NCBI GenBank assembly: GCA_007375645.1
Contig: VMER01000001.1
Span: forward strand, 209,211 to 273,210
Length of the DNA: 64,000 bases
Direction of reading: 5' to 3'
From: Parcubacteria group bacterium LiPW_15
GTDB taxonomy: Bacteria > Patescibacteriota > Minisyncoccia > UBA6257 > 2-01-FULL-56-20
Position numbers and translations under genes: made by a program. Positions 1 to 64,000 of this stretch are shown here, one piece after another; within the stretch, counting starts at the first letter, position 1; every line of letters begins with the position of its first letter. The notes under the pieces were generated by a model, which saw nothing but the letters and a program-made list of their open reading frames with translations, was not told where the DNA came from and searched no databases.

Positions 1-1
1 G

Positions 2-148
2 GCTTGCGCGATGGAGATCGAGGACGTTCTCTTCCAAGTCCTCCTTACCCGAATGAGAACGCACCTTGAGGACGGACTCGAAGTCTATGTCCAGATGCTC
101 TTCCAAGCGAAGGACGCGGACGAGTTCCTGAAGCATCTCACCAAGTAG
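2..148 (+). CDS. C-terminal fragment of a hypothetical protein (high GC), truncated by window start
   Basis: Open frame from window edge to TAG at 146-148; GC-rich codons; possible internal ATG at 11. Confidence 0.3.
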   Translation, partial: ACAMEIEDVLFQVLLTRMRTHLEDGLEVYVQMLFQAKDADEFLKHLTK

Positions 149-163
149 CAACGGAGGTTTGCA

Positions 164-517
164 ATGAATCGACGTCGAAAAGTTCACGGACTCACGCTCA
201 TTGAGGTTCTGGTCATCATCTGCATCTTGGGCATCATCGCCGCACTCGCTTCCGACGTCTTCCTGGAAGAAGGCTCAGGACAGGCAGTCGGCAGGATCGT
301 CTCAGTTCAGACGACGACCTCCGGCGAATACAGGATAACCCTTGCAAGCGGTAGCACGGCAGGGTTCAACTGGTCCCGAGACCTCCACACCAAGAACCGT
401 GCGCTGGCTGAGGAAGCAAAGTCCTACATGCTCCAACAGAAAATCGTTCTCGTGGAGTTCAAGCAAACAGCCCTACCCATCTGTCGCATCACAAACCTGA
501 AACTGCTCAAGGAGTAA
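164..517 (+). CDS. Type IV pilin-like / pseudopilin protein (prepilin-type N-terminal methylation motif)
   Basis: N-terminus ...HGLTLIEVLVIICILGIIAALA matches the G|FTLIE prepilin cleavage/methylation motif plus a hydrophobic helix; GGAGG RBS 8 nt upstream; high GC. Confidence 0.6.
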   Translation: MNRRRKVHGLTLIEVLVIICILGIIAALASDVFLEEGSGQAVGRIVSVQTTTSGEYRITLASGSTAGFNWSRDLHTKNRALAEEAKSYMLQQKIVLVEFKQTALPICRITNLKLLKE

Positions 518-605
518 CGAGGGTATCAACCCCAGACGAAACTCGAAGCCCCGGCGCAAGCCAGGGCTTTTATATTTTATTTCGATCAATCTAAAACTTT
601 TGAAA

Positions 606-2003
606 CTACTTTCTTGCCTCTTCGCGAAGAAGATCAATAAGCTTATCGGTCCTGACTCTTACCTGTTCCGCAGTGTCCCGGCTTCGAACCGTTACGGTTT
701 CGTCTTCAAGCGTTTGGAAATCGATAGTAATGCCGTAAGGGGTTCCTATCTCATCCTGCGAATAATAGCGCTTACCCACGTTTCCCCTATCGTCCCAGGC
801 GATCATAAATTCTTTTCTCAGTTCGTCATAAACTTCTTTGGCTTTTTCCACCAACTCAGGCTTGTTCTTTAAAAGCGGGAAAACCGCGGCTTTGTATGGA
901 GCGAGGTTGAACGGCAACTTTAAAACAGTGCGCTCTCCGTCTTCGTGGTAGGCCTCGCAAAGCACGGCCAAAAAAGTGCGGGTCAAGCCGAAGGAAGGCT
1001 CGATGCAGTGCGGAATGAATTTATTGCCCTCATCGTCGGTGTAATAAAGATCAGCGCCGGAATATTCGATGTGCTGTTTCAAGTCATAATCGGTACGATA
1101 GGCAAAGCCGTGAAGCTCGCCCCAGCCGAGGGACGGAAAATCGTATTCCACGTCATAAGTGTCTTTGGAGTAGAACGAACGCTCATTCTCGTCGTGGCGG
1201 CGCCACCGCATATTCTTATCGCTAAGCCCCAAGTCTTCGGCAAAGAATCTTTTTATCTCCGTCTGCCATTCCTCAAAGGGACGCTTCCAATCCTCTTCGT
1301 GTTTCGGAGGCGCGATGAAATATTCTATTTCCATCTGCTCGAATTCGCGGGTCCTGAAAATAAAATTTCCGGGAGTTATCTCATTCCTAAAAGCCTTGCC
1401 TACTTGGGCGATACCGAACGGCAGTTTCTTACGGCTCGTTTGGAGGACATTCTTAAAGTTTATGAAAATACCCTGAGCCGTCTCCCCTCTTAGATATGCC
1501 TTGGTTTTGGATTCATCCGTAGTTCCCACATAGGTTTCGAAAAGCAGGTTGAATTTCTTGGCTTCCGTCCAATCCGCTCCTCCGCAATTCGGACATTTTA
1601 TTTTCAAATCGTTAAGCTTGTTGCCGATATCTTCGAACTTTATCGCCGCAACCTCATTCACACCCAATTTTTCTTCCAAAAGTTTATCGCCCCGGTGACG
1701 GGTCTTACACTTTTTACAGTCGACCAAAGGATCGCTGAAATTGGAGACATGCCCAGAGGCTTCCCAAACCTTCGGGTTGGTGATAATCGCGGAATCCAGG
1801 CCCACTACATCGTCTCTCCGGTGCACAAAATTTTTCCACCAGACCTGGGCAATATTATTTTTGAGCTCGATACCCATCGGGCCGTAATCCCAGGAATTGG
1901 CGAAGCCGCCGTAAATTTCCGAACCCGGGAACACAAAACCGCGGCGCTTCGCCAAGCTTACTATCTTCTCCATTGATTCCGAACTGTTATTTGTATCGCT
2001 CAT
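606..2003 (-). CDS. glyQS: Glycine--tRNA ligase (class II, alpha2 type)
   Basis: 465 aa; class II aaRS motifs and GlyRS-like N-terminus (FPGSEIYGG, zinc-binding Cys cluster). Confidence 0.93.
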   Translation of the reverse strand: MSDTNNSSESMEKIVSLAKRRGFVFPGSEIYGGFANSWDYGPMGIELKNNIAQVWWKNFVHRRDDVVGLDSAIITNPKVWEASGHVSNFSDPLVDCKKCKTRHRGDKLLEEKLGVNEVAAIKFEDIGNKLNDLKIKCPNCGGADWTEAKKFNLLFETYVGTTDESKTKAYLRGETAQGIFINFKNVLQTSRKKLPFGIAQVGKAFRNEITPGNFIFRTREFEQMEIEYFIAPPKHEEDWKRPFEEWQTEIKRFFAEDLGLSDKNMRWRRHDENERSFYSKDTYDVEYDFPSLGWGELHGFAYRTDYDLKQHIEYSGADLYYTDDEGNKFIPHCIEPSFGLTRTFLAVLCEAYHEDGERTVLKLPFNLAPYKAAVFPLLKNKPELVEKAKEVYDELRKEFMIAWDDRGNVGKRYYSQDEIGTPYGITIDFQTLEDETVTVRSRDTAEQVRVRTDKLIDLLREEARK

Positions 2004-2015
2004 ATTTTTTGTGGT

Positions 2016-3743
2016 TTACGGACGAACGTTACGATCGAGATTCGAAGGTATCTTCGGATCTTCTTTCAAGAAAGTCGTTATCTGGTCGGAAGCGGCCGAG
2101 ATGCCCCTGTCAACGAATACATCCTTGGCGGAAAGCTCCGTCGCGCCGAGCAAGACCACTTCTTTGCCCACCTGGAGATTGGATGGAGTATATTCTATCT
2201 GAAACACCGCCTCAAATGCCGGAGTCACAATTCCCTTGGTGGCCGGAACACTACCCAAATTCCAGGTTATAACGCCGCTTTGCGCGTCATAGGTCGGCTT
2301 GGTATCCGCGTTGCTTTTTACCTGGCCCGTGAAATTCACGCCCGGGATAACCGTGGCTTTGATAACCGTGTCGGCTATATCCGTAGTGTAGTTGGTTACC
2401 TTCCAATGAACCGTGTATTGGGTCTTTTGATTGGCTTTAGGCGGATATGGGCCCTTATTCAAAATGCCGGAAGCTGAATCATAAAAATATCCGGTTGCCT
2501 TCACATCCGTTTGGCCCGCAAGCTTGGTCTCGGTTTTGGAAATGGTGACTGTTTTCTGCGCGGCGACTCCCGGAGGAACCGTCGGAGATTCGAGGGAAAG
2601 ATTGAGCTTCACCGAAAAATTCTTGTCGCCCAACCGGCGGATAGTGAAGGCATTTTTGAGCCTTACGCGGAATGAGATAGAACGCTCTTCGCCGGGATTC
2701 AAAACCGCCAGGTCTCCGACATTCTGCTGGGTCCAGGTAAGGACGTTGGTTATGGAATTGAAAACAGCGCTCGCACTAAGCGTGGAAAAATCATACATCT
2801 CTCCCACCATTCCGGCGGTAAGTTTAAGATTGGAAAGCGGAACCGGAGAATTGTTTTTATACTTCATCTCATAATTGATCTCATCACCGGCACGGGCCAC
2901 ATAGGAATTTGGGTCGGAACCATTGACCAAAACGGACAGCGAAAGCGGAGACGGCGAAATCGCGATATCCGCAGTCTGATTGTCCATCGCGTAGGTCTGG
3001 CCCATATAGTCGGAAGAGGCGGAGGCGGCGAACTGATAACGCGCCAGATCCGCGCCAACGATGTTTCCGTTTACGGTTACACTGTCGGTCTGGCCTTTAG
3101 CGAGCATTGGGAAGATCCACTCCTGATTATTTTTCCGCGCCTCTTCCTTATCCGATTTAACAAAATTGAAAACCGGCGGATAACTCAGTTTAAGCGTGAT
3201 GCTTTTCACGTCTTCGCCGGTGTTGTTCTGCAGTTTTACCTGAGTATCAAAATTTTCGCCGCTATTGATGCTTTGAGGAACGACAACCGTTAAAGATACG
3301 GCCGGAAGGCCCAGGCCCAGATCGAAAGTTTTGGTCGCTTCAAACTGCACATCCGGATTATTCGCGAGATTATATCGCAGTTTTGCCGTCACTTCTTTGA
3401 AACTCTGCGCGCCGCTTAAGGCCACAAGATTTAAGGTTTCCGGAGTAACGCTTCCCGGGCCTACATCTCCGATAGGTTTTTCAAAAACTCTTTGGTCGGC
3501 AGGCTTGCCCAAAAAAGCTATTTCCGGCGGCAAAACAACCAGGAACTTGGCATTTTTTAGAACCTGGTCAGAGGAGTTGGCATAGGAGATCGAAAGCGCG
3601 AACGGCTTGCCGATAAAGACGTCTCCCGGCTTCGCGAAATCAAGACTCACGTTCGGAGCCTTGGGTTCCAAAAAATAATAGATCGCGTAACCAACCGCTC
3701 CCAGCAAAACTAAAACTAATAATGTAATACCAAATTTGCGCAT
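2016..3743 (-). CDS. Membrane-anchored secreted hypothetical protein with repeated beta-rich domains
   Basis: 575 aa; N-terminal signal anchor MRKFGITLLVLVLLGAVGYAIYY; Ser/Thr/Asn/Val-rich beta-sandwich-like repeats; backbone GC. Confidence 0.6.
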   Translation of the reverse strand: MRKFGITLLVLVLLGAVGYAIYYFLEPKAPNVSLDFAKPGDVFIGKPFALSISYANSSDQVLKNAKFLVVLPPEIAFLGKPADQRVFEKPIGDVGPGSVTPETLNLVALSGAQSFKEVTAKLRYNLANNPDVQFEATKTFDLGLGLPAVSLTVVVPQSINSGENFDTQVKLQNNTGEDVKSITLKLSYPPVFNFVKSDKEEARKNNQEWIFPMLAKGQTDSVTVNGNIVGADLARYQFAASASSDYMGQTYAMDNQTADIAISPSPLSLSVLVNGSDPNSYVARAGDEINYEMKYKNNSPVPLSNLKLTAGMVGEMYDFSTLSASAVFNSITNVLTWTQQNVGDLAVLNPGEERSISFRVRLKNAFTIRRLGDKNFSVKLNLSLESPTVPPGVAAQKTVTISKTETKLAGQTDVKATGYFYDSASGILNKGPYPPKANQKTQYTVHWKVTNYTTDIADTVIKATVIPGVNFTGQVKSNADTKPTYDAQSGVITWNLGSVPATKGIVTPAFEAVFQIEYTPSNLQVGKEVVLLGATELSAKDVFVDRGISAASDQITTFLKEDPKIPSNLDRNVRP

Positions 3744-3865
3744 CCCGATTAGAAGCTAGTCGCAATTGCTCACGACTTTGCCGAAATTATAATTAATCAT
3801 GTCGACTATTATAGATTATTTTAGCATTTGGATGATCTAAAAGCGATTGCTGCTTCTAACGGGAC

Positions 3866-4357
3866 TCAGGCCAATTCAATTTTTTCTCCGCGGCTTCGGG
3901 CAGCGCAGGGACCGCAAAAAAAGTTCTGGCTTGCGATATGGAACGCGAAAACATTTCCCCGACCGCAATGTTCGCAAGAAGCATGTTCCGGATCCCAGCC
4001 CAAGATCGCCAATATCTTTCGCCAATCTTTAACGCCCGCGAGAAGCGTGGTCCAAAGATATTCGTCCGGTTCGCCTTCCGCCAAAACTCTTCCCAAAAGA
4101 TAGAAAAAATCCGGAGGTCCGGAGAGCTTTCCCCGTTTTAAAGCGTCCACCACCTGGAGACTTCCCTTCTCTATCATCCGGACGCGAATAAAATTACCCG
4201 GCTCAAGATGCGGAGAAAGTTTGGAGGTTATCTTCCTGGAGCTTTTTACTTTTGCCGAAAATTTTCCGAGGCTTCGCGTAAAAACCGCGACCCGCTCGTC
4301 GAGTTCGCCCTGGGGTTCTTTTTCTAAAACTATCGCTTCGCTTACATACTCATTCAT
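3866..4357 (-). CDS. recO: DNA repair protein RecO (short form)
   Basis: 163 aa; RecO N-terminal OB-fold-like region and C-terminal CxxC...CxxC zinc finger (CEHCG...CGPCA). Confidence 0.72.
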   Translation of the reverse strand: MNEYVSEAIVLEKEPQGELDERVAVFTRSLGKFSAKVKSSRKITSKLSPHLEPGNFIRVRMIEKGSLQVVDALKRGKLSGPPDFFYLLGRVLAEGEPDEYLWTTLLAGVKDWRKILAILGWDPEHASCEHCGRGNVFAFHIASQNFFCGPCAARSRGEKIELA

Positions 4358-4532
4358 ATTTGAATCGGTCCCATTACCTATAATTCTACCAGTTTTTGTG
4401 AGATTTAAGTATGAAAAAGGGCCCCAACCGGAGTTGGGACCCTGAGAAACCGAACCGAAGACAGTGAATGGGAATTACGCGCGGGGCAACCCGGAGTCGT
4501 AGTTCGGATCCGTGAGGAACTCCGCGATGCCT

Positions 4533-5027
4533 TCATCGCTGTCGAGGCGCACGACCCCGCATGCCCATGCCGGGTACGGCGTCTTCCTTGGAATGCTGGG
4601 GGTGCCGCTGTCCGCAGTCGATGCAGACAGGATCCATGAAGTAGACCTTCCAGCCCACGCCGATGGCGAGCTGGCCCAGTCCTCTGACCTTGAACACCGC
4701 GCGCATCTCGGTCAGGAGGAAGGCGTCCACGTCCTTGATCTTTTCGGCCAGGTCGGCAGCCTGGGCCACCCTCTCCTTGTCCGCCGGAGAAAGACCCCCG
4801 AGCAACCTGGAGACCATCTCCATCGTCGTGAGCTTGGACCCCTTCTCCTTGAGCTCAGCGTCCCAACGGTGACGCAGAGCCACGAGCTTCCGAAGGTTCT
4901 CCGGAAGGATGCCGAAGAAGTCGAGCTTCTGGTCCGGGATCGAGAGGCTCCGTTCCGCGGCGGCGATCTCCTCGAGGGTGACGGTCTCGGCCTCCGCGCC
5001 GAGAATGGTCGTGTACTTGAAGTCCAT
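4533..5027 (-). CDS. Hypothetical protein (high-GC cassette gene 1 of 3)
   Basis: 164 aa ORF with balanced composition; high GC; downstream hairpin plus T-run terminator at about 4395-4430. Confidence 0.5.
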   Translation of the reverse strand: MDFKYTTILGAEAETVTLEEIAAAERSLSIPDQKLDFFGILPENLRKLVALRHRWDAELKEKGSKLTTMEMVSRLLGGLSPADKERVAQAADLAEKIKDVDAFLLTEMRAVFKVRGLGQLAIGVGWKVYFMDPVCIDCGQRHPQHSKEDAVPGMGMRGRAPRQR

Positions 5028-5167
5028 CTGAACTTCCTACCTTTCTGCCCATTCTTGGGCGGTCGACGAACTGTGCGTATTATATTTAAATATACTTTTT
5101 TGTCAATAGATTATGAAAAGCGGCCCCCGTAGGGGGCCGCGTTGGCGGAAAGGAATGTGTTCGAAAC

Positions 5168-5584
5168 TCAGTTCACGGGGAGGGACTCGACCCAGCCGAG
5201 CTTCCACCCGGCTCGAAGGTCGACCGAGGACATTCCCCAAAGGATGGGGAATTCGTCCTTGGCCTGCCGGTCGAAGAACTTCTGGGCGAGTTCGTAAGAG
5301 CTCTCCACGCGAAGGTTCTTAAGGAAGAGTTCCCTGGGAATCTCTTCCCCGGCGTGAGCATCCATGAACTCGTCGGCATTCACATTGAGCATCACCAACT
5401 CTTGCTTGAGGTCAGCGATGACGCAGCGAAGCCGGATGAGAAGTTCGCTCGCCAGACCGACGGGATGGAAGATGCCTTCCTGATCTTCCGTCCGAGGATT
5501 GAGCTCGGCGGCACATTTGCTGATTTTGTCCGGCGAAACCGTGACGCAACGGAGCCAAAGCTCCTTGCCGAACGACAGTTCCAT
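5168..5584 (-). CDS. Hypothetical protein (high-GC cassette gene 2 of 3)
   Basis: Start chosen at MELSFG because AAGGAG RBS lies 8 nt upstream; ORF track shows a longer 5168..5626 form. Confidence 0.5.
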   Translation of the reverse strand: MELSFGKELWLRCVTVSPDKISKCAAELNPRTEDQEGIFHPVGLASELLIRLRCVIADLKQELVMLNVNADEFMDAHAGEEIPRELFLKNLRVESSYELAQKFFDRQAKDEFPILWGMSSVDLRAGWKLGWVESLPVN

Positions 5585-5726
5585 CTTCTCTTCTCCTTCT
5601 GCCCGCTTGGGGCAACTCTCTCTCAAAGAGCCGATTGCTATGTAACGACTATAAGTATACGGATTTATTTGATTTTGTCAACCATAATTTAAAAGGCCTC
5701 CGGTTTCCCGAAGGCCTGCGAAACGG

Positions 5727-6152
5727 CTACATCAGCTTATCGTTCTTTTGACTTGCCAAGCCGAAAAGCGCCTGGATCCCGATGGATGTCTGTTCGTTTT
5801 GTGCTTTAGCGCGGACTATCTTCCACCCGCTACGAAGGATGACTTCGTTGATTCCGGCTTCCCAGAATCTCAGTCGTTCCGTAATACGGAAGTCCATCTC
5901 TATCCTGATGATTCCCGCGCGGAAACGACAGAATGTCGCTTCAATATTGTCACCCCGTTTCTCGGCCTCGTCCCCCTCAAGGATGTAGTATGCCCACAGG
6001 TGGAAAAATCGTTTCTCGCCCTCAGTCATATCTCCGATTGGCTCTTCGTCCAAGCCAATCGGAGTATCTACTTCCACGTGGAGTTCGCCCAGATCTTTAC
6101 CAGCGAGTTCGTCATACATTCCGCCATCCAACCAGGACTCTGGCTCGTCCAT
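5727..6152 (-). CDS. Hypothetical acidic protein (high-GC cassette gene 3 of 3)
   Basis: 141 aa; GGGAGG RBS upstream of ATG at 6152; high GC. Confidence 0.5.
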   Translation of the reverse strand: MDEPESWLDGGMYDELAGKDLGELHVEVDTPIGLDEEPIGDMTEGEKRFFHLWAYYILEGDEAEKRGDNIEATFCRFRAGIIRIEMDFRITERLRFWEAGINEVILRSGWKIVRAKAQNEQTSIGIQALFGLASQKNDKLM

Positions 6153-6255
6153 AGTCTTGCCTCCCTATCGAGCTAGATTCAGTTTTAAATAAAACCGTCG
6201 GGAAATGCAAACTTCCTTGATAAAAACGCGTTTCTTGCTTATTATATTGAAGTTC

Positions 6256-6339
6256 GCACAGGTGGTAGAGCGGTCAAATACAAGAGACTGTAAATCTCTC
6301 GCCCATGTGGCTACGCAGGTTCGAATCCTGCCCTGTGCA
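6256..6339 (+). tRNA. tRNA-Tyr (anticodon GTA), long variable arm
   Basis: Manual fold: acceptor GCACAGG/CCTGTGC, 3-bp D-stem with GAGCGGTCAAA loop (nearly identical to E. coli tRNA-Tyr), anticodon stem AGAGA/TCTCT with loop CTGTAAA, long variable arm, T-arm GCAGG-TTCGAAT-CCTGC, discriminator A; CCA not encoded. Confidence 0.8.
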
Positions 6340-6462
6340 CAATATAAAGATTTTGCCCTTACGGTGGTGTCTCGTTGTGACATCGACAAACGTGTTCGAA
6401 TCTCCCGAGATTACTCGGGATTACGCATCTCTACGTCGCTACGCTTCAAGAGCTGCGAGAAC

Positions 6463-6476
6463 TGCCCTGTGCACCA
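6463..6476 (+). repeat. Direct duplicate of the tRNA-Tyr 3' acceptor end, here with encoded CCA (TGCCCTGTGCACCA)
   Basis: 12-13 nt identical to 6327-6339, lying 125 nt downstream of the tRNA; att-site-like or remnant of insertion into the tRNA 3' end. Confidence 0.45.
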
Positions 6477-6494
6477 ATACAAAAACCGCCCGAT

Positions 6495-6854
6495 TTAAAT
6501 CGAGGCGGTTTCGTTTTCTTCTTGGGGCTTCTCCCCTGTTATTTCTTTGAAGTCGGGTTTTGGTTTTCCGTTCCCCTCTTTTTTGGCAAAATTTTGAAGG
6601 CGATTCGTTACCGAGTTGTCTACCCGCATTATCACGACTTTCGCGCGGCGCAAGAACTTCGCAAAAAACGCGTTCAAGACGGCATCCACTTTCTCCGGCA
6701 CGCCGGAAGTTACCCACTTCTCGAGCGGACTCTGTTTTATCTCCTCTGCCGGAGTCTCAATCCGAGGCAAAACCCGGGCCACCATAAAAAGAATGGCGGC
6801 GAGAGAAATGAGAAAGATATTGGTGATGATGAAAGTAAACATGATGCTTACCAC
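6495..6854 (-). CDS. Small hypothetical membrane protein
   Basis: 119 aa ORF with an N-terminal TM helix; GTG/ATG start ambiguous, weak RBS; fills the gap downstream of tsf. Confidence 0.3.
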   Translation of the reverse strand: MVSIMFTFIITNIFLISLAAILFMVARVLPRIETPAEEIKQSPLEKWVTSGVPEKVDAVLNAFFAKFLRRAKVVIMRVDNSVTNRLQNFAKKEGNGKPKPDFKEITGEKPQEENETASI

Positions 6855-6867
6855 TATCGCAATCCAA

Positions 6868-7308
6868 TTATAACTCTATCCTAGAAAAAGTGCGCACCTT
6901 AACATTCTCGCCGACTTTGGCGATAACCTCATTCACAATGTCTTTAACGGTTTTGCTTTCGTCTTTGATATAGGGCTGGGCCAAAAGCGCTTCAACATTT
7001 TCCGGCGCTGCGGCCGCTATCTGCATGGCAATTTCCCGAATCGCTTCTTTGAACGGATCGGAGTGGACAACAAAATCGGTCTCCGCGCGCATATCTACCA
7101 ATACGCCAATGCGATCGTTGTGAACATAAGAGAAGATCATTCCGGCTCCGGCCTCGCGGTCGGCCCTCTTTTCAACCTTAGAAAGGCCCCTTTCGCCGAT
7201 AAGCGCCACAGCCGCGTCAAAATCTCCCTTGGCGTCCGTGAGGGCTCTTTTGCAATCCATTACTCCGGCTCCGGTCTTTTCTCTTAATCTAACAATACTG
7301 TCGTCCAT
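6868..7308 (-). CDS. tsf: Elongation factor Ts (short form)
   Basis: 146 aa; N-terminal UBA-like MDCKRALTDAKGDFDAAV typical of EF-Ts; adjacent to rpsB as in the conserved rpsB-tsf operon. Confidence 0.85.
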   Translation of the reverse strand: MDDSIVRLREKTGAGVMDCKRALTDAKGDFDAAVALIGERGLSKVEKRADREAGAGMIFSYVHNDRIGVLVDMRAETDFVVHSDPFKEAIREIAMQIAAAAPENVEALLAQPYIKDESKTVKDIVNEVIAKVGENVKVRTFSRIEL

Positions 7309-7387
7309 TGGTTTTAAGATTATCGATTAATATTTGTCGACGCAAACGAACAGAAATATTCTAACAAAAAATGCGGATGGAAAAAAG

Positions 7388-8146
7388 TTACGCAGTCGGG
7401 ATTTCCTTCTTTACCGCGAGCGCGGCAGCCTCTTTCTGTCCGGAGTGAATGGCTTCCTTAATTTTCGCGAGGAACCAATTGATGCTCAAGCGGGACTTGG
7501 TGTTGCCCGGAACGAAATAATCCACATCATCCGGGTTGGTGTCGGTGTTCACATACGCGACTATCGGGATGTTCAACTTTCTCGCTTCGCGGATCGCGGC
7601 TTTGTGGGAATTCGGATCAATGACCACGAGAACTTCCGGACGGGTGGTCATATTTTCCATTCCGCTCATAAGTTCATCCATCTTCTCCAAGTCTTTCCTG
7701 ATACCGAGCTGTTCTTTCTTGGTGTACTTTTCAAAAGCACCCGCGGCGTTATCGGCTTTCAACTTTTTATAGTATTCAAGGCGCTTGCTGATAACTTTAT
7801 AGTTGGTGAGCGTTCCGCCAAGCCAACGCACGGAAACCGCCGGATAGCCGAAAGCTTTTTGAATATCGGTCACGGCTTCAAGCGCGGCAGGCTGAGTACC
7901 GACGAAAAGCATCGAGGTTCTGGCCGCGGCTTTGGCTTTTACGAAATCCATAACTTCGTCGAGTTTTTCCAAAATCTTTCCCATATGGATTATTTCCACG
8001 TTGTTTCTGGTCGTCAAAATAAAAGGACGCATCCTGGGATACGTTTTAGTCTTGGTGCGACCGACAAAAACTCCGGCCTCCACCATCGCGTTGGTTTCCG
8101 GGTCGTCTATGGTTTCTACTGGCGCTACAATCGGTTCGTCTGCCAT
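7388..8146 (-). CDS. rpsB: 30S ribosomal protein S2
   Basis: 252 aa; strong S2 family similarity (FVGT..., VIDPN...IP). Confidence 0.95.
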   Translation of the reverse strand: MADEPIVAPVETIDDPETNAMVEAGVFVGRTKTKTYPRMRPFILTTRNNVEIIHMGKILEKLDEVMDFVKAKAAARTSMLFVGTQPAALEAVTDIQKAFGYPAVSVRWLGGTLTNYKVISKRLEYYKKLKADNAAGAFEKYTKKEQLGIRKDLEKMDELMSGMENMTTRPEVLVVIDPNSHKAAIREARKLNIPIVAYVNTDTNPDDVDYFVPGNTKSRLSINWFLAKIKEAIHSGQKEAAALAVKKEIPTA

Positions 8147-8280
8147 TATTTATTTTTTATTTTGTTTATCTTGGTTCGCTTTAAAGCCGGAATATTATTA
8201 TGAGCCTTTTGGCCCAATCACGGCCGAAGCAACGTAGGAAAAGTATAGGTGAAATGGCCTTGAATGTCAATTATTTGCCT

Positions 8281-9375
8281 TTATTCAATCACCCCTCCGC
8301 CGAGCATTATGTCATTTTTCACACCCTCCTTCGCTGAAGCTTCGGAGGGCAAGTAAATGACCGCGGATTGGCCGGGGGCCACGAACTTCTGAGATTTTTT
8401 AAAATCCAATCTCCATCCTCCTTTTTCCTTGACCAAAACAGCCGGGAATAAAGGCTGGCGATAGCGAACACGGGCGGATACTTCAAGAGGATAGTGAATA
8501 GTAGATGGCGAATAGTTGAAATTTACGTCGGTAAGATAAACGGATTTTTCATAAAGAGCAGGATTATCGCTACCCTCCGCGACTACCAGAATATTTTTCT
8601 TCACATCTTTTTTGGCTACATAAAGAGGAACATGGTTTTTTTGGCCCTTCTCATGCTTTAAGTTTCCCACTCCGCCACGCTGGCCGATAGTATAAAAATG
8701 AGCACCAAAATGTTCCCCCACCTTTTCTCCCTTCAAGTTCAAAACCGCGCCTTTTTTCTCCGGAAGATAACTCTTCAGAAAATCTTTAATGGAGACCATG
8801 CCTAAAAAGCATATTCCTTGCGAGTCTTTTTTCTCCGCCGTGGATATTCCGGCTTTTTTGGCGATTTTTCTCACCTCCGGCTTCAGATAATCCCCTATCG
8901 GGAAAAGGGATTTCTCTATCTGCTTCGCGGTCAGAGTCCACAAAAAATAGCTTTGGTCCTTATTCTTGTCCGCGGCGATAGCCAAAGAATTATTTTTCTT
9001 TTTAACGTAATGTCCGGTAGCCACAAAATCGGCCCCGAGCCTCATCGCCCTATCGAAAAATATTCCGAATTTTATCTCCCGGTTGCACATCACATCCGGA
9101 TTCGGGGTAAGGCCTTTCTTATATCCGGCGACCATATAATCCACCACATGTCTTTTATATTCTTTTTCAAAATCCCAAGTGTAAAACGGGATGCTTAAAT
9201 GTTCCGCCACTCGGCGCGCGTCTTCCGCGTCTCGGTCTTGGCAGTTATCTATGTTATAGCCGCGAATAAAAACACCGACTACATCGTAGCCTTGTTTCTT
9301 AAGTAAATACGCGGCAACGGAGCTATCCACTCCCCCCGACATACCGACAAAAACTTTTTTCTTGGCCTTTTTCAT
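8281..9375 (-). CDS. mnmA: tRNA-specific 2-thiouridylase MnmA
   Basis: 364 aa; PP-loop SGGVDSS, catalytic Cys motifs, MnmA domain order. Confidence 0.93.
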   Translation of the reverse strand: MKKAKKKVFVGMSGGVDSSVAAYLLKKQGYDVVGVFIRGYNIDNCQDRDAEDARRVAEHLSIPFYTWDFEKEYKRHVVDYMVAGYKKGLTPNPDVMCNREIKFGIFFDRAMRLGADFVATGHYVKKKNNSLAIAADKNKDQSYFLWTLTAKQIEKSLFPIGDYLKPEVRKIAKKAGISTAEKKDSQGICFLGMVSIKDFLKSYLPEKKGAVLNLKGEKVGEHFGAHFYTIGQRGGVGNLKHEKGQKNHVPLYVAKKDVKKNILVVAEGSDNPALYEKSVYLTDVNFNYSPSTIHYPLEVSARVRYRQPLFPAVLVKEKGGWRLDFKKSQKFVAPGQSAVIYLPSEASAKEGVKNDIMLGGGVIE

Positions 9376-9456
9376 TGCCGCAGGATTATACGATAATTTT
9401 ACAAAATTGAAAAGAAAAGGAGCCCCCGAAGGGGCTCCGAAAAGAACCTGGAAACG

Positions 9457-10692
9457 TTACGTTGGCTTTACTGCGGATGCGTCCATGAGCGCTCCGGTCG
9501 CTCGTTCGATCCTGAGCGAGAGGAGCTGGCCGATGAGGCTGCCGGCCGCGCTGCCGACGATATAGGGAATCGCCTTCTCGGGAGTGATGGACCCGATGAC
9601 CAGCTGATGCATGGTGAGGAACCACACCCCATTCGAAAAGACCGAGGCCCAAGCAAGGTACTGCTGATTGTTCCGTTGACCGGCACGGCTCTTCAAGGTG
9701 AAGCTCAGCGCCTGCCAAGCCGAGAAGAACAGAAGCACCGCTCCGCCGGCGTATCCGATCCACGGATTCACTCCGAAGAACACGGTCTGCGGCACCAAGA
9801 GAACGCCGAGTAGAACGAGCTGGATCTTGGGCCAGGAGATGCTCCCCGTCTTTTCGCGCTCGGCTTCCTCGCTCTTCGTGAAGACGTGAATATCGAACCT
9901 GGCCTTGATGCGCTCCGCCATCTTTTGCGCCAGATTGGCGCCGATCAAAGAGCCGATGACGCTTCCGGTGGTCGTGGGCAGGAACATCGCCCAGTCCATC
10001 TTGAACTTGACGAGGATCGCGAGCTTTGCGAAGTCCGCGCCAAGATTCAAAACCACGGCGAAGAAATGGAACCAGTAGCTGTCGGCGCTTCGCGCAACCC
10101 GAAGGATCGCGAACGTGAAATTGCCGAAGATGGTGAGCGCCATGATGCTCACGAGAACCCAGGCATTGAGAGTCAGCGTGGTTTGCTCTTTCCCCGGCAG
10201 GAGAACCGTGTACCCGTTCAAGGAATAGATCTGTGAGGTAAGCAGCGCGAGGAGTACCGCAACCGTCGGCCAAAGCTTCAGAAGCTGAGGCCTTCCCTTC
10301 GCGCCTTCGGGGCTCAGACCCAACGCGGATTCAATCTTGATCGAAATGGTATTGCCGTGCAGGGTCCCCAGGATGGTCGCGAACACGTAGGGCGCGAGAA
10401 GCGCAGTGGGAAGATCGCTCTTTACGAGAAGGCGAAGCGACCAGAAGAAAGCGAAGTTAGCCGCAACCGCCGCCAAGAGATGGTAGGCGTTGCTGTTGCG
10501 ATTCGCGGACCTGCTCTGCAGGCTGTAGGTGGTGTTCTGCACGTATGCGAGAACCATCACCAAGGCGAGCGTTATGCCCGGGGCCGCGGAAAATGTCCCG
10601 CCCCAGAAAAAGAGCAGCTGGAGAACGATGATCGCTCCGATGATGCGCAAAGGATTCGTGTTCCAGAGTCGAAGCCAGAAGGATCGTTGCAT
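9457..10692 (-). CDS. Polytopic membrane protein with internally duplicated multi-TM domain (high GC)
   Basis: 411 aa; two homologous halves each ending ...GS(V/A)(I/A)GSLIG..L...R; about 10 TM helices; second gene of a minus-strand high-GC operon; a terminator hairpin lies at about 9405-9435, between its 3' end and mnmA. Confidence 0.6.
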   Translation of the reverse strand: MQRSFWLRLWNTNPLRIIGAIIVLQLLFFWGGTFSAAPGITLALVMVLAYVQNTTYSLQSRSANRNSNAYHLLAAVAANFAFFWSLRLLVKSDLPTALLAPYVFATILGTLHGNTISIKIESALGLSPEGAKGRPQLLKLWPTVAVLLALLTSQIYSLNGYTVLLPGKEQTTLTLNAWVLVSIMALTIFGNFTFAILRVARSADSYWFHFFAVVLNLGADFAKLAILVKFKMDWAMFLPTTTGSVIGSLIGANLAQKMAERIKARFDIHVFTKSEEAEREKTGSISWPKIQLVLLGVLLVPQTVFFGVNPWIGYAGGAVLLFFSAWQALSFTLKSRAGQRNNQQYLAWASVFSNGVWFLTMHQLVIGSITPEKAIPYIVGSAAGSLIGQLLSLRIERATGALMDASAVKPT

Positions 10693-10800
10693 GGTTTTCC
10701 CCTTTCAAGTTGCAACTTATTGCTGCGTTCATACTAAACTTTGAGTTTTTAAAAAACAAGAAAGGCCCCCGACGTGAGTCGGGAGCCAAGGTGCAGTGAA

Positions 10801-13596
10801 TCAGATGGGTTCGGGAAGGAACTTGTTCCAGTCGAAGTGTCTGGGCTTCGCGAACCAATCGCGGAGGTAGTCGTGCGGAAGCATCCGCATGAGGATCGGA
10901 CCGGCATCCGGCCCATCCGCAGGGAAGGACACGAAGCAGACTCCAGTGTTGTTCGGAGGGAATCCGCCAGTCGAGCCGTAGAGATCGGTGTGCACTCCGG
11001 CAGCGCAGATGGCATAAACTCCCTTCGAAGTCTCCACCAGGCAGTAGAAGTGCTTATCCCCTACGATGGTAACGACGAAGAACTTCATGAGCCCGTAAGT
11101 GTCGTCACCGCGGACATAGTCGCTCTTCACGAACGCAGCCAGGAGATCCGACCAGCTCGAAAGCTTGGGCGGAGAACCGAGGAAGCGAAGACCCCACTCG
11201 TACCTTCCGGGCGCCTTGATGGTGCCCAGGCCGAAGGTTTCGCTGCCGAATCGCGGGGCGCAAACGGCTTTCTCGAGGAAAGCCTCCTTGCCTCGCCAAA
11301 GCGGCGATGCCAGCAGTCTGGCCCGAAGATGCCTTGCGGGATACTCGCCTTCCAGATCCGCGCCATCCAACGTGTGGATGCGATGATTTCCGTTCGGGAA
11401 GTTCAGCACGCCCACATCGCGGGTGTCGGAGATCTTCTTGTTGATCTCGCTGACACCGCGGATGGTAAGACGAGACTTTTCGAAGCGCCGGAGAACCGCG
11501 CTGTAGAAATCCACGTTCGGGTCGATGTGCCGGTCGTAGACCTGCATCATCTGATGGAACGGAAAGTGATCGCCGCGAAGATGGTGCTGACTGATGCTGA
11601 TCCGGTTGACCTCTTCGGTCAGCCTGAGAACCGCACCCATGTCGCCTCGCTCCGCTGCGCGCTGGATGTCAGCGGTGATTCCCTGGAGCCAAGCCTCGAT
11701 ACGGATGAGCGGCATGACTTCAGGGTCCGGACGGTAAGTGGGATTGAACCACAGATTGCCGTCGGTCGCATCGTCCAACTCCGCCACCATGTGAACGGGC
11801 ATGTCGCTAGCGGTAAAGAGACCTCCACGACGCATGAGCTCGATTGCAGCCTCGTTGACACCGAGATGCATGCGCTGTTTGGGGTCCCAGATGAACCGTT
11901 TCGCCGAACCGCCGAAGTGGTTGTCGGTGTTGACGTAGACGTTGTAGTACTTCGTCTTGGGGTAAGGGAACGCGAAGTTCGTGCCAAGCACCGCTTCTAC
12001 CTTGCTCAAACTCTTGATGGGCAAGGAATCGACGCTCAGAATGCCGTTCGACAGACTGATGAAAAGCGCGCCCGGTTTGAACTGCGGATTGAAGATCGCC
12101 TTGGAGATGGGATGCATCTTCCTGGTCGAGTCGCGCAACGAATCCGTAAGGAAAACGTCGTCGACACAGATCGGCGCCACGTGAACGAACTTCGTCACCG
12201 GCATCCCATCCTTGGAATCCTCCCGACCGACAAGCCGGTGATTCAAGGCATAGGGATGACAGATGATCGTAAGGTCGGCCAGCGTGTCGTTGAAGACTTC
12301 GCTGCCGTACTTGTCGCCGAAATCGGCCAGGAGCTCGTCAGAGACCGCGTCCCTGCTCGGAACGTGAAGCTTGATGCTCTTGTCATGGAGCTTGAGATAG
12401 ACGTTGCCCTGGCTGATGACCTTGCAGTTCGGGATCGCTTTCTCGAACATGCCGACCACCATGGCTCGCAGACGCAGCCGCGTGAGTTCGACCAAACGAT
12501 CGGCAACGTTGGTGAGGATGATGCGCGCTCTCATCTCGGAGAGACGCTTGACCTCCAGCTCCCACTTGTTGGTGGCCGCAAGCCCGCGACGGTGCTTCAT
12601 GGCAGCCGCGAGCTGGCCCTTGGCCATGGAAAGCTCCGCCTCGACTCGTCCCTGCTTTTGGATGGTGAGGTAGCGGCACTCGCTTTGCGCCGCCTCCGCG
12701 ATGATTTCCTCCTCCCGATATCCGAACGCGACGTAGATCGGGCCGGGAAATTCCGGAGCTCCATCCGGTCGAGTGGCGATCTTCTGCCATCCATCCATGA
12801 CTTCGCCGAATTTCTCGGCAATGGTTTGGAAGATGAGCTCGCCAGGGGGCTGGTCGCGCAAGACGCGCTTGACCTCCTCACGATAGTACCTCGGGAACCG
12901 CGCGGGATTGATGCGGATTCCGGACACCGCCGCCCTGTAGACCTTGTTGGTCCAAACGGTCTTCTTGGTGTTCATGTCGATGGTGTTCGTGAGGATGACC
13001 GCATCGGCTCCACGGAGCCTGGCCCCGATCAGAGCCCGGCGAACCGGGTTGTCGGCGATGTTGCGATCGTACTTCAGTCCGATCAGCGCGCCGTTGATGA
13101 GCGCGATTCGCGCGTTGGCACCGCCGGGCAGAACAAAGGGCTCCTGAGGTGTGATCTTCGGAAATTCGAAGCCCTCGGCGCCGGCGGGAAGATCTTCCAT
13201 GCTCAGACGCCCAACGCCAGCGACGAACTTCGTCGTGATACTGGCGTTTGTCCGCCCGGTCAAAGACTTCACCTTGTCCTTCAGAAGCTTGGACGGGATG
13301 TAGGGGTAAAAGTCCTTGTGAAAACGCTCGATGGGAACGTTGTGCCGAACGGCTTTCCTCAGATCCTCGAGCACCTTGTGAGTCCAGAGGTGTTCGCGAA
13401 CCCTGCGGGCGAATTGGCGCATGTCCAGCCGATAGGAGTTGCCGGCAAGCTGCTCGGCAAACTCCTTACTGATGGCACCGTAGATCTCGGTCACGCCGTT
13501 CTTCTTCAGAAGGAAGCCTTCACGGATCAATTCATGAACTCTCGCAGAGAGTCCGGGAATCTTCCAGGCGTCTTTTCGTTTCGCTTTGGTAGCCAT
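10801..13596 (-). CDS. Large hypothetical protein (931 aa, high GC), possible phosphoesterase/nuclease-like motifs
   Basis: Protein-like composition on the minus strand versus low-complexity Arg/Asp antisense ORF on plus; GNH-like and GD-x-H motifs but no confident family; first gene of an operon with the 9457..10692 membrane protein. Confidence 0.6.
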   Translation of the reverse strand: MATKAKRKDAWKIPGLSARVHELIREGFLLKKNGVTEIYGAISKEFAEQLAGNSYRLDMRQFARRVREHLWTHKVLEDLRKAVRHNVPIERFHKDFYPYIPSKLLKDKVKSLTGRTNASITTKFVAGVGRLSMEDLPAGAEGFEFPKITPQEPFVLPGGANARIALINGALIGLKYDRNIADNPVRRALIGARLRGADAVILTNTIDMNTKKTVWTNKVYRAAVSGIRINPARFPRYYREEVKRVLRDQPPGELIFQTIAEKFGEVMDGWQKIATRPDGAPEFPGPIYVAFGYREEEIIAEAAQSECRYLTIQKQGRVEAELSMAKGQLAAAMKHRRGLAATNKWELEVKRLSEMRARIILTNVADRLVELTRLRLRAMVVGMFEKAIPNCKVISQGNVYLKLHDKSIKLHVPSRDAVSDELLADFGDKYGSEVFNDTLADLTIICHPYALNHRLVGREDSKDGMPVTKFVHVAPICVDDVFLTDSLRDSTRKMHPISKAIFNPQFKPGALFISLSNGILSVDSLPIKSLSKVEAVLGTNFAFPYPKTKYYNVYVNTDNHFGGSAKRFIWDPKQRMHLGVNEAAIELMRRGGLFTASDMPVHMVAELDDATDGNLWFNPTYRPDPEVMPLIRIEAWLQGITADIQRAAERGDMGAVLRLTEEVNRISISQHHLRGDHFPFHQMMQVYDRHIDPNVDFYSAVLRRFEKSRLTIRGVSEINKKISDTRDVGVLNFPNGNHRIHTLDGADLEGEYPARHLRARLLASPLWRGKEAFLEKAVCAPRFGSETFGLGTIKAPGRYEWGLRFLGSPPKLSSWSDLLAAFVKSDYVRGDDTYGLMKFFVVTIVGDKHFYCLVETSKGVYAICAAGVHTDLYGSTGGFPPNNTGVCFVSFPADGPDAGPILMRMLPHDYLRDWFAKPRHFDWNKFLPEPI

Positions 13597-13760
13597 TTGG
13601 CATACCTCCTTTTCGTTTCTTCTTTTCAGTTGTCAGGCTGCTGATTTCATTCTAGGCAAAACTGAGTCGACCGCAATAGCTCCGAAACAAATATGGATTA
13701 AAAACAAAAGCCCCGCGAATGTCGAGTGACTCTCGCGGGGCTTTTACAATTATTTTTTAT

Positions 13761-14330
13761 TTAACTTTTGTCTACGCGCTCTACGTACTCGCCGGTCTCG
13801 GTATTAATTTTTACAACATCTCCTTCGTTGATAAAAAGCGGAGCATTAATAGTCGCGCCACCCTCCAAAGTAATAACTTTATTTCCGCCCTGCGCGGTAT
13901 TCCCTTTTATAGACGGCGGAGCCTCTACAACCTTAAAGTCCATCTTGATCGGCATAGCCACTTTGATGACCTTGTCTTTAAATATAGTGGCGACAACCGG
14001 GGTGTTCGGCTTCAAGAACTTGGCCGAGTCCCCTATCACCTCTCCGGAAAGCGAAAATCTATCCGCGGCATTCTTCTCATCGCAGAACCAATACTCTCCG
14101 CGGTTAGCGTAAAGAAATTTGGAATTCTTTCTTTCTATCTCCGCTTCTTCAAAACTATCCGAACCTTGCCAATTGCGTTCCAAAATTTTTCCGGTTATCA
14201 AATTTCTTATCTTGGTGTTCACGGTCGCCTTCCGTTGCTGCATACGCAAAAAATTCATCTCCAAAACTTCGTAGGGAGCGCCCTCCAAAATAAATAAGGT
14301 TCCTTTGGTTAATTCGTTATATGAAAGCAT
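13761..14330 (-). CDS. efp: Elongation factor P
   Basis: 189 aa; EF-P KOW/OB domain architecture. Confidence 0.93.
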   Translation of the reverse strand: MLSYNELTKGTLFILEGAPYEVLEMNFLRMQQRKATVNTKIRNLITGKILERNWQGSDSFEEAEIERKNSKFLYANRGEYWFCDEKNAADRFSLSGEVIGDSAKFLKPNTPVVATIFKDKVIKVAMPIKMDFKVVEAPPSIKGNTAQGGNKVITLEGGATINAPLFINEGDVVKINTETGEYVERVDKS

Positions 14331-14431
14331 CGGTCTTATTAAAATTTGTTCGCGACAGCCTTGTCATGATACCAAAATAAATATTTTTGTCCACCAAACA
14401 AAAAATCACCCCGTTCGGAGTGATTCTTTGC

Positions 14432-14728
14432 CTATTCTGTCGGAGCGGCCGGCGCCTCCGGTCTCTCAAAAGTCGAACCTTCGGGTTCTTCGATTTTCAG
14501 ATTCACCCGAGCATTATTTTTCATACCGACAATCCTCAAAAGCGAACGGATGGCCTTGGCGGTCGAACCTTGGCGGCCGACGACTTGGCCCATGTCTTGC
14601 GGATGCACTCGGAGCGTCAAAAGTACGCCTTGTTCGTCTATTCTGCGTTCAATCTTAATATCATCCGGGTGGTCAACCAGAGCCTTTACAAGGCTCGATA
14701 GAAATTCCTGATCTGCGGTGTTATTCAT
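14432..14728 (-). CDS. KH-domain RNA-binding protein (UPF0109/YlqC-like)
   Basis: KH motif VGRQGSTAKAIRSLL; canonical position downstream of rpsP; start chosen at MNNTADQ. Confidence 0.7.
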   Translation of the reverse strand: MNNTADQEFLSSLVKALVDHPDDIKIERRIDEQGVLLTLRVHPQDMGQVVGRQGSTAKAIRSLLRIVGMKNNARVNLKIEEPEGSTFERPEAPAAPTE

Positions 14729-14798
14729 TTTTAAATAGAATTCGCGACCTTTCAAAAAACATACGACCCACAACCAACAACTTACAACCTAAACCGAA

Positions 14799-15083
14799 TT
14801 ACGCTTTCTTTTCTTTCTTCGCCTTAGTTTTAACGGCAACTTTTTTCGCATCCACGATCTTTTCTTTCACCAAGATATTGTGGAGCGAGGGGCTGGCTAG
14901 AGCTCCAACCTTGAGCCAATAATTGACTCTCTCCTTATTCAAAGTCGCCTTCTTGCTGAAGGGGTTATACGAGCCCAAATCCTCGAGCGCTTCGCCGGTC
15001 AGCTTGGAACGCTTTTCGGCAACCACAACCCGGTAGCTCGGCTGATGCTTTTTGCCTCTCCTTGAAAGTCTTATTACCAACAT
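14799..15083 (-). CDS. rpsP: 30S ribosomal protein S16
   Basis: MLVIRLSRRGKKHQPSYRVV matches the S16 N-terminus; the ORF track shows a 5' extension. Confidence 0.85.
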   Translation of the reverse strand: MLVIRLSRRGKKHQPSYRVVVAEKRSKLTGEALEDLGSYNPFSKKATLNKERVNYWLKVGALASPSLHNILVKEKIVDAKKVAVKTKAKKEKKA

Positions 15084-15185
15084 GTTTTCCAAGTCTAACA
15101 AAAAACCGAAAAAGGTCAACCCCCATATGATTTTATTGACAGTTCTAGGGTCAAAGAGAATACTTCAGGCAGCACAGGAGGAGTT

Positions 15186-15938
15186 ATGCGCATCCGAGGA
15201 ATCCTCATCGTTCTTTTCTTCCCACTGCTTCTGAACGCTCAAGACAACGAGACCTGCAAGGACAATGAGCCTCCGGCGGACTACAACGATCCCATGGAGG
15301 CAATCAAGGCAAGGGCGATCAAGATCGCCCAGGACAGATACGTGAGGCTTGAAGCACAGAGCATTCTCGAGGAAGACTCCGATGAACCGTTTTCCGCAAC
15401 CGCAGTCCGTGTCGGCTGCAGACTGCTCATTTCCAACTTCCACGCGCTTCAGGCGCACTTCGTCACCAGGGAACCAGTCGCTGCCATAGGACCGGTCGAG
15501 AAGGAAAGGTTGGCGGAAATCAGCGTTAAGGGCCTGACTTCGCCCCGCGACCTGATCGCGATCGAATCCGAGACCGCGGTTGCAGGTTTACCACCGATCA
15601 AATTCGCAGAAAAAGTCTCCCCCGGAGAAGTGGTCCTGAACTGGTCGAACGCCAACGGAAGGAATGGATTCCTGAAGTTCTACTACGTTGCTCGAGGCGA
15701 AAAGAATGGTTTCATTCTCCTCGATCGACCGGCCATTCCCGGAGAATCCGGTTTCGGCCTTTTCAATCTCAAAGGAGAATTGGTGGGAATCGTGTCCGCC
15801 AACATCCAGCGCGGCGATGACAACGACGAAGAACCGCCCCAAAGGTTCTACGGCATGGTCATAGCTGCGAATACCGTGAAGGCGTTCCTGCGGGCGATGG
15901 ACGAAGACGTGGGAGCCCTGAACGAGTGCAAGAAGTGA
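15186..15938 (+). CDS. Secreted trypsin-like serine peptidase (high-GC cassette)
   Basis: Signal peptide MRIRGILIVLFFPLLLNA; S1-family GESGFGLF...GELVGIVSA motif resembling GDSGGP; promoter-like TTGACA-17-AATACT upstream; hairpin terminator at about 15945-15970. Confidence 0.6.
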   Translation: MRIRGILIVLFFPLLLNAQDNETCKDNEPPADYNDPMEAIKARAIKIAQDRYVRLEAQSILEEDSDEPFSATAVRVGCRLLISNFHALQAHFVTREPVAAIGPVEKERLAEISVKGLTSPRDLIAIESETAVAGLPPIKFAEKVSPGEVVLNWSNANGRNGFLKFYYVARGEKNGFILLDRPAIPGESGFGLFNLKGELVGIVSANIQRGDDNDEEPPQRFYGMVIAANTVKAFLRAMDEDVGALNECKK

Positions 15939-15975
15939 GCACAAGCCGCCCCGCGAATAGCGGGGCGGATTTATA

Positions 15976-16995
15976 TTATTTGGAGGAAGAAATTATTTTC
16001 GGATACATATCGAGAAGCGCAAAGAGCAGGCTTATTACCAACGGCCCGGCGATAAATCCAATAGGACCGAAAAAACTCACGCCGCCCAAAATACTCAAAA
16101 GCACGATGAACGGATGCGCGTCCACTCCTTTTTCCATAAGCTTGGGACGCAGATAGTTATCCAGGGTTCCCACGATAAGAAGCCCCCAAACCAAGTTCCC
16201 TACTCCGGCAAAAGTTGAACCGGCGATAAAAAGATAGATAGACGCGGGAATAACCACGAGGCCCGTACCTACGGCCGGGATAAGCGCGGCGAGCGCCGCC
16301 ACGAGTCCCCAAAGAATGGGCTGAGGTAAACCGAAAATAAAGAATCCGAACCCGGCGACCAAACCTTGGATTACCGCAACAATCAATGTCCCCTTTATGG
16401 TGGAACTTGCCGCAGTCTCAAGTTTTCCCAAAAGTTCATCGTCCACTCCTTTGGGCATAGGGCTCAATATCGCAAATCTATTTCTTATTTCTTTTCCGTT
16501 TTTAAGACAGAAAAAAAGCGAGAAAAGTCCGAGTACCAAATTCAAGAACGCCGTGGCCACACCGGAGAAAAGCGATCCCAGATGGGCGAGCAGCCAATCA
16601 AGCGCTCCCCTCGCATAGGAATCAACGTCCACAGAAGAGAATGTGAGTTGCGGGACAACCACTTCGATCTTCGAAGCCACCGCATCTATCACCGCGTTTA
16701 TGCCGGCTCCGGCCTCTAGGCCCATATACGCCTGCCTGGCCTCCAAAACAAGCTGTGTTCCTATCGCGGACGCAGGCACAAGAACCAAGAGAACCACCAG
16801 AAGAACGGTCAAAAGAGCGGCTATCGTGGCATGTCCCTTCATCTTCTTATCGAAATATCTATTTATCGGCGAAAACACCACCGCTAAGACCGTTCCGAAG
16901 AAGATCGCCCCGAGATATGGACGTAAGATGAAAAATACCAAAAGCGATACGCCGATGAACAGAGTTAAAAAGAAATATTTTTGATTCTGCTGCAT
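15976..16995 (-). CDS. AI-2E family transporter (PerM/YdiK-like)
   Basis: 339 aa, 8 TM, UPF0118 family pattern. Confidence 0.85.
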   Translation of the reverse strand: MQQNQKYFFLTLFIGVSLLVFFILRPYLGAIFFGTVLAVVFSPINRYFDKKMKGHATIAALLTVLLVVLLVLVPASAIGTQLVLEARQAYMGLEAGAGINAVIDAVASKIEVVVPQLTFSSVDVDSYARGALDWLLAHLGSLFSGVATAFLNLVLGLFSLFFCLKNGKEIRNRFAILSPMPKGVDDELLGKLETAASSTIKGTLIVAVIQGLVAGFGFFIFGLPQPILWGLVAALAALIPAVGTGLVVIPASIYLFIAGSTFAGVGNLVWGLLIVGTLDNYLRPKLMEKGVDAHPFIVLLSILGGVSFFGPIGFIAGPLVISLLFALLDMYPKIISSSK

Positions 16996-16996
16996 T

Positions 16997-18646
16997 TTAT
17001 TTTGATTTTGATTTTATTTTCGACAAAGCGTATTCCAGGCTCGAACCAACTTTCTTTCCGGGATTAAAGATATTTTCCGGGTCAAATATCTTTTTTACTT
17101 CTTCAAAAAGACCGTAAACCTTTTCTCCATACATTTTCTTGAGATAGGGACTGCGTATCAATCCATCGTTATGCTCGGCGGTGATGGAGCCGTGGAATGT
17201 GAGAACAAGCGCATAAACCTTTTCCATAAGTTCCGGGATTATCCTTTTGGTTTCCGGATCATCCAGATTCATCAACGGAATTATGTGAAAATTGCCGTTT
17301 CCAATATGCCCCGCAATCGTATAAATCAGTTTCCCAGAATATGGTAGAAGTATAGCATCAAGTCGAGGTAAAAACTCGCTCAAATCTTCCGGACGGACAA
17401 CAAAATCATCGATAAACGGCGCAGTCTGCTTGTCTTTTATCCTATTCCTCAAAAGATTGAAGCTTTCTCGTCGCATGGTCCAATACTTATCTCCTTCGGC
17501 TTCGCTTTTGATGACCCTGATCGTTATCGGAAGTTTCGTGAGGTCATCCCGCATTCGAACCAGCCGCTCGTCCAATTTGCCCTCGTCGTTATCGGTAAGT
17601 TCCACCAGGAAAATCAATTTGGGCACACCGCCCCGCAAGACCATAAAAAACTCCGGCAGGAACTGAAGCGCGAGTTTCAAAAAATTCTTGGCTTTCATAA
17701 CCCGGATAATATCAAAAAAGAATCTGAGCGCGATCTTTAGAGTATTGTCGTCAAAGGACTCGATGCTTTCCGGGTGATAAGCGAGCGCCCGGCGCGCGAA
17801 TTCGCTGACCGGCTTCTGGTCTTTCAAAAACGCCACCAAAAGTTTTGAGTATTTCTTTTTGGGAATGAGTTTTAATCTGGCTTCGGTTATAAGCCCCAAA
17901 GTCCCCTGTGCCCCGCAAAAAAGCTTGGCCAGATTAAAATGCTCGCCGTCCCAGATATTCCAAAGCGCGTACCCTGCGGTATTCTTGCTGACCTTCGGTC
18001 TCGCATTTTCTATCGTTTCCAAGTTATCAAAAACAAGCGAACGCATTTTGGAATATATCTTCCCTTCAAAATTATTTTCCGCGGCCTTCGCTTCCAACTC
18101 CTTTCGGGCCAGGGGTCCGAAAGAATATTCTTCGCCGTCGGACAAAACCGCCTTAACCTCGGTAATATATTTTTCGGTTTGCCCATAGGCCAAAGTTTTT
18201 TCTCCGGCAGAATTATTGGCCACCATCCCCCCTAGGGCACAGATACTCTTGGAGGCCGGGTAAGACGGCAACATCACTCCAAGTTTGTCCGTCTCTTTTT
18301 CCAGATCTCGGTAAAATAATCCAGGCTCTACAACTGCTTCATCTTTGTTTAACCCGATAAGCTTGTTTAAGTGCGCGGTAAAATCCACCACGATGGATTC
18401 GCCCAATGGTCCGCCGCCCATGTCGGTTCCACCGGAACGCGCCGATATTTCCATTTTGATGTCCCCTGCCGCCCGGTGCGCGGAAACGAATTTAACGAGC
18501 GCTTTAAGCGCGTCTCTGGTTTTGGGCCGAACAATAACCTGCGGCTTTATTTCAAAAATAGATGCATCCCGCGCGTAAAACTCCCGGGACTTTTCGTCAT
18601 CCAATACTTCTCCGTCAAATATTTTTTCTATCGCCTCTTTAAGCAC
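16997..18646 (-). CDS. FAD-binding oxidoreductase (FAD-linked oxidase, GlcD/D-lactate dehydrogenase-like)
   Basis: 549 aa; FAD-binding PCMH domain followed by FAD-oxidase C-terminal domain. Confidence 0.85.
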   Translation of the reverse strand: MLKEAIEKIFDGEVLDDEKSREFYARDASIFEIKPQVIVRPKTRDALKALVKFVSAHRAAGDIKMEISARSGGTDMGGGPLGESIVVDFTAHLNKLIGLNKDEAVVEPGLFYRDLEKETDKLGVMLPSYPASKSICALGGMVANNSAGEKTLAYGQTEKYITEVKAVLSDGEEYSFGPLARKELEAKAAENNFEGKIYSKMRSLVFDNLETIENARPKVSKNTAGYALWNIWDGEHFNLAKLFCGAQGTLGLITEARLKLIPKKKYSKLLVAFLKDQKPVSEFARRALAYHPESIESFDDNTLKIALRFFFDIIRVMKAKNFLKLALQFLPEFFMVLRGGVPKLIFLVELTDNDEGKLDERLVRMRDDLTKLPITIRVIKSEAEGDKYWTMRRESFNLLRNRIKDKQTAPFIDDFVVRPEDLSEFLPRLDAILLPYSGKLIYTIAGHIGNGNFHIIPLMNLDDPETKRIIPELMEKVYALVLTFHGSITAEHNDGLIRSPYLKKMYGEKVYGLFEEVKKIFDPENIFNPGKKVGSSLEYALSKIKSKSK

Positions 18647-18742
18647 TGACTTAATTATACAAGTTCACAACAAAAAACCCGCCAGAGGTCCGATTGGACA
18701 TGGCGGGGATAACGAACTTTCGAAAGCAGTCGGAGAAAGAGC

Positions 18743-19333
18743 TTACGAAATGAGGTCGGCGAGTACCTTGCCCCAGTCCTTGCGCCTGTCCCCGCACAGA
18801 GGAGCCTGTACGAACACCGCCTTAGCGCCGTTAATCGTGAAGCTGGAAATCTCTCCGTTCGCAAAGTAGCTCGGGTTCAAGCACTCGATGGCCGCGATCA
18901 TGGCGTCTTCGTGGTGGTTTCCGTCCGTGACCATGGCCACGAACTTTGCCCCAAGGCTGGCCGCCTTGAGCGCAATCACGAAGCCGTAGGGAACCTCCTC
19001 TCCCGGTCTGTACACTCCCGGTCCGATCGTTTTCATGCTCACCGGCATCATCATGTCGGTGAGGACGACCTCAAACTCGAAAGGAATGACGGACTTGGTC
19101 TCGGATTCCCTTAACGCTTGCCAGTAGGCGCTCCACTCCCTGTCGGAATAATCCGGCTTCTCGGCGAAGCCAGCATCAATGAGGAGGCGCTGGACGTTGT
19201 CGGCATCGACTTTCTTTCTCATGATGTCCATAGCCTCATCGAACGACGAGATGATAGTGAGATCGTGGCCCTTGAGGGTCGCTCTAGCAGACTCGTGGTT
19301 GAATCGACTGTTGTCGATCACGAGAATCTTCAT
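18743..19333 (-). CDS. Receiver (REC)-like domain protein with C-terminal extension (high-GC cassette)
   Basis: Start at MKILVIDNS with AGGAG RBS 5 nt upstream; VVLTDMMMP resembles the REC phospho-acceptor region; own promoter TTGACC-17-TATACT at about 19455-19485 on the minus strand. Confidence 0.5.
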   Translation of the reverse strand: MKILVIDNSRFNHESARATLKGHDLTIISSFDEAMDIMRKKVDADNVQRLLIDAGFAEKPDYSDREWSAYWQALRESETKSVIPFEFEVVLTDMMMPVSMKTIGPGVYRPGEEVPYGFVIALKAASLGAKFVAMVTDGNHHEDAMIAAIECLNPSYFANGEISSFTINGAKAVFVQAPLCGDRRKDWGKVLADLIS

Positions 19334-19533
19334 CGCTTCTCCTGCCTTTCTTTTGAATGTGCGGTAAGCCTGTTTCAGCTTTGTGCGGAAAGTATAATAT
19401 ATTTTCACATTTTGGTCAAGTCATATAGTTTCGCTAAAAAGAAATGCCCCGACCATTTGGTCGGGGCATACAAAGAACTACAAGGAGGTTTCGCGGAACT
19501 TCTCCCAAAGCGGCAACTCACCGCGCATGAACA

Positions 19534-20724
19534 TCATCTTTTCCTGTTCAGAAGGAGTAGGGCGGAAATGACGAGTATCGCGCCAGAAGCCTGCCATGCG
19601 AAACCGATCGAAATATGTTTGGCAACATAGCCGCTTGCAACCAGTCCGATCATTCCTCCTACGTGATGGGAAATCGAGTCCAGAGAGATGAGCGTGGCGC
19701 GCTCCGCAGACGGAATATTGTTATTGAGATGCAGATTCTTCACCGGGCTGAAAAACCCGCGCGCGAACTCATGGAACATGAAGAATGCGATTGCCGGCCA
19801 GAAACTGCCGCAGAGCGCGGTTGCGAATATTCCGGCGCCGATCGCGATCTGGACCAGATTCAACGACTTTTCCGCGCAACCGATCTTTCTTATGAACCAA
19901 GGCGAGGCGGTTGCTCCAAGGATCGTCGCTATAGATATCCCCGCGAAGATAAACCCCAGATAGGTGTTCGAGGGAAGCAGATTTCCAAAGAATATCTGCC
20001 ACTGCATATTCGGCGCCTGCACGGCAACGAACTGCGCGAAGCCGGTAAGCAGAACGAACCTTACGACTCGATTGCCTCTGGCATATCGAACACTGGCCGA
20101 TACTGTTTCCGCCATCGCCCGCACATTCTTGGCAACAGAAAATGTTTTCCGCACAAAACCGTCTTCCTTCATATAAAAGACGGCAAGAATTCCCGCCAAG
20201 AATGAGGTGCTGCCCCCGACGATCCAAGGAAGCGAGGGATGCACGCTCGCCGCATATGCCCCGATCACGGAAGAGAAGATCGATACCGCGCTAAACAGCT
20301 GTTGGTCGCGGGTAAACACAATGTTTACCCCCTCGTCGCATCCTTGCTGCTTTAACCGATCAATGACCCAGGCCTGAAATGCGCCGCTCGCAAAAGTAGC
20401 GCCGACCGCGGAGATAACTTCCGCTAAGACAAATCCCCAGAATGTGTCGGTTATGGCGTATAGGAACATGCCGGCGGAGAACAACACGCAAGAAATGACG
20501 TACGATGCTTTCCGGCCGAACACGTCCGCGAAAGCCCCGGTCGGAATCTCGCAAACGAACAACGTAGAAAAGAAAAAGAAGTTCACCATGTTGATCTCTA
20601 GAAGATCCAAGCCCTTGGCCCTGAGGAATACCACATAGGTCGCGGCAATAAGTCCCATGCCAAAGGCAGAGACGGATTTGAGAATCAAGTAGTGACGGAT
20701 CGTCTGCCTAGCCTCGTGATTCAT
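19534..20724 (-). CDS. MFS transporter
   Basis: 396 aa, 12 TM, MFS signature. Confidence 0.85.
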   Translation of the reverse strand: MNHEARQTIRHYLILKSVSAFGMGLIAATYVVFLRAKGLDLLEINMVNFFFFSTLFVCEIPTGAFADVFGRKASYVISCVLFSAGMFLYAITDTFWGFVLAEVISAVGATFASGAFQAWVIDRLKQQGCDEGVNIVFTRDQQLFSAVSIFSSVIGAYAASVHPSLPWIVGGSTSFLAGILAVFYMKEDGFVRKTFSVAKNVRAMAETVSASVRYARGNRVVRFVLLTGFAQFVAVQAPNMQWQIFFGNLLPSNTYLGFIFAGISIATILGATASPWFIRKIGCAEKSLNLVQIAIGAGIFATALCGSFWPAIAFFMFHEFARGFFSPVKNLHLNNNIPSAERATLISLDSISHHVGGMIGLVASGYVAKHISIGFAWQASGAILVISALLLLNRKR

Positions 20725-21017
20725 AGCTTCCTCCTTTTCAAAGTGCTGTTGCTGAACAAAAAAACCTCGGCTTTTCGTTCAGCCGAGGTTTTTGAAAAAG
20801 TGTTTAGAAAATATGGTTATTTCCTGTTAAATACTTCAAGAATCGCGGCTGAATAAAAAGATTGGCCAAAAGAACCACAAAGGTAGACTTTCTGGTCGGT
20901 CGCAATATTCATATGACGATTCACTTTTACCATGGTTTGGATTTTAACATATACCAAAATACTGTCAAGTAGATAGCTCTCTTCGGTATACACCGTAGAT
21001 AACGTAAAAAATCTAAA

Positions 21018-21070
21018 TTGGTTATCCTCCCGATCTGTTGGCGCGCTTCCCCTTCTGTCGGTATTAAACA
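21018..21070. repeat. Degenerate direct duplicate of the typA 3' end (includes a stop-codon copy) on the far side of an inserted cassette
   Basis: Aligns at about 75-80% identity to 22145-22195 (ttatcc[c/t]ccc...gttggcgcgcttc...tcggt...aaa). Confidence 0.5.
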
Positions 21071-21119
21071 AAAAAACCCGACCTTTCGGTCGGGGCGCGA
21101 TTGCGAGAAAATAAACTGA

Positions 21120-22052
21120 TCAGAGAGGTTTGGCCTGAAGGAGCTTCTTAGCTTTCTCTCTCAGGTCTTCGGGGACGTCCTCATCATTGATGACGGCGAG
21201 GATATCCTCCTTATCGGGATCAAACTTCTTGAGCTTGTTGAAGGCTCCCCGCTTCAAGTCATCCGGAACGAACTTGTCCCGGAGAATGTCGAAAAGATAG
21301 CATTCGTCAAAATTGCGCTTTTTGAACTCCCTGAAGGCTCCCCGCTTCAGATCATCCGGAATGAACTGCCCACAGATGATGTCGAAGAGATCCTCCGTAT
21401 CGATATCACGCTTTTTGAACTCCCTGAAGGCTTTGCGTTTCAGATCATCCGGAATGAACTGTCCATAGATGATACCGAAGAAATAGCTCTCATAGGAGAA
21501 ACGAGGCTTCTTGAGCTCCTTAAGAGCTTCCCACTTCAAGTTATCCGGAACGGACCGTCCGCAGATAATGTTGAAGAGATTGTTTTCCCTAAGGTTGCAC
21601 TTCTTGAGCTCTTCGAAGGCTTCCAGTTTTAGATCATCAGGAACGGACTCTTCGTGGATGATATCGAGGAGACCGTTTATAATAATGCCACGCTTCTTGA
21701 GCTCCTCGAAGACTCGACGCTTCCAGGAAACATCGGGATGGTTCTGAAGGATCCAAAAAAGATCATCCGTCCGGAAGAACTGGAACATCTTGCCCCAGTT
21801 GGCGTCGAATCCCTCCTCGAGCTTCTTCCGGATCGGCTCCGGAAAGAGAGCGATATCCCAGAAACGGCGCTCTTCCTGTTCTCTCCCCACGCCTTGCTGG
21901 ATACCGTAGAAAGCACGAATTGCTCCGTGACCAAGGAAATCGATTCCTCGCGAGCTCTGAAGAACATCTTTCCCGTGCGAAGAGAAGACCTCCGCGTCGG
22001 TCAGGAAGAGAATCTCTCCCCGACATTCGATCCAGGAGACGAACTCACACAT
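21120..22052 (-). CDS. Tandem-repeat protein (about six 31-aa repeats, ...LFDIICGQFIPDDLKRGAFREFKKR...), high-GC cassette
   Basis: 310 aa; repeats visible in protein and as a 93-bp DNA periodicity at about 21150-21750; N-terminal 130 aa unique; own promoter and terminator (21073-21100). Confidence 0.65.
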   Translation of the reverse strand: MCEFVSWIECRGEILFLTDAEVFSSHGKDVLQSSRGIDFLGHGAIRAFYGIQQGVGREQEERRFWDIALFPEPIRKKLEEGFDANWGKMFQFFRTDDLFWILQNHPDVSWKRRVFEELKKRGIIINGLLDIIHEESVPDDLKLEAFEELKKCNLRENNLFNIICGRSVPDNLKWEALKELKKPRFSYESYFFGIIYGQFIPDDLKRKAFREFKKRDIDTEDLFDIICGQFIPDDLKRGAFREFKKRNFDECYLFDILRDKFVPDDLKRGAFNKLKKFDPDKEDILAVINDEDVPEDLREKAKKLLQAKPL

Positions 22053-22112
22053 GTCTCAAGACCCTCCCTTTCTCTCTATTCCTTCTTATTCGGTTGGAAT
22101 TGAACTGCCCGG

Positions 22113-22142
22113 ATTATACTAATTTTAGAGGAGGATGTCAAA
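22113..22142 (-). promoter_or_regulatory. Sigma70-like promoter (TTGACA-18-TATAAT) for the tandem-repeat protein gene
   Basis: Reverse complement reads ttgaca tcctcctctaaaattag tataat. Confidence 0.4.
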
Positions 22143-22146
22143 ACAA

Positions 22147-23967
22147 TTATCCCCCCGAACGGTTGGCGCGCTTCTCGTCTATTTCGGTCAAATAAATTTT
22201 GCGCATCCGGATGGATTTCGGGGTCACCTCCACCAATTCATCATCCCCGATATATTCCAAAGAATCTTCAAGCGATAAGGTGCGCGGAACTTTCAAAAAT
22301 TCCATTCCGCCCACGCCCTTGGAGCGCATGTTGGAAAGCTGTTTTTCTTTGCAAACGTTCACACGGATATCCATTGCTTTGGCGTTCTGGCCCACGATCT
22401 CTCCTTCGTAAACTTCAAGGCCAGGACTGATAAAAAGTTCTCCCCTGTCTTCGGAACCCATCATTCCGTAAGCGCGGGTGATACCGGACTCGGAAGCAAC
22501 CAGACTTCCGTGCGGGTTGGATTCAAAGTCCCCCTTATATTCTTCGTAATCTTCAAAAATGGAATTCATTATTCCCATTCCTTTGGTCTTGGTCATAAAT
22601 ATAGTGCGCAACCCGATGAGGCCCCGGGTCGGCACCAAAAAGTCCATATAGGCCATGCTGTTTTCCACGCGCATGTCTTTCATGTTGCCCTTACGCTTGC
22701 CCATCTCTTCGATGACCACGCCGGTCGCGTCTTCCGGAACCTCCACGGACAAAACTTCCATCGGTTCAAGTTTCTTTCCGTTCTTCTCGTGGAAAATAAC
22801 CTGCGGACGGGATACCTGGAATTCATAACCTTCCCGGCGCATCTTTTCGATAAGGATGGAAAGGTGGAGTTCGCCGCGTCCGGCAACTTCCCAAGTATCA
22901 AAGGTGTCGGTCGCGTTCACGCGCAAAGCCACGTCGGTATCTACTTCCTTGGCCAAACGCTCGGCCAAGTGCCTGGAGGTCACAAATTGGCCTTCCTTGC
23001 CCGCGAACGGAGAATTGTTAACCATAAAATTCATTTTCACGGTCGGCTCTTCAATATCTATGGTCGGAAGCGGCTGCGGATTGTCTTTGTCGGTGATAGT
23101 CTCGCCGATAGAAACATCCGTGATACCCGCGATAGCTACAATGTCTCCCGCGGTCGCTTCGTCCACATCCACACGCGCGAGTCCGTCAAAAAGCATCACG
23201 TTCGTGAGCGACGCTTTTTTGGTCACGCCGTCGCGGCCGATGTGCGCGACTTCTACGTTCTTTTTAAGAGTTCCGGAATAAAGCCTGCCGATGGCGATCT
23301 TGCCCTTATAGTTGTCGTAAAAAAGATTAACGGTGAGCATCTGAAGGGGCTTGGTCTCATCCACTACCGGAGACGGAATATATTTTATTATCGTATCGAA
23401 AACCGGACGGATATCCGTCATCTCCGAGAGCTCGTGCGCATAACCGGCTTTCCCTTGCGCCCCGGAAGCGTAAACCACCGGAAACTCCGCCTGCTCGTCG
23501 GAAGCGCCAAGCTCGATGAAAAGATCGAAAGTGCGCTCCAAGGCCCAGTTCGGACGGGCGCCGGGCTTATCAATTTTATTTATAACTACGATAACTTTGT
23601 GTCCGGCCTGAATAGCTTTTTTTAAAACGAATTTGGTCTGCGGCATTGGACCCTCTTTGGCATCCACCAAAAGCAAAATACCGTCCACCATGCGCATAAT
23701 GCGCTCCACTTCTCCGCCGAAATCGGCGTGGCCCGGGGTGTCCACTATATTTATCTTGATTCCCCCGTAGTGAACCGCGGCATTTTTGGAAAATATGGTG
23801 ATTCCCCGCTCTCTTTCGAGTTCGTTGGAATCCATAATGAGCGTGTCATCGGCGCCGGTCTTCAATTTAAAATCCGCGGACTGCTTCAAAAGAGCATCCA
23901 CGAGAGTGGTCTTGCCGTGGTCAACATGGGCAATTATTGCGATGTTTCGTATGTTTTTTGGGTCCAT
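22147..23967 (-). CDS. typA: Translational GTPase TypA/BipA
   Basis: G-domain [21 protein letters not shown]; EF-G-like domains; start chosen at [10 protein letters not shown] (the ORF track extends 22 codons upstream without a stop). Confidence 0.93.
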
Positions 23968-24245
23968 AGTAGTCTTGATTTTTAATTCGCGAACGTTGAC
24001 GGGAAGGGGGTCGGGGAAACGGGAGCCCGCCACAGCGGGCAGAAGCTATATAATCCATCCGCTAAAGCGAATGGTGGCCGTGTAGGAAACTTACTCTCAA
24101 TTGGCAGCGAGGAGAAAATAGGTATTAGATATTTTATCCGAGCGAACCAATTGACAGCTCGCTGTCTAACCGAGAGGTTGTGAGGGAGCGAAGCGACGTC
24201 TAGGTGCGCGATTATTGCGATATTTCGTATATTTTTGGGATCCAT
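23968..24245 (-). repeat. About 215-bp GC-rich structured insert bounded by an imperfect duplicate of the typA 5' end (ATGGATCCCAAAAATATACGAAATATCGCAATAATCGCGCAC)
   Basis: 24200-24245 on the minus strand is about 86% identical to the true typA start at 23925-23967; the insert contains several stem-loops (GGCAGCGAG...CTCGCTGTC, CCATCCGC-TAAA-GCGAATGG). Confidence 0.5.
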
Positions 24246-24316
24246 GTGATAAAAAAATGGCGCTTGGCCAGTTAGAACTTCATCTGTGCGTTAGATTATG
24301 CGCTATATTTGTCGAT

Positions 24317-24346
24317 TTGACAAGGGATAGCCGGAAAATCTATACT
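24317..24346 (+). promoter_or_regulatory. Sigma70-like promoter (TTGACA-18-TATACT)
   Basis: Sequence match; 57 nt upstream of the 24404 start. Confidence 0.4.
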
Positions 24347-24403
24347 TGCGCTCAGCAGACAAACACAATCCGACAAATTCCTGTCCGAAAGGAGAATGGG
24401 ACC

Positions 24404-24751
24404 ATGCCCAAGCGCATCCTGAACATTCTGAAACAGCGCAACGCGTTCCGGGCCCTGCTTCCCGAGGTTCCCGAAAAGAGATCGGGAAAGCTCCGAGTCT
24501 TCCTGAACAACGAGTTCGACACGACGAACCCGCTCGACAAGGAGGTCTTCGTCTCTTTGGTCGAGGAAGCCGCGAACCGCACCTTCGCGTCGAAAGAGCG
24601 CGAGAAGATCTTCGCCTTCCTGCGGCTCCGCGAAGGCTCGGGCGATATGGGCAAGAAGAAGCTCATCCGGTTCATCCGCGAGTCGATCTTCGCTTCCGAC
24701 AACACCGACACGATGTTCGGAAAGAACATCCTGCGCGGCATGCTTCCGTAA
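24404..24751 (+). CDS. Small hypothetical protein (115 aa, high GC)
   Basis: AAGGAG RBS 8 nt upstream of ATG (MPKRILNIL); the ORF track shows a longer 24215 form lacking an RBS. Confidence 0.5.
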   Translation: MPKRILNILKQRNAFRALLPEVPEKRSGKLRVFLNNEFDTTNPLDKEVFVSLVEEAANRTFASKEREKIFAFLRLREGSGDMGKKKLIRFIRESIFASDNTDTMFGKNILRGMLP

Positions 24752-24761
24752 GGAGACCCCG

Positions 24762-24968
24762 ATGGTGACAATCGCTCAAAAGCTCGCAAAGACCTTCGCG
24801 GCGGCAGAACGGAAGGACCTCGAAAGGTTCATCAGCTACTTCTGCACGCTCGCGGAGAAACGCAAGGAAGACACGATTGCCTCCGTCATCCTCAATACCA
24901 CGAGCGCCGCCCTGCGGATGAAGAACCGAGAAGAGGCTACCCGTCTCCGCAGGAAGTCGAAGCGCTAG
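24762..24968 (+). CDS. Small basic hypothetical protein (68 aa, high GC), operonic with 24404
   Basis: GGAGA RBS; 10-nt gap to the upstream gene; terminator follows. Confidence 0.45.
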   Translation: MVTIAQKLAKTFAAAERKDLERFISYFCTLAEKRKEDTIASVILNTTSAALRMKNREEATRLRRKSKR

Positions 24969-24989
24969 CTCCTACAAGAAACGAAATCC

Positions 24990-25020
24990 GCCCTCGGCAA
25001 CCCGCCGAGGGCTCTTTTTA
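24990..25020 (+). terminator. Intrinsic terminator (GCCCTCGGC...GCCGAGGGC plus T-run)
   Basis: Perfect 9-bp stem followed by TCTTTTT. Confidence 0.55.
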
Positions 25021-25030
25021 TCCAACGCAA

Positions 25031-25489
25031 CTAAAATTTCTTGATGGGCGGGTAAAAATCTCTGTCTATGGTTCGCGCAAAACAATAATCTCCAACAGGG
25101 TGATCCCAAGAGCCGGCCATAAGACCGGTCGGCTTAGCGTCATAGGGCGCAACAGATATGGGCGTGGACAGCTTATATTCCTTCGCGAACTTGGCGCAAA
25201 GTTCGAAGCTCAAATCACCCGTTGTCTTATACGAATACGCCGCGCCTGTTTCCGGATCTACCGGAACATAAACTCCGCGGGTCGAATCAACTAATCCCTC
25301 AAGAGTCGCGGGTAATTTTTGCTTGCCTTGCCAATAGTAAATTATCTGGGATTGGAGATTTTGAAGATCGCTTATTCTCTGATCGTCCATTCTCTGCATC
25401 TTAGCGGCCCCCGGACCGCCGATGCTCCAAAGTCCGAAAATTATCACTATTGCAACCAACCCTACAAAAAGATAGCCGAGTTTTTTCAT
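25031..25489 (-). CDS. Hypothetical membrane-anchored protein
   Basis: 152 aa; N-terminal TM. Confidence 0.55.
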   Translation of the reverse strand: MKKLGYLFVGLVAIVIIFGLWSIGGPGAAKMQRMDDQRISDLQNLQSQIIYYWQGKQKLPATLEGLVDSTRGVYVPVDPETGAAYSYKTTGDLSFELCAKFAKEYKLSTPISVAPYDAKPTGLMAGSWDHPVGDYCFARTIDRDFYPPIKKF

Positions 25490-25492
25490 TTT

Positions 25493-26014
25493 TTAGATAT
25501 GCGCTTCTTCTTGTTTTTCCGCCGCCCTTATGTCCACCAGGTAATAGTAGAAAACGCCGCCGGCCACAATGAGTATTGAAGCCGCCTTCAAGATAAAGGA
25601 TATCGGCGGAAATCCATCCAAAAATTTATTTATCGTCGCGATCAGATCCCCCGCCAAGGTAATGGCGGAAATAAAAAGTGTGAGATATACGAGCCACTTT
25701 CGAATGCGCAGATGTTTTTTGTCCGCATCCTTTTCGTACTGCTTATGAAGATAATTGTTGAGATAGAGGAAAAGCGGGAAAAGGACCACCAGGCTCGAGA
25801 TAGCAAACCGGATGGTGGAATCCGCAAAATTAGTCGGAGAATATCCGTAAGCATTTAAAGTTTCCGGAAAATATTTATCCACGAGCTCAAAAACCAGCAC
25901 GAGAAAACTGACCGCCGAATAATACAGGAGGCCCACCGTAAAAAGATGCAGGAAAAAGTCCTTAGGCGACGCTTTTTTTAGTGATTTGCTGTCCGTTTGT
26001 GTTATTTGTTCCAT
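25493..26014 (-). CDS. Hypothetical integral membrane protein
   Basis: 173 aa; about 4 TM. Confidence 0.55.
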   Translation of the reverse strand: MEQITQTDSKSLKKASPKDFFLHLFTVGLLYYSAVSFLVLVFELVDKYFPETLNAYGYSPTNFADSTIRFAISSLVVLFPLFLYLNNYLHKQYEKDADKKHLRIRKWLVYLTLFISAITLAGDLIATINKFLDGFPPISFILKAASILIVAGGVFYYYLVDIRAAEKQEEAHI

Positions 26015-26182
26015 TTCCGAATTATAACATTTTTCGCGCCACCCGTTTGCTATACTTTAGATATAAGTCCTGCTAGAAGCCGTGATCAAGCTTCCTTCCG
26101 GGATATAACCAAAAATAAAAATTAAGTCGATTAAATAAACAAAAAATGCGGATTGATCTGATCGCGATCCGCTTCTAATGGG

Positions 26183-26962
26183 ATGAAAAACAAAATATTA
26201 ATCATCGCCGGCGTGGTGGCTTTGATCGTCATTGCCGTGCTTGTACTCAACTGGTCGAAAACGATGGCGCCGACAGGAGAGGTGCCGGCCGGTGGTACGG
26301 GAACCACGGGCGGTGAGCAATCAGCGCCGACGGGAGGAACCGGCAATACTACCGGAAAATCCCCCACCCCTATCGTCAAATCCGCCATAACCGTTACCGC
26401 GCCCCTTGCCGGCGCCAAATGGGAGATCGGCAAACTGAATACTATTTCCTGGAGCCGAGCCGCGGGAGTCACGGGAATAATCTATCTCATGTCCGCAGCC
26501 GGACAAAGCATCGGTGTGATCTTACCGACCTTTGGCCCCGATCAGACTTCCTATAACTGGGATACGACCTATGTTTCCGTTTCCGCGACCAATGCTTCGA
26601 GAATTAACGTAACACCAGGCGACTATAAAATCCGTCTGGCATTTTCCGGAAACAATTTGCCGGTCACAGATAGCGGCGTCATCACTCTTTTGCGCTCCGG
26701 CACGCCGGAAGCCGTAACCACGGTTCTGATGCAAAATTACGCTTTTGTACCGAATAATTTCACGGTTTCCAAGGGACAAAAAGTAACCTTCACCAATAAA
26801 GATTCGGTTCAGCACCATCTCGCCGTAACCGCAATTCTAAATTCCATGCCTCTCAACCCGGGAGAATCCTATATCCTGGATACTTCTTCGATGAAGGCCG
26901 GAACTTACAATATCTACTGCGACCTGCATCCGGATATGGTTGGGAAAATTACCGTAAAGTAA
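26183..26962 (+). CDS. Membrane-anchored cupredoxin (plastocyanin/azurin-like blue-copper) domain protein
   Basis: N-terminal TM, Gly/Thr-rich linker, C-terminal ...YNIYCDLHPDMVGKITV (Cys-x2-His-x2-Met type-1 copper ligands). Confidence 0.7.
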   Translation: MKNKILIIAGVVALIVIAVLVLNWSKTMAPTGEVPAGGTGTTGGEQSAPTGGTGNTTGKSPTPIVKSAITVTAPLAGAKWEIGKLNTISWSRAAGVTGIIYLMSAAGQSIGVILPTFGPDQTSYNWDTTYVSVSATNASRINVTPGDYKIRLAFSGNNLPVTDSGVITLLRSGTPEAVTTVLMQNYAFVPNNFTVSKGQKVTFTNKDSVQHHLAVTAILNSMPLNPGESYILDTSSMKAGTYNIYCDLHPDMVGKITVK

Positions 26963-26972
26963 GCTGAACATA

Positions 26973-26998
26973 CCCGGACAGTCCATGGACTGTCCGGG
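26973..26998. repeat. Perfect palindrome CCCGGACAGTCCATGGACTGTCCGGG (terminator-like; a second family member lies at 35618..35645)
   Basis: Seen directly; related copy CCCGGACTAGTCCACTGGACTGTCCGGG at 35618. Confidence 0.5.
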
Positions 26999-28381
26999 TT
27001 ACTCGAAAAACCTTTTCCCTCTCACCCGCTTATGATAAGTGATGGCAAAGCGATGAGCCTCGTCCCGCACTTTGGTTAGCGTGTTTTTGTCGATTCCTCT
27101 GGGAACGATGCCGATTATGTCCGTCCGCTTCCTATCCGGCCCCTTAACCATGCCAATGACCGGGATGCGCAAACCGTTCTCGTCCAAAACTTTTTTAACC
27201 GCGTTTATTTGTCCCGCTCCGCCGTCAACCAGGATAAGTTCGGGCAAGGGCCAGGAGTTTCCGAGACGCCGGCGGATGACTTCTTTCATCATCCCCACGT
27301 CCCCTCCTCCACTCTTAAGCGCGGAGCTACGGAGGGCAGGATTGGGTTCGGAAAAATTCTGAATCTTAAATTTCCGATATTCGTTCTTATCCGGTTCGTT
27401 TCCGGCGAAAACCACCATAGAGCCTACCGCGGACTCCCCGGAAATGTTTGAAATGTCATAACCCTCGATTCGGACGGATGACTTACTCTCTACGCTCGGC
27501 AACAGAGAATCTTCTTTTATGAGCGCGACGTCCTGAATGTGTTGTAACGCAAAGAGCTGTCTCTTTAATCTCTCCGCCTCTTCAAATTCCAGCTTTTTGC
27601 CGGCTCGGATCATTTCTTTCTTCAGATTTTTTATAAGTTTCTCTTTTTTGCCGGCGAAGAACATTTTTAACTTCCCGATGCGTTTTTTGTAATCCGCGCT
27701 CGTTATCGCACCGATACAGGTGCCGGGACAAAGCCCTATTTCATATTCAAAACAGGCGCGTTTGAACTTCGCGTCTTTGGGGTGTATTGACCACGGGAAA
27801 ATCTTTCTCAAGATTCTCATAGCCTCTTTGAGCGCAGAAGCAGACGTGAACGGGCCGTAAGTGGCGCTTCGATTTTTTCCTTTGCCCTCTCGAACCTGCC
27901 TGCCGGCAGGCAGGGCTTCAGCGGAGTAGGGTCGGGCCAAAAGATCCTTGCCACGGACCAAAAGCACCCGCGGGAACTTTTCTTTGGTAATTTCCACATA
28001 CAAAAAACTCTTGTCGTCTTTTTCGAGGACATTATATGGCGGTTGGATTTTCTTAATAAGTTCCGCCTCGAGTATCAACGCCTCTATCGCCGTATCCGTA
28101 TTCCGCGTTTCGATATCGCGGATCTCCCCTACCATTTTCTGAATACGGGGAGCGTGCCTACCCTCCGAAGCCTTACCGCGCCCTCCGAAACCTTGCGTGG
28201 AGGATGGGGCGAAGGAGGGGGGACGGTTAAAGTAGCTCGAAACCCGGCGCTTTAAATTCGCCGCTTTGCCAACATAAAGGATCGCGCCCTTTGCATCTTT
28301 CATTAAGTACACGCCCGGAGTGTCCGGCAAATCCCCACACCTATTGAAAAAATTTGTATTGTTTGGTTTATATCTAGCCAT
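26999..28381 (-). CDS. uvrC: Excinuclease ABC subunit C (UvrC; compact form with a low-complexity insert)
   Basis: GIY-YIG N-terminus (GVYLMKDAKGAILYVGKAANLKRR), UvrBC-interaction and endonuclease regions. Confidence 0.88.
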   Translation of the reverse strand: MARYKPNNTNFFNRCGDLPDTPGVYLMKDAKGAILYVGKAANLKRRVSSYFNRPPSFAPSSTQGFGGRGKASEGRHAPRIQKMVGEIRDIETRNTDTAIEALILEAELIKKIQPPYNVLEKDDKSFLYVEITKEKFPRVLLVRGKDLLARPYSAEALPAGRQVREGKGKNRSATYGPFTSASALKEAMRILRKIFPWSIHPKDAKFKRACFEYEIGLCPGTCIGAITSADYKKRIGKLKMFFAGKKEKLIKNLKKEMIRAGKKLEFEEAERLKRQLFALQHIQDVALIKEDSLLPSVESKSSVRIEGYDISNISGESAVGSMVVFAGNEPDKNEYRKFKIQNFSEPNPALRSSALKSGGGDVGMMKEVIRRRLGNSWPLPELILVDGGAGQINAVKKVLDENGLRIPVIGMVKGPDRKRTDIIGIVPRGIDKNTLTKVRDEAHRFAITYHKRVRGKRFFE

Positions 28382-29202
28382 TTGTAAATACTATTGAAAC
28401 AAAATTATCATAACCCCGCCACCAGTCAGATAAAACGGAAACCTGTTTTTCAATAGGTGTGGGGATAAATTTTGATACAGTTTTTTCTGGTCCATTGCGT
28501 ATGTAAATCCTATTTAATTTTTGCCAAAAAAAGAAGCCTTCCGGTGGTCCCCGATTTGAAGTCGGGAAGAACCGGAAGGCTGTGGGCTACCATGCAGCGT
28601 TGTCGGGGAGTTTATCCCCCTCGGGCATGTGGAGTTCCCTCCAAGAACAAGGGACACACCTCACACACGGCTGCATACCCGTCGGCGAGCGAGACATAGT
28701 TTTTGATTTCTTGACCTACCCTTAGGGCGGCCTCTTTTTGTGCGAAGTCTCTGTCGCCGATTTCGAAGAGCTGGCCGATTATACCACAAACTTCCCGCAA
28801 AAATCCCTGGACCTATGTATCCCGAGGTCGCGGCGAGCAGGGTCACACGCCGTTACTCCCTCACATTTTCGCCGTGAGCAGCTAGCCAATTCGGTCGGGG
28901 GCCCGGCTGGGCTGCCCTCCTACCCTGATTCCTTCGAAGCCGACCGGGCATGGCCGAAGCCCATCAGGAACCATTACCGGAGAGTATAGCATGTCCCTAG
29001 AAAATGTCAACCCTGTCACCAGATCAAGCGCAATCGGCTTGTTTGCCCGACCAGTCTAACCCGCCTCAATAATCCGTCGCCTTCCCCAAAAAACATAAAA
29101 ATCATTTAATTTGCGCCGATACAAAAGGGCTAGCGCTTGGCTCGGTGCGGGGTCAACCCCGTCACCAAGTCGACTACCTACCACCTGCTACTTGCTACAT
29201 CA
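28382..29202. other. 820-bp ORF-free, relatively GC-rich intergenic region; candidate structured ncRNA(s)
   Basis: No ORF over 85 aa in six frames; hairpins throughout; 16-nt direct repeat GTCAACCC(T/C)GTCACCA at about 29017 and 29151. Confidence 0.3.
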
Positions 29203-30063
29203 CTAGTCTTTTTGATACAAAATAAAATCGACAAATCTCTCGAACGGAGATTTCTCCGGCAATTTGGCGTGCGCCGCCTTCGCGATATCTTTTAAATTAG
29301 CGCGCGCTTCTCTATAGCCTTCGGCAATTATGTCCGCGGTTTGGCCGAAATCCAACCAACTATGGTGGGTTACCGCAGGCTTCAAAATTACGTTTGCATC
29401 TTTCACGTGTTCCTTTGCCAATTGATACTCCGCAACCTGCAGAGAATTTTCTATCATAGAACGTATATTGGTCAGTTTTACCTCCTGTTCGAAAATATTT
29501 ACCCAGCGAGAAGAAACATCTACGGCGATGACTATATCCGCGCCCATCCTCCGAACAACATCCGCGGGGACGGGATTCGAAAACGCTCCGTCCACGAGAA
29601 GTTTCTCCCCTATCTTCACCGGCTTAAAAGCCAAGGGTAAGGAGCTCGAAGCTTTTATTGCCAAAGCGAGGCTCCCGGAATCCATAACGGTTTCCTCGCC
29701 ATTACTAACATCCGTGGCAATGGCCGCGAATTTAACATCGCATTTTTCTATCTGCCGGTGAGCAAGTTTCTTTTCCAGGCGCGACTGCATCTCTACATCA
29801 TTAAAAAGAACTCCGTCGCCCCGGGACATTATTTTCCTGGGCGAAAGGGTTCCCTTTTCTCCAAGTTTCAAAAATAGTTCTTCGAGTTCGCTAAGCGGAT
29901 GACCGGCGGCATACCAACCCCCGACGACCGAACCCATACTGGTACCGGCGATGATTTCCGGCTTTATCCCCGCCTCCAAAAGCGCTTTTAAAACGCCGAT
30001 ATGAGCGAGGCCTCTGGCGCCTCCTCCGCCCAGTGCGATTCCGATCTTTTTATTTTTACGCAT
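29203..30063 (-). CDS. Patatin-like phospholipase (RssA-like)
   Basis: GGGARG oxyanion hole, GTSMG serine nucleophile, DGA/G aspartate motif. Confidence 0.9.
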   Translation of the reverse strand: MRKNKKIGIALGGGGARGLAHIGVLKALLEAGIKPEIIAGTSMGSVVGGWYAAGHPLSELEELFLKLGEKGTLSPRKIMSRGDGVLFNDVEMQSRLEKKLAHRQIEKCDVKFAAIATDVSNGEETVMDSGSLALAIKASSSLPLAFKPVKIGEKLLVDGAFSNPVPADVVRRMGADIVIAVDVSSRWVNIFEQEVKLTNIRSMIENSLQVAEYQLAKEHVKDANVILKPAVTHHSWLDFGQTADIIAEGYREARANLKDIAKAAHAKLPEKSPFERFVDFILYQKD

Positions 30064-30224
30064 TGCTCTCTAATTTTATAACTTTTACGCGGAAAAAACA
30101 GGAGGCATGAATATTTTAAAAATGCTTGTTTTCTATACCACAAGAGACGTAGAATGTGGACGAATCTGCCACATCGGCAATGATTCAAGTTCCTTCACAA
30201 TAAAAAGAAGAAAGGAGGCGGGTT

Positions 30225-32927
30225 ATGGAACTCCGCGCAGGAACGACGCTGGTCACAGCGTCCGATCTCGTGAGCATTCCGAACCAGTCTCCTCAATTCA
30301 GAGACTGGGCTTGGTATCAGCTAAACTTCGCCCCCGAGCACCTGGACGACATCGTTTCGGCCCTTCTTCAAAAGGATAAGGGCACGAATGTCCGGGAAGC
30401 CCTGGAATATCTGAATGACTTCCTCGGCGGACACCCCGCTACCGGCGAACGCCTGAACGCAAGCGACATCACCGGAGAGAATACCCAGAGCGCGTTGTTC
30501 AAAAAACTGCGCGTTCTGCTCGGCAAGGATTCCGGCGCGACTAACCCGGATGTTTATCGTTTTCTGGGACAAGTCGGCCATAAATTCATGCCGCTATTCC
30601 TCGGAAGTCAGCGGTTCCCAAGAACCGAATACAAGTTTGGCGGGCCGCTGGCCCAACGATCCCTGTTTCAGAAGCTGGTAGACGAGGAAGACGGACAAAA
30701 AATCCTCTTCCCGTTCCTTGCCGACCAACAGTTTGCCAAATCGGAAATCAAAGATCCGAACCGATCGCAACTGCGGCAGAGCTATGCTCTCTGGAAAAGG
30801 ATCGCGGAGAACGTCAAAGACCACAGCCTGACAGAACTGTACTCCAAACACGGACCAAAGCTCGACCGGCTGACCAGGATGTTGAAGCGAGAGTTTGCTC
30901 CCTATTCCTCGGAACTCGAGGCGCAAAGGGATGCAAAGTCCGAACTCGTGACTCTGAGCCTGATGAGCTGGGTGAGCGCCGTCGAACTCAAAGAACGGCA
31001 GCCCCGCATTTTCTTCACGGAGATACCGGTCCTCGACCGGCATCATCGGCTCGGAGCTTGGAGGATCGATGCCGCAGAAGTACGAACCATTGAAGGCAAA
31101 GCGCCGACGCCCAAACAAAGGGCTAAGCTCAGGGAACTCAGCCTCACTCGGTTCACTTCTGTTGGCCATCTGCTCCAATCGCTTATCTCCTTCTTTGGAG
31201 AAGAGCTGGAGCTCGGCATCTGGGACTGGAAGTTCGCGATTGGCGACGGCGCCCCAAAGCGCGTCATCGATCCGAGAACCATGGTTCAGGATGTTCTCGC
31301 GGAACACACGCGCCAGATACAGCGATATCTGATGCTCGGGAGCCTGGACTGCCACTTAACCGGGCGGCCCCGCGCGAAAACTCTCTGGCATGACGACTAT
31401 TTCTTGCGCGGAACTCTGGCATATTTCTTCCCGACGCATCGGCCGATACTCGAGCAAATAGTCATGACTCCGGAATTGCACAAACAGATCTTCGAAGAAG
31501 AAGTGTTGATGCGATTCGGGAGTGCGAAACAGCGCGCGAAGCTAAGAGAACTGACGAGCCAAGTAGTCGGCAACGTCTTCGCTCTCTGGAACGGAAACGG
31601 AAAGCCGAAGAACGGTTCCGCGCATAAGCCAACCCCGCAAGTATCGCTTTTTGAAGAGCCCTCCGACAAACCGCGTTCTGCTCTTCATTACGTTGAGCAG
31701 ATGCAAAAACCGATTTTCCTCGAAGGCTCGCACGGGCTTCTGGAGGTCGTGGGGCTCGGTGAGGGCGGACGCAAGCGTTACGAACTCCGCCTGGACACGA
31801 TGCTCAAACGGATCGAGGAAGGCGTGATCTCCGGACGAAATATCGGGCAGGGCTGGCTCATTTCCTGTCCGCATCCGGATCACGACGACTCTACGCCGTC
31901 TTGCGCGGTCTATCTCACCGGACACTTTCACTGCTTTGGATGCAAGAACTCCGGCAAGATCGCGGCTGGTTCAATTCCAAAAAATATTGAGCTTGTCCCC
32001 GATCTGCGGCAACAGCACGAGCGAATGCGCCAAGGCACAACGAATGCTCTGGTTCCGGAAAGACATCGCGAGGTCATGCGCACCGTTCAGGCCCATCTCT
32101 CCGCCAAGTTCAGAAACAGTCCGGCCGAACGATATCTTGCGCATGAGCGCCGTCTGGATCCGGAACTTGCCGCGTCTTTTGGCGCCGGATACGGCAGCAA
32201 CGAACTCATTTTGGATCTGCTCCAAGACGGCGTAAGCTACGAGGAGCTTATCCATTACGGTCTGGTGGGAATCTCACCAAAAATGAAACCCTCCAGCCTC
32301 TTGATTCGATCATTACTCCAGAAAGGCTATTCTTTAGAGAGCCTCGGCAGGGAGCTAAAAGTACCGGGCGGCAAAAACGTCTCGGGCCTCCCCTATCCTT
32401 CGCTCTCGAACCGGATAACCTTCCCACTCATGACCGAAAGCTGGGTAACCAGCGTGTACGGAAGGGCCATCTATGCTTGCGACAAGCAATTCTCGCATCG
32501 CAAGCTCACCATTAAGTACACGGGCGTTCCCCACGGCGCTTTCAATGTGGCCGCGCTTAACGCGCCCGGTAATGATCTCATCGTTACCGAAGGCGTGATG
32601 GACGCGCTCTCCCTGATCGAAGCCGGAGTGCCGAACACGCTCGCGCTCATCGGGGTTCAGAACACCGTAATCCTCGAAGCCCTGGAACGGTCGCGCAAGA
32701 AGCTTTGGATCGCGCTCGACATCGACGAAAATAAGTCGGGACAGAACGCGACCGCAAAGATAATCGAACGATTCAGGTCGCGCGGCGTGCCCGTGGGCGA
32801 CTTTACCGCCAAGTTCGCCGCAAGACTCACCGAACAGTACAAGGACTACAACGCCTGGTGGCAGGCATCCGGCCGTCATCTTTCTCTTAACGACCGGGCA
32901 GCTCTTCTCGCTCTTTCCGAAGCGTGA
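30225..32927 (+). CDS. DnaG-like primase-family protein: CHC2 zinc finger plus TOPRIM fused to an unknown 500-aa N-terminal domain (high-GC cassette)
   Basis: CPHPDHDDSTPSCAVYLTGHFHCFGCKNSG is a DnaG-type zinc ribbon; VTEGVMDALSL...ALDIDENKSG is TOPRIM; AAGGAGG RBS; hairpin terminator at about 32930-32960. Confidence 0.72.
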   Translation: MELRAGTTLVTASDLVSIPNQSPQFRDWAWYQLNFAPEHLDDIVSALLQKDKGTNVREALEYLNDFLGGHPATGERLNASDITGENTQSALFKKLRVLLGKDSGATNPDVYRFLGQVGHKFMPLFLGSQRFPRTEYKFGGPLAQRSLFQKLVDEEDGQKILFPFLADQQFAKSEIKDPNRSQLRQSYALWKRIAENVKDHSLTELYSKHGPKLDRLTRMLKREFAPYSSELEAQRDAKSELVTLSLMSWVSAVELKERQPRIFFTEIPVLDRHHRLGAWRIDAAEVRTIEGKAPTPKQRAKLRELSLTRFTSVGHLLQSLISFFGEELELGIWDWKFAIGDGAPKRVIDPRTMVQDVLAEHTRQIQRYLMLGSLDCHLTGRPRAKTLWHDDYFLRGTLAYFFPTHRPILEQIVMTPELHKQIFEEEVLMRFGSAKQRAKLRELTSQVVGNVFALWNGNGKPKNGSAHKPTPQVSLFEEPSDKPRSALHYVEQMQKPIFLEGSHGLLEVVGLGEGGRKRYELRLDTMLKRIEEGVISGRNIGQGWLISCPHPDHDDSTPSCAVYLTGHFHCFGCKNSGKIAAGSIPKNIELVPDLRQQHERMRQGTTNALVPERHREVMRTVQAHLSAKFRNSPAERYLAHERRLDPELAASFGAGYGSNELILDLLQDGVSYEELIHYGLVGISPKMKPSSLLIRSLLQKGYSLESLGRELKVPGGKNVSGLPYPSLSNRITFPLMTESWVTSVYGRAIYACDKQFSHRKLTIKYTGVPHGAFNVAALNAPGNDLIVTEGVMDALSLIEAGVPNTLALIGVQNTVILEALERSRKKLWIALDIDENKSGQNATAKIIERFRSRGVPVGDFTAKFAARLTEQYKDYNAWWQASGRHLSLNDRAALLALSEA

Positions 32928-32973
32928 TTCCCCTCCCGGGGAACCACGCTTCTTTTTTTATTTCAAAATAATT

Positions 32974-35511
32974 TTACTTTCCCTGTTTAAGCACGTGGCG
33001 AAGATACTGAGCCGTAAAACTCTTTGGATTTCTCGCTACTTCTTCCGGCGTTCCCTGGGCGACAATTTCTCCTCCCCTTTCTCCGCCCTCGGGCCCGAGA
33101 TCGATAACCCAGTCCGCGCTTTTAATGACATCCAAATTATGTTCAATGACTACCACGGTGTTCCCCCGGTCCACCAAGCGCTGTAAAACAACGAGAAGCT
33201 GCTCGATGTCCGCAAAGTGAAGTCCGGTGGTCGGCTCATCCAAAAGATAAAGTGTTTTGCGGGTATCACGCTTGCCGAGTTCCGCTGCGAGCTTAACGCG
33301 TTGCGCCTCTCCGCCCGAAAGCGTGGTCGCGGATTGTCCGAGCTCCAGATAACCCAAGCCGACTTCTTCCAGAATACTCAATCGGTCTTTAAGCCACGGA
33401 ATGTCGTCGAAAAACTTGTGCGCCTCTTCGATGGTCATCTTAAGAATGTCGTAAATATTCTTTCCTTTGTATTCCACCTCCAATGTTTCCCTATCAAACC
33501 GCTTTCCCTTACAAATATCGCACTCCACGTAGACCGTGGGCAGAAAATGCATTTCGATAGCTAAGGTCCCATGGCCTTCGCAGTTTTCACAGCGTCCGCC
33601 GGGCACGTTGAAGCTGAACCGGCCCGGTTTATAACCTCGAACTCTCGCATCTTCGGTAGTCGCGAAAAGATCCCGGATAAAAGTCCAAGCGCCGACGTAA
33701 GTGGCCGGATTGGACCGCGGAGTGCGGCCTATCGCTCCCTGGTCGATATTAATGACCCTGTTCATATATTCCAATCCCAGAATGGATTTTACCGCTCCGG
33801 TCTTGATGCCTTCTCCAAGCTCATGGAATTTGCGGGCGATGTTTCTATGAAGCACGTCATAAACCAACGTGGATTTTCCGGAACCGGAAACACCGGTCAC
33901 GGCCGTAAACCTCCCGAGCGGAATATCCACATTTATATTTTTTAAATTATTGGCCGAAGCTCCGCGTATCTTTATCGCTTCTTTGTCCTTGGAAACTTTT
34001 CTTCGGATTTCGGGAATTTCTATCTCCCGCTTCCCGCGCAAAAAATCCAAGGTGAGCGAGTTTTGAGTCTTGTCTTTAAGCAGTTCCGGCATCGGTCCTT
34101 GGGCAATGACCCTGCCGCCGTGCACGCCCGCCCCCGGCCCGAAGTCCACCAAATAATCCGCGGAACGGATAGTATCCTCATCATGCTCCACTACGATCAC
34201 GGTATTTCCCAGATCCCGCAGTTTCTCGAGTGTTTGAATGAGTTTCGCGTTATCTCTCTGGTGCAAACCAATAGTCGGCTCATCCAATATATAGAGAGTT
34301 CCAACCAGCCTGGAACCTATCTGGGATGCCAGGCGAATACGCTGAGCCTCCCCGCCCGAAAGCGTACCGGCCTTGCGGCCCAAAGTCAGATAATCCAAAC
34401 CCACATCCAAAAGAAATTTCAGTCTGGCTTTGATCTCCCGAAGAGGCGCCTCGGAAACTTCTTTAAACCTTTCGTTGCGATTCGAGAAGCTCATGTCGCC
34501 GAAGAATTTGTTGGCTTCTTCGATGGACATATTTACCACTGAATTTATATTTTTGTCTTTGACCAAAACGCTCAAAGCTTCTTTTTTTAAACGCTTACCT
34601 TCGCAAACGTCGCAAAGGTCTTCGGACCAAAGTTCTTTGACGCCCAAACCGTGGCAGGTCTCACAAGCGCCGTAAGGGCTGTTGAAAGAAAATAACCGCG
34701 GTTCGATCTCCGGGAACGAAAAACCGTCGTTGGGGCAGGTGAATTGCGCGGAAAGCGAAACCTCTTTATCGGTTAAGACAGTCAAAACGTTCTTACCGTA
34801 TTTCAAGGCGGATTCCACCGCTTCCGCGAGGCGCAAGCGGTTGTCTTTATCTTTAAAATCCATCCCGCCCGGAATTCTGTCGACTACAAGTTCAATGGTG
34901 TGCTGTTTGTAGCGCGCGAGCTCGATCCGCTCATGAAGCGAATGCATTTTGCCATCCACGCGGACCTCTCTGAAGCCGGCGTTTAAAAGATCGTAAAGCG
35001 TTTGATAATATTCTCCCTTTCTTCCGCGGATCACAGGCGCCAAGATCAAAAGATTATTTTTCTTCTTGTCCTCTTTGGAAATTTGAATGACTGCGTCCAC
35101 GATCTCTTCATTGGTCATCTTGCGAATTTCCGTTCCGCACTCCGGACAATGAGGAGTTCCCGCGCGCGCGAAAAGTACGCGCAGATAATCATAAATTTCG
35201 GTGATGGTCGCGACCGTGGAACGAGGATTCGAAGAATGGCTTTTCTGGTCAATAGAAATCGCCGGAGACAATCCTTCTATCTCATCCACGTCCGGTTTCT
35301 CGAATCTTCCCAAAAATTGTCTGGCGTAAGCAGAAAGGGATTCTATATATCGCCTCTGTCCTTCGGCAAAAATGGTATCAAAAGCCAAACTGGATTTTCC
35401 CGAGCCGGATAGTCCCGTCAAAACGGTCATCTTATCCCGCGGAATTTCCAGGTTTATGTTTTTGAGATTGTGCTCTCTGGCTCCTCTTATTTTGATTTTG
35501 TCTTGTGCCAT
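32974..35511 (-). CDS. uvrA: Excinuclease ABC subunit A (UvrA, compact 845-aa form)
   Basis: Two ABC ATPase modules ([18 protein letters not shown]) and zinc-finger Cys motifs. Confidence 0.95.
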
Positions 35512-35617
35512 TTTGTTTATAAATCCATAAAGTCCCCCGCTGGCGGGGTTCTTAGGGGGTCACAAGCGAGAGTCTAGCATATGTAATAAAAATAGAAAGC
35601 CGCCACGGAACTAAAAA

Positions 35618-35645
35618 CCCGGACTAGTCCACTGGACTGTCCGGG
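35618..35645. repeat. Palindromic hairpin element CCCGGACTAGTCCACTGGACTGTCCGGG (same family as 26973)
   Basis: Seen directly. Confidence 0.45.
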
Positions 35646-35791
35646 CCTTTAATGAGCCCCGAGCCTCTATACCAATATTGCTATTGCGTGACGTTCACCT
35701 TACGGATCTGCCTTCTGTGCTCGGAGCTCACCTACAACATAACTCCCCCATTCGGGCTTAAAAGACCCATTTATGCACAGCGCTAAAATGT

Positions 35792-35820
35792 TTGACATTA
35801 TGACTAAAACATTATACTAT
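35792..35820 (+). promoter_or_regulatory. Near-consensus sigma70 promoter TTGACA-17-TACTAT upstream of the collagen-like gene
   Basis: Sequence match; about 170 nt upstream of the 35993 start. Confidence 0.5.
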
Positions 35821-35992
35821 CTGTGTGCTAGAAAAAAGGGCGGATTTAGGTCAACCCTTATTGCACCTCGAAAAGAAAGCGAAAGGAGAGATGGAATGGT
35901 GAGTTGAGAATCTAACTTCAACCGCCGCTCTAAGTCCCTATCCGATCGTCTCAAACCCCGATCTGAAACGAATTCTACAAAAGGAGAAAAAA

Positions 35993-37642
35993 GTGAACAT
36001 CATCAAGAAGTTCACGGTTCTCGTGGCTCTCGCACTCCTCGTCTGCACCGGGACGGCCTACGCGGCCGATCCGCCGCGTCATCCCGTTCCCGTCGGTGAA
36101 CCCGAAGACGCCACAACCGTCATCGGGCACCAAGGGCGCACGGAGCTGCCCTTTCCGAACCCCGCCAACAACACCCTGTACAAGGCGCTGATCGGTGGGC
36201 CGTGTTGGCTCATCGACACCAGACTGGACTCGAAGTTCGACCCGCCGTACGGAAACAAGTCGGGTCAGCTCGGCGACTTCGTTTCCGGCGAGTCGAGGGC
36301 GTACCGCTTCGGCGGTCACCTGCTCGATCTGCCGCTCACGAACCCGTGCAACGACCTGATTCCGAGTTCCGGCGTCGTCGCCCTCAACCTGGAAGTCCAC
36401 ATCTACACGAACGGCCTCGTACCAGGCGGAGTGTTCTTCGAGAACACCCGCTTCGTCCCCGAACTGTGGTCGGCAACGGCGCAGGTCGGGCAGACAGCCT
36501 TCCTGATCTACGAGAAGGACAAGCTCAGCGACTTCATGCCCGGCTTGGTCCAGATCGGCCCCGCTTCGATATACGAACTCGGCGGCCAGTCCTTCCGGCT
36601 GAAGAACGTCGGGAACAGCATCGACGTCGCCGTGAAGATCAATGGCTACTTCACCGAGGACAAGACCGTCGGCAAGGGTGGTCCGGCCGGCAAGGACGGC
36701 GTGTCCTGTTCCGTCGTGCAGACCAACGACCTGTCCTATAAGATGACCTGCGGTGACAAGATCGTCGCCGAATGGTGGTCCGGCAAGGACGGCAAGCCCG
36801 GCCTCAGCGGCCCGCAGGGAGAACCCGGACCCGTTGGCCCGCAGGGGAAACCCGGACTGAACGGTGGCCCGGGACCTCAGGGCCCCATCGGACCCACGGG
36901 ACAGACCGGAGCTACCGGACCGCAGGGACCCATCGGCCCCACGGGAGCGACCGGACAGACCGGACCCATCGGACCGATCGGACCCACCGGTGCCACGGGA
37001 GCAGTCGGACCCATCGGACCGCAGGGACCCATCGGACCCACAGGGCAAACCGGAGCTACCGGACCCATCGGACCGATCGGACCCACCGGTGCCACGGGAG
37101 CAGTCGGACCCATCGGCCCCATCGGACCCACGGGAGCAACCGGACAGACTGGCCCCGCTGGCCCGACTGGCGCTACCGGACCCATCGGCCCCATCGGTGC
37201 CACCGGCCTGACCGGACCGCAGGGCCCTCAGGGAAATCCAGGACCACAGGGGCAGAAGGGTGACACCGGCAATACCGGTCCAGCGGGACCCATCGGCCTC
37301 ACTGGCCCGGGTGGCCCCGCTGGCCCAATCGGACCCATCGGCCCCGCGGGTCCGCAGGGACCCCCAGGCGTCTGCGCCTGCCCGATCTCGTCCGGCACCA
37401 TCGTCTTGAACTGCCCCAGCGCGCCGGAACCGGAAATCAACGGCCGCGAACCGAACTGCGTAACCTGCGCGAAGACGGTGAGCAACGCCGACATCAAGTC
37501 CTGGAGCAACGTCATCTGCTCCTACTCCGGCGGCCCTCTCGCGAGTGACGCGATTCCCTGTCGCGTATACAACGTCCAGAACGGCTCCTTCAAGGTGGAA
37601 GGAATGGCCGGACAGACCATCACCTGGATGGCCAAGAACTGA
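35993..37642 (+). CDS. Secreted collagen-like protein: signal peptide, about 240-aa globular domain, about 190 aa of G-X-Y triplets, Cys-rich C-terminal domain
   Basis: GTG start after AAGGAG; signal [16 protein letters not shown]; about 60 contiguous Gly-X-Y triplets ([16 protein letters not shown]...); 8 Cys in the C-terminal 90 aa; high GC. Confidence 0.8.
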
Positions 37643-37672
37643 TCTCCTTTCGTCGACAGTCATCGCTCTTTC

Positions 37673-37700
37673 GCGGGCCCTTCGGGGCCCGCCTTTTTTT
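37673..37700 (+). terminator. Intrinsic terminator GCGGGCCCTTCGGGGCCCGC plus T7
   Basis: Seen directly. Confidence 0.6.
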
Positions 37701-37793
37701 GACAAAATTATTTAAAACAGGCATCATTTTGCGAGCGAACGCAACTTGATTCCTGAACGGGCAATATCGCCCACAAACAGAAGGAGAGAAAAA

Positions 37794-38573
37794 GTGAACA
37801 TCATCCGGAGACTCGCGATCCTCATCGCTCTCGCACTCCTCGTCATCGCCGGAACCGGCTACGCAGAGGATCCGACCGCCAGCCCGAGCACGTACTTCAA
37901 CCTCCTGCCCCGGCAGAATCCGTTCGAAGTGCCGGCCCAGAACACGAAACTCAGCCTCGAGCTTCCGTTCGGAGATCGGCGCGAGGTCGTGTACGTTCCG
38001 ATGAAGGCGTGCGTCCTGACCGGTCCCAGTTCCAACTGGTTCGTCGACAAGGAAACCAGGGTCTACTTCGCGGGCAACTGCGGAGGAGTTCCCGAAACCG
38101 CCGAGCATCTGTTCATCCGGGTCACTGCCATCGGCGTGAACATCCAGGACTACGGCTGGGACTTTCCGGGTGCCGGTTTCTACACGACGACACCGAACAG
38201 CGCGTCCACCGAGACAGGCACCCTCTACGGCGGCTGGGTCCAGGCAATCGTTTTCGTGCAGAGAGCCGGACAAGTCGAAACCGGAGCAGCCATCGTGGAG
38301 CTCAAGCTGTTTCAGGCTTCGGGTTTCGCCATGCGCAAAGGATTCGAGCTCGAGCTCAAGTACGGCGAAGCCTACGCGATCGTGGAAGTCGTGGGCTACA
38401 CGTTGCCCAAGACAGCGAAATCGACCGGCCTCTCATGGAAAGGCGTCAGGCTCCCCCACGTGAAGTACACGGTGAACGACCTCGTGACGGACGAGAAGGG
38501 CCTCAGGGTCTGCGTCGGCGCGAACGAAAACGGCTGCACCATCTGGGAAACGATGGTGCCGATGAAATACTAG
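37794..38573 (+). CDS. Secreted hypothetical protein, paralogous leader to the collagen-like gene (no collagen region)
   Basis: GTG start after GAAGGAGAG; N-terminus VNIIRRLAILIALALLVIAGTGYAEDP versus [27 protein letters not shown] in the upstream gene. Confidence 0.62.
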   Translation: MNIIRRLAILIALALLVIAGTGYAEDPTASPSTYFNLLPRQNPFEVPAQNTKLSLELPFGDRREVVYVPMKACVLTGPSSNWFVDKETRVYFAGNCGGVPETAEHLFIRVTAIGVNIQDYGWDFPGAGFYTTTPNSASTETGTLYGGWVQAIVFVQRAGQVETGAAIVELKLFQASGFAMRKGFELELKYGEAYAIVEVVGYTLPKTAKSTGLSWKGVRLPHVKYTVNDLVTDEKGLRVCVGANENGCTIWETMVPMKY

Positions 38574-38593
38574 CTCTTTCGAACGAAACTCGA

Positions 38594-38623
38594 AGGGCCC
38601 CTCGCGGGGGGCCCTCTTTTTTT
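38594..38623. terminator. Bidirectional intrinsic terminator GGGCCCCTCGCGGGGGGCCC plus T-run
   Basis: Seen directly; overlaps the stop of 38622..39326. Confidence 0.55.
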
Positions 38624-39326
38624 ACCTCAAATATTTATCCCAATATCCGTAAAGCGCGCTTGTGGCTTTTAAATCGCCAACGTTATACCTCGCAATATCA
38701 ATATATTTCTTTTCTTTAAATAATCGACTAACGTCATCCCCCGTCACTCCATCCTCCTTTGGGCTCTTTATTCCGAAAGCCCTGCTCCACAAATGAAGTC
38801 CGCCCTTCCTGCGCGTTGCTCCGTAAAAAGTCAGCTGGTCAAAGAGATCAATATGCCGAACTCCCCTTTGCTGATACAGATATCTTCCTTCCATCAGATC
38901 CACGCTCGGCCGGATCTTATATATCGCCGACCGCACGGCCAAAAACGGCGCGTCAAACATTCGCCCGTTGAAAGTTATAAACTCATCGTATTCTTTCGCT
39001 CCATCCCAAAAATTTTTGAGCATTTCTTTTTCGCTCATCGGCCGAAATCTTATTCCGTCCTCGGTAAATTCTTTAGCCTCCACATCCGGCGATTGAAAAT
39101 ATACTGCGCCCTGCTCTTTGTCCGGATCATAAACCCCGATGACCACTATTTCTCCGGTCAAAGGAGAAAAGCCCATACCGCCCTTCAGTTCTTCAAGTGC
39201 TGTTTCATATTCTTCGGTGCTGTCCGAATCCTTTTTTATCCAGCGCGTCAAAACATCCTGGGTCGCGTGATCCAGGGCGTTAAAATCTTCTCCGACCGTC
39301 TCGATGTCAAAAACAAGTCTCGGCAT
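38622..39326 (-). CDS. RNase H-like 3'-5' exonuclease (DnaQ/PolB-exo-like, DEDD)
   Basis: LVFDIETVG (Exo I motif DxE), downstream YNVGD..H motifs; 234 aa. Confidence 0.68.
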   Translation of the reverse strand: MPRLVFDIETVGEDFNALDHATQDVLTRWIKKDSDSTEEYETALEELKGGMGFSPLTGEIVVIGVYDPDKEQGAVYFQSPDVEAKEFTEDGIRFRPMSEKEMLKNFWDGAKEYDEFITFNGRMFDAPFLAVRSAIYKIRPSVDLMEGRYLYQQRGVRHIDLFDQLTFYGATRRKGGLHLWSRAFGIKSPKEDGVTGDDVSRLFKEKKYIDIARYNVGDLKATSALYGYWDKYLR

Positions 39327-39364
39327 TAGTTTAATTATATAACAAAAACATCGTCTCCCGTATT

Positions 39365-40396
39365 CTATTTAATTAGCATTCCGTCCCCGAAAGAAAATAA
39401 CCTGAATTTTTTCTCTATCGCCAACCGGTAGAGTTCAAAAAGTTTTTTATGACCGAGAAGCGCAGAGACAAGCATAAGCAAGCTGGACCTCGGCACATGA
39501 AAGTTGGTTATCAACCCATCAGAAAATTTTAATCTGTCCCCTTCCTTAATAAATAATTCCGTTTCTCCGAAAAGCTTTTTCAGTTTTCCGCCGACAGAAG
39601 CGGATTCCAAAGTTCGAAGCGCCGTTGTACCCACCGGAATTATCCGTTTTCCATTCTTTTTGGCATCATTAAGCGCCGAAGCGGCTTTCGGACTTATTTC
39701 ATAATATTCCTCATGTAGCTTTCCGGTTTTAAGATTCTCTTCCGTAAGCGGCGCGAAAGTTCCCAAGCCCACATGCAAAGTCACATAAACTATTTTTACT
39801 CCCTCTTTTTTAAGACTATTAAGTAAGCCTTTCGTAAAATGAAGCGATGCGGTCGGCGCGGCTACTGATCCTAAAACTTTTGCGAAAACCGTCTGATATT
39901 CCTCCCGGATCTTCTTTTCCGTTAGCGGAACATTTTTTATATATGGCGGCAGCGGTGTTTCCCCGTATTTTTTGAGCACCGAGTAAATCTCCCTTGCATT
40001 GAATGACGGCCTCAATAGATATTCGCCGTCCTGAACGTCCGTTATCACAAAATATTTCCCGTCAGGCAGAAGTAGTTTTTCTCCCACCTTGAGCTTCTTC
40101 GGCGACAAGGCTTTTATATTCTTTCCGACCGTCTCCAGGTATAGGATTTTAACCACGCCGCCGGTTTCCTTTTTGAGCGGCAACCTCGCCGGCAGAACTT
40201 TCGTATCGTTTAAAACAAGAACCGAACCGACGGGCAAATATTTCCCAAGGTTTTTAAAGGTATCAAAATTAACCGCTTTCGTTTTGCGGTCATAAACCAA
40301 AAGTTTCGCCGAATCCCTGGGGTGCGCGGGTTTGTTGGCCACCGCCTCCGATGGGAATTTATAGTCATACTTTTTTAGAACACTTTCTAGGCTCAT
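39365..40396 (-). CDS. queA: S-adenosylmethionine:tRNA ribosyltransferase-isomerase
   Basis: 343 aa; QueA family similarity throughout. Confidence 0.93.
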   Translation of the reverse strand: MSLESVLKKYDYKFPSEAVANKPAHPRDSAKLLVYDRKTKAVNFDTFKNLGKYLPVGSVLVLNDTKVLPARLPLKKETGGVVKILYLETVGKNIKALSPKKLKVGEKLLLPDGKYFVITDVQDGEYLLRPSFNAREIYSVLKKYGETPLPPYIKNVPLTEKKIREEYQTVFAKVLGSVAAPTASLHFTKGLLNSLKKEGVKIVYVTLHVGLGTFAPLTEENLKTGKLHEEYYEISPKAASALNDAKKNGKRIIPVGTTALRTLESASVGGKLKKLFGETELFIKEGDRLKFSDGLITNFHVPRSSLLMLVSALLGHKKLFELYRLAIEKKFRLFSFGDGMLIK

Positions 40397-41568
40397 ATTT
40401 TCCCTTTCTTTATCTCCTCCCTTATTTTTGCCACAAAATTATTGAAGAAATAAATATTGTGGTACGTGAGGTGTCTAAGCGCGGTCACTTCCTTGGCTTT
40501 AAAAAGATGGGCAATGTAGCTCCTCGAATAATTAGCGCAAACCTCACAATCGCATTTCGGATCCAAGGGTTTTTTGTCTTTTAGATATACACTTTTTGAT
40601 ATATCCAATTTCCCGCCAGCGAACCTGTCCCTCACCAAGCCCCGCGCCGGTGAGTGGATGAACGCAGTTCCGTGCCTCGCATAGCGGGTCGGCACAATAC
40701 AGTCAAAAGTATCCACCCCGGCTCTAATAACGTTTTTTATATCTTCGAGATAACCAATACCGAGTAAATGACGAGGCTTGTTCTCGGGAAGCTCTTCAAA
40801 TGTCCATCTAAGCATATCTGTCATTGCCTTGTTGCCGTCGGTGCCGGAAAATGATCCGCCAATACCGAAACCCTCAAACGGCAAGGAGCCGATGAACTTC
40901 GCGGATTCCTGCCGCAAGTCTTTAAACTTCCCACCCTGCACTATTCCATAAAGCGCCTGCTTCTTATTCTTCTTGGCCCTTAGCGACTCCAAGGCCCAGC
41001 GATGCGTCCGTTCCAAAGATTTCTTGGTGTACTCGTGATTGGCCACGGGCGAAGTACACTCGTCAAAAGCAAAAATTATATCCGCGCCCAAAGCCTCCTG
41101 TATCTTGATGGACCTCTCGGGATTCAAAAATATCTTTCTCCCATCCAAGGGCGATGTGAATTGCACACCATCGTCGGTAATGCGCAAAAGTTTCGGTTGC
41201 TGGCCTTCTACGATCTTTGTGTCGGACTTGGCCTTCAATATCTTCCCCATTCCGTGCTCCCGCCCGAATCCCAAACTGAATACCTGGAACCCTCCGGAGT
41301 CAGTCATTAAGGGATGTTTCCAGTTCATAAATTTGTGAAGTCCGCCCATTTCTTTAACCAATTCTTCGCCTGGCTTCAAATGCAGATGAAAAGTGTTCGC
41401 TATCAAAAGCTGGGTTCCGGCTTTCGCCACCTCCTCCGAGGTCAAAGTTTTGACCGTTCCTTGAGTCGCCACGGGAACCATCGCCGGAGTTTCCACTTCT
41501 CCATGCGGCGTCTTTAAAAGCCCCAGCCGGGCCTTAGACTTTTTGGAACGTTTTAATATTTTAAATTC
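40393..41568 (-). CDS. tgt: Queuine tRNA-ribosyltransferase
   Basis: TIM-barrel Tgt motifs, zinc-binding CxCxxC...H; start chosen at MEFKILK. Confidence 0.9.
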   Translation of the reverse strand, partial: EFKILKRSKKSKARLGLLKTPHGEVETPAMVPVATQGTVKTLTSEEVAKAGTQLLIANTFHLHLKPGEELVKEMGGLHKFMNWKHPLMTDSGGFQVFSLGFGREHGMGKILKAKSDTKIVEGQQPKLLRITDDGVQFTSPLDGRKIFLNPERSIKIQEALGADIIFAFDECTSPVANHEYTKKSLERTHRWALESLRAKKNKKQALYGIVQGGKFKDLRQESAKFIGSLPFEGFGIGGSFSGTDGNKAMTDMLRWTFEELPENKPRHLLGIGYLEDIKNVIRAGVDTFDCIVPTRYARHGTAFIHSPARGLVRDRFAGGKLDISKSVYLKDKKPLDPKCDCEVCANYSRSYIAHLFKAKEVTALRHLTYHNIYFFNNFVAKIREEIKKGKI

Positions 41569-41773
41569 CATAAAAAGATTACTGCGAAATACAACATTTA
41601 ATATCGGGCATTTGGAACCAAAACACAACAGTTTACTTGAATTTAGGCCTATTTACCTTGATTTTCCACCCCATTGACAATCCTAGGATATATGTGGTAT
41701 AATGTCCGAGCAAAGTTAAGTCCATCGAAAACGGCCGAAAGGCCATAAAATCACAAAGAAAGAAGGAAAGAAA

Positions 41774-42268
41774 GTGAAAGCGAACGAGATCCAGATCCGC
41801 ATCCCCGCCCTCCCGAAGCTCTCCGAACAGGATATCTGTTCTCGCTGGGGATTCACGAACGTCCTGAAGGACGATTCTCCGGAAGGAGAGGTGATCCTCA
41901 CCCTCACGACCGTCCTCCGGGACGGCGAGAACTCCCTCTCCGACAATGAGTACGAGACCCGCATCGAGAAGGTCGAGGGAAAGCTCGGACTCAGCCAGGC
42001 CCTCTGGCTCGTCGAACATCCGCTTCCGGCGTGTGGGTTCGAAGACGATGACCGCTGGATGCTCGAGCTCTTCATCTCCCCCGACCGGTACGCGACGAAG
42101 AAGATGCACATCTACTTCCCGGCAACGGTCGCGAGGAGCCTGATCAGCAACGGCAACCCGGAAGTTCCGTCTCTGTGCATGGATAGACACAACATGCTGC
42201 TGAGCCTGAGCTGGGATGTGTACGATCTCGATCCCAGCGATCCCATCGCCATCGCCAAGCCGGCCTGA
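41774..42268 (+). CDS. Hypothetical acidic protein (164 aa, high-GC cassette)
   Basis: GTG start after GAAGGAAAG; the plus strand has protein-like composition whereas the overlapping minus ORF is Arg/Ser-rich low complexity. Confidence 0.5.
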   Translation: MKANEIQIRIPALPKLSEQDICSRWGFTNVLKDDSPEGEVILTLTTVLRDGENSLSDNEYETRIEKVEGKLGLSQALWLVEHPLPACGFEDDDRWMLELFISPDRYATKKMHIYFPATVARSLISNGNPEVPSLCMDRHNMLLSLSWDVYDLDPSDPIAIAKPA

Positions 42269-42360
42269 CCCATCTTTCTCCCTCAGCACCTTCGCCCCGT
42301 ATGAAGCAAAAACTTCGCGGGGCGTCACCAAATCGTGAAAGCTCGAAAGAAGGAGAACCA

Positions 42361-42516
42361 TATGCTCGAATTCCTGTACGTTTACGCGACGATCGGGATT
42401 GCCGCCTTTGGCGGATTCTTGGTCAAGGAGAAGCAGAACAGGACGCTCGGAGTCATCTGCCTCAGCGCCGCCAGCGCCCTGGGCGTGGTGCTCGTGGTCG
42501 CCCTCGTACAGTAGTT
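42361..42516 (+). CDS. Small hydrophobic peptide (51 aa, predicted 2 TM)
   Basis: AAGGAG RBS 7 nt upstream of ATG; MLEFLYVYATIGIAAFGGFLVKEKQNRTLGVICLSAASALGVVLVVALVQ; flanked by 23-bp direct repeats; strong terminator downstream (42540-42585). Confidence 0.38.
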
Positions 42517-42577
42517 CCTGCCCCGCCCCAGCACCTTCGCCCCGTATGAAGTTTAGAAACTTCAGCGGGGCGCTTTT

Positions 42578-42835
42578 TTATTTTAAATATCCCTCCGCTC
42601 TGAGCAGTGCCCGCTTCTCACCCAAATTTCCGTTATACCCACCAAGCTTTCCGCTCGAAAGGATTACCCTATGACAGGGCACGTTCTTGTCATGATTATT
42701 TTTCATGATCATCCCCACGGCTCTTGCCGCTCTAAAGTTCCCGGCCTTCGCCGCCACCTGCTTGTAACTCAAAACCTTTCCTCGCGGAATCTTTTTCACT
42801 ACTTCCAAAACCTTTTTTCTAAAATTGTCTTCCAT
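42578..42835 (-). CDS. MGMT-family protein (methylated-DNA-protein-cysteine methyltransferase DNA-binding/active-site domain only)
   Basis: PCHRV active-site motif; 85 aa. Confidence 0.75.
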   Translation of the reverse strand: MEDNFRKKVLEVVKKIPRGKVLSYKQVAAKAGNFRAARAVGMIMKNNHDKNVPCHRVILSSGKLGGYNGNLGEKRALLRAEGYLK

Positions 42836-42843
42836 CTGTTTTT

Positions 42844-42895
42844 TTAAATCCCGTTAGAGGTAGGAAACTTTTAGTTTCCGCAAGCTCTAACCGGG
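42844..42895. promoter_or_regulatory. About 52-bp conserved palindromic element with GAAAC-N5-GTTTC core, in the 5' region of the MGMT gene
   Basis: About 85% identical to 44214..44266; nested inverted repeats TAGAG...CTCTA around GGAAACTTTTAGTTTCC. Confidence 0.45.
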
Positions 42896-42907
42896 ACTAC
42901 TTACGAC

Positions 42908-43576
42908 CTACTGCTTACCACTCATTGATTTCGCCGCCTTCTCCGGAGTCATGGAATTTTCCCTTGTAAACTCCCCCACCCGGGTGCGTTCCAGATCGGC
43001 CAAATATGCACCTCCCACACCTAATTTTGCCCCTATATCCCTCGCTAAGCTCCTTATATAAGCCCCTGGGCCGGTTTCAACCCGAAGCGTAAGAATGGGC
43101 CATTCGTAGTCCAAAACCTCTATATCTTTGATTTCTATAGGCCTTGCTTTTAGCTCCACATTTTTGCCTTTGCGAGCCAAGGAATAGGCGGTCTGACCTC
43201 CGACTTTGAGGGCGCTATAGATCGGCGGAGTTTGCATAATAGTGCCAATAAAAGTTTTCGCTGCTTCTTCTACATTTTCGCGAGTCGGAATTTGCGTTAC
43301 ATGATGTTCTGTCTTCTCGCCTTCTTCATCATCGGTCGTGCTGGTTTTCCCCAGATAAACTTTGGCGATATATTCTTTTTCTTTCCCGACAATTTCTCCG
43401 AGTTTTTTTGTCGCTTCCCGACCGATGCCGATCACCAAAACTCCGCTCGCAAGCGGGTCCAGTGTTCCCGCGTGGCCAATCCCCTTCCTTTGCCCCAGCG
43501 CTTTTTGAATGCCCCTAATAATATCAAATGATGTCGGTCCTTTCGGTTTATATATAGAAAATATCTTATCTTGCAT
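42908..43576 (-). CDS. truB: tRNA pseudouridine(55) synthase
   Basis: TruB catalytic GHAGTLDP motif. Confidence 0.9.
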   Translation of the reverse strand: MQDKIFSIYKPKGPTSFDIIRGIQKALGQRKGIGHAGTLDPLASGVLVIGIGREATKKLGEIVGKEKEYIAKVYLGKTSTTDDEEGEKTEHHVTQIPTRENVEEAAKTFIGTIMQTPPIYSALKVGGQTAYSLARKGKNVELKARPIEIKDIEVLDYEWPILTLRVETGPGAYIRSLARDIGAKLGVGGAYLADLERTRVGEFTRENSMTPEKAAKSMSGKQ

Positions 43577-44210
43577 ATTTGGTTAAGGGACACTTCGCGT
43601 GCTCATGCACCCTAGCCGGGCAATACTGCCGGCCATAATCTATCAAACGATAATTGAAATCAAACCAGTCCTTTTTTGGAATAATTTCTTTGAGGTCCTT
43701 CTCAATTTTTTCTGGATTTTTGTTTTTCGTAAGTCCTAGTTTCTGCGACAAGCGGATAACGTGCGTATCGACTGCGATACCGACCACTATATCGTAGGCA
43801 TTCGCGAGAATCACATTCGCGCTCTTCCGGCCTATACCGGGAATCGTGAGCATCTCCTCCATAGTCTTTGGAATCTTCCCGCCAAACTTTTCTTTAACAA
43901 CCTTTGCCGCGGCCAGAATATTTTTCGCCTTGTTACGATAAAAACCGGTTGGCTTAATATCTTGTTCAAACTCCCCTGGATTTGCCCTCAAGTAGTCGCT
44001 TAACTTCGGATATTTCTTAAAAAGCGCGGGGGTCACCTCATTCACCTTTTTATCCGTGCACTGGGCGGACAGAACAACCGCGACCAACAATTGCCATGGA
44101 TCGCCAAAATCCAAAGCTATTTTTGACTTAGGCAAAAGCTTCTTAAGCGCTGCGACAATTTTCCGCGCCCTCGTCTTTCTAGTTTTTAATTCCGGATTAT
44201 CTTTATTCAT
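43566..44210 (-). CDS. nth: Endonuclease III
   Basis: HhH-GPD, catalytic Lys/Asp, C-terminal 4Fe-4S Cys cluster CPARVHEHAKCP. Confidence 0.9.
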   Translation of the reverse strand: MNKDNPELKTRKTRARKIVAALKKLLPKSKIALDFGDPWQLLVAVVLSAQCTDKKVNEVTPALFKKYPKLSDYLRANPGEFEQDIKPTGFYRNKAKNILAAAKVVKEKFGGKIPKTMEEMLTIPGIGRKSANVILANAYDIVVGIAVDTHVIRLSQKLGLTKNKNPEKIEKDLKEIIPKKDWFDFNYRLIDYGRQYCPARVHEHAKCPLTKYAR

Positions 44211-44213
44211 TTT

Positions 44214-44266
44214 TTTAATCCCGCTAGAGGTAGGAAACTTTCAGTTTCCGCGAACTCTAAGCGGAG
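44214..44266. promoter_or_regulatory. Second copy of the GAAAC-N5-GTTTC palindromic element, in the 5' region of nth
   Basis: AATCCCGCTAGAGGTAGGAAACTTTCAGTTTCCGCGAACTCTAAGCGGAGC. Confidence 0.45.
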
Positions 44267-44608
44267 CTATTTTATCCCACTTCCCGGTGTCGCTTCCCTG
44301 TCGGGACACAAAAGCGCAATTCCCGTCTCATCGCTCGCGGCCAAAAGCATTCCGTTGGATTCCTGGCCCATTAGCGCCCTGGGCTCCAAGTTGGCGACAA
44401 TAACAATTTCTTTCCCCACCAACTGTTCCGGCTCATAAAACTTGCCGATACCTCCCAATATCTGCCGGTTGACCGGGTTCCCGGCTTCGTCTTTGTCGCC
44501 GGCGGAGAGCTGCATTTTTATAAGCTTCTCCGAGCCCTCCACCCGCACGGCTTCGAGCACCTTCGCGACCCTTAATTCAATCTTTGAAAAATCGTCATAA
44601 TTTATCAT
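44267..44608 (-). CDS. tRNA-binding protein (CsaA/EMAP-like OB-fold)
   Basis: 113 aa; MetRS C-terminal-like tRNA-binding domain pattern. Confidence 0.78.
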   Translation of the reverse strand: MINYDDFSKIELRVAKVLEAVRVEGSEKLIKMQLSAGDKDEAGNPVNRQILGGIGKFYEPEQLVGKEIVIVANLEPRALMGQESNGMLLAASDETGIALLCPDREATPGSGIK

Positions 44609-44610
44609 TT

Positions 44611-45354
44611 TTATATTCTACATTGAATAATCCCGTATCTCCACTTCCCGTATTGATCTTTTTTAGGCTCAAATCTATATGCCAATTTATGGCAAATCGC
44701 AGCGATCTTTTCTTTTTCGGGAGAATCGAATTCCATCCAAATCTCCCCTCCCGGCAAAAGATGCTCCTTTGCCACCGCCAAAAACCTTTTAATAAAATAA
44801 AGCCCGTCCTTCCCGCCCCAAAGTGAAGATTTTTTCTCGTATTTTAAGACCGACGAATTCACCTTATTTTTTCGCGCCAAAGGGATATATGGCGGGTTGG
44901 CAAGAATAAAATCGTATTTGCCTTTTATGTTCTTAAATATATCCGATTCAATAACTTTTGATTTTCTGTTTTTCAGATCATTCAGCTTTAAGTTATAAAT
45001 TATTTGTTTGATAAGTTCCGGCTCATATTCGCCGAAATCCACCTTTGCGGTCCTCAAGTGTTTTAGAACGGCAATACCTATGGCCCCGGAACCGGAGAAA
45101 ATATCCAAAACTTTTGCGCTCTTTCGTTTCCCCATCTCTTTAATCGCAAGCTCCGCCCAATACTCCGTTTCCGGCCTGGGTATCAGAGGTTTGTAACGCA
45201 GATCTATCACGCATTTCAAAAACGGCGCCCAGCCGATAACAAAATCCAACGGCTCCCCTTTTTCGATCCGCACCGCGTCTTTTATAAATTCTTTTTGCCA
45301 GTCCCCCTTATATTTGTCCCGCAGAAGAAATTGTAAATCCCGTTTTGCGCTCAT
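44611..45354 (-). CDS. prmC: Release factor glutamine methyltransferase PrmC/HemK
   Basis: SAM-binding DIFSGSG, catalytic ANPPY. Confidence 0.85.
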   Translation of the reverse strand: MSAKRDLQFLLRDKYKGDWQKEFIKDAVRIEKGEPLDFVIGWAPFLKCVIDLRYKPLIPRPETEYWAELAIKEMGKRKSAKVLDIFSGSGAIGIAVLKHLRTAKVDFGEYEPELIKQIIYNLKLNDLKNRKSKVIESDIFKNIKGKYDFILANPPYIPLARKNKVNSSVLKYEKKSSLWGGKDGLYFIKRFLAVAKEHLLPGGEIWMEFDSPEKEKIAAICHKLAYRFEPKKDQYGKWRYGIIQCRI

Positions 45355-45887
45355 CCTTTTAGCTCGATCTTTTTTAAAATTTCGTATTCCGCCCCGGAGT
45401 GATGTAGTTTGGATTCGTAAAGCACCACGAAGTTAACTTCCATTTCCCAATCAACATTCTCGTCCAGTTCCTTTGTGGGCATTTTCCCAAAATCTTCTTC
45501 CTTAAATCTGGCGATGGTGAGATGCGGACTATACGGCCGAACTTCCGGCTTCTGTCCAAAAACCGCTTCTGCCACGGCCTTAAGACGGAGCATTCCTTCC
45601 TTATCGTAGTCCTCACCCATAGTCCAAATAAGCCGAGGCCGTTTCGAACTGGTTCCGAAAGTAATTTTTTTGAACTTAATATTAAAAGGCTTCACGGCGG
45701 TCGCTATGTCGTCCAATTGGCCGACCGCACAATCCGAATTCTCTGCATACCATGGCGGCACGAGAGTTATATGTAGGCCCGTTCCCGAAACAAAACGCAG
45801 CGGCCAGTCTTTATGACTTTCCGCCCATTTGCCGATTTTTTCCCTTAACTCTTCCGAAATGGGAATGCCAACAAAAACCCTTATCAT
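45351..45887 (-). CDS. thpR: RNA 2',3'-cyclic phosphodiesterase (LigT/ThpR, 2H family)
   Basis: Two H-x-T-x motifs (HITL, HLTI). Confidence 0.8.
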   Translation of the reverse strand: MIRVFVGIPISEELREKIGKWAESHKDWPLRFVSGTGLHITLVPPWYAENSDCAVGQLDDIATAVKPFNIKFKKITFGTSSKRPRLIWTMGEDYDKEGMLRLKAVAEAVFGQKPEVRPYSPHLTIARFKEEDFGKMPTKELDENVDWEMEVNFVVLYESKLHHSGAEYEILKKIELKG

Positions 45888-46088
45888 CTAAAGACCAAGC
45901 TTAAGGATGTAGGCGGCTAGGAACCAAAATATGCTCGCTAGAATTACCCCGGCAATAAATCCTGAGAGAGACGAAGCCAAAAGCTTTCCCAATTTAAACC
46001 GGAATGACCTTTTTTCGTGGGAGACAAAATCGTCCACGACCCCATCATTTTTATCCATACAGTCATAATACCATATACGCGCTGTCTT

Positions 46089-46798
46089 CTATTGCCGCCC
46101 GAGATTAAAGATTATTTCGTGCGTCGCGGTTATTGCCGCTGTTTCCGCCCTGAGGGTAAGGGTTCCAAGCCCCGCAAGAGTGAATTTTGCCGCCTTCGCG
46201 GACTCAACCTCAAAGTCATCAAAGCCTCCCTCCGGACCGATAAAAATGCCGATTTTTTTATCCTTATAATCGGGTTTTAATTCCAAGGATTTCCCGCCTA
46301 GGGTGAAAAAAAGTTAACGTCATTCTCCTTTGCTTCGGCCACGGCTTTCTTGAATTCCAATTCTTCGCCCAGGATCGGCAAAACACTCCTTCCGGATTGT
46401 TCCGCGGCCTCTTTCATTATTTTCTCCAGCCTCTCCCTTTTAAGGCCGAATTTGACCGTCCTCCTGGTTACAACCGGCACAATTTTCGAAACACCTATCT
46501 CCACGCATTTTTGAACGGCCAGATCGAAATTCTCTTTTTTTAAGATGGAAAGATAGAGCGTGGTTTTTACCGTCGGATCGCCCATTCCCGCCCGGCCCTC
46601 CAAAATGGAGACCTCCACGGCATCTTTATCGTAAGAAACTATTTCCGCGTCTGCTTCCCTTCCCTGCCCGTCGCTCAAAATTATCTTTTCTCCCGGCTCA
46701 AGGCGCAAAACGCCGCTCACTTGTTTTACAAGTTCTTTGTCCGCTATCCAAAATCTTTTCTCCCCCAAAGGAAAGTTGCCGATAAATCTATGTGCCAT
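46089..46798 (-). pseudogene. rsmE: 16S rRNA (uracil1498-N3)-methyltransferase RsmE interrupted by a single-nucleotide frameshift in a homopolymer
   Basis: ORFs 46298..46798 and 46089..46286 together equal full-length RsmE; they are in different frames and meet at an A7/T7 run (46306-46312); the downstream ORF's frame, read just upstream of its TTG start, gives ...TLGGKS... contiguous with the GPEGGF motif. Confidence 0.7.
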
Positions 46799-46839
46799 AA
46801 ATTAGTAAATAGTAGTTAGTGAATAGTAGATAGAAAAAA

Positions 46840-47613
46840 TTAAAACTTTTTTACACACACATACAGAAATAGCGGAATCTCTTTGCGAGCCTTATTTTCG
46901 GCTTTTGCACGAGGCCCGGGTTGGCTCACCTTGCCCGAATTCCATTCCTCAAGCTTGGTAACGGCGAGTCTAAGCTTTGAAAATATCTTGAAGTAATACT
47001 GCAACGGCCGATGAAACGAAACGGTAAACAAGTCTGGCGCATCGCCGGGGTGCATCTGTATTTTATTTTTTGATTCCGAAAGGTATTCGTCGATCCGCCT
47101 ATACTGAATTTTGTTTTCGTCATCGTATCCCCAGGAGGTTACCTTCGGGTTACGAAAAACCGGATGATTCATAACCAGATGAAGGCTGCCGCCGACCTTC
47201 AATATCCTGGCACATTCACTCAAGACTTTATCCACGCTCTCAATGTTCTGCAAAGCAAGCACAATGACAATCTTATTTATGCTAGCGTTTTTTATAAAAG
47301 GTAAAGATTCGGCGTTGGAAACCTGAAATTCCCCTTCCGGGGCTGATTCCCTAGCAACACCGATCAACTCAGAAGATATATCTATCCCTAGAACTTTCGC
47401 GCCTGCTTTGATAAATTCCTTGCTGAAAAACCCCGGCCCGCAAGCCAGGTCCAAAATCTTATCTCCGCGCTTAATATCCATGAGCCGCAAAAGATTCGGG
47501 AGTATGACCTCTTTTTGATAAGTCCCCTCCCCGGAAAGGAGTTTCTCATACCACTTGGCCACCCCGCCCCAAGAAGTCTTATTTCTTTCTTCCATCTTTT
47601 TTAATTTTAGCAT
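46840..47613 (-). CDS. Class I SAM-dependent methyltransferase
   Basis: LDLACGPG SAM motif I; start may be the internal MEERNK (47595), which would give a small overlap with uvrB. Confidence 0.8.
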   Translation of the reverse strand: MLKLKKMEERNKTSWGGVAKWYEKLLSGEGTYQKEVILPNLLRLMDIKRGDKILDLACGPGFFSKEFIKAGAKVLGIDISSELIGVARESAPEGEFQVSNAESLPFIKNASINKIVIVLALQNIESVDKVLSECARILKVGGSLHLVMNHPVFRNPKVTSWGYDDENKIQYRRIDEYLSESKNKIQMHPGDAPDLFTVSFHRPLQYYFKIFSKLRLAVTKLEEWNSGKVSQPGPRAKAENKARKEIPLFLYVCVKKF

Positions 47614-49606
47614 CTTTCTCCAGCTTATTTGTTTTCTTCATAAGCTCCCGTATCTCATCACGTAAAATAGCGGCAAGCTCAAAATCCAATTCCTTAGCCG
47701 CTAATTTCATTTCCCTTTCCTTGTCTGCGATGAGTTTCAAAAGCGCGGTCTTGGAACGCGGCATTGGTCCGGTCTCCAATTTCAATATTTCCTCAACTGG
47801 CAAAATATCCCGTATTTCTTTGATAACCGTGGTCGGAGTTATGTTGTGCTTCTTGTTATATGCCAGCTGGATCTCGCGTCTGCGGTTGGTTTCTTTGATA
47901 GCCCGCTCTAAAGAACCGGTTATGTGGTCCGCGTACATCAAGACCTCGCCCGCAACGTTTCTAGCCGCACGTCCGATGGTTTGGATAAGCGAAGTTTCGC
48001 TCCGTAAAAATCCCTCTTTATCTGCGTCCAGTATTGCGACCAGTGTTACCTCCGGCAAATCCAATCCTTCGCGCAAAAGGTTCACCCCGACCAGCACGTC
48101 AAAATTGCCTTTACGCAGATTGGTAAGTATCTTAATGCGCTCCAAGGTCTCCACGTCGCTATGGAGATAATTCACCTTGATGCCCTTGCCGGCAAGATAT
48201 TCCGTAAGGTCCTCCGCCATCTTTTTGGTAAGAGTCGTGATAAGAACTCTCTCTTTTCTGGCCACCCTCTCTTCAACTCTGGGAATCAGGTCCTGCACCT
48301 GGCCCTTGGCCGGCAGAATGGTTATTTTGGGGTCAACCAGCCCGGTCGGACGAATTATCTGCTCCACAATTTTTTCGCTCACTTTTTTTTCATAAGGGCC
48401 GGGGGTCGCGGAAGTAAAGATTATTTGGCCGACGCGCTTATTGAACTCCTCAAAACGCAAAGGCCGGTTATCCGCCGCGGACGGCAATCTAAATCCATAT
48501 TCAATAAGAGTCTTTTTGCGCGCCGCATCGCCCTCAGACATTCCCCCGATCTGGGAAACAGTCACGTGAGATTCATCGATGACGGTTAAAAAGTCCGGCT
48601 CCCCCGATTCAGTATGAGGAAAATAATTGAGCAGTGTATCCGGCGCCTCGCCTCTCGCCCGGCCCGAAAGCGGCTGGGAATAGTTTTCTATACCGTGGCA
48701 ATATCCGACTTCGCGGATCATCGCCAGATCGAACTTCGTTCTCCGCTCCAACCTTTCCGCCTCCAACAACTTTCCGTTTTCTTCAAAGTACTTGAGTCGT
48801 TCTTTTAATTCTTTTTGCACCGCGGCAACAGCCCGCTCCCTGTCGATCGGCGAAGTTATAAAGTGTTTGGCCGGAGCGATGTATATTTCCGGAAACTCGG
48901 GAGTAACACCCGGGCGAAAACCTTCCGCCGGAATTATTTCGTATATCTTTTTGATAACGTCGTCTTCCAGAACAAAGTTGTAGATAAGTTCCCTGTCCGG
49001 CGGCATTATCTCCCAGTTGTCTCCGCGCAAGCGAAAACTCCCCCGCGTGAGGTCGCTTGGCGTGCGGGTAAACTGCATGGAGATAAGCTGTCTCGTAAGC
49101 GCTTTCCTGTCTATCTTTTCGCCCACCGCGAAACGGATGATATTTTTTGCGTAGGTTTCCGGCGCGCCCAAACCGTAGATGCAGGAGACGGAAGCCACAA
49201 TGATAACATCCTTGCGGGTCAGCAAAGCAGTCGTCGCCGCATGGCGCAGCTTATCTATCTCTTCGTTTATCATCGCCTCTTTTTCAATATACGTATCGCT
49301 CGTGGGCATATACGCCTCCGGCTGATAATAATCGTAGTAGGAAACGAAGTAGTGCACCGCATTTTTCGGAAATATTTCCCGGAACTCGTTGCAAAGCTGG
49401 GCGGCCAAGGTCTTGTTATGGGCGATAACCAAAGTCGGCTTCTGCGCCTCGTTTATAACGTTCGCAATGGTAAATGTTTTTCCCGAACCGGTCACGCCCA
49501 AAAGGGTTTGATGCCGCAAGCCGTCTTCCAATCCCAAGACAAGCTCTTTTATAGCCTTGGGTTGATCACCGGATGGGATGTTTTTTGAAATAAGTTCGAA
49601 CTTCAT
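47579..49606 (-). CDS. uvrB: Excinuclease ABC subunit B
   Basis: Helicase motifs GVTGSGKT, DESH; UvrB beta-hairpin and C-terminal UVR domain. Confidence 0.95.
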   Translation of the reverse strand: MKFELISKNIPSGDQPKAIKELVLGLEDGLRHQTLLGVTGSGKTFTIANVINEAQKPTLVIAHNKTLAAQLCNEFREIFPKNAVHYFVSYYDYYQPEAYMPTSDTYIEKEAMINEEIDKLRHAATTALLTRKDVIIVASVSCIYGLGAPETYAKNIIRFAVGEKIDRKALTRQLISMQFTRTPSDLTRGSFRLRGDNWEIMPPDRELIYNFVLEDDVIKKIYEIIPAEGFRPGVTPEFPEIYIAPAKHFITSPIDRERAVAAVQKELKERLKYFEENGKLLEAERLERRTKFDLAMIREVGYCHGIENYSQPLSGRARGEAPDTLLNYFPHTESGEPDFLTVIDESHVTVSQIGGMSEGDAARKKTLIEYGFRLPSAADNRPLRFEEFNKRVGQIIFTSATPGPYEKKVSEKIVEQIIRPTGLVDPKITILPAKGQVQDLIPRVEERVARKERVLITTLTKKMAEDLTEYLAGKGIKVNYLHSDVETLERIKILTNLRKGNFDVLVGVNLLREGLDLPEVTLVAILDADKEGFLRSETSLIQTIGRAARNVAGEVLMYADHITGSLERAIKETNRRREIQLAYNKKHNITPTTVIKEIRDILPVEEILKLETGPMPRSKTALLKLIADKEREMKLAAKELDFELAAILRDEIRELMKKTNKLEKDAKIKKDGRKK

Positions 49607-49629
49607 TGTATGTGCTAATTATATCTTAA

Positions 49630-49868
49630 AAACGAAAAAGGGCCCGGATGAGGCCCTTGGCAGTTTGCCTGACGAAGAGGTATTTCACTGTCGGCTCAGA
49701 AACCCCCGCAAGGGCCCGTCAAAGCCTCCCTACTACTATTCTACGCGACCAGGCACCCTCTCCAAAGTTCAGCTCCGGGGATTCGAACCCCGCGCTCATT
49801 AATCGTCCGCATCCAGCGGGTCGACCCCAGGGATTCAAACCCTGTGCCCCTTAACTGCCTCATCCGAG
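49630..49868 (-). ncRNA. Candidate structured ncRNA or cis-regulatory leader (about 240 nt) with its own promoter and intrinsic terminator, immediately upstream of uvrB
   Basis: Minus strand: -35 TTGACA / -10 TAATAT at 49876..49904; two T-loop-like hairpins (CAGGG-TTTGAAT-CCCTG, CGGGG-TTCGAAT-CCCCG); terminal GGGCC-TCATCC-GGGCCC plus U-run ending about 23 nt before the uvrB ATG; no ORF. Confidence 0.4.
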
Positions 49869-49875
49869 CAAATGG

Positions 49876-49904
49876 ATATTATCTCCCACCTCCCGGCCTG
49901 TCAA
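49876..49904 (-). promoter_or_regulatory. Sigma70-like promoter TTGACA-17-TAATAT
   Basis: Reverse complement of 49876..49904. Confidence 0.45.
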
Positions 49905-49919
49905 ACATAAACCAAATGA

Positions 49920-51488
49920 TTAAAGCGTTTCGTAATTGGACTTGAGCCAGTTAAGCAGGTTCTTCGTATCCGAATATCTGTCTCCGGAATTCAGCACGAT
50001 TATAGAAACGGGTACGTCCCCGCTCGGAGTATGGATGTTCCAAACCGAAGCGATAGTTTGTCCGGCGGCTTTTGTTTCTCCGTTTTTCATGCCGATCAGA
50101 TCCGTTTCTCCGGAAAACTCGTTGAAGTTGGCCAGGTCGCCGATGCTTATGGAATCACCGATTTTAATAAGTCCGTTGCGTTCGAATTCCACTCCCTTGC
50201 CGATATCAAAGATGAACGGGCGTTTGTAATAAATATATTGAAGTAATTTGGAAATATCTTTGGCGGTAGAAACATCCTGTGTGCTCAATCCGGACGGATC
50301 GGCGAACCGCGTGTCCAACATGTTGAGCGAGGCGGCCTTGTCGTTCATGCTTTTCACAAAAAGCCTGCTGCCGGAAAAGGACGCCAAAACATTCGCCGCG
50401 TCATTCGAGGATTGCATTAAAAGCGGGTAAAGAAGGTCGAAACCGGTATAATAACTTCCGGAATTAAAGTGGAAAGCCTTGGTAGAACTGCTTCCGCCAG
50501 TGGTCGAAGTCGGAAGCTGTCCGACTCGAATGGAACTTCCAAGATAGATTAGCTCGTGGGCCACCACTCCGGTCATGAGTTTGGTTATCGAGGCGGTCGG
50601 CAGCTTTTCGTTCGAATTTTTTTCAACAATTGTTTCGCCGGAGGCCACATTGGAGATCAAAAAGGATTCCGCGCTTATTGCCGGCAACCCGGCATTCTGC
50701 ACCTTTGGAACAAGCGTTCCGAATCCCCGGTCCGGCATGTCTTCAAACACCAGTATCGGCATCCCCTTTTTGGCAAAATCGAAAACTTCCTTTGCGCCCT
50801 CGTCGGAAAGCCTGATACATCCTCCGGAATATGTTTTCTGAACCGGAGTTCCGTCATTGTAATGCGGCCAGCCATGTATAAAATAATTGCCGTAGAACTG
50901 GATGCTGTATGGCATCCAAACTTTTCCGATGGAAGAAAAATGGTTCACCTCTTTGACTATCACTCCGTAATTTCCGGTAGGAGTCTCCCACCAGCTGCCT
51001 AGCCTGCCCTTGGTCAATATCTCGATCTCTTTTTCCGCAGCTCCCCCGCGATAGAGCGTGAGTTGCATTGTCTTTAGATTTGCCTCAATGAAGTCTTGCT
51101 TTTCCTCCACATACTCTTCCTTTTTGGTTAAAAACCTCTGTTCGTCCGGAAAGATCATTTCGCCCGAATCCGTGAATGATATTTCCGAAGCCGCCAAGCG
51201 GGAATAAAAATTCCGCACCCGCACCGAATTCGTATCGGCCAGATCCAATCTATCCTGCCAGAGAAAATATATTCCGGCGGACACGGCGCAAATGATCATC
51301 AAAAACGCAAAAAACGGCTGAACCCAGCCGTGCCGTTTGCCCGATAAAACATAGTCGCAAACTTTAAAAGCGTTATTTATATCCGCCTCACCCCAGCCTG
51401 CCTCGGAAAGAGAAGCGCGTATCGCGTCTTTAGACCGTCCGGAATTCAGCGAATCACGGACATATTTTACGATTTCTTCGTCGGCCAT
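49920..51488 (-). CDS. Bifunctional L,D-transpeptidase (YkuD) / serine-type D-Ala-D-Ala carboxypeptidase fusion, membrane-anchored
   Basis: HGWPHYNDGTPVQKTYSGGCIRL (LDT catalytic His/Cys) followed by SITKLMT (SxxK), SSN (SxN) and KNG-like motifs. Confidence 0.78.
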   Translation of the reverse strand: MADEEIVKYVRDSLNSGRSKDAIRASLSEAGWGEADINNAFKVCDYVLSGKRHGWVQPFFAFLMIICAVSAGIYFLWQDRLDLADTNSVRVRNFYSRLAASEISFTDSGEMIFPDEQRFLTKKEEYVEEKQDFIEANLKTMQLTLYRGGAAEKEIEILTKGRLGSWWETPTGNYGVIVKEVNHFSSIGKVWMPYSIQFYGNYFIHGWPHYNDGTPVQKTYSGGCIRLSDEGAKEVFDFAKKGMPILVFEDMPDRGFGTLVPKVQNAGLPAISAESFLISNVASGETIVEKNSNEKLPTASITKLMTGVVAHELIYLGSSIRVGQLPTSTTGGSSSTKAFHFNSGSYYTGFDLLYPLLMQSSNDAANVLASFSGSRLFVKSMNDKAASLNMLDTRFADPSGLSTQDVSTAKDISKLLQYIYYKRPFIFDIGKGVEFERNGLIKIGDSISIGDLANFNEFSGETDLIGMKNGETKAAGQTIASVWNIHTPSGDVPVSIIVLNSGDRYSDTKNLLNWLKSNYETL

Positions 51489-52057
51489 TAATTTTCTGGG
51501 GTTGCTCTTCTGCCCTTATGGAAATGGAAAGTCAAAATGAAAAGCAAAGCGAAAATAGTGAAGCTCATTATCGGCATGGTTATGTAGCCGAATTCCAGAA
51601 AATACCTCTGCGCGCAGGAAACAGCGCCGCCAAACGCATTGCACAAAGTGTGGTTAGACCCGCCGTACTGAAGATACGAGTGATAACCGGAAACCAGCAT
51701 TCCAACGACCGACAAGGCGGAACTATATTTAACAATCCGGTGCGACCCGAACCACCAGGAAAGCCCCAGGAAAAGGACCTGCGGAAAAAGAAGCGCTCTC
51801 TGGATCCAGCACAAACTGCACGGCGGAAGTCCGGCGATCTGCGAATAAAAAAGGCTGGATACGGTTGCCGCCACGCTGAACAAAAACGCCAAAGCCAGGG
51901 CTCTGGTCTCCAAAATATCCAAAGTCATATGCAACCGCGGCCTCTCGTGCCGCTTTGAACGCAACAGCAAAAGGACCAGAAAAACTATTATCAGAAGGTC
52001 GCCGATCATCGTGCCGACGGACAGCAACCTAGTTATGCTTTCCGCAAATGGAGTCAT
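51488..52057 (-). CDS. dsbB: Disulfide bond formation protein B (DsbB/BdbC family)
   Basis: 4-TM protein with PCSLCWIQR and a second Cys pair. Confidence 0.7.
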   Translation of the reverse strand: MTPFAESITRLLSVGTMIGDLLIIVFLVLLLLRSKRHERPRLHMTLDILETRALALAFLFSVAATVSSLFYSQIAGLPPCSLCWIQRALLFPQVLFLGLSWWFGSHRIVKYSSALSVVGMLVSGYHSYLQYGGSNHTLCNAFGGAVSCAQRYFLEFGYITMPIMSFTIFALLFILTFHFHKGRRATPEN

Positions 52058-52440
52058 TAGTTTGTCGGCAAAGTGCAGCCGGTTTTCTTAACCAAGGTGC
52101 TAAAATCCAGCTTTCCGTATTCGCGCGAACCATCTTTAAACTCCCAGGTCGGATAACTCTTAATGCCCTTATCTATACAAACTTGAGTCTCGGTCTGACC
52201 GTCCGGCATGGAACACTCCACGTACGGCAGAAGCCTCTCGGAACGGCCGAATTCCGCCTTCTGATCCTGGCAATGCGGACACCAAAAAGCCCCGTAGAAA
52301 ACAGCCCCGCTGTCCTTAAGGCAAGTTGCGAAAGAATCATATTTGTCAGCCTGATAGGGCTGTATGAAAACCAACCAGATAAGTCCGGCAAAAAGAATAA
52401 TACCCACAACGCTCCAAATTATCTTTGATTTTTTAACCAT
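52057..52440 (-). CDS. Membrane-anchored thioredoxin-like thiol:disulfide oxidoreductase (DsbA/BdbD-like)
   Basis: WCPHC active site; N-terminal TM; adjacent to dsbB. Confidence 0.7.
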   Translation of the reverse strand: MVKKSKIIWSVVGIILFAGLIWLVFIQPYQADKYDSFATCLKDSGAVFYGAFWCPHCQDQKAEFGRSERLLPYVECSMPDGQTETQVCIDKGIKSYPTWEFKDGSREYGKLDFSTLVKKTGCTLPTN

Positions 52441-52537
52441 ATGAGAATTATACCAATTGCGCCGCAAAACAAAAATGCTTAATTTCTATCTCTGCCCCAA
52501 AAATTCTACGGCCACAAATAGCAGCTAAAAATTAGGT

Positions 52538-55153
52538 TTATAAGCGTTTATATTGGCGATGGAAAAATCTCTTTGCAGCTTCAACGAGGGCGATGCTCAA
52601 TAAGCCCATCGATAGAACGCCCAAAAGCCAATATCCGGACAGGGAAACCGTTCCGAACACGGTCTGGAGAAACGGAACATAGATCGCGCTCGCCATAAGC
52701 ACCAATCCGATTCCAACTCCGACAACCATATAGCGATTGGAAAACGGAGAATACTTGAAAATACTTCTATCGAAACTCCTGACCGAAAACGCCAGGAATA
52801 GCGTGTAAGTTCCGAAGCTCGCGAAAATAAATGTTCTTACAACCTCCGGCACGAAACCCATTTGCAACAAGGTCCAATAAAGGGCGAATAACAACACGCT
52901 CGTCGACAAACCTATGAATATTACCAAAAATCTCGTAAGCGGATCGAAGAGCTTTACCCCGGACCCGCTCGTGCGTATCGCATGCCGTCCGTCGGTCCCT
53001 TTTTCAAACGCGAACGCGACCGCCGGAAAACTATCCGAAAAAAAGTTTACCCAAAGGATCTGGAGCGCGCTTAAGGGCAATGCTATGCCGGCCAACAATG
53101 ATCCGCCGATAAGAACAAGTTCGTCCGCAACGCTCGAAAGAAGATAAACCAAAACCCTTCTTAAGTTGTTCATTATCTGCCTCCCCTCCTCCACCGCCGC
53201 GGCTATGGTTTCAAAGTTGTCGTCCAATAAAACTAGGTCCGCCACGTCGCGAGCCACTTCCGTTCCGGAGCCCATGGCTATGCCGATATCCGCCTGCTTA
53301 ATGCTTGGAGCGTCGTTCACTCCGTCGCCGGTCATGGCCACAACCTCCCCGAGTTCTTGAAACGCCTTAACTATCTTCATCTTATCCATGGGCGACACCC
53401 GAGAGATCACCTTAAGCGCGGGCAATCTGTTTTTTAACTCTGCGTCCGTAAGCGCGCGAAGTTCTACCGCATCAATAACACTCCCCTCGGCAAGCTCCAT
53501 GCCGACCTCCTTCGCGATCGCTTCGGCAGTGCCGCGATGGTCGCCGGTCACTATCAGAACTTTTATGCCGAATGACTCAACGCGCCTGATGGCATCTTTG
53601 ACGCTCGGTCGGATCGGATCTTTGAGCGTGATGAGGCCCCTAAAGGTCATCCCTGCAAAATCGAAATCATCCGCGAAGCTGAAGTCTTCTTTCTCCGCTA
53701 TCTCTTTGGTGGCAACTCCCAAGACAAGTTCTCCGGACGCGGCAAGAGAGCCGATCTTTTGGAGCATAGCCTCCTTTTCTTTATCGCCCAGATTGGAGCG
53801 TTCCGCTAAGATATCCGGGGCTCCAAGACAAATTACTGCGTGTTTCCCGTCCACACGTGTAAGTGTGGCGGAAAATTTATTTACCGCGTTGAACGGCAAG
53901 GAATTTAAGATATCCATCTCTTTTTTTATTCCCTCGATCGAAGTTCCAAGGGTGGCTGCGGATCGGACCAAGGCGGTTTCCAGAGCGCGTCCGCTCATCC
54001 GCCATTCAAGCGGCGGGTCGTTCGGATTCTCGATTATTACATTCGTGTTGATAAGAGCCATCCGAAGAAGTTCTTTCTCGCTGCCGCCGGCCGGCAGCAC
54101 TTTGTCGAGTTCCATTTTTGCCATAGTAAGAGTGCCGGTTTTGTCGGTGAGAATTATAGTAGTGCTCCCGAGAGTTTCCGCGGCGACAAGCTTGCGCACA
54201 ACTCCTTTACGTTTAACCATGCGCTGCACCCCGACCGCCAAAATCACGGTCATTGCAACCGGCAGGCCCTCCGGTATCGCAGAGACCGCGATCGCCACCG
54301 AAGTAAGGAACATATCGAGCTTGGAGTATCCGGAAGCTATGCCCACAACAAAGATCATCGCCGTGAGGATTGTTAAAAATAATCCCGCGTGGATACTGAA
54401 GCGTTCAATGGCATGCTGAAGCGGGGTTTCTTCGCTTTGGGATTCCGCGACAAGTGCGGCGATTTTTCCGAGCTCGGTCAAAAAATCCGTGCGGCAAACT
54501 ACTGCTGTTCCGACGCCTTGAGTGACGAGCGTTCCGGCAAAAACCATAGAAAGCTGATCGCCCAAAGCGGAACTTATATCCACCACCGAAACATCTTTGG
54601 AAACCGGCAAGGATTCACCGGTAAGTATCGCTTCATCGGCCTGAAAATCGTTCACGAAAACTAACCTGCCATCGGCGGGTACTCGGTCTCCCTGGGTCAA
54701 ACGGACAATATCTCCGGGAACCAGATTCGCGGCTTCAATTTCGCGCTCAACGCCTCCGCGGATAACCCGCGCACGTTGCTTTAGATATGTTTTGAGTTCT
54801 TCGAGCGCCTTCTCCGCTTTGAATTCCTGGTAAAAACCCAGGGCAACATTCACGACAACCGCGGACAGGATAAAGAACATATCCCGATAGTGCGAAATAA
54901 AAAAAGTAACTCCGGCCGCAAACGCCAGAATAAGTATGAGCGGACTCTTAAATTGATTTATAAGGGTCGCAAGCCAAAATACTTTTTTGGGTTTTTCTAT
55001 GATATTGGCCCCGCAAACAGCGAGCCTTATCTTTGCTTCCGCTTCGGACAAACCGGTCTTAAGATCGGTTTGCAGCGCTTTCATGGTTTCCTCACCGGAA
55101 AGCGCCCAAAACGGACGCGCCTCTATTTCTCGTGTTATTTTCTGATATCCCAT
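52538..55153 (-). CDS. P-type cation-transporting ATPase (type IIA/Ca2+-ATPase-like)
   Basis: DKTGTLT phosphorylation site, TGDGVNDAPS hinge, 10 TM, N-terminal cation-ATPase domain. Confidence 0.9.
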   Translation of the reverse strand: MGYQKITREIEARPFWALSGEETMKALQTDLKTGLSEAEAKIRLAVCGANIIEKPKKVFWLATLINQFKSPLILILAFAAGVTFFISHYRDMFFILSAVVVNVALGFYQEFKAEKALEELKTYLKQRARVIRGGVEREIEAANLVPGDIVRLTQGDRVPADGRLVFVNDFQADEAILTGESLPVSKDVSVVDISSALGDQLSMVFAGTLVTQGVGTAVVCRTDFLTELGKIAALVAESQSEETPLQHAIERFSIHAGLFLTILTAMIFVVGIASGYSKLDMFLTSVAIAVSAIPEGLPVAMTVILAVGVQRMVKRKGVVRKLVAAETLGSTTIILTDKTGTLTMAKMELDKVLPAGGSEKELLRMALINTNVIIENPNDPPLEWRMSGRALETALVRSAATLGTSIEGIKKEMDILNSLPFNAVNKFSATLTRVDGKHAVICLGAPDILAERSNLGDKEKEAMLQKIGSLAASGELVLGVATKEIAEKEDFSFADDFDFAGMTFRGLITLKDPIRPSVKDAIRRVESFGIKVLIVTGDHRGTAEAIAKEVGMELAEGSVIDAVELRALTDAELKNRLPALKVISRVSPMDKMKIVKAFQELGEVVAMTGDGVNDAPSIKQADIGIAMGSGTEVARDVADLVLLDDNFETIAAAVEEGRQIMNNLRRVLVYLLSSVADELVLIGGSLLAGIALPLSALQILWVNFFSDSFPAVAFAFEKGTDGRHAIRTSGSGVKLFDPLTRFLVIFIGLSTSVLLFALYWTLLQMGFVPEVVRTFIFASFGTYTLFLAFSVRSFDRSIFKYSPFSNRYMVVGVGIGLVLMASAIYVPFLQTVFGTVSLSGYWLLGVLSMGLLSIALVEAAKRFFHRQYKRL

Positions 55154-55183
55154 ATTTTAATTTATCACCCCCGGAACTATCCC

Positions 55184-56266
55184 TTATAGAATACCATGTA
55201 TCGGCCAGGTGATGACCTCCAAAAACTTTCGGAAAATAGATCTTCCCATCCAGGCCTCCTTTGTGAGCGGCGCGAGTTCGGCAATATCTTCCTCAAATTG
55301 CGCCCTTAACTCAGAAATGAAAATTGGGTCTATGCTCCGTATATTGCCTTCAAAATTTAAAAGCAAACTTTGACTGTCCATATTGGCGCTCCCGATAGTC
55401 CCCCAAACGTCGTCGGCTACCGCCGTCTTGGTGTGCAATATCCGGTTGTTGTCGTACAAATATATCTTCACTCCCGCGTTCAGCGCCAGAATAAAATAGG
55501 AACCTGCCGCGAAATCAACGGTCTTAACGTCGGACGCTTCCGGTAAAAGCAGGCGCACGTCCACCCCTCGCTTCGCGGCTTTTGTAAGTGCGGAAAAAAC
55601 TCTTATGCTAGGCACAAAATACGGCGTCGTTATATATAGATAGCGTTTGGCGCTTCGAATATTTTTCAAAAGATCGTGGTAAATATAACGTCCGCGGAAT
55701 CTCGGTGAATTGGTTATAAAAGAAAACCCGCCCTCCGGGAAAAATGAAGGCTTGAACCTAAAAAACTTTCGCTCCGGGGAAACAACCCACATCCGCTCAA
55801 ATACAGAGCTCATCTCGGAAACCACGGGGCCCGTCATCCGCACATTCGTATCCCGCCAATCCTCCATCCGTTTTTCAAGACCCACTCCCCCGGTGTGGCC
55901 TATTTCACCGTCCACTATCAAAAGTTTCCTATGATCCCGCAAGAACCAGGAAGAAAAGTTCCCGATGCGCCAGGGCCTTATCGGATTAAAGAACTTTATC
56001 TCCACTCCCTCCGCTTTAAGCTCATGTTCCGCCTCAGAGTTCAAAAAGCTATAGCTCCCCACCGCGTCGCAAATGATGCGCACCCTAACTCCCTCTTTGC
56101 TCTTTTTTTTCAAAACCTCAAAAAATCTCTTCCCTAATTCGTCCGGTTCAAAAATAAACTGCTCAATATCGATTGATTTACGCGCCTCTTCGCAATCGAC
56201 AAGCATTGCCTTCCAGGCTTCGGCGGAACGCAGATAGAATTTCCAGGTTGTTTTGGATGTATTCAT
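55184..56266 (-). CDS. cls: Cardiolipin synthase (phospholipase D family, two HKD motifs)
   Basis: HRKLLIVD and HTKTAVADD HKD motifs. Confidence 0.83.
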   Translation of the reverse strand: MNTSKTTWKFYLRSAEAWKAMLVDCEEARKSIDIEQFIFEPDELGKRFFEVLKKKSKEGVRVRIICDAVGSYSFLNSEAEHELKAEGVEIKFFNPIRPWRIGNFSSWFLRDHRKLLIVDGEIGHTGGVGLEKRMEDWRDTNVRMTGPVVSEMSSVFERMWVVSPERKFFRFKPSFFPEGGFSFITNSPRFRGRYIYHDLLKNIRSAKRYLYITTPYFVPSIRVFSALTKAAKRGVDVRLLLPEASDVKTVDFAAGSYFILALNAGVKIYLYDNNRILHTKTAVADDVWGTIGSANMDSQSLLLNFEGNIRSIDPIFISELRAQFEEDIAELAPLTKEAWMGRSIFRKFLEVITWPIHGIL

Positions 56267-56613
56267 TCAAGAGTGATGACGATAAGCCCGAACTTCTTTA
56301 TTTTTTCCTTATATCCCGGAAAGCCATACCACATGTCCGTGGCTTCTTTCGCGGTATGGGTCTTGGGATTAATAGTCTCCGGCTTATATTTTTTAAGAAT
56401 CGCGGCAACCGAAGGAAAATGTTCTGCTTTTTTAACCGTTTTCGCAATTCTTTTTTTGCCGCACACCAAAATCACAACGTCTTTCGCTTTTATATCCTTA
56501 TATCTTGCGGTAGCCGCCCGCGTTTCTATCTTCTTTTTCCCGCTGACCATTGCCTCGAAAATATCATTATCTGCCGCACGAATTCTTAAAATAATTCTTT
56601 TAGACTCAGGCAT
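56263..56613 (-). CDS. ASCH/PUA-like domain protein
   Basis: 116 aa; ASCH-like pattern; overlapping starts and stops with its neighbours. Confidence 0.55.
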   Translation of the reverse strand: MPESKRIILRIRAADNDIFEAMVSGKKKIETRAATARYKDIKAKDVVILVCGKKRIAKTVKKAEHFPSVAAILKKYKPETINPKTHTAKEATDMWYGFPGYKEKIKKFGLIVITLE

Positions 56614-57130
56614 TTTCGATATGGATAAGCGCGGCTCTGATCGCCTCTTTTGTATATTCTTTCCTGTTCAATCTACCCTTGGTTATTATCCCCACCAAGC
56701 CTTCTGCCGAACCGATATGGGGATTCGTAGTGAGACCGGTTTTAAACACCGCTTGATTCATATCCAAACCGTCCTTGAGCATACACTCCACAACCTTCTT
56801 GGGCGCCTCCCACGCGGATGAAAGTCCAAGATGGAATCCTTTTCCATCGTAGATCGCGCAGGCACAGACATTCATGTGTCCGGTCTTGGTGTTTGGTACG
56901 ACCATAAGGCCCGCCTCAATGCCAAAGCTATAATCGCAGTCGGCAAACGAACCTATGGCTCGATTCATCGCACCTCGAATAGTTTCTTCAAGCGATTTGG
57001 GCTGCGCGGAAACTTTTGAATCGACTTCGAGCGCAGAAACTTCCGCGTGTTCCAAATCAGGATATTTTAAGATAATCTCCTTGAGAGCATCAACTTTTAC
57101 AGAGTTTTTTGAACCAACAACTATTTTCAT
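56606..57130 (-). CDS. Non-canonical purine NTP phosphatase (inosine/xanthosine triphosphatase, YjjX/Maf-Ham1 superfamily)
   Basis: 174 aa; YjjX-like N-terminus MKIVVGSKNSVKV and conserved acidic residues. Confidence 0.72.
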   Translation of the reverse strand: MKIVVGSKNSVKVDALKEIILKYPDLEHAEVSALEVDSKVSAQPKSLEETIRGAMNRAIGSFADCDYSFGIEAGLMVVPNTKTGHMNVCACAIYDGKGFHLGLSSAWEAPKKVVECMLKDGLDMNQAVFKTGLTTNPHIGSAEGLVGIITKGRLNRKEYTKEAIRAALIHIENA

Positions 57131-57156
57131 TTACTTTATATTCCGCACACTTCTCG

Positions 57157-57543
57157 TTAATTCTGCAATAATTCCGATTTAGTTGCCACCTCAATCACGT
57201 ATCCGTCCGGGTCTCTAAAATCCACAGTGTATGAACTTCTGTCTTTATAGCTGGATTCTAAGGGCCCTCGAATTATATCTGCCTGCATCCCGGAAAGAAG
57301 CCTGCCAACCTCATCCACCATTTCTCGCGAACCTGCCAAAAAACATATGTGTCTGGGACCAATCGTATTTTCGGGTTTAACGTCTTGCTTGATAAAATAA
57401 ATCTTTGTTTCGCCGTTGCTGAAAGCGTTGGACTCGATTTTATTCCAGCCAATAATTCCAAAGACGGCTTCATAGAACCTAACTGATCGCTCCAGATCGG
57501 AAACCCAGAATTCAATATGTTTTATTGTTGCTTTATTTCCCAT
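57157..57543 (-). CDS. VOC family (glyoxalase/bleomycin-resistance fold) protein
   Basis: 128 aa; paired betaalphabetabetabeta modules. Confidence 0.72.
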   Translation of the reverse strand: MGNKATIKHIEFWVSDLERSVRFYEAVFGIIGWNKIESNAFSNGETKIYFIKQDVKPENTIGPRHICFLAGSREMVDEVGRLLSGMQADIIRGPLESSYKDRSSYTVDFRDPDGYVIEVATKSELLQN

Positions 57544-57551
57544 GATATTTC

Positions 57552-58010
57552 CTATGTTTCTTTCCGCCGCAACATATCTATCATCAACTTAGAATATTCA
57601 GAGATCTCGGGCAAATTATTCAACTCCAGCCACCTTGCATCCGCTATTTCATTTGATTCAATATTTATTTCTTTACCCCTGCTCCTCCCCGCAAAAACCG
57701 TTACCGTATCATTTTTAAATTCTTTCGCAGAGTGAAAGACTCCTATTTCTTTTAAATCCTCAACTTCAATTCCAACTTCTTCTTCCACCTCCCGTTTTGC
57801 AGCCTGTGCCGGTGTCTCGCCTTTCTTGATACCACCGCCCGGAAACATCCAACTTTCGTAGTTGCCGTAATTATTTTTTACCATCAATATCTCCTTGCCA
57901 GATCTTATGATGCATTTCACTCCATGCGTTTTGGGGCGCACTACAAACCAATATGCCTTGGCAAAAGGGTGAAGCAGTATCGACAACTTCCTTAAGATTA
58001 ACTTAATCAT
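57552..58010 (-). CDS. NUDIX hydrolase
   Basis: Nudix box GGGIKKGETPAQAAKREVEEEVG. Confidence 0.82.
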   Translation of the reverse strand: MIKLILRKLSILLHPFAKAYWFVVRPKTHGVKCIIRSGKEILMVKNNYGNYESWMFPGGGIKKGETPAQAAKREVEEEVGIEVEDLKEIGVFHSAKEFKNDTVTVFAGRSRGKEINIESNEIADARWLELNNLPEISEYSKLMIDMLRRKET

Positions 58011-58053
58011 TTATTAATACTCTGCGCCCCGTAGCACTTCTTGGATTTATTTC

Positions 58054-58434
58054 CTATTCTTCAGAACAGTGATAGATCTCAAGACGTATTTCGTCGGGGT
58101 CATCAAGCCATACGTATCTATTTCCAAACTTTCCAACCTTAAACTCACTGTGCTTGATCCCAGCCTCAGAAAGAAACTGTTCAAACTTTTCCAGTTCATC
58201 CAGAGTCCGGACACCAAACCCGATATGATTCATTCCAACATCGTCCTTGTCGTAATTTGGGCTTGGGGTCCCTTTCGGACTTAGCTTGAAGTACAATTTT
58301 ACATCGCCAATTTTATAAACCACCAGATTATCATTACGGAGAGTTGGTTCACCTAAAAACTTAGAATAAAATTCTTCCGTTCTAGACAGATCTTTCACTA
58401 TTAATGATATGTGATCGATAAAGTTTGGCTTCAT
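58054..58434 (-). CDS. VOC family (glyoxalase-like) protein
   Basis: 126 aa; VOC fold signature. Confidence 0.72.
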   Translation of the reverse strand: MKPNFIDHISLIVKDLSRTEEFYSKFLGEPTLRNDNLVVYKIGDVKLYFKLSPKGTPSPNYDKDDVGMNHIGFGVRTLDELEKFEQFLSEAGIKHSEFKVGKFGNRYVWLDDPDEIRLEIYHCSEE

Positions 58435-58453
58435 AGACGCAATATATCACCTC

Positions 58454-61027
58454 CTACTTCCCATGGCATTTCTTATACTTTTTCCCCGATCCGCACGGAC
58501 AAGGATCATTCCTGCCTACTTCCTTGGCGCCCGAAGCTTTGGGCAAGATCTTTACAACCTGTTCCGCGGGCTTTTGTTCCTGAGCCTGACCCGGAGGCGG
58601 GAGCTTGAAGATATTCATAAATATCCAGGCTCCAAAATTAGCCCAAAAAGCTTGATAAAGCGTATGCGCTTCTCCTCGATATTCCACGAGCGGATCGCGT
58701 TGTCCGTAAGCCCTAAGTCCGATGGATTCCGAAAGCGCGTCCAAGTCCTCCAAGTGGTTCATCCAAAGCATGTCCAAAATGCCTAGCATTTGGTTCGCCG
58801 CCAAAGGATGCTTGGCCATCACGGAAACGCGCGCCTTCAAGAACTCCGATAGATTTTCTTCCGTCGCATCTTCCGGATATGGATTTTCCTTATTGGCCAA
58901 TCCGACTTCTTCAAATATTTTTTTTAGGTCCGGCTTTTCTACTTCTGGCATATTCTCCGCGGCCGCTATTCCGGCTGAAAGATTTTTAAAATAACCGTTC
59001 ACCGCGTCGAATATCATGGGTTCCAGAGTCTCCGAATTCATCGCCGTCAATATTTCCTGTCGGCGCTTATAGACCGCCGCCCGATGCTTATTCAAGACAT
59101 CATCGTAGTCGAGCAGGTGTTTCCTCATATCGAAATTCGCCCCCTCAACTTTGGATTGGGCTTCTGCCACGGCGCGGGAAATCATAGCCACATCGATCGG
59201 CTCGTCATCGGGAAGATGGAATCTGTCCATTAGGGACTTTATGCGGTCTCCGCCGAAAATGCGCAGCAAGTCGTCTTCCAGCGACAGGAAGAATTGCGAA
59301 GAACCGGGATCGCCCTGCCTGCCGGCGCGGCCGCGCAGCTGATTGTCTATGCGCCTGGCCTCGTGCCTTTCCGTACCAGTCACATGAAGTCCGCCCAATT
59401 CTCGCACCCGCTTCGCATCTTCCGGTGTCGGCGGATTGCCGCCCAGAATTATGTCCACGCCGCGGCCGGCCATGTTGGTCGCCACGGTTATCGCCCCCGG
59501 CTTACCGGCCTGGGCGACTATCGCTCCCTCCCGTTCATTGTTCTTCGCGTTCAAAGTTTCGTGCGGGATATGCGCCTCGCTTAGCAAATTGTCCAAAAGT
59601 TCGTTCTTAGCAATGGAAGTTGTGCCAACCAAAACCGGCTGGCCCTTTTCGTGCCGTTCTTTTATATCGTTGACCAAAGCTATCCAACGCGCGGCGGAAG
59701 TTTTGTATATGACATCTTTGTGATCATTTCTTATGACCGGCTTGTTCGGAGGAATGCTAACAACTTCCAAATTGTAAACTTTGGAAAATTCTTCCGCGGA
59801 AGTCTGCGCGGTTCCGGTCATGCCGGAGATCTTCTTATACATGCGGAAATAATTCTGAATGGATATCTTTCCGTAAGTCTTGGACTCTTCCTGCACATGC
59901 ACGCCCTCCTTGGCCTCAATCGCCTGGTGTAAGCCGCCGTTATACCGCCTGCCGTGAAGCATTCGGCCGGTGAATTCGTCCACGATAATTATCTCTCCGT
60001 TCTTGACCACATATTCTTTATCCTTATGAAAAAGCGCCTTGGCTTTAAGACTTTCTTCCAAATAATGGACCAGGCGCAGATTCTCGGGCGAGTAAAGATT
60101 ATCGACGCCCACCATTTTTTCCACCTTGGCGATTCCCTCTTCGGTTATGGAAACCGAGCGGCGCTTCTCATCCACCTCGTAATCCTCAGGCGCGTTTAGG
60201 TTGATAACCAGTCTCGCAAAGGTTTTATAGAACTGGCTGGATTCCGCATCCGGCGCAGAAATAATTAGCGGGGTTCTGGCCTCATCGATCAAAATAGAAT
60301 CCACTTCATCGATTATGGCAAAAGGAAATCCCCGCTGGACCTGTTCGGTTACCCGGTAGACCAGATTGTCGCGCAGATAATCAAAACCGAATTCGTGATT
60401 GGTTCCGTAAGTAACATCGGCGAGATACGCTTCGCGCCTGGACGCGGGCCGCAAGAATTCCGATTGCACGCGGAAATTTCCGGTAGTGTCTTCTTCTTTG
60501 TCGATAAGCGCTTGGGCATCCTTCGCAACCTCATAGTCCGGGTCATACAAAAAAGCGGTGTTCGGCACGAGGCAGGAAACCGTAAGTCCCAGCGCGCGAT
60601 ATATCTGGCCCATCCAGACCGCATCGCGGCGAGCCAAGTATTCGTTTACCGTGACCACATGCGCGCCGTGTCCGTAAAGCGCATTCAAATAAACCGGCGC
60701 AACGGCGGTCAGAGTCTTTCCTTCTCCGGTTATCATTTCCGCGACCGCTCCCTTGTTCAAAACCAGTCCGCCGATAAGCTGCACATCGTAGGGTCGCTGT
60801 CCCAAGGTTCGCTTCGCGGCTTCGCGGACAAGAGCGAAAGCGCGCGGCAAAACCAGCCGCTCTTCTTCGCCGCTTTGCAGTCGTTCTCGAAGCTTCAAAC
60901 TCTCCGCCTTCAATTCCTCGCCGGTCAACTTCTGTATTTCCGGTTCGAGCGAATTTACTTCGGCTACAATTGTTTCGAAATCCGCGAGCGTTCTGCGCTC
61001 AAATATTTTTTTTATGAACCCAAGCAT
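58454..61027 (-). CDS. secA: Preprotein translocase ATPase SecA
   Basis: 857 aa; DEAD-like motor, PPXD, C-terminal zinc finger CPCGSGKKYKKCHG. Confidence 0.95.
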   Translation of the reverse strand: MLGFIKKIFERRTLADFETIVAEVNSLEPEIQKLTGEELKAESLKLRERLQSGEEERLVLPRAFALVREAAKRTLGQRPYDVQLIGGLVLNKGAVAEMITGEGKTLTAVAPVYLNALYGHGAHVVTVNEYLARRDAVWMGQIYRALGLTVSCLVPNTAFLYDPDYEVAKDAQALIDKEEDTTGNFRVQSEFLRPASRREAYLADVTYGTNHEFGFDYLRDNLVYRVTEQVQRGFPFAIIDEVDSILIDEARTPLIISAPDAESSQFYKTFARLVINLNAPEDYEVDEKRRSVSITEEGIAKVEKMVGVDNLYSPENLRLVHYLEESLKAKALFHKDKEYVVKNGEIIIVDEFTGRMLHGRRYNGGLHQAIEAKEGVHVQEESKTYGKISIQNYFRMYKKISGMTGTAQTSAEEFSKVYNLEVVSIPPNKPVIRNDHKDVIYKTSAARWIALVNDIKERHEKGQPVLVGTTSIAKNELLDNLLSEAHIPHETLNAKNNEREGAIVAQAGKPGAITVATNMAGRGVDIILGGNPPTPEDAKRVRELGGLHVTGTERHEARRIDNQLRGRAGRQGDPGSSQFFLSLEDDLLRIFGGDRIKSLMDRFHLPDDEPIDVAMISRAVAEAQSKVEGANFDMRKHLLDYDDVLNKHRAAVYKRRQEILTAMNSETLEPMIFDAVNGYFKNLSAGIAAAENMPEVEKPDLKKIFEEVGLANKENPYPEDATEENLSEFLKARVSVMAKHPLAANQMLGILDMLWMNHLEDLDALSESIGLRAYGQRDPLVEYRGEAHTLYQAFWANFGAWIFMNIFKLPPPGQAQEQKPAEQVVKILPKASGAKEVGRNDPCPCGSGKKYKKCHGK

Positions 61028-61042
61028 TAATTAAAGTTTCGA

Positions 61043-61372
61043 TTATTTCCCCTCCTCGTCCTTCTTGAAGTCCTTATATTTCTCAACCGCTCTCTGGAGT
61101 TTGTCTTTAGCCAGGTCTATCGCGGCGTAAAGATCCTCCGCCTCTTCGCTCACCTGGAAAGTCTTGGCCGGAATGTGCAGGTTGGCCTTAGCCATATATA
61201 TCTGTCCTTTTTGGTGATGATGCGTGGTAAGAGCCAGCTCTAAGTGCAGATCGGCGGTTCCCTCGGCATCCAAGCGGCTCAAAACCTTCAAAATAGACTC
61301 GAACTTCTCTTCCGCATACGCCACTATGGCATCGGTGGATTCAAGATTCGTATATTTTATCTTTATGTTCAT
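61043..61372 (-). CDS. hpf: Ribosome hibernation promoting factor (HPF/RaiA, short form)
   Basis: 109 aa; sigma-54 modulation protein/S30EA fold pattern. Confidence 0.85.
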   Translation of the reverse strand: MNIKIKYTNLESTDAIVAYAEEKFESILKVLSRLDAEGTADLHLELALTTHHHQKGQIYMAKANLHIPAKTFQVSEEAEDLYAAIDLAKDKLQRAVEKYKDFKKDEEGK

Positions 61373-61460
61373 GTCGTAATCTTAGCTTAAACCTAGCCAT
61401 TTTTCAAAGATTTGCCGATTAAACCCATATAAATGCTGATAAATATGGCCTTTTCCTGAC

Positions 61461-61489
61461 TTGACTTTTTAATAGATTGGTGCTATAAT
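61461..61489 (+). promoter_or_regulatory. Sigma70-like promoter TTGACT-17-TATAAT (copy 1 of a duplicated about 50-bp promoter module)
   Basis: About 80% identical over about 50 bp to 62433..62480. Confidence 0.5.
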
Positions 61490-61608
61490 TACACCAGATG
61501 CTTGAGATGCGTTTTGGTTCCGGAGTAATGGGCCTGCCTGCCGGTAGGCAGGGGCAATCCAGACTTATTATTCCGGAACTGAATAAACATACAGGAAAAG
61601 GAGTCAGA

Positions 61609-61737
61609 GTGAGACGTCTCACCGATTTCCGCGCCATGGTTGTGGCCGCAATCGCCTTCTCGGCGATCTATTACGCTCTCGTTTCAGTGGCGGAACTGTG
61701 TAAGGCCGCCATCGAACTGCTGAAAGCCATCTGCTAA
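61609..61737 (+). CDS. Small hydrophobic peptide (42 aa, GTG start)
   Basis: AGGAG 5 nt upstream of GTG; predicted single/double TM; the ORF track shows a longer 61498 form with no RBS. Confidence 0.4.
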   Translation: MRRLTDFRAMVVAAIAFSAIYYALVSVAELCKAAIELLKAIC

Positions 61738-61779
61738 TTCTAGCCTGACACAACCCACGGTTTAGGAAGGAGAACGAAC

Positions 61780-62343
61780 ATGAACACGCTGAAGATGAGC
61801 AGGGAGGCAAAGAGCTTCGTGGCCATCCTCCTCGGAGTGCTCGGCATCGGATTGACCATCCTCTGGATGGTCGAGACGAACCAGAAGATGGTCATCGAAG
61901 CTCGACAGAGCTCCGCCGTCCAGGATCTCGATCCCGGCAACTTCGTTCACGACGAGCACGAGCTCGTCATCCGCTACGGCAGCCTGAACGGCGTGCCCGT
62001 GGAGATGGTTCGGGACTACACGCACGGAGGACTCGTCCTTCGCGCTGTCCTCCCGGACAAGGATGACCCGCTCGCCAGCCCCGCCCTCGACGCTCTGAAA
62101 GCGGAAGTCATCCGCCTCTGCTCCTCGAAGGAGCCTGTTCCCCTCGGGGACACGGGGTACACCTTCCTGTTCACCGGGGTATGTGACCCCGAGTGGGCAC
62201 CCTACACCACGATCGAGTCGGCGAGAAACACGAGGAACATCCGCTTCATCCGATGGGTCGAACCGATCATCGGAAACGCCATCCGGGGTGGAGGCTCATG
62301 CGATACGAGCTACCGCCCCGCCGGCTACTCCGTGAAAAGGTAA
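61780..62343 (+). CDS. Hypothetical membrane-anchored protein (187 aa, high GC)
   Basis: GGAAGGAG RBS; N-terminal TM then soluble domain with 3 Cys. Confidence 0.55.
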   Translation: MNTLKMSREAKSFVAILLGVLGIGLTILWMVETNQKMVIEARQSSAVQDLDPGNFVHDEHELVIRYGSLNGVPVEMVRDYTHGGLVLRAVLPDKDDPLASPALDALKAEVIRLCSSKEPVPLGDTGYTFLFTGVCDPEWAPYTTIESARNTRNIRFIRWVEPIIGNAIRGGGSCDTSYRPAGYSVKR

Positions 62344-62364
62344 TCGCCCTTCGCCTCACCCCCC

Positions 62365-62403
62365 GCCCGCACAGAAACTTCAAAGCCTGTGCGGGCTTTT
62401 TTA
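62365..62403 (+). terminator. Intrinsic terminator GCCCGCACAG...CTGTGCGGGC plus T6
   Basis: Seen directly. Confidence 0.6.
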
Positions 62404-62434
62404 GTTCAAAAATAAAAACGCCATTGGCATATGC

Positions 62435-62463
62435 TTGACCTTTACATAGATTAATGATATAAT
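62435..62463 (+). promoter_or_regulatory. Sigma70-like promoter TTGACC-17-TATAAT (copy 2 of the duplicated module)
   Basis: Sequence match; paralogous to 61461..61489. Confidence 0.5.
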
Positions 62464-62511
62464 CGCGCCAGATGTTTGAGACACGATAACTCGACAAAAG
62501 GAGGAAGGCTC

Positions 62512-62976
62512 ATGTCCTTCAAAATGCATGTTGTCAACGTCATCACGACTCTGGTCGAGACCGCGCTTCCGCGGTTCTCGGGCGAAAAGAAGCTTCTTTA
62601 CGTTCTTATCGAAGCCGGAGTGACAAAAGAGAAGGTTGCGGTGCCCAGCCACCGCCGGTTCATCCACCTCCTCTTCCACCGGCCCGGCAACCACACGGCC
62701 GTCATGGTGGCCGTGACCGACAACCCCCACTTTCGCAAAGAAGAAATGAAAGACTGGCGGGTGGTTTCCTGCCACGATTCCTGCTGGAGGTCGGATGGCG
62801 TGGAAAGTCCGCTCTCCAAGCTATACTTCGAGATGTGCAAGGAGGTCGATTCGGCGGCTGCGCCCAGAGACCTTTGGGCGACTGCCCAGTTCTCGATCTT
62901 CGATAGCCCAAAGGTGGTGGAAGTGAAGAAGTTCACCCACGACCGCGAAAACTTCATCGCCCACATCGAGTGGTAA
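62512..62976 (+). CDS. Hypothetical protein (155 aa, high GC)
   Basis: AAAGGAGGAAGG RBS upstream of ATG (MSFKMHVV); the ORF track shows a longer 62476 form. Confidence 0.55.
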   Translation: MSFKMHVVNVITTLVETALPRFSGEKKLLYVLIEAGVTKEKVAVPSHRRFIHLLFHRPGNHTAVMVAVTDNPHFRKEEMKDWRVVSCHDSCWRSDGVESPLSKLYFEMCKEVDSAAAPRDLWATAQFSIFDSPKVVEVKKFTHDRENFIAHIEW

Positions 62977-62989
62977 CAGGGAGAAGACG

Positions 62990-63283
62990 ATGAAAACCAA
63001 GATCAAGGAATACCAACTTCTCGGTGACAAATCCGCAGCCCCGCGCCTGATCCAGTTCAAAGGACGAGAGCTGGTGGTCAGGCAGAAGAAGACCGACGAA
63101 GTATCCGGGATCGACTACGTAATCGTCCCCGGATTCAAGGTCGGAGGACCGCACGCCTCCACTTCCAGGTACTTCACGACCCTTCAGGCCCTCGACGTGG
63201 AACTGGTCGGAAACGACGATCGGGAAGCGATCAAACAGCTCCTCCGGGAGCTCGGATTCAAGGGCCCGATCAGCTTCTGGTGA
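62990..63283 (+). CDS. Hypothetical protein (97 aa, high GC), operonic with 62512
   Basis: AGGGAGAAG RBS; 13-nt gap to the upstream gene. Confidence 0.5.
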   Translation: MKTKIKEYQLLGDKSAAPRLIQFKGRELVVRQKKTDEVSGIDYVIVPGFKVGGPHASTSRYFTTLQALDVELVGNDDREAIKQLLRELGFKGPISFW

Positions 63284-63287
63284 CAGC

Positions 63288-63340
63288 CGCCCCCGCAAGG
63301 AAACTCATCCAAAGCCCATGCGGGGGCTTTTTTATTTTAA
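63288..63340 (+). terminator. Intrinsic terminator (CCCCCGCA...TGCGGGGG plus T-run)
   Basis: Seen directly. Confidence 0.5.
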
Positions 63341-63393
63341 AAAACAAAACCGGCCTTTCGGCCGGTGGAAATTGGGTTGGGATAAGAAGCACC

Positions 63394-63612
63394 CTAGCTT
63401 GACGTCATGCCACCCGTGGAGTCCGCGTCGGGAAGAGCGATGAGGCGGAGCAAGAACTCAGTGTTCGTGACGATGTTCTGCGCAAGCGGCTCCCACCGCA
63501 GCGCTTCGGCCTTGTGATGACCATAGTTCCTGTCATCCAGGATTCGCCTGTAGTCGGCCAACTCGACCTTTATCTTCGCGAGCCTTTCTGCGTCTTCTTT
63601 CGTCATTTTCAC
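63394..63612 (-). CDS. Small hypothetical protein (72 aa, high GC)
   Basis: ORF with a GGAGGGAG-like RBS region upstream; coiled-coil-like. Confidence 0.4.
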   Translation of the reverse strand: MKMTKEDAERLAKIKVELADYRRILDDRNYGHHKAEALRWEPLAQNIVTNTEFLLRLIALPDADSTGGMTSS

Positions 63613-63728
63613 TCCCTCCTTTGGAGCTGACTAATTTATATATCCCGGAATCAACCGCTGTCAAACAAATTAAATCTCCAATTCAAGGCGCTTGAAAAGC
63701 GGCTCTCGGTCTCTATGGGTCCATTTTC

Positions 63729-63870
63729 CTGAACGGCCGCGGAACGCCACAGATCCACTGTGGATCCGAATGGTGACCTCCTATCTGTTTGTTTTAGATG
63801 AATGAGTGCTCTCTTCGGATCCACACTGGATCCATAAATTGAGCACTTCCACGGCCGTTCGCGAAAATCG
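63729..63870. repeat. Long imperfect palindrome (two about 70-bp arms), each arm containing a GGATCCAC(T/AC)TGGATCC sub-palindrome
   Basis: The left arm aligns with the reverse complement of the right arm (gaacggccg...ggatccactgtggatccgaa); a further inverted pair ctatctgtttg / caaacagatag lies at 63779 and 63958. Confidence 0.4.
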
Positions 63871-64000
63871 ACTGTTTTTATACTAGCAAATATCTATCCT
63901 CAAGTGAAGAAGCTCCCCGATCCATAAAACTAAAACCCCCCGGAGGGGGTTTTAGTACAAACAGATAAAATAGAAACAGGTCTAAGTCGATATCATCGTT

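Follow-up and report, generated by a model that had tools for sequence, protein, structure and literature searches.

A fast-diverging gene pair with a collagen-like stalk in a conserved chromosomal slot of Parcubacteria

Among bacterial collagen-like surface proteins, Scl has a helical head and its trimer is nucleated by the N-terminal domain; in BclA the C-terminal globular domain, which has a C1q/TNF-like fold, is important for trimer formation. Scl1 and Scl2 are built of a signal peptide, a variable N-terminal globular head and an uninterrupted G-X-Y stalk, and bacterial collagen-like proteins typically have a Pro-rich X and a Thr-rich Y position (PMC8968730). Collagen-like fibrillae are described at the tip of L-ENA (PMC11362473). 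Legionella Lcl, also a collagen-like adhesin, is secreted, attaches non-covalently and binds glycans through its terminal globular domain (PMC11162425). Cystine knots link all three chains in animal collagens of types III and IX (PMC11923368).

The 64-kb window analysed here, the whole stretch of DNA under study, comes from a Parcubacteria bacterium with a tiny genome and contains a gene of this kind (gene A) followed by a second gene (gene B). Protein A belongs among the collagen-like surface proteins of bacteria and is otherwise an ordinary example of a widespread class. Like Scl1/Scl2 it has a leader, a variable N-terminal head and a stalk without hydroxyproline machinery, and would probably form a homotrimeric 'lollipop'. 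Unlike them it has no LPXTG, transmembrane segment or charged tail, its head is a beta-sandwich rather than helical, and the NCBIfam models NF038330 and NF038329 give 87.6 bits (cut-off 400) and 99.7 bits (cut-off 325), all from the repeat. With BclA and the L-ENA tip fibres, known examples of which form a hair-like surface layer, it shares a globular domain on a collagen stalk, but A has no C1q or other C-terminal Pfam match, BclA has neither a Cys knot nor a second, stalkless paralog, and the organism here is non-spore-forming. It resembles Lcl in being a collagen-like protein with a terminal globular domain, but NF046116 gives 99.3 bits (cut-off 500), the two proteins have unrelated terminal domains and Lcl has its binding domain at the other end. 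Collagen-like phage tail fibres (PHROGs 6320, 8745, 5073 and 819) likewise use a G-X-Y stalk to join globular modules, and distant head relatives sit on phage- or mobile-element-like contigs; unlike those fibres, A and B have Sec leaders, a chromosomal housekeeping context and no match to known phages.

Architecture of the collagen-like gene

Gene A (35993-37642, + strand) has a GTG start and encodes 549 aa. A sigma-70-type motif, TTGACA-17-TACTAT (35792..35820, +), would serve as its promoter; L009 reads TTGACA-17-TATTAT at the equivalent place, and L005 has TTGACA-17-TAGTAT upstream of its gene B ortholog. The 5' leader of about 165 nt (35821..35992, +) carries a GGAG (35983-35986) ending six nt before the GTG. 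It has no significantly stable fold (z=-1.65), and its sole Rfam match, ylbH, is at chance level (E=0.61). The gene is closed by an intrinsic terminator, GCGGGCCC-TTCG-GGGCCCGC plus T7 (37673..37700, +; hairpin 37673-37692, 8 GC pairs). Gene B (37794-38573, +; GTG start, 259 aa) is preceded by a promoter-like TTGACA-17-CATCAT (37699..37727, +), and a hairpin of 9 pairs plus T7 (38594..38615), lying between gene B and the convergent exonuclease gene, forms the right edge of the island. Each gene thus has its own promoter-like site and strong terminator, in line with the original prediction.

The antisense ORF 35975-37705 (576 aa) was considered as the real gene, which would make the collagen frame a GC-rich repeat artefact; a public gene caller did take the antisense frame on the L001 contig, which breaks inside the repeat. 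In the globular parts of the + frame, however, GC3 is 0.78-0.86 and GC2 0.43-0.54, as in real GC-rich genes, and antisense GC3 is about 0.6; the product of the + frame is identical to GenBank TSC60392.1, and its non-repetitive head is common to 15 relatives. The antisense ORF was rejected, and we give it a negligible probability; the RBS, leader and terminator agree with the + strand, as had been claimed.

Residues 1-24 of protein A (35993..36064, +) read by rule as a signal peptide, with a KK n-region, an 11-residue hydropathy of 3.05 and a cleavage motif AYA/A. The head follows at residues 25-226 (36065..36670, +). Then come a mini-collagen of four triplets (227-238) and a 25-aa insert with two Cys (239-263) that breaks the collagen region (together 36671..36781, +), so what had been taken for a globular domain of roughly 240 aa is really one of about 200 aa followed by these two elements. 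The insert module, G-x-(D/N)-G-x-(S/T)-C...C...V-A-x-W-x-(S/N)-G, also occurs in relatives P0010, P0011, P0017 and P0021; it is missing in the L002 and L008 orthologs.

The stalk (residues 264-461; 36782..37375, +) consists of 66 G-X-Y triplets, uninterrupted as predicted and somewhat more numerous than the 60 or so first estimated. Pro fills 38 of the 66 X positions, and Thr (23), Ile (15) and Gln (9) lead at Y. Pfam Collagen (PF01391) matches at 92.9 bits (cut-off 27.2, E=1e-26), which together with the leader features supports a secreted bacterial collagen-like protein. No other G-X-Y run of at least 8 triplets exists in any frame of the 64-kb window, and the only other run of at least 6 is a 7-triplet antisense run within gene A itself. 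The stalk DNA is made of imperfect tandem repeats of 9, 27, 36, 45 and 99 nt.

Directly after the last triplet stands a CxC (GPPG-VCAC-P), and beyond it a domain of about 85 aa with five more Cys; the C-terminal domain as a whole spans residues 461-549 (37373..37642 including the stop codon, +). Protein A has 12 Cys, 7 of them from residue 461 onward, where 8 had been claimed. How these seven, an odd number, would pair is not obvious. Most relatives with a collagen run also have a Cys-rich motif, CxC-type or other, after their last triplet. As in animal collagen knots, two close Cys sit right at the C-terminal end of the putative triple helix; unlike those knots, the motif is CxC rather than CC and leads into a further domain, so the likeness is one of analogy. 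The C-terminal domain has no related Pfam family, and a profile search of the PDB gave only chance matches.

Head family and the second gene

The head is modelled confidently by AlphaFold2 as an all-beta sandwich (pLDDT 84.3, pTM 0.81). Its motifs are PCxLxDTR, E-x-R-x-Y, NPC-x-x-x-IP and (I/V)-x-GY-x-x-x-D, and C47, C95, G194, Y195 and D199 are invariant or nearly so. The family is rare: phmmer found 16 cluster representatives among 1.84 billion protein representatives. A collagen run lies beside the head in 12 of the 15 relatives, two of the remaining three being truncated fragments, and every full-length member starts with a signal-peptide-like leader. Outside Collagen, nothing in Pfam matched protein A at E<=0.1. 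In fold searches the head had no structural neighbour of significance (best E=8e-4, TM<=0.44); the top-ranking ones, all weak, are sandwiches of the jelly-roll or CBM type and proteins of phage fibres or baseplates. The C1q, lectin or tail-fibre folds suggested earlier were therefore not found in the head, nor does the C-terminal domain match any such family in Pfam. We define the 'PCRLVDTR' beta-sandwich as an unnamed head family with stalked and stalkless forms. As no structural neighbour was significant, the term 'ligand-binding head' reflects its position and its variability.

These neighbours bear on a phage origin, in which A and B would be a domesticated or remnant tail-fibre or receptor-binding module, or a prophage 'moron', acting in adsorption or superinfection exclusion. 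PHROG tail-fibre families match protein A with E down to 2e-43, but only within residues 222-473, that is, in the collagen region, mini-collagen and Cys-loop insert. Phage fibre and baseplate proteins are among the best BFVD neighbours of the head; a tblastn search of 50,697 phage records with the head found no match, nor was there one in IMG/VR. Distant family members lie on 65-73-kb low-GC contigs dense in short one-directional ORFans, with DNA methyltransferase, Mor-like and Ro60/TROVE genes, but the 16-17 kb examined of these contigs contained no hallmark virion gene. Moreover, signal-peptide-like leaders such as all full-length members carry are normally absent from virion fibres, and A and B adjoin no phage genes. 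We regard a phage origin as improbable.

Gene B encodes a signal peptide (residues 1-24, also a rule-based reading), a beta-sandwich (about 50-205) and a C-terminal beta domain (about 210-259), and no collagen region, as predicted. Its GGAG, GTG and leader MNIIRRLAILIALALLVIAGTGYA do resemble those of gene A: an 86-nt direct repeat covering the RBS tail, GTG and signal peptide (35988..36073, +, and 37789-37874) is 78% identical, and the 300 nt that follow are 56% identical. A 25-nt RBS/start pattern derived from B had no chance match in 100 shuffles; it matched B alone, missing the RBS of A even with 3 mismatches. Near-identical A and B leaders are a trait of this genome only, the value falling to 62% in L009 and 53% in L002. 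The A and B leaders are more alike than orthologous leaders are across genomes, which points to local gene conversion as the probable cause.

The bodies of the two proteins are related as well, so the description of a duplicated secretion module with divergent passengers fails on its second half. When profiles of the A-family heads and of the B family were compared, hhalign gave 97.8% probability (E=8.6e-13), and 96.5% (E=8e-10, 140 columns) with signal peptides removed. The A-head HMM also matches B orthologs, at 2e-5, and the two share an aligned pair of conserved Cys, E-x-R-x-Y and a terminal V-x-(V/I)-x-GY strand. The body of B is thus a distant paralog of the A head. The tail of B has the pattern W-x-G-x-W...Y-x-x-G-D-x-V...G-x-W, which is CBM5/12-like; Pfam CBM_5_12 (PF02839) matches the tails of two of five B orthologs (best E=3.8e-4) and leaves this copy unmatched, and no solved structure is significantly similar to the tail by sequence.

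Divergence of the island and its proposed role

The pair occupies the same slot between uvrA and an RNase H-like exonuclease gene in several related Parcubacteria, and the order of the flanking genes (uvrA, exonuclease, queA, tgt, truB) is kept in relatives. Flanking proteins are 71-98% identical between genomes; the A head is 51% and B 43-53% identical, and the island DNA is barely or not alignable, nucleotide identity to L009 returning at 88% from 38587 onward. The slot can hold other cargo: L003 has a polysaccharide deacetylase and a chitin-synthase-like GT2. Island GC is 0.61-0.72 and that of the flanks about 0.45-0.49; GC3 is about 0.8 against 0.5, and stays high (0.67-0.88) across all lineages. 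Codon selection does not account for this, since those housekeeping genes of the window that are probably highly expressed have a GC3 of just 0.5-0.6. Composition and divergence thus bear out the claim of a distinct island.

High GC and GC3 and sharp boundaries of nucleotide divergence could also mark a mobile cassette that was inserted recently and has direct repeats on either side, as the original prediction had it. The proposed repeat, 35512-35545 versus 38631-38665, scores 9, which about 2% of random 35-mers of the window equal, and the best alignment of the whole flanks scores 13 against 11.1 +/- 1.6 in shuffles. Neither an inverted nor any other flanking repeat was found around the island, nor an integrase or transposase ORF within 35.5-38.6 kb. 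Both orthologs stand in the same slot even where the flanking proteins differ by up to 29%, so the pair is not a recent insertion. The cassette reading is largely refuted, and we hold it to be very improbable.

The reading we favour, at somewhat better than even confidence, makes the region a hypervariable island of a Parcubacteria (CPR) clade, devoted to the cell surface and encoding a stalked trimeric fibre with heads and a stalkless paralog. A fast-evolving pair that combines a head on a collagen-like stalk with the same head lacking one is probably a device for surface recognition, of a generally familiar kind, rather than a mobile cassette, and its evolution, with island DNA barely alignable between well-kept flanks, resembles that of surface antigens. 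Each protein would be strongly promoted, separately terminated and exported through Sec. Protein A would then form a homotrimer, its Cys-rich C-terminal domain setting the three chains in register. That domain is a better candidate than the N-terminal one for nucleating the trimer; a clue to the polarity is that it is 68% identical between orthologs (as against L008), compared with 51% in the head and 43% in B. The 66 triplets would close up into a stiff triple helix about 57 nm in length, with the CxC stapling the chains by interchain disulfides. Three variable jelly-roll heads would sit at its far end, where we infer that they bind a ligand on a surface or another cell; they may also serve in attachment to a host cell. 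Protein B, the same head without a stalk and with a small CBM5/12-like tail, probably works near its own cell's envelope or glycan layer. The mature proteins have no transmembrane segment and no functional LPXTG signal (the LPxT-like strings, LPLTN in A and LPKTA in B, are both internal), and the highest 19-residue hydropathy of mature A is 1.14. With no anchor motif present, protein A may simply be released.

Alternatively, A and B could be passive building blocks of an outer 'hair' or nap layer that recognises no specific ligand and works as a spacer or permeability barrier, comparable to the BclA nap on Bacillus exosporia. A head-stalk-base build with strong promoters would suit an abundant structural protein, and no binding-domain family was identified in A; a purely structural protein, however, is not expected to diverge so far (43-51%) beside neighbours at 85-98%, and B orthologs carry a carbohydrate-binding-type tail. 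We consider this layer unlikely. A more specific version of the surface-recognition reading is a long shot: the island would be a partner-recognition determinant docking an episymbiont on its host, with a head family traded with phages or mobile elements of the clade, which would use it to find cells. It would account for the foreign GC, for the way a fixed locus shows allele-like replacement, and for relatives turning up on low-GC contigs rich in ORFans.

Little is known of how CPR/Patescibacteria recognise their partners and attach to them, and most of their surface proteins lack annotation. The locus offers a concrete candidate, a hypervariable and apparently strongly promoted surface fibre, and a definable new head family with stalked and stalkless members. 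The putative cystine-knot-like CxC staple and the recurring Cys-loop interruption may interest collagen engineers. Such proteins are under-represented in protein databases, because the repeat breaks assemblies and gene callers at times choose the antisense frame of GC3-rich genes in this genome.

A small RNA at the left edge

The island is bordered on its left by the core of a structured small RNA (35646..35738, - strand), which belongs to the uvrA side and not to the collagen gene. The likely transcription unit, about 35600-35775 (-), comprises a -10-like CTGTGCATAAAT, the core and an intrinsic terminator with a U-tract. The RNA is conserved but unclassified, no Rfam family matching it at E<=1. 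A covariance model (R1) finds one copy at 98-115 bits in each of six loci, which amount to about five distinct genomes (the gene sequences of L004 and L005 are identical), and always next to the uvrA start. Pairing is kept in 97.5% of cells, against 26-43% when the partners are slid, with changes on both sides in two pairs, and the terminator covaries as well.

Gene layout and reading frame

Gene A (35993-37642, + strand), the collagen-stalk gene, starts at a GTG with GGAG six nucleotides upstream and encodes 549 aa; gene B (37794-38573, +), its stalkless neighbour, also starts at a GTG and encodes 259 aa. On the left, A is divergent from uvrA (32974-35511, -); on the right, B is convergent with an RNase H/PolB-exo-like exonuclease gene (38622-39326, -), beyond which lies queA. 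A TTGACA-17-nt-(-10) match precedes each gene and a GC-rich hairpin with seven T follows each; A and B are independently promoted and terminated.

Protein A opens with a 24-residue leader, a non-repetitive domain of about 200 aa (the head) and a short run of four G-X-Y triplets. Between this short run and the main collagen run of 66 uninterrupted triplets lies a 25-aa insert with two Cys; in the main run X is Pro in 38 of the 66 and Y is Thr in 23, Ile in 15 and Gln in 9. The 89-aa C-terminal region begins GPPG-VCAC-P and holds 7 Cys. Collagen (E=1e-26) is the sole Pfam match; NCBIfam Scl and Lcl models and PHROG tail-fibre families matched A over residues 222-473 only, the Scl and Lcl scores falling far under their cut-offs. 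No other G-X-Y run in the window reaches eight triplets, and the sole other one of at least six is a 7-triplet antisense run within A. B had no match in Pfam, NCBIfam or PHROGs. Both proteins have a Sec-type leader whose cleavage motif is of the A-x-A type; a membrane or sortase anchor was found in neither. On the triplets, the Pfam match, the TTGACA-type sites and the hairpins, the original prediction of a collagen-like gene with a leader, a promoter-like site and terminators holds.

That prediction had named the opposite-strand frame as an unlikely rival for the real gene. In a short-read assembly of this organism the contig is broken within the collagen repeat, and there the gene caller did choose the antisense frame. 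In the + frame, however, GC is spread over the codon positions as in genuine GC-rich genes, GC3 being 0.85 in each globular part of A; the 576-aa antisense ORF lacks this signature. The + product is also identical to GenBank TSC60392.1 ('hypothetical protein LiPW15_270', Parcubacteria group bacterium LiPW_15), and a real antisense gene is effectively excluded. Elsewhere in the window, at least one further public gene call takes the antisense frame (41633-42361, -, versus 41774-42268, +).

A search for a regulatory RNA in the 5' leader of A gave no Rfam match and no significant fold. The leader (35882-35902, +) does contain a second RBS-like sequence, GAAAGGAGAG, followed by an in-frame ATG-GAA-TGG-TGA mini-ORF. 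At L009, a locus from a related genome, the counterpart (about 3493-3580) reads GAAAGGAGAC-GTG, with the frame open through to the start of the A ortholog. This second site might serve as an alternative start or belong to an upstream ORF, or it could be a remnant.

The head domain and its relation to B

Searched exhaustively by HMMER with A residues 25-263 (E<=1e-3), 1.84 billion representatives yielded a family of just 16 proteins, including A itself. The head is joined to a collagen run in 12 of the 15 relatives, and two of the remaining three are truncated fragments. Full-length members begin with a signal-peptide-like leader, most collagen-bearing relatives have a CxC-type or other Cys motif right after the last triplet, and several carry one to three copies of the A-type two-Cys insert. 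Genome and metagenome scans with the head returned the organism of related locus L002 again and nothing further. A word-indexed protein search came back empty for both the A head and a 12-sequence head alignment, its index apparently missing such collagen proteins.

BLASTP of A against B found nothing significant. Alignment of the 16-sequence head family to the B family by hhalign gave 97.8% probability (E=8.6e-13), and 96.5% (E=8e-10, 140 columns) with signal peptides removed; with only three head sequences the value was 34%, the comparison becoming decisive only at 16. The alignment superposes two conserved Cys, E-x-R-x-Y, C-x-(I/V)-P and a terminal (V/I)-x-GY strand, and the head HMM matches B orthologs directly at 2e-5. 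Because of these hhalign and HMM matches, B is, on sequence grounds, a stalkless paralog of A's head. The alternative of B as an unrelated passenger behind a shared leader gives way, since the homology lies in the body of the protein.

The leaders themselves form an 86-nt repeat (RBS tail, start codon, signal peptide) with 78% identity between A and B. The same comparison gives 62% in L009 and 53% in L002, and orthologous leaders share 60-71% (A) and 56-64% (B) between genomes. Because the identity within the window exceeds all of these values, it suggests that gene conversion took place locally, at the 5' ends of A and B.

With the 16-sequence alignment as input, AlphaFold2 modelled the head confidently as all-beta (pLDDT 84.3, pTM 0.81); the head has a conserved Cys pair. 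B was modelled at a lower pLDDT of 66.5 as a beta-sandwich with a small C-terminal beta unit. The B tail follows the pattern W-x-G-x-W...Y-x-x-G-D-x-V...G-x-W, and Pfam CBM_5_12 matched the tails of two of five orthologs (E=3.8e-4), the window copy not being matched. The C-terminal domain of A has no detectable relative among solved structures; its identity between orthologs (68%) is above that of the head.

The slot in related genomes and the proposed role of its proteins

Orthologs of B are 40-53% identical to it and, wherever enough context was read, are convergent with the exonuclease gene, with queA/tgt/truB adjoining and uvrA on the opposite side. Reading of the B-ortholog loci turned up A orthologs in L002/L006, L007, L008 and L009; these share the head, have at least 46-75 triplets in their collagen run and end in a Cys-rich part. 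Named MAGs among the relatives are Candidatus Paceibacterota and a 'Saccharibacteria' bin. The L008 contig (JAQUAD010000107.1; 3.2 kb, 1.5x coverage), which carries both orthologs, is binned as Sideroxydans sp.; because its exonuclease gene is 86.5% identical in DNA to that of the window, this binning is very probably wrong.

Genomes differ in what the slot between the uvrA-side small RNA and the exonuclease gene holds. The window, L008 and L009 have A and B; L002 and L007 have A, a secreted protein of 159-184 aa and then B; L004 and L005 have B alone. In L003 the stretch from the small RNA to the B ortholog (509-3715) encodes, in place of the collagen protein, a polysaccharide deacetylase and a chitin-synthase-like GT2, along with two ORFs of which at least one has a signal-peptide-like N-terminus. 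These contents hint that the slot gathers cell-envelope or glycan functions, consistent with the CBM5/12-like tail of B.

Between the window and other genomes, protein identity is 71-98% for the exonuclease, 88-93% for UvrA and 71-85% for QueA, versus 51% for the A head and 43-53% for B; in L009 the exonuclease is 98% identical but B only 43%. At the DNA level, the flanks match L009 at 83-89%. Identity falls to 69-70% in the first half of A, and likewise across the C-terminal part of A together with the B leader; none is detectable in the remainder of A or in the B body, and 88% is regained at the shared terminator.

Composition also sets A and B apart, with GC of 0.61-0.66 versus 0.44-0.49 in the flanks and GC3 of about 0.8 versus about 0.5. 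B orthologs are GC3-enriched in all genomes examined (0.67-0.88). Translational selection on codon usage was ruled out as the cause, because housekeeping genes of the window with probable high expression (ribosomal protein S2, EF-P-like) have GC3 of only 0.5-0.6. GC3 is also high, at 0.75-0.84, in several other ORFan-type genes of the window (4533-5027, 9457-10692 and 10801-13596, all -; 41774-42268 and 61780-62343, both +), which seem to represent a class of compositionally foreign genes spread across the genome.

A recent mobile cassette might be expected to carry the flanking direct repeat that was originally proposed (35512-35545 versus 38631-38665). About 2% of random window 35-mers do as well, however, and the best alignment of the whole left flank with the right lies inside shuffle expectation, which puts the repeat at chance level. 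A recent cassette is effectively excluded, and a long-standing replacement or diversification hot spot fits the island better than recent insertion.

A would be exported and then trimerise from its C-terminal end, with the CxC motif locking three chains. At the collagen-helix rise of 0.286 nm per residue, its 198-residue triple helix would span about 57 nm, with three hypervariable jelly-roll heads at the distal end; B would present the same head near the envelope via its glycan-binding-type tail. Collagen usually folds C-to-N from a C-terminal nucleus, and in animal collagens cystine knots link the three chains (PMC11923368); by analogy, we infer trimerisation, C-terminal nucleation and a CxC lock in A. 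Extreme divergence at a fixed locus is expected of a molecule under selection by partners or phages, and host-cell attachment is the obvious candidate function in an episymbiotic bacterium of the CPR, the group containing Parcubacteria. A could possibly be a passive hair-layer protein, although that role does not predict hypervariability.

A phage origin is suggested by distant head-plus-collagen relatives on ORFan-rich, low-GC contigs of 65-73 kb. These contigs (L010, 72.9 kb; L011, 64.6 kb; L013; GC 37-42%) hold many short one-directional ORFans with DNA methyltransferase, exonuclease, Ro60/TROVE and Mor-like genes. They may belong to phages or other mobile elements whose hosts are uncultured. 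The parts read, however, showed no virion gene, and PHROG scans of 20 of their proteins matched exonuclease and methyltransferase only. The head is absent from known phages and IMG/VR contigs: scanning IMG/VR with B and with two head subgroups gave no relatives, and tblastn of two heads against INPHARED phages found no match. The signal-peptide-like leaders of the family and the housekeeping context here also argue against a virion fibre.

A resembles the bacterial collagen-like surface proteins Scl, Bcl and Lcl in function and architecture but lies outside all of these named families, falling below the curated cut-offs and having neither an LPXTG anchor nor a C1q-like domain. A literature search on collagen-like proteins in CPR, Parcubacteria or Patescibacteria found nothing relevant. 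New here are a head-domain family of only 16 clusters with no Pfam model or close structure, the presence of the head in stalked and stalkless paralogs, the CxC junction with a recurring Cys-loop interruption, and the setting, a hypervariable island within a CPR genome.

The uvrA side of the slot

Between the island and the uvrA start lies a conserved, single-copy structured small RNA (35600-35775, core 35646-35738, -). It is found in every related locus covering the region, including those that lack A (L009 3243-3335, L002 7372-7464, L005 2674-2766, L004 74-166, L003 296-388). A conserved -10-like CTGTGCATAAAT is followed by a 14-bp closing helix, two of whose pairs are compensatory, by two GNRA-capped hairpins, and by an intrinsic terminator that varies in sequence and keeps its pairing by covariation. 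Over the five sequences, which are close to one another, support from covariation is weak, the observed score being reached by 64 of 500 shuffles. No Rfam family matched at E<=1. SRP RNA, considered because of its domain IV motif, was rejected as an identity, with no Rfam SRP model at that threshold and the AGCA loop absent. Possible roles of the element are an independent sRNA or a riboswitch-like attenuator in front of uvrA.

The - strand leader of uvrA (35520-35600) holds a block, ...GGGGGTCACAAGCGAGAGTCTAGCATATG..., that lies immediately before the ATG and is kept in four loci. Its TCACAAG in the window is TTACAAG in L009 and L002, with more differences downstream, and it contains a CCCCG-N4-CGGGG hairpin with which a CCCCC run competes. 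This block may regulate uvrA, as a leader or an operator.

A GC-richer gene of 900 aa (30225-32927, +) with a DnaG-type zinc ribbon and Toprim domains (primase-like) directly adjoins the 3' end of uvrA. It may be part of another inserted element, since it is absent at the matching place in L002.

Follow-up and report, generated by a model that had tools for sequence, protein, structure and literature searches.

In ON-type transcriptional riboswitches the 3′ strand of helix P1 is common to the terminator, and this layout is one of several described arrangements that the locus analysed here brings to mind. Another is the L1 stalk of the ribosome (helices 76–78 of 23S rRNA; H76–H78), whose head docks on the G19:C56 platform of the tRNA elbow and in which the H76/H77 loop region has a T-loop role (PMC3664808). 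An isolated 55-nt rRNA fragment of the stalk binds L1 specifically, and L1 is described as binding its own mRNA as well as rRNA (PMC2175363). In bacteria of the candidate phyla radiation uL1 or H78 is absent in some lineages (PMC9297842).

We describe an element found in a 64,000-nt stretch of contig VMER01000001.1 of Parcubacteria group bacterium LiPW_15 (the window), where it lies between a peptidase gene and uvrB. The original prediction, made from the letters of the window, recognized a promoter, two T-loop-like hairpins and a terminator here and missed the homology of the 3′ half to the L1 stalk of 23S rRNA, which is the most informative feature. The combination of a tRNA upper-half mimic with an L1-stalk copy matches no described RNA family and was found in two lineages only.

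Results

A non-coding unit upstream of uvrB

The features of the element are listed in Table 1. The promoter, both T-arm hairpins and the terminator were all recovered on the minus strand where they had been placed, and the description of the segment as a non-coding promoter-to-terminator unit is borne out by the match of the promoter to consensus at 10/12 positions, by the terminator scan and by the lack of a conserved ORF. The promoter region has 35/37 nt in common with a homologue in a sister lineage (L217, see below), for which four-fold degenerate sites of the flanking genes are only 66–80% identical. The terminator hairpin (AAGGGCCU-CAUCC-GGGCCCUU at 49658–49638, with UUUUUCGUUUUU directly 3′) has a ΔG of −12.3 kcal/mol and its stem differs from that of the homologue by a single compensatory change (G-C to A-U). 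In both lineages the element ends ~22 nt upstream of uvrB and has the same orientation as that gene, homologues of whose product carry the UvrB Pfam domains. The GC content of the element, a G-rich island, is 0.585 compared with ~0.48 in its surroundings, and the neighbourhood in the window consists of housekeeping genes with conserved synteny. The TATAAT box between the terminator and the start codon is probably uvrB's own promoter, giving rise to a near-leaderless mRNA; TATAAT boxes ending 6–12 nt upstream of start codons number 11 in the window against about 3 expected, and an SD-like motif is found in only 9 of the 65 ORFs of the window.

Table 1. Features of the element and its immediate context, in the order in which they would be transcribed
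Feature	Position	Strand	Basis or remark
Sigma-70-type promoter, TTGACA-17-TAATAT	49876..49904	−	Consensus scan, 10/12 matches
Predicted transcription start	near G49869	−	
Module A, 5′ copy of 52-nt tandem duplication	49818..49869	−	P1 5′ strand, GG-rich linker, T-arm 1
P1 5′ strand, GCUCGGAUGAGGC	49857..49869	−	5′ end of predicted RNA; inverted repeat; same in window and homologue
Acceptor-like 5′ strand, GCAGUUA	49852..49858	−	Pairs with GAGCUGA (49775-49769)
T-arm 1, CAGGG-UUUGAAU-CCCUG	49844-49828	−	In module A
Module B, 3′ copy of duplication	49766..49817	−	Degenerate P1-strand copy, T-arm 2, acceptor-like 3′ strand
Degenerate P1-strand copy of module B	partly in small hairpin 49819-49807	−	
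T-arm 2, CGGGG-UUCGAAU-CCCCG	49792-49776	−	In module B
Acceptor-like 3′ strand, GAGCUGA, plus A	49775-49769	−	In module B
L1-stalk-like domain, homologue of 23S rRNA helices 76–78	49666..49755	−	Rfam LSU_rRNA_bacteria match
GGGAGGCUUUGA block	49719..49730	−	H76/H77 loop region forming T-loop 1 of stalk head; matches Rfam consensus
H78-like hairpin, UNCG-type tetraloop (UGCG)	49700..49717	−	
GUGAAAUACC block	49679..49688	−	2162-2173 loop forming T-loop 2 of stalk head; consensus UGAaAUACC
Intrinsic terminator	49628..49658	−	Terminator scan; 8-bp stem, 5-nt loop, then UUUUUCGUUUUU
P1 3′ strand, GCCUCAUCCGGGC	49642..49654	−	Overlaps terminator: 3 nt of 5′ arm, loop, 4 nt of 3′ arm
TATAAT box	49618..49623	−	11 nt upstream of uvrB ATG; conserved in window, L217 group and L214
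uvrB, downstream gene	47579..49606	−	ORF; ATG at 49606; context only

ORFs of 20–74 aa are present on both strands of the element and none is conserved: in the homologue the sense ORF of the window is cut short by a stop after 15 codons, window and homologue have different antisense frames, and a search of 5.8 billion proteins gave no homologue of the 68-aa antisense ORF. A protein-coding reading was rejected on the basis of the ORFs on both strands, the protein search and the frame comparison with L217. The UAG-UAG-UAG run that had been singled out (GUAGAAUAGUAGUAGGG, around 49742–49729, minus strand) turned out not to be coding but to represent the 5′ bulge of helix 76 in mutated form; the consensus there is AGGAUAGGUGGG, and the window version has a 3-nt insertion.

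Two T-arm mimics from a tandem duplication

Both hairpins are genuine T-arm mimics, as had been proposed; T-arm 2 has the UUCGA T-loop consensus and adjoins the acceptor-like 3′ strand. A 5-bp stem closing a 7-nt loop of the form UUCRANN is found in T-arm 2 of the window and in L217 (CGGGG-UUCGACC-CCCCG), while in the loop of T-arm 1 the residue corresponding to C56 is changed to U and the stem has survived a G-C to A-U double change. The acceptor-like stem directly adjoins the T-stem and has 5/7 pairs in the window and 6/7 in the homologue (where the 5′ strand is GCAGCUU). The two hairpins had been treated as separate modules, and in this respect the description has to be revised, as they arose when the first 52 nt of the RNA were duplicated in tandem. 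The two copies are identical at 37/53 positions (alignment score 54, shuffled maximum 37) and the direct repeat was also detected as such. Module B is aligned by a covariance model built from the homologue with 69 bits (E about 1e-14), and its T-arm and 3′ strand are identical to those of the homologue.

The 3′ half is homologous to the L1 stalk of 23S rRNA

The L1-stalk-like domain, which shows the H76-H77-H78 fold with its conserved loop blocks, matches positions 2127–2214 of the LSU_rRNA_bacteria model with 16.4 bits (E=0.0016, narrower window scan), and the homologous segment of L217 matches the LSU model with 43.5 bits (E=3.6e-12). In a local alignment to an annotated 23S rRNA the domain scores 57 against a shuffled maximum of 31, the similarity being confined to the L1 domain. 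A complete 23S rRNA gene (~2.9 kb, gathering score 50 bits) is not present, the match being limited to 2127–2214. Between window and homologue the GGGAGGCUUUGA block is identical at 12/12 positions and the GUGAAAUACC block (GUGARAUACC) at 9/10. The arms of the H78-like hairpin mostly differ from those of the homologue (in which the loop is UUCG), with the pairing kept and 3 pairs changed on both sides. The window, L217 and a real 23S rRNA share the position of a non-canonical H76 pair, and in a strain variant (L226) an H76 U-G pair has become U-A. The window domain is degraded relative to the sister copy (16 versus 43 bits, three broken pairs). Local alignment with shuffled controls led us to reject an apparent likeness between the 3′ flank of the T-arm and the conserved GACCCCGUGAAC region in domain V of 23S rRNA.

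The 5′ end of the RNA is complementary to the terminator region

The first 13 nt of the predicted RNA (49869–49857) are perfectly complementary to 49654–49642 in the terminator region; on a rough estimate the chance expectation of such a match in 313 nt is well under 0.01. The resulting duplex (P1) has a ΔG of −25.4 kcal/mol and is predicted to be mutually exclusive with the terminator, as in an attenuator. Prediction of alternative folds, suggested at the outset, indeed shows the P1 5′ strand competing with the terminator: the best fold with an intact terminator is less stable than P1 folds by 5–11 kcal/mol, and the minimum free energy (MFE) structure of the nascent 224-nt RNA already includes P1. 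The MFE of the whole transcript is not striking (z-score −1.57), and the homology-based fold lies well above the thermodynamic optimum in both versions (−57 versus −75.5 kcal/mol for L217, −63 versus −100.5 kcal/mol for the window, where the two T-arms can pair with each other). Thermodynamic folding is uninformative about a fold rich in tertiary motifs.

Distribution and conservation

The homologue, 191 nt long and with one T-arm, lies at the corresponding position in a sister lineage known from metagenomes of groundwater (project PRJNA268031 for the L217-type contigs) and was assembled identically in six contigs (metagenomes of more than one project and one NCBI MAG; the L217-type MAG is GCA_964489165.1). 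Near-invariant blocks shared with the window are the promoter plus 5′ end (52/54) and the T-arm plus 3′ strand (27/29). Across H76, H78 and the stem of the terminator, pairing is kept in 93% of cells and both partners have changed in 5 pairs; slid controls gave 38–60% paired and 0–2 pairs of this kind. The covariation statistics are weak, there being two distinct full-length sequences only (15/500 shuffles reached the observed values), and the alignment was fitted to the structure. Among L217-type strains variation is clustered, with no differences in 269 nt of intergenic DNA, which is weak evidence because dsbB is also invariant.

A synteny search through UvrB relatives found the element absent at loci L001–L080, L081–L086 and L214–L216. 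The element is shared with one sister lineage and does not belong to uvrB leaders in general, as equally close relatives lack it. In some of these an unrelated small-ORF cassette (no Pfam matches among its small ORFs) lies at the site, and relatives with 94–98% identical UvrB carry unrelated cassettes or nothing at the slot; in one related group it holds a second, truncated copy of the 5′ end of uvrB. A promoter of similar sequence (TTTGAC, GCCGGRA in the spacer) is found ~50–60 nt upstream of uvrB in relatives that lack the element, which also have a hairpin where the terminator sits.

No second copy was found in the window, in 229 loci or, by BLAST, in phage records. Scans of viral contigs (T-arm plus flank; T-arm plus L1 motif) returned nothing, or tRNA-Gln anticodon arms that are false positives; a metagenome scan requiring both T-arms ~50 nt apart yielded no homologue, and the homologue-based covariance model run over 22 loci no third variant. 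A MITE-like element with 13-bp terminal inverted repeats was considered and is not supported, there being no second copy and the right ‘repeat’ lying within the hairpin of relatives too.

Known RNA families

With default settings ARAGORN reports no tRNA or tmRNA, and at 80% and lower only poor, overlapping, mismatched pseudo-cloverleaves of 89–98 nt. Not one of all the Rfam families reaches its gathering score, and at E≤10 the LSU fragment is the only meaningful match, those to SraG, snoRNA, mir and Gut-1 being noise. The original prediction rightly excluded a canonical tRNA, a tmRNA, an RNase P RNA and an SRP RNA. Neither ARAGORN nor Rfam calls a tRNA cloverleaf (RF00005; D, anticodon and T arms). 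The similarity to tmRNA (RF00023, permuted) amounts to 8.7 bits (E=0.11, threshold 47 bits) at the 3′ end only, and the hallmarks are missing: pair 3 is A-U and not G3:U70, there is no 5′ GGGG and there are no pseudoknots. A candidate tag frame ending in LVA is not conserved in L217. T-box leaders (RF00230) give no match at E≤10 in either the window or L217, and the gene downstream is uvrB; a T-box-like string of the window (AGGGUGCCUGGUCGCG) was set aside as not conserved in L217. Families of the Y-RNA type likewise give no match in Rfam at E≤10 in window or L217, and no Ro-like gene was noticed when the window ORFs were looked over. For a remnant of an att site, there is no tRNA within 43 kb and no integrase nearby, and the repeat starts from the 5′ end of the RNA; none of 18 related loci has a tRNA upstream of uvrB. 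An origin from an att site or tRNA fragment was rejected, the viral and metagenome double T-loop scans having given only non-homologous tRNAs with duplicated 3′ ends. The location is not that of a uL1 operator, as uvrB lies downstream and neither rplK nor rplA is among the 65 long ORFs of the window (N-termini inspected).

Discussion

The reading that we favour, tentatively and at somewhat less than an even chance, is that the element encodes a young, lineage-restricted structured RNA in which an L1-stalk head docks on the RNA's own tRNA-like elbow. The RNA would measure ~240 nt in the window version and 191 nt in that of the sister lineage, and would have three parts meeting at one junction. 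These would be the 13-bp terminal helix P1, formed from the 5′ end and the terminator region; a tRNA upper-half mimic (duplicated in the window) with its acceptor-like stem stacked on a canonical T-arm and a GG-containing linker where a tRNA has its D and anticodon arms; and a paralogous copy of the 23S L1 stalk (H76–H78) held on single-stranded linkers of 13–15 nt. The head of the stalk copy is proposed to stack in cis on the neighbouring T-loop elbow, as the ribosomal L1 stalk does on E-site tRNA, and this docking may lock the junction and P1 into a compact fold. Transcription would start at the element's own strong promoter and end at the intrinsic terminator, with P1 supplanting the terminator hairpin after release, while uvrB would be served mainly from its own TATAAT box and so be independent of the RNA. 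In trans, the RNA would probably stand in for the L1-stalk/tRNA-elbow complex, as a mimic or decoy, and candidate partners are uL1, if encoded, or another factor that reads the L1-stalk/elbow surface.

The overlap between P1 and the terminator also speaks against a free-standing small RNA: because P1 outcompetes the terminator and its 5′ strand is made first, termination may be inefficient and the RNA may be a leader of uvrB. Both proposals made at the outset, a novel sRNA and a terminator/antiterminator leader, stay alive, the 5′ end being complementary to the terminator. In the cis-acting form, transcription would start at the strong upstream promoter, a three-way junction with docking would let P1 form once GCCUCAUCC emerges, and P1 would block the terminator and allow read-through into uvrB; if the 5′ strand were lost or occupied, whether through RNase P-type cleavage within the tRNA-like stem, binding of a factor or competition for the L1 head by a free tRNA, the terminator would form. 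Such a leader seems to us rather unlikely. In its favour, the 3′ strand of P1 takes in the loop and part of each arm of the terminator in the manner of an ON-type riboswitch, the P1 fold is the more stable one and is already available to the nascent RNA, both P1 strands are invariant in two lineages although the terminator loop varies freely in relatives, and in both lineages the element lies just upstream of uvrB in the same orientation. The similar promoter and the hairpin at the terminator site in relatives without the element suggest that it was inserted into the uvrB leader, and the resemblance of its promoter to the uvrB promoter of those relatives also fits a leader origin. On the other hand, a 13-bp P1 (−25 kcal/mol) is far too stable for a usual ligand-dependent riboswitch, the conserved TATAAT box between terminator and ATG, with its near-leaderless pattern, means that uvrB need not depend on read-through, no known signal or logic ties tRNA/L1-stalk mimicry to nucleotide excision repair, and the element occurs in two lineages only.

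It is also possible, but unlikely, that the element is a non-functional chimeric relic. On this view the slot between the promoter of uvrB and its leader hairpin, being prone to recombination, took up fragments of 23S and tRNA/tmRNA genes as filler DNA; these would now be decaying, and the apparent conservation would reflect recent common ancestry and recombination. The slot does behave as a hotspot, with unrelated cassettes or nothing in relatives that have 94–98% identical UvrB; the element is very narrowly distributed, in the window copy the L1-stalk score is 27 bits below that of its sister and three pairs are broken, and the strain variation of the L217 type is clustered, dsbB being invariant too. 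Decay should nevertheless affect all of the element evenly; instead, loops with a known function in rRNA do not vary, and stems whose two sides have changed still pair. Captured fragments would not be expected to show a 13-bp complementarity between 5′ and 3′ ends that includes loop sequence, a G-C to A-U double change has left the stem of the duplicated T-arm 1 intact, and promoter and terminator are intact in both lineages. Even a relic would show that fragments of rRNA and tRNA were captured, and that cassettes turn over rapidly, at a single intergenic hotspot among closely related uncultured bacteria.

A more specific proposal, which we regard as distinctly improbable, is that the RNA replicates the ribosomal E-site contact outside the ribosome, and that docking of its rRNA-derived L1 head on the cis elbow mimic decides between P1 and the terminator and thereby gates uvrB, in a lineage that may have lost uL1 and SD-led initiation. 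If this gating were real, the double T-loop module for elbow docking, known from the L1 stalk, RNase P and the T-box, would gain a fourth natural context, and the element would be the first case with both partners on one RNA and the module recruited directly from rRNA.

Less probable still is a uL1-binding regulatory RNA in which the stalk copy titrates or senses free uL1, in the way of the mRNA operators of the L11 and archaeal L1 operons, and couples this unit or uvrB to the status of ribosome assembly. The stalk is near full-length, the isolated 55-nt rRNA fragment mentioned above suffices for specific L1 binding, and recognition by L1 of both rRNA and its own mRNA gives a precedent. Against this, the element is not beside rplK or rplA, the tRNA-like module is left unexplained and, since SD motifs are rare in the window, the organism may not encode uL1 at all. 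Finally, an unusual or tandem tRNA, a tmRNA gene or tRNA 3′-end remnants of an att site can be regarded as effectively refuted: the T-arm consensus loops, the weak partial matches to tmRNA and mascRNA and the observation that double T-arms 41–55 nt apart elsewhere are typically a tRNA with a duplicated 3′ fragment have to be set against the negative searches at normal thresholds, the missing tmRNA hallmarks and L217-conserved tag frame, the lack of an adjacent full tRNA or integrase, and a repeat that takes in the 5′ end of the RNA and not only a tRNA 3′ end.

Returning to the favoured structured RNA, if it is functional then a piece of rRNA copied out of the ribosome has been joined to a tRNA mimic to give a new non-coding RNA, which would offer a 190-nt single-molecule model of the contact between L1 stalk and tRNA elbow. 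The element bears on the evolution of reduced ribosomes and their regulation, the L1 stalk of candidate-phyla-radiation bacteria being already unusual (PMC9297842).

Comparison with known systems

The closest relative of the 3′ half is the 23S L1 stalk itself, with which it shares homology over ~85–90 nt, the GGGAGGCUUUGA and UGARAUACC loop blocks and an H78 with a UNCG loop. Unlike the stalk it is isolated between protein-coding genes with its own promoter and terminator, has a tRNA-like module joined to it and a terminal helix that closes it, and in the window copy has several broken pairs. Like the uL1 operators of the bacterial L11 and archaeal L1 operons it resembles the L1 stalk without being part of a ribosome and lies in non-coding sequence 5′ of a gene (PMC2175363); known operators, however, are short mimics upstream of r-protein genes (the L1-bound fragments used were 36–38 nt; PMC2175363), whereas the element copies nearly the whole stalk, precedes uvrB and carries a tRNA mimic in a host that may lack uL1. 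T-box leaders use the same class of elbow-docking motif as the L1 stalk head (PMC3664808) and likewise combine an intrinsic terminator with a competing helix, but the element has no specifier loop, T-box sequence or UGGN bulge, its candidate elbow is in cis and no amino-acid gene lies downstream. As in other tRNA upper-half mimics (the tRNA-like domain (TLD) of tmRNA, minihelices, YrlA and mascRNA) an acceptor-like stem sits on a T-arm with no anticodon arm; the element differs from these in having no G3:U70, encoded CCA, tag ORF, apparent Ro-binding stem or family-level match. The tRNA-Tyr of the window also has no encoded CCA. Finally, ON-type riboswitches resemble the element in having a multi-helix junction closed by a P1 whose 3′ strand overlaps the terminator, and differ from it in that the P1 of the element is 13 bp long and stable without ligand and that a probable separate uvrB promoter lies downstream of the terminator.

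The segment upstream of uvrB is a real, non-coding feature

The promoter and terminator called in the original prediction were both recovered in place, and the two T-arm-like hairpins and the UAG run that it described are present (see table). That the segment forms no canonical tRNA was borne out by ARAGORN, the only call being a tRNA-Tyr gene 43 kb away, and an Rfam scan gave no family at its gathering score. The segment had also been described as free of ORFs; short ORFs do occur on both strands but none is conserved. In base composition the segment stands out as an island rich in G and in overall GC (GC 0.585 vs. about 0.48). The folding z-score of the whole transcript is unremarkable (−1.57). 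The feature is real and non-coding.

Positions of the features in the window and in related contigs
Feature	Position	Strand	Remarks
Intergenic gap holding the element	49607-49919	minus	313 nt, YkuD/peptidase_S11 gene to uvrB
YkuD/peptidase_S11 gene	49920-51488		one flank of gap
uvrB	47579-49606		other flank of gap; minus strand
Promoter, TTGACA-17-TAATAT	49904-49876	minus	promoter/terminator scan
P1 5' strand, GCUCGGAUGAGGC	49869-49857	minus	after predicted start
Module A	49869-49818	minus	
Module B	49817-49766	minus	
T-arm-like hairpins	49844-49828, 49792-49776	minus	
L1-stalk segment	49755-49666	minus	scanned alone
Terminator, AAGGGCCU-CAUCC-GGGCCCUU plus UUUUUCGUUUUU	49658-49628	minus	promoter/terminator scan
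P1 3' strand, GCCUCAUCCGGGC	49654-49642	minus	
Homologous element	L217:3782-3972		191 nt; promoter at 3747
L1-stalk match of homologue	L217:3851-3935		
Small ORFs of alternative cassettes	L083:169-381, L086:2565-2753, L215:42-269, L081:2527-2745	minus	Cys-rich, 62-75 aa
Truncated uvrB duplicate	L081:2887-2935		also L082, L222
Example ORFs, near-leaderless pattern	8281-9375, 16997-18646, 25493-26014, 38622-39326, 44267-44608	minus	
tRNA-Tyr gene	6256-6340	plus	
uvrC, uvrA	26999-28381, 32974-35511	minus	N-terminal sequence only
HPF/RaiA-like ORF	61043-61372	minus	109 aa; N-terminal sequence only

The 3' half is homologous to the L1 stalk of 23S rRNA

An Rfam scan of the homologue on L217, a contig from a sister lineage, matched positions 2129–2212 of the bacterial LSU rRNA model (43.5 bits, E=3.6e-12), the region of the L1 stalk (helices 76–78), and the corresponding segment of the window matched the same region at 16.4 bits (E=0.0016). 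Local alignment against annotated 23S rRNA scored 57 (shuffled maximum 31) over the L1-stalk domain only, and the tRNA-like part showed no rRNA similarity in this alignment. The 3' half of the element is clearly a homologue of the L1 stalk, and because of this copy the element is more interesting than the original prediction realised. The UAG run is what H76 has as its 5' bulge; the consensus there is AGGAUAGGUGGG, to which the window adds 3 nt. The record NZ_AP027616.1 (L229/L230; E. coli LR-72 'plasmid pLR-72_4') is a 2.9-kb circle consisting solely of a 23S rRNA gene; its L1-stalk region is presumably not E. coli-like, so the 'plasmid' is probably a contaminant or misassembly.

The 5' half is tRNA-like, and the two ends of the RNA can pair in a terminal helix

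The first 104 nt of the RNA arose by tandem duplication and consist of two copies of a 52-nt module (A and B, 37/53 identical; alignment score 54 vs. a shuffled maximum of 37), so that the two T-arm hairpins are products of this duplication and not separate modules. The homologue has one T-arm only (CGGGG-UUCGACC-CCCCG), followed directly 3' by GAGCUGA, which pairs at 6/7 positions with GCAGCUU beside the P1 strand, and a 12-nt GG-containing linker stands in place of the D and anticodon arms. Together these parts of the homologue make up the 'upper half' of a tRNA. The acceptor of the tRNA-Tyr gene ends ...CCTGTGCA, then CAA, with no encoded CCA; as CCA addition is necessarily post-transcriptional there, the absence of CCA from the tRNA-like element tells little. 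T-loop pairs 41–55 nt apart are common in the viral and metagenome contigs (L087–L213), and in those inspected a complete tRNA had a second copy of its 3' part (T-arm and acceptor) behind it, an arrangement expected at attachment sites of integrating elements.

A repeat search identified the terminal helix P1, in which the first 13 nt from the predicted start complement a stretch within the terminator region by twelve Watson–Crick pairs and one G-U. The partner strand spans 3 nt of the terminator 5' arm, the loop and 4 nt of the 3' arm. Duplex ΔG is −25.4 kcal/mol for P1 vs. −12.3 for the terminator hairpin, the best P1 fold beats the best terminator fold by 11 kcal/mol in the window and 5 kcal/mol in the homologue, and the MFE structure of the nascent 224-nt RNA already contains P1. 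P1, acceptor-like stem and T-stem could stack as a single rod capped by the T-loop, with the L1-stalk domain hanging off the P1/acceptor junction by single-stranded linkers of 13–15 nt. It is established for the ribosome that the head module of the L1 stalk stacks on the platform which G19:C56 forms at the tRNA elbow (PMC3664808), and an isolated 55-nt L1-stalk fragment alone binds L1 specifically (PMC2175363). Because the two domains are tethered and exactly the loops involved are conserved (these blocks being assigned to the head module through the Rfam model alignment, not by residue-level mapping), we infer that the head may dock on the tRNA-like elbow in cis.

Constraint on the element

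Four-fold degenerate sites of the flanking genes are 66–80% identical between the window and L217, and conservation inside the element is strongly blocky. Identity is 52/54 for the promoter plus 5' end, 27/29 for the T-arm, acceptor 3' strand and AACUU, 12/12 for GGGAGGCUUUGA and 9/10 for GUGARAUACC, and the stretch from the terminator through the uvrB ATG is nearly identical; the H76 arms, H78 arms and linkers differ at most positions. Pairing has survived changes on both sides at two pairs of H76 (one outer, one inner), at three of H78 and at a single terminator pair, and at one more between the two duplicated T-arms. In a structure-fitted alignment of the only two full-length sequences 93% of cells were paired and 5 pairs had changed on both sides, vs. 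38–60% and 0–2 in slid controls; 15 of 500 shuffles reached the observed values. A strain variant (L226) in which a U-G pair of H76 becomes U-A, and a non-canonical H76 pair at the identical position in the window, L217 and real 23S rRNA, agree with the predicted L1-stalk fold. Three of the pairs are broken in the window copy. The homology-based fold lies well above the MFE, as expected for an RNA rich in tertiary motifs, so thermodynamics gives it no support.

Distribution among relatives

The UvrB of the window groups with Patescibacteria/Parcubacteria. Relatives with 82–96% identical UvrB have other content upstream of uvrB: small Cys-rich ORFs on the antisense strand, their promoters arranged back to back (L081, L082, L083, L215 and L086), or dsbB directly abutting uvrB (L084 and L085). 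Searching with the upstream peptidase recovered element-bearing contigs (L217, L218, L220, L223, L224 and L225; partial in L219, L221 and L226) from groundwater metagenomes and one NCBI MAG, with the 191-nt homologous element at the same place. This lineage and the window share 94.7% identity in UvrB, which is no closer than for the element-lacking lineages, which marks the intergenic slot as a hotspot of cassette turnover. Homologues of the element, looked for in related genomes, exist in the L217-type lineage but are absent from equally close relatives. The element appears confined to two sister lineages; a possible third is represented by L214, which has the GATATAAT box too but breaks off 17 nt ahead of uvrB.

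The small ORFs of the alternative cassettes had no Pfam match; they are flanked by back-to-back −35 boxes (GTCAA-N7-9-TTGAC), and those of L083 and L086 have KHCxGK...DHTG...CxCGE.Y.H.YGA in common. L081, L082 and L222 carry, ahead of the real uvrB start with its different N-terminus, a second, truncated copy of the gene's 5' end (MNKFELISKHQPSGD...), a scar left by recombination at this hotspot. L225 differs from L217 at 31 positions in the 1578-nt peptidase gene and at none in dsbB (570 nt) or the 269-nt intergenic element, a clustering that suggests a recombination tract among strains.

Free RNA, leader or relic

A free (or dual) RNA is the reading that we tentatively place slightly ahead, given the strong terminator with its long U tract, a conserved TATAAT box lying 11 nt upstream of the uvrB start codon and the pattern of starts in the window. 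There, −10-like boxes end 6–12 nt before start codons in 11 cases, where the background further upstream predicts about 3 (18 in 42 positions, vs. 11 in 7), and only 9/65 long ORFs have an SD-like motif; mRNAs thus appear to be near-leaderless as a rule, and a start of its own is probable for uvrB. This suggests that near-leaderless transcription may be widespread in this genome. Loss of the anti-SD motif is reported for Parcubacteria lacking uL1 (PMC9297842), with which the rarity of SD motifs agrees. Judged by their N-terminal sequences, uvrC and uvrA also lie in the window, not adjacent to uvrB, and an HPF/RaiA-like ORF adjoins secA.

A pure leader of uvrB, which we place only slightly lower, would draw on the overlap of P1 with the less stable terminator, on the element lying immediately next to uvrB in the same orientation, on a promoter that resembles the one serving uvrB in relatives without the element, and on the hairpin that these relatives also have at the terminator position. 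A role in titrating uL1 would overlap both the free-RNA and the leader readings and depends on rplA existing in the genome. That the element is a decaying relic seems less likely still.

Comparison with known systems

Rfam 15 holds no family matching the element, and a full-text search of the literature found nothing comparable for an L1-stalk mimic combined with a tRNA-like RNA. Two things limit the weight of the finding, the very narrow distribution and a window copy that is partly degraded, and any function is a candidate only. The element includes a member of the L1-stalk structural domain without being an rRNA gene. With T-box leaders it has an elbow-docking module and a terminator in common but fails every T-box-defining feature, and its tRNA-like part resembles the tRNA-like domain of tmRNA, or a minihelix, but fails the tmRNA tests. 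It is a variant among rRNA-mimic and tRNA-mimic ncRNAs and a member of no family. Like the uL1 operators it is an L1-stalk mimic outside the ribosome, from which it differs in standing before uvrB and in copying nearly the whole stalk.

Follow-up and report, generated by a model that had tools for sequence, protein, structure and literature searches.

We describe a strain-variable site adjoining the ribosome-hibernation gene hpf in the genome of the groundwater bacterium Parcubacteria LiPW_15, which we consider probably to be an accessory site of moron-like transcription units at a recombination-prone hotspot of this Parcubacteria clade. In the window, that is, the whole stretch of 64,000 nucleotides that was analysed, two self-contained operons lie side by side on a duplicated promoter module, the first beginning with a small hydrophobic open reading frame (ORF), and each closes with a GC-rich hairpin followed by a U run (Table 1), much as a preliminary description of the sequence had proposed.

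Table 1 Features of the accessory site in window coordinates
Feature	Position	Strand	Basis and details
hpf	61043-61372	-	Pfam Ribosomal_S30AE, E = 3.5e-16
Predicted hpf promoter	61379-61407	-	Consensus scan, TTGAAA-17-TAAGAT; back to back with P1
Promoter module P1	61460-61507	+	-35 CTTGAC, 17-nt spacer, extended -10 TGCTATAAT, box CCAGATGCTTGAGA at about +1 to +14
Long leader hairpin	61513-61583	+	Palindromic core CCTGCCTGCCGGTAGGCAGG; Shine-Dalgarno (SD) site left unpaired
Putative 42-aa hydrophobic ORF	61609-61737	+	ORF list; GTG start; unannotated
187-aa protein LiPW15_301	61780-62343	+	N-terminal membrane anchor; transmembrane (TM) segment from residue 13, 2.57 (Kyte-Doolittle)
Intrinsic terminator T1, type a	62365-62402	+	GC-rich hairpin and U run, -20.5 kcal/mol
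Promoter module P2	62434-62481	+	Followed by a short leader without hairpin, through 62511
154-aa soluble protein LiPW15_302	62512-62976	+	ORF list; motifs LPRFS, HxLFHRPxNYTKV, SDHDSCWRxDG
97-aa soluble protein LiPW15_303	62990-63283	+	Clade-restricted partner of the 154-aa gene
Intrinsic terminator T2, type b	63289-63335	+	GC-rich hairpin and U run, -22.6 kcal/mol
Minus-strand intrinsic terminator	63349-63366	-	Serves the 72-aa ORF
72-aa ORF	63394-63612	-	ORF list; GC3 0.75
Candidate promoter of the 72-aa ORF	~63635-63664	-	TTGACA-N17/18-TATAAA; direct reading, missed by the promoter scan

The locus is bounded by hpf on one side and, judging from its relatives, would be bounded by gtrA and tpiA on the other, and a TTTCAAAGATTT motif of the hpf promoter region is kept in all orthologous loci. 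The high GC content reported at first holds for the cargo genes, which have a GC of 0.56-0.62 compared to 0.50 for the window and a GC3 of 0.67-0.82 compared to 0.59-0.61 in secA and hpf on the flanks. The genes for the 187-aa, 154-aa and 97-aa proteins are annotated as hypothetical (LiPW15_301 to LiPW15_303), and LiPW15_302, encoded on a contig of 481,644 bp, matches the 154-aa protein of the window with 100% identity. The 72-aa ORF on the opposite strand, more likely 70 aa long from an ATG at 63606, is a third cargo gene; it is GC3-rich and strain-specific, being missing from loci L004, L034 and L022, and had no family matches in family-database searches. An equivalent of its terminator is kept in L004 and L034, and in the relatives it serves whatever gene lies downstream.

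The two promoter modules form a 48-nt direct repeat at a spacing of 974 nt, with 38 of 48 positions identical (79%, by repeat search). Both carry TTGAC(T/C), a 17-nt spacer and TGnTATAAT (score 11/12 with an extended -10), which makes them near-perfect sigma-70 promoters and the top two matches of a promoter scan within 55-64 kb, with strength and use judged from an E. coli-type consensus for a host that is a CPR bacterium. Outside the -35, TG and -10 elements, 24 of the remaining 34 positions agree (binomial P = 1.3e-7, for a match probability of 0.27 derived from composition), and the degenerate P1/P2 consensus found no match in 100 shuffles, so the roughly 80% identity first noted is both accurate and above background. 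An nhmmer profile of eight modules, scanned over 64 kb of the 481-kb LiPW_15 genome, recovered only P1 and P2 (E = 6e-17 and 9e-16, the next hit at 6.6). No module was found away from this locus, either in the window or in the orthologous loci of relatives, and scans of sequence collections for exact pattern matches gave this locus again or consensus promoters of a generic kind, and nothing else. So far as these scans reach, the module is confined to a single locus, and the suggested family of cassette-specific promoters spread through the genome finds no support.

Downstream of the -10, AGA..TTGA.A is invariant in all eight modules, including the most distant (L002). P1 is identical to the L034 promoter at 44 of 48 positions, and the module has diverged by 8% between window and L034, whereas hpf has a dS of 0.61 for the same pair and the intergenic sequence upstream of the -35 has diverged, which points to constraint on the module. 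Both the spacer and the box at +1 to +14 are conserved and suggest a shared regulator, and it is possible, if on the doubtful side, that the two units form a co-regulated mini-regulon in which the spacer ATAGATT..TG and the box CCAGATGYTTGAGAC (AGAT repeated 22 nt apart) act as the operator of one DNA-binding protein. Such an arrangement is compatible with an accessory site and would add a mechanism to it, two cargo sets under one switch. The matches outside the core hexamers, the invariant motif and the slow divergence of the module all fit it, but no regulator gene lies in or beside the locus in any relative, direct reading reveals no clear conserved dyad (the GGTG..CACC pair of P1 is absent from P2), the same downstream box can turn up by chance where ribosomal-protein genes of Firmicutes have consensus promoters, and the conservation could instead reflect promoter strength (spacer, discriminator and initial transcribed sequence).

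The accessory-site reading draws on comparison with seven related loci from other metagenomes, in which the frame of promoter and terminator occurs once each, beside hpf, and drives a 154-aa gene, usually followed by a gene of 95-97 aa. The promoter leads straight to genes for 154 and 95 aa in L008 and to a 154-aa gene and a terminator in L022. With a leader hairpin, it precedes genes for 154 and 95 aa and a type-a terminator in L004, L005 and L006, genes for 147 and 89 aa, a type-b terminator, gtrA and tpiA in L034, and a 155-aa gene with a different TM-anchored ORF in L023; in L002, a 76-aa TM/Cys-rich ORF stands between the promoter and genes for 155 and 95 aa. Among the terminators, the stem and loop of T1 are identical to those of the terminator after the 95-aa gene in L004, T2 differs from the L034 terminator by 1 nt, and T1 and T2 are homologous to each other, a likeness that the preliminary description had missed. 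Pairwise promoter identity is 40/52 for P1 and P2, compared to 45/52 for P1 and L004 and 43/52 for P2 with either L004 or L008. As each copy resembles promoters from other genomes more than it does its neighbour, we reject a recent duplication in situ, and the same comparison points to recombination of alleles or an old duplication.

The frame, present once in the relatives with the 154-aa gene, usually together with the 95-97-aa gene, would be ancestral to the locus, and LiPW_15 has two diverged versions of it in tandem. Frame a, with a long hairpin leader as in L004 and L034 and a type-a terminator as in L004, now houses unrelated, lineage-specific membrane proteins of 42 and 187 aa; frame b, with a short leader and a type-b terminator, is likened to L008 and L022 and houses what would be the ancestral cargo. 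Most likely, the tandem arose by recombination between divergent locus alleles, or by an old duplication, followed by cargo replacement, a scenario that draws on eight loci and on roughly 50 nt of the frame. With a near-consensus extended -10 sigma-70 promoter, strong SD sites and an intrinsic terminator each, both units are predicted to be transcribed strongly and independently.

The second operon was described as encoding soluble proteins of 155 and 97 aa; neither has a TM segment in Kyte-Doolittle windows and the second length is correct, but the first protein has 154 aa. Nor does the statement that all cargo proteins are orphans hold for it, as its family counts at least 648 cluster representatives at E ≤ 1e-3, with members in jumbo-phage contigs and, overall, in at least nine phage or phage-like contigs plus Myxococcus phage Mx1. 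Their neighbours in phages vary (baseplate hub, DNA ligase or blocks of unknown genes), and the family also occurs in an island of unknown genes beside a type I restriction-modification system. The AlphaFold (AF2) model of the 154-aa protein has a pLDDT of 96.3, and searches found no PDB match for it by structure or sequence and no Pfam or PHROG match for 60 members; to judge from these searches, the family is large, undescribed and uncharacterised, and common also to phages. The 97-aa gene, in contrast to this wide family, was not found beside family members outside the clade and its product has no phage relatives; it is missing in L022 and has another gene in its place in L023. With dN/dS values of 0.18-0.31 for the 154-aa gene and 0.21-0.61 for the 97-aa gene, compared to 0.02-0.045 for hpf, these cargo genes are real coding genes that evolve fast. 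Between window and L004, the 97-aa gene has a dS of 0.046 and the adjacent 154-aa gene one of 0.74, a sign of mosaicism.

The constancy of the neighbourhood could also mean that this is a clade-specific operon coupled functionally to hpf, in stress or stationary phase, with the extra LiPW_15 unit as an incidental insertion. At every locus with a visible upstream side, the 154-aa gene is divergent from hpf with the promoters back to back, synteny with hpf is conserved across all loci, and the 154-aa gene is under purifying selection (dN/dS 0.2-0.3). We nevertheless find this unlikely: it accumulates nonsynonymous changes about ten times as fast as hpf, L022 has lost its partner gene and L023 has another one in its place, its family is scattered in phages and in the restriction-modification island, and in L002 and L024 the unit lies next to murB. 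Slightly less likely again is that the units are true morons and the remains of a decayed prophage or other mobile element. The phage members of the 154-aa family speak for this, as do the units' own promoters and terminators and deviating GC3, which match the criteria for morons (PMC2920897). However, no integrase, structural or replication gene, tRNA or att-like boundary lies near the locus in the window or in any relative, no phage in GenBank shows similarity in DNA, and neither the 187-aa nor the 97-aa protein has relatives in phages. The arrangement of hpf, cassette, gtrA and tpiA has moreover been kept in genomes whose cargo is only 51% identical, which argues for long residence in the chromosome.

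The cargo of operon 1 is of a different kind. Its two ORFs are as first described, a GTG-initiated 42-aa TM peptide and a membrane-anchored 187-aa protein with one TM-like segment each (from residue 9 in the peptide, 2.15 in Kyte-Doolittle windows), and AAGGAG precedes the peptide ORF by 5-6 nt. The exact 42-aa sequence is absent from a collection of 15 billion proteins. L001, the only homologous copy of the cassette, begins just past its stop codon, and in the other relatives its slot is empty or taken by the unrelated 76-aa TM ORF of L002. The 187-aa protein has a single homologue among 5.8 billion clusters (96% identity, dN/dS 0.225) and no family, PDB or phage match, and so far as such searches reach it is a true, lineage-specific orphan. 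BLASTP and hhalign found no homology between the two cargo sets and DNA local scores did not exceed those of triplet shuffles, which suggests that they are unrelated.

The 117-nt leader of operon 1 is indeed long and structured (-44.4 kcal/mol, z = -4.1), but Rfam gave no match that would liken its hairpin to a known riboregulator. Hairpins with differing apices are found in L004, L023 and L034, always before a gene of the 154-aa family and never with a small peptide, and we therefore do not regard the hairpin as particular to the peptide; it is missing in L008, L022 and L002 and at P2. Its 20-nt core palindrome recurs at window position 27895 and in intergenic DNA of L002 and L004. In our reading, the hairpin is an inserted palindromic element that leaves the SD free and at most stabilises the 5' end of the transcript.

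These properties bear on the suggestion that operon 1 is a toxin/immunity, type I toxin-antitoxin or bacteriocin-like module, in which the 42-aa peptide would act as a membrane toxin or as the precursor of a bacteriocin, with the 187-aa protein as its immunity or processing partner and the hairpin as a control of translation. In its favour are a short hydrophobic ORF that has a good SD and precedes a membrane-anchored protein, a stable 5' leader and the variable presence of the unit, typical of such modules, yet we regard it as very unlikely. Neither protein matches anything in Pfam, NCBIfam, PADLOC, PHROGs or the PDB; the peptide, unannotated and without homologue, contains no glycine on direct reading and hence no double-glycine leader; the neighbourhood has neither an ABC transporter gene nor a peptidase gene; the promoter scan over 61400-61800 gave no antisense promoter except that of hpf; and the hairpin, besides serving the 154-aa gene elsewhere, does not pair with the SD.

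That A/T-rich consensus promoters are alike by chance, or that assembly joined two strain alleles, is scarcely credible: consensus promoters share 14 of 48 positions by definition and the genome is metagenome-assembled, but the non-core matches and shuffles given above and the homology of the terminators speak against chance, and the junction running from the 187-aa gene through T1 and P2 to the 154-aa gene is repeated, with an identical P2, in the independent JGI metagenome contig L001, which effectively refutes an artefact at T1-P2 (the junction from P1 through the 42-aa ORF to the 187-aa gene is seen only in the window).

Among known systems, the small hydrophobic toxins of type I toxin-antitoxin pairs, such as Hok/Sok, TisB/IstR-1 and Fst, resemble operon 1 in that a short ORF with one TM segment stands behind a long, very stable leader; they differ from it in that here the scan gave no promoter for an antisense RNA, the hairpin leaves the SD free and precedes a soluble 154-aa protein in relatives, and the peptide has no homologues. 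Class II bacteriocin/immunity pairs likewise place a small peptide gene before a membrane protein gene in a small operon, here predicted to be strongly expressed, whereas the glycine-free 42-aa peptide has neither a double-glycine nor a Sec leader, and the locus holds no C39-peptidase ABC exporter, no regulatory genes and no Pfam or NCBIfam family match. The leader hairpin recalls REP- or MITE-like palindromes, as near-identical strains differ in whether they have it, its apex carries nested insertions and its core recurs elsewhere, and close by in L004 lies another element, of 115 nt, that has terminal inverted repeats; the outer arms of the hairpin, however, are unique within the 64-kb window and no target-site duplication was identified for it. 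Integron arrays similarly line up unrelated small cargo genes at one strain-variable site, but their cassettes are usually promoterless, whereas every LiPW_15 unit carries its own promoter and terminator, neither integrase nor attC-like sites were seen here, and exchange appears to proceed by homologous recombination on conserved flanks.

As an accessory site of self-contained units, the locus comes closest to phage morons, autonomous units of promoter, gene and terminator inserted between phage genes (the Hendrix/Juhala concept, PMC2920897). Unlike these, the LiPW_15 units lie in a cellular chromosome among housekeeping genes, with no phage genes around, one conserved promoter and terminator frame is reused across genomes for unrelated cargo, and residence seems to have been long, with synteny outlasting the similarity of the cargo. 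Like them, the units come with a promoter and a factor-independent terminator each, differ from their neighbours in GC and GC3, and vary in presence among close relatives at a hotspot with differing cargo, and one cargo family is common to unrelated phages.

The two transcription units beside hpf share their signals at both ends. As the preliminary description had proposed, the promoter region is duplicated: P1 and P2, the modules in front of units 1 and 2, form a 48-nt direct repeat with 38 of 48 positions identical, and the similarity exceeds background for such regions, with 24 of the 34 non-core positions agreeing (P = 1.3e-7). Both are predicted sigma-70 promoters of the extended −10 type that score 11 out of 12 in a consensus scan, and they are the top two promoter matches within the window's last 9 kb. 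The degenerate consensus had no match in shuffled sequence, and a nhmmer profile built from eight modules matched P1 and P2 as the only sites within the 64-kb window. The window's only other near-consensus extended −10-type promoter lies near 22 kb, between two ORFs. Each unit also ends, as had been described, in an intrinsic terminator (T1 and T2), a GC-rich stem-loop followed by a U tract; that T1 and T2 are homologues, down to their conserved and unusually large loops, had not been noted before.

Coordinates and properties of the features of the cassette locus, of related loci and of other regions mentioned in the text (P, promoter module; numbers in layouts, protein lengths in amino acids)
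Feature	Position	Strand	Description
GC-rich stretch	10774–13644		58% GC; ORFs of ~950 aa on both strands
ORF	21120–22052		flanks promoter-like site
Promoter-like site	22113–22141	−	TTGACA-N17-TATAAT, one mismatch to TG
ORF	22147–24033		flanks promoter-like site
uvrC	26999–28381	−	contains palindrome
Hairpin-core palindrome	27895–27914		CCTGCCTGCCGGCAGGCAGG; 20 nt, perfect
Collagen-like gene	35993–37642	+	549 aa; Pfam PF01391, E = 1e-26
secA	58454–61027	−	upstream of cassettes
hpf	61043–61372	−	ribosome hibernation factor; Pfam Ribosomal_S30AE, E = 3.5e-16
P1	61460–61507		predicted TTGACT-17-TATAAT with TG
Leader hairpin	61513–61583		between P1 and 42-aa ORF
T1			10-bp stem; −20.5 kcal/mol; then run of six U
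P2	62434–62481		predicted TTGACC-17-TATAAT with TG
97-aa gene	62990–63283		
T2			9+2-bp stem; −22.6 kcal/mol; then run of six U
Terminator of 72-aa ORF	63349–63366		
72-aa ORF	63394–63612	−	probably 70 aa (ATG 63606); GC3 0.75; strain-specific
Non-coding stretch	63650–64000		nested inverted repeats 63719–63744/63847–63872 and 63752–63770/63814–63832; sub-element GGATCCGAATGGTGACCTCC...GAATGAGTGCTCTCTTCGGATCCAC
Same stretch in relatives	L004:1480–1985; L034:2290–2640; L024:1395–1500		duplicated/expanded in L004; upstream of murB in L024
Intergenic palindromes	L002:1–22; L004:1391–1408		hairpin core
Terminal-repeat element	L004:135–250		~115 nt; ~24-nt terminal inverted repeats CCCGTTAGAAGCAGATCGCGATCA ... 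TGATCGCGGCTTCTAACGGG
Consensus promoter	L014:7050–7096	−	Patescibacteria MAG, JBDRBW010000014.1; downstream box GGCAGATGCTTGAAAT
Run of small genes	L035:4843–16486		GCA_018062285.1, JAGOSO010000002.1
Locus L008			P, 154, 95
Locus L022			P, 154, terminator
Loci L004, L005, L006			P + hairpin, 154, 95, terminator
Locus L023			P + hairpin, 155, different TM-anchored ORF
Locus L034			P + hairpin, 147, 89, terminator, gtrA, tpiA
Locus L002			P, unrelated 76-aa TM/Cys-rich ORF, 155, 95, terminator, murB

In scans of sequence collections, which required exact pattern matches, the module did not prove to be a dispersed promoter family. A loose pattern in GTDB genomes returned nine hits, made up of generic consensus promoters, such as those of Firmicutes L32, S16 and pyruvate kinase genes, and of four unrelated Patescibacteria sites; a stricter pattern in JGI metagenomes recovered the same locus and nothing more, and viral contigs gave no match. 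A consensus promoter in contig L014 resembles the module in its downstream box; ~50 nt on comes a second consensus promoter, followed by an apparent structured RNA, all unrelated to the cassette locus. Between the window and the related contig L034, the module differs at only 4 of 48 positions against a dS of 0.61 in hpf, with the sequence upstream of −35 diverged, and all eight modules have the motif AGA..TTGA.A unchanged 3′ of the −10. Conservation beyond that of synonymous sites, together with this invariant motif, argues for constraint beyond the hexamer contacts of RNA polymerase, which could, we infer, stem either from an operator or from a signal in the initial transcribed sequence.

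Homology to the two unit 2 proteins (154 aa and 97 aa) led to related loci in groundwater metagenomes, from Rifle among other sites. At every locus whose contig reaches far enough upstream, the 154-aa gene stands beside a divergent hpf with one promoter-module copy in front; contig L002 stops before any upstream gene and carries the same upstream spacer sequence. Among the loci compared, two frames (each a promoter module plus a terminator) occur only in LiPW_15 and its close relative L001, and since the other relatives have one, a single frame is taken as ancestral. The two frames of the window resemble different relatives: P1, its hairpin leader and T1 match the L004 type, T1 being identical to the L004 terminator in stem and loop, and P2, its short leader and T2 match the L008, L022 and L034 types, T2 being 1 nt apart from the L034 terminator. 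Each window promoter is identical to those of other genomes at 43–45 of 52 positions, and P1 to P2 at only 40 of 52; the junction of T1, P2 and the 154-aa gene is found again in the independent contig L001. In the evolutionary scenario that these eight loci suggest, LiPW_15 would carry one promoter/terminator frame twice over, as tandem versions that have diverged from each other, the first of them holding new cargo. The alternative that the cargo of unit 1 (the 42-aa ORF and the 187-aa gene) is a diverged or overprinted copy of that of unit 2 fails, as there is no BLASTP or hhalign match, no DNA alignment better than shuffles and no residual protein or DNA similarity to the unit 2 cargo or its orthologues, the likeness of 'EPIIGNAIRG' to 'EPVGNANRG' being due to chance.

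Rates of evolution set the cargo apart from its neighbour. Among these genomes hpf has a nucleotide identity of 83–90%, a dS of 0.6–0.9 and a dN/dS of 0.02–0.045; the 154-aa gene has a similar dS, a dN/dS of 0.18–0.31 and a protein identity of 48–76%, and the dN/dS of the 97-aa gene is 0.21–0.61. These values identify the cargo genes as real coding genes whose nonsynonymous evolution is roughly tenfold faster than that of hpf. The two genes of unit 2 also differ in their histories: the 97-aa gene is nearly identical between the window and the Rifle contigs (L004:996–1283; dS 0.046, 93% amino acid identity), whereas the adjacent 154-aa gene, compared with the same contig, has a dS of 0.74 and 65% identity. 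The locus is mosaic, and the comparison points to recent recombination, with a breakpoint close to the conserved 3′ end of the 154-aa gene. The GC3 of the cassette genes is 0.67–0.82, compared to 0.59–0.61 for secA and hpf. Elsewhere in the window, a 64%-GC island at 36–38 kb encodes a protein with collagen triple-helix repeats, whose composition accounts for the long ORFs on both strands, and a second GC-rich stretch near 11–13 kb has long ORFs without a Pfam match on either strand.

The leader of unit 1 is indeed structured, its 117 nt folding at −44 kcal/mol (z = −4.1), and AAGGAG and the GTG start codon are unpaired in both the minimum free energy and centroid folds. The suggestion that its hairpin might resemble a known riboregulator found no backing, as no Rfam covariance model matched the leader (E-value-mode cmscan of 60900–64000, L002, L004 and L024). 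The hairpin is missing from four of eight leaders; where present, it has outer arms of almost unchanged sequence, which therefore hold no informative covariation, and no covariation-supported structure emerged across the eight orthologous leaders. Its apex is wholly different between the window and L034, and L004 and L023 have an extra nested hairpin there. The same palindromic core recurs within uvrC, where it is translated as part of ..ALPAGRQV.., and in intergenic DNA of two relatives. We read the hairpin as a putative inserted palindromic element, at most transcript-stabilising, rather than as a riboregulator linked to the 42-aa peptide.

Further repeats surround the cassettes. In L004 an inserted element with terminal inverted repeats separates the promoter from the start codon of hpf; it is missing from L008, which is otherwise near-identical, and from the window. 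The non-coding stretch 3′ of the cassettes, with its nested inverted repeats, is kept in three relatives. It did not match Rfam, and may represent either an RNA gene missing from the annotation or a MITE-like element.

The ORFs are as first described, with transmembrane segments in the predicted 42-aa and 187-aa products; for the former, the Kyte–Doolittle 19-residue window reaches 2.15 from residue 9. The 187-aa, 154-aa and 97-aa genes are annotated as hypothetical proteins LiPW15_301 to 303 on a contig of 481,644 bp that encodes TSC60423–TSC60425, the 154-aa ORF being 100% identical to LiPW15_302, and the 42-aa ORF and a 72-aa ORF downstream of unit 2 are missing from the protein collection searched. 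None of the five ORFs has a meaningful match in Pfam, PHROGs, PADLOC or NCBIfam; an aspartate-semialdehyde dehydrogenase equivalog hit of the 97-aa protein is spurious (23.7 bits against a cut-off of 628). The 187-aa protein is the orphan it was said to be: in a set of 5.8 billion clusters it has just one homologue, nearly identical, and it matches no known family, PDB entry or phage protein. The 42-aa ORF shows no similarity to the 76-aa first ORF of L002, and the only homologous cassette contig, L001, begins just after its stop codon. The 97-aa protein is confined to the locus of this clade, and no such partner was found beside 154-aa family members outside it; no phage relatives were found for the 42-aa, 187-aa and 97-aa proteins. 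The 72-aa ORF has its own terminator and a possible promoter, is missing in L004, L022 and L034, and matches no family.

The claim that all cargo proteins are orphans does not hold for the 154-aa protein. With an E-value cut-off of 1e-3, a profile seeded by the window protein retrieved 648 family representatives, and with one of 1e-10 it retrieved 218; the family counts at least 648 clusters at 50% identity. Its conserved motifs are LPRFS, HxLFHRPxNYTKV and SDHDSCWRxDG, all carried by the window protein, which matches the profile over its full length; among 60 family sequences W92 never varies, and conservation reaches at least 90% at H88, D89, S90 and G96. Members occur in phage and phage-like contigs, among them jumbo-phage contigs (269 and 360 kb), some smaller viral ones and Myxococcus phage Mx1. 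Pfam and PHROGs gave no match for any of 60 members. The AlphaFold2 model, built with 60 sequences, has high confidence (pLDDT 96.3, pTM 0.90), and neither Foldseek against the PDB (best E 0.058, TM 0.34) nor the family profile against PDB sequences gave a match, so no curated family or solved fold is assignable from Pfam, PHROGs or the PDB. Phage neighbourhoods are heterogeneous, and guilt by association yielded no recurrent neighbour beyond close relatives. A cellular member, in contig L035, ends a run of small unknown genes with two apparent paralogue pairs (152/166 aa and 153/167 aa), after which come a YgjP-like gene and a type I restriction–modification system with an inserted AAA_15 ATPase, an anecdotal hint at the role of the family. 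This undescribed family spans CPR bacteria, jumbo phages and Myxococcus phage Mx1. It is well suited to a new DUF entry and to functional screens, for instance for a part in phage defence or counter-defence.

The best-supported reading takes the locus for an accessory hotspot, prone to recombination and made up of autonomous transcription units that resemble morons. Our best guess for the cargo is a role in phage–host or cell-envelope conflict, suggested by fast evolution, strain variability, membrane proteins and a phage-shared family. A bolder proposal, which we consider improbable, is that the frame beside hpf is a chromosomal 'expression slot', in which the ~50-nt module and the terminator are under selection, possibly as both a regulated strong expression signal and homology arms, for swapping and stacking unrelated fast-evolving cargo (including a phage-shared family with a fold unseen in the PDB) between Parcubacteria strains; it would amount to a minimal integrase-free cassette system in phage–host or cell–cell conflict. 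Read as a hotspot, the locus illustrates, cleanly and on a small scale, how the ultra-small genomes of CPR bacteria may diversify, in which one conserved promoter/terminator frame with predicted strong expression holds cargo that appears to be exchanged, stacked and recombined between co-occurring strains, and the 48-nt module is a candidate strong promoter for CPR genetics.

The preliminary description had likened the small membrane peptide and its larger partner to toxin/immunity or bacteriocin-like modules, a reading for which we found no positive evidence and several of whose defining features are absent. The predicted 42-aa product fits the small (<60 aa), hydrophobic toxin of a type I toxin–antitoxin system in size and hydrophobicity, but these systems include a small RNA gene, antisense or overlapping, under a promoter of its own, and none was detected here (a scan of 61410–61800 showed no promoter-like site on the minus strand, which is weak evidence given its crude consensus, and Rfam gave no match); their leaders occlude the ribosome-binding site, whereas that of unit 1 leaves the Shine–Dalgarno sequence free. 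A class II bacteriocin is unlikely too, as its precursor bears a double-glycine or Sec leader and the 42-aa sequence, VRRLTDFRAMVVAAIAFSAIYYALVSVAELCKAAIELLKAIC, bears neither, having no glycine and hence no possible GG/GA cleavage motif, with no ABC exporter/C39 peptidase or recognised immunity family in 58–64 kb.

Morons offer the closer comparison. They are recognised by having their own promoter and terminator, by a base composition that deviates and by turning up in several types of phage (PMC2920897). The window units likewise have their own transcriptional control and, by GC3, a composition unlike that of the surrounding genes, and presence in several phage types is true of the 154-aa family only. 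Morons sit between phage or prophage genes, whereas these units lie beside secA and hpf and, in relatives, gtrA, tpiA and murB, with no phage genes around the cassettes and no DNA match to phages. Because they resemble morons in these three respects (in the third for the 154-aa family only) but lie outside any phage, we regard the units as moron-like in their working and do not file them as morons.
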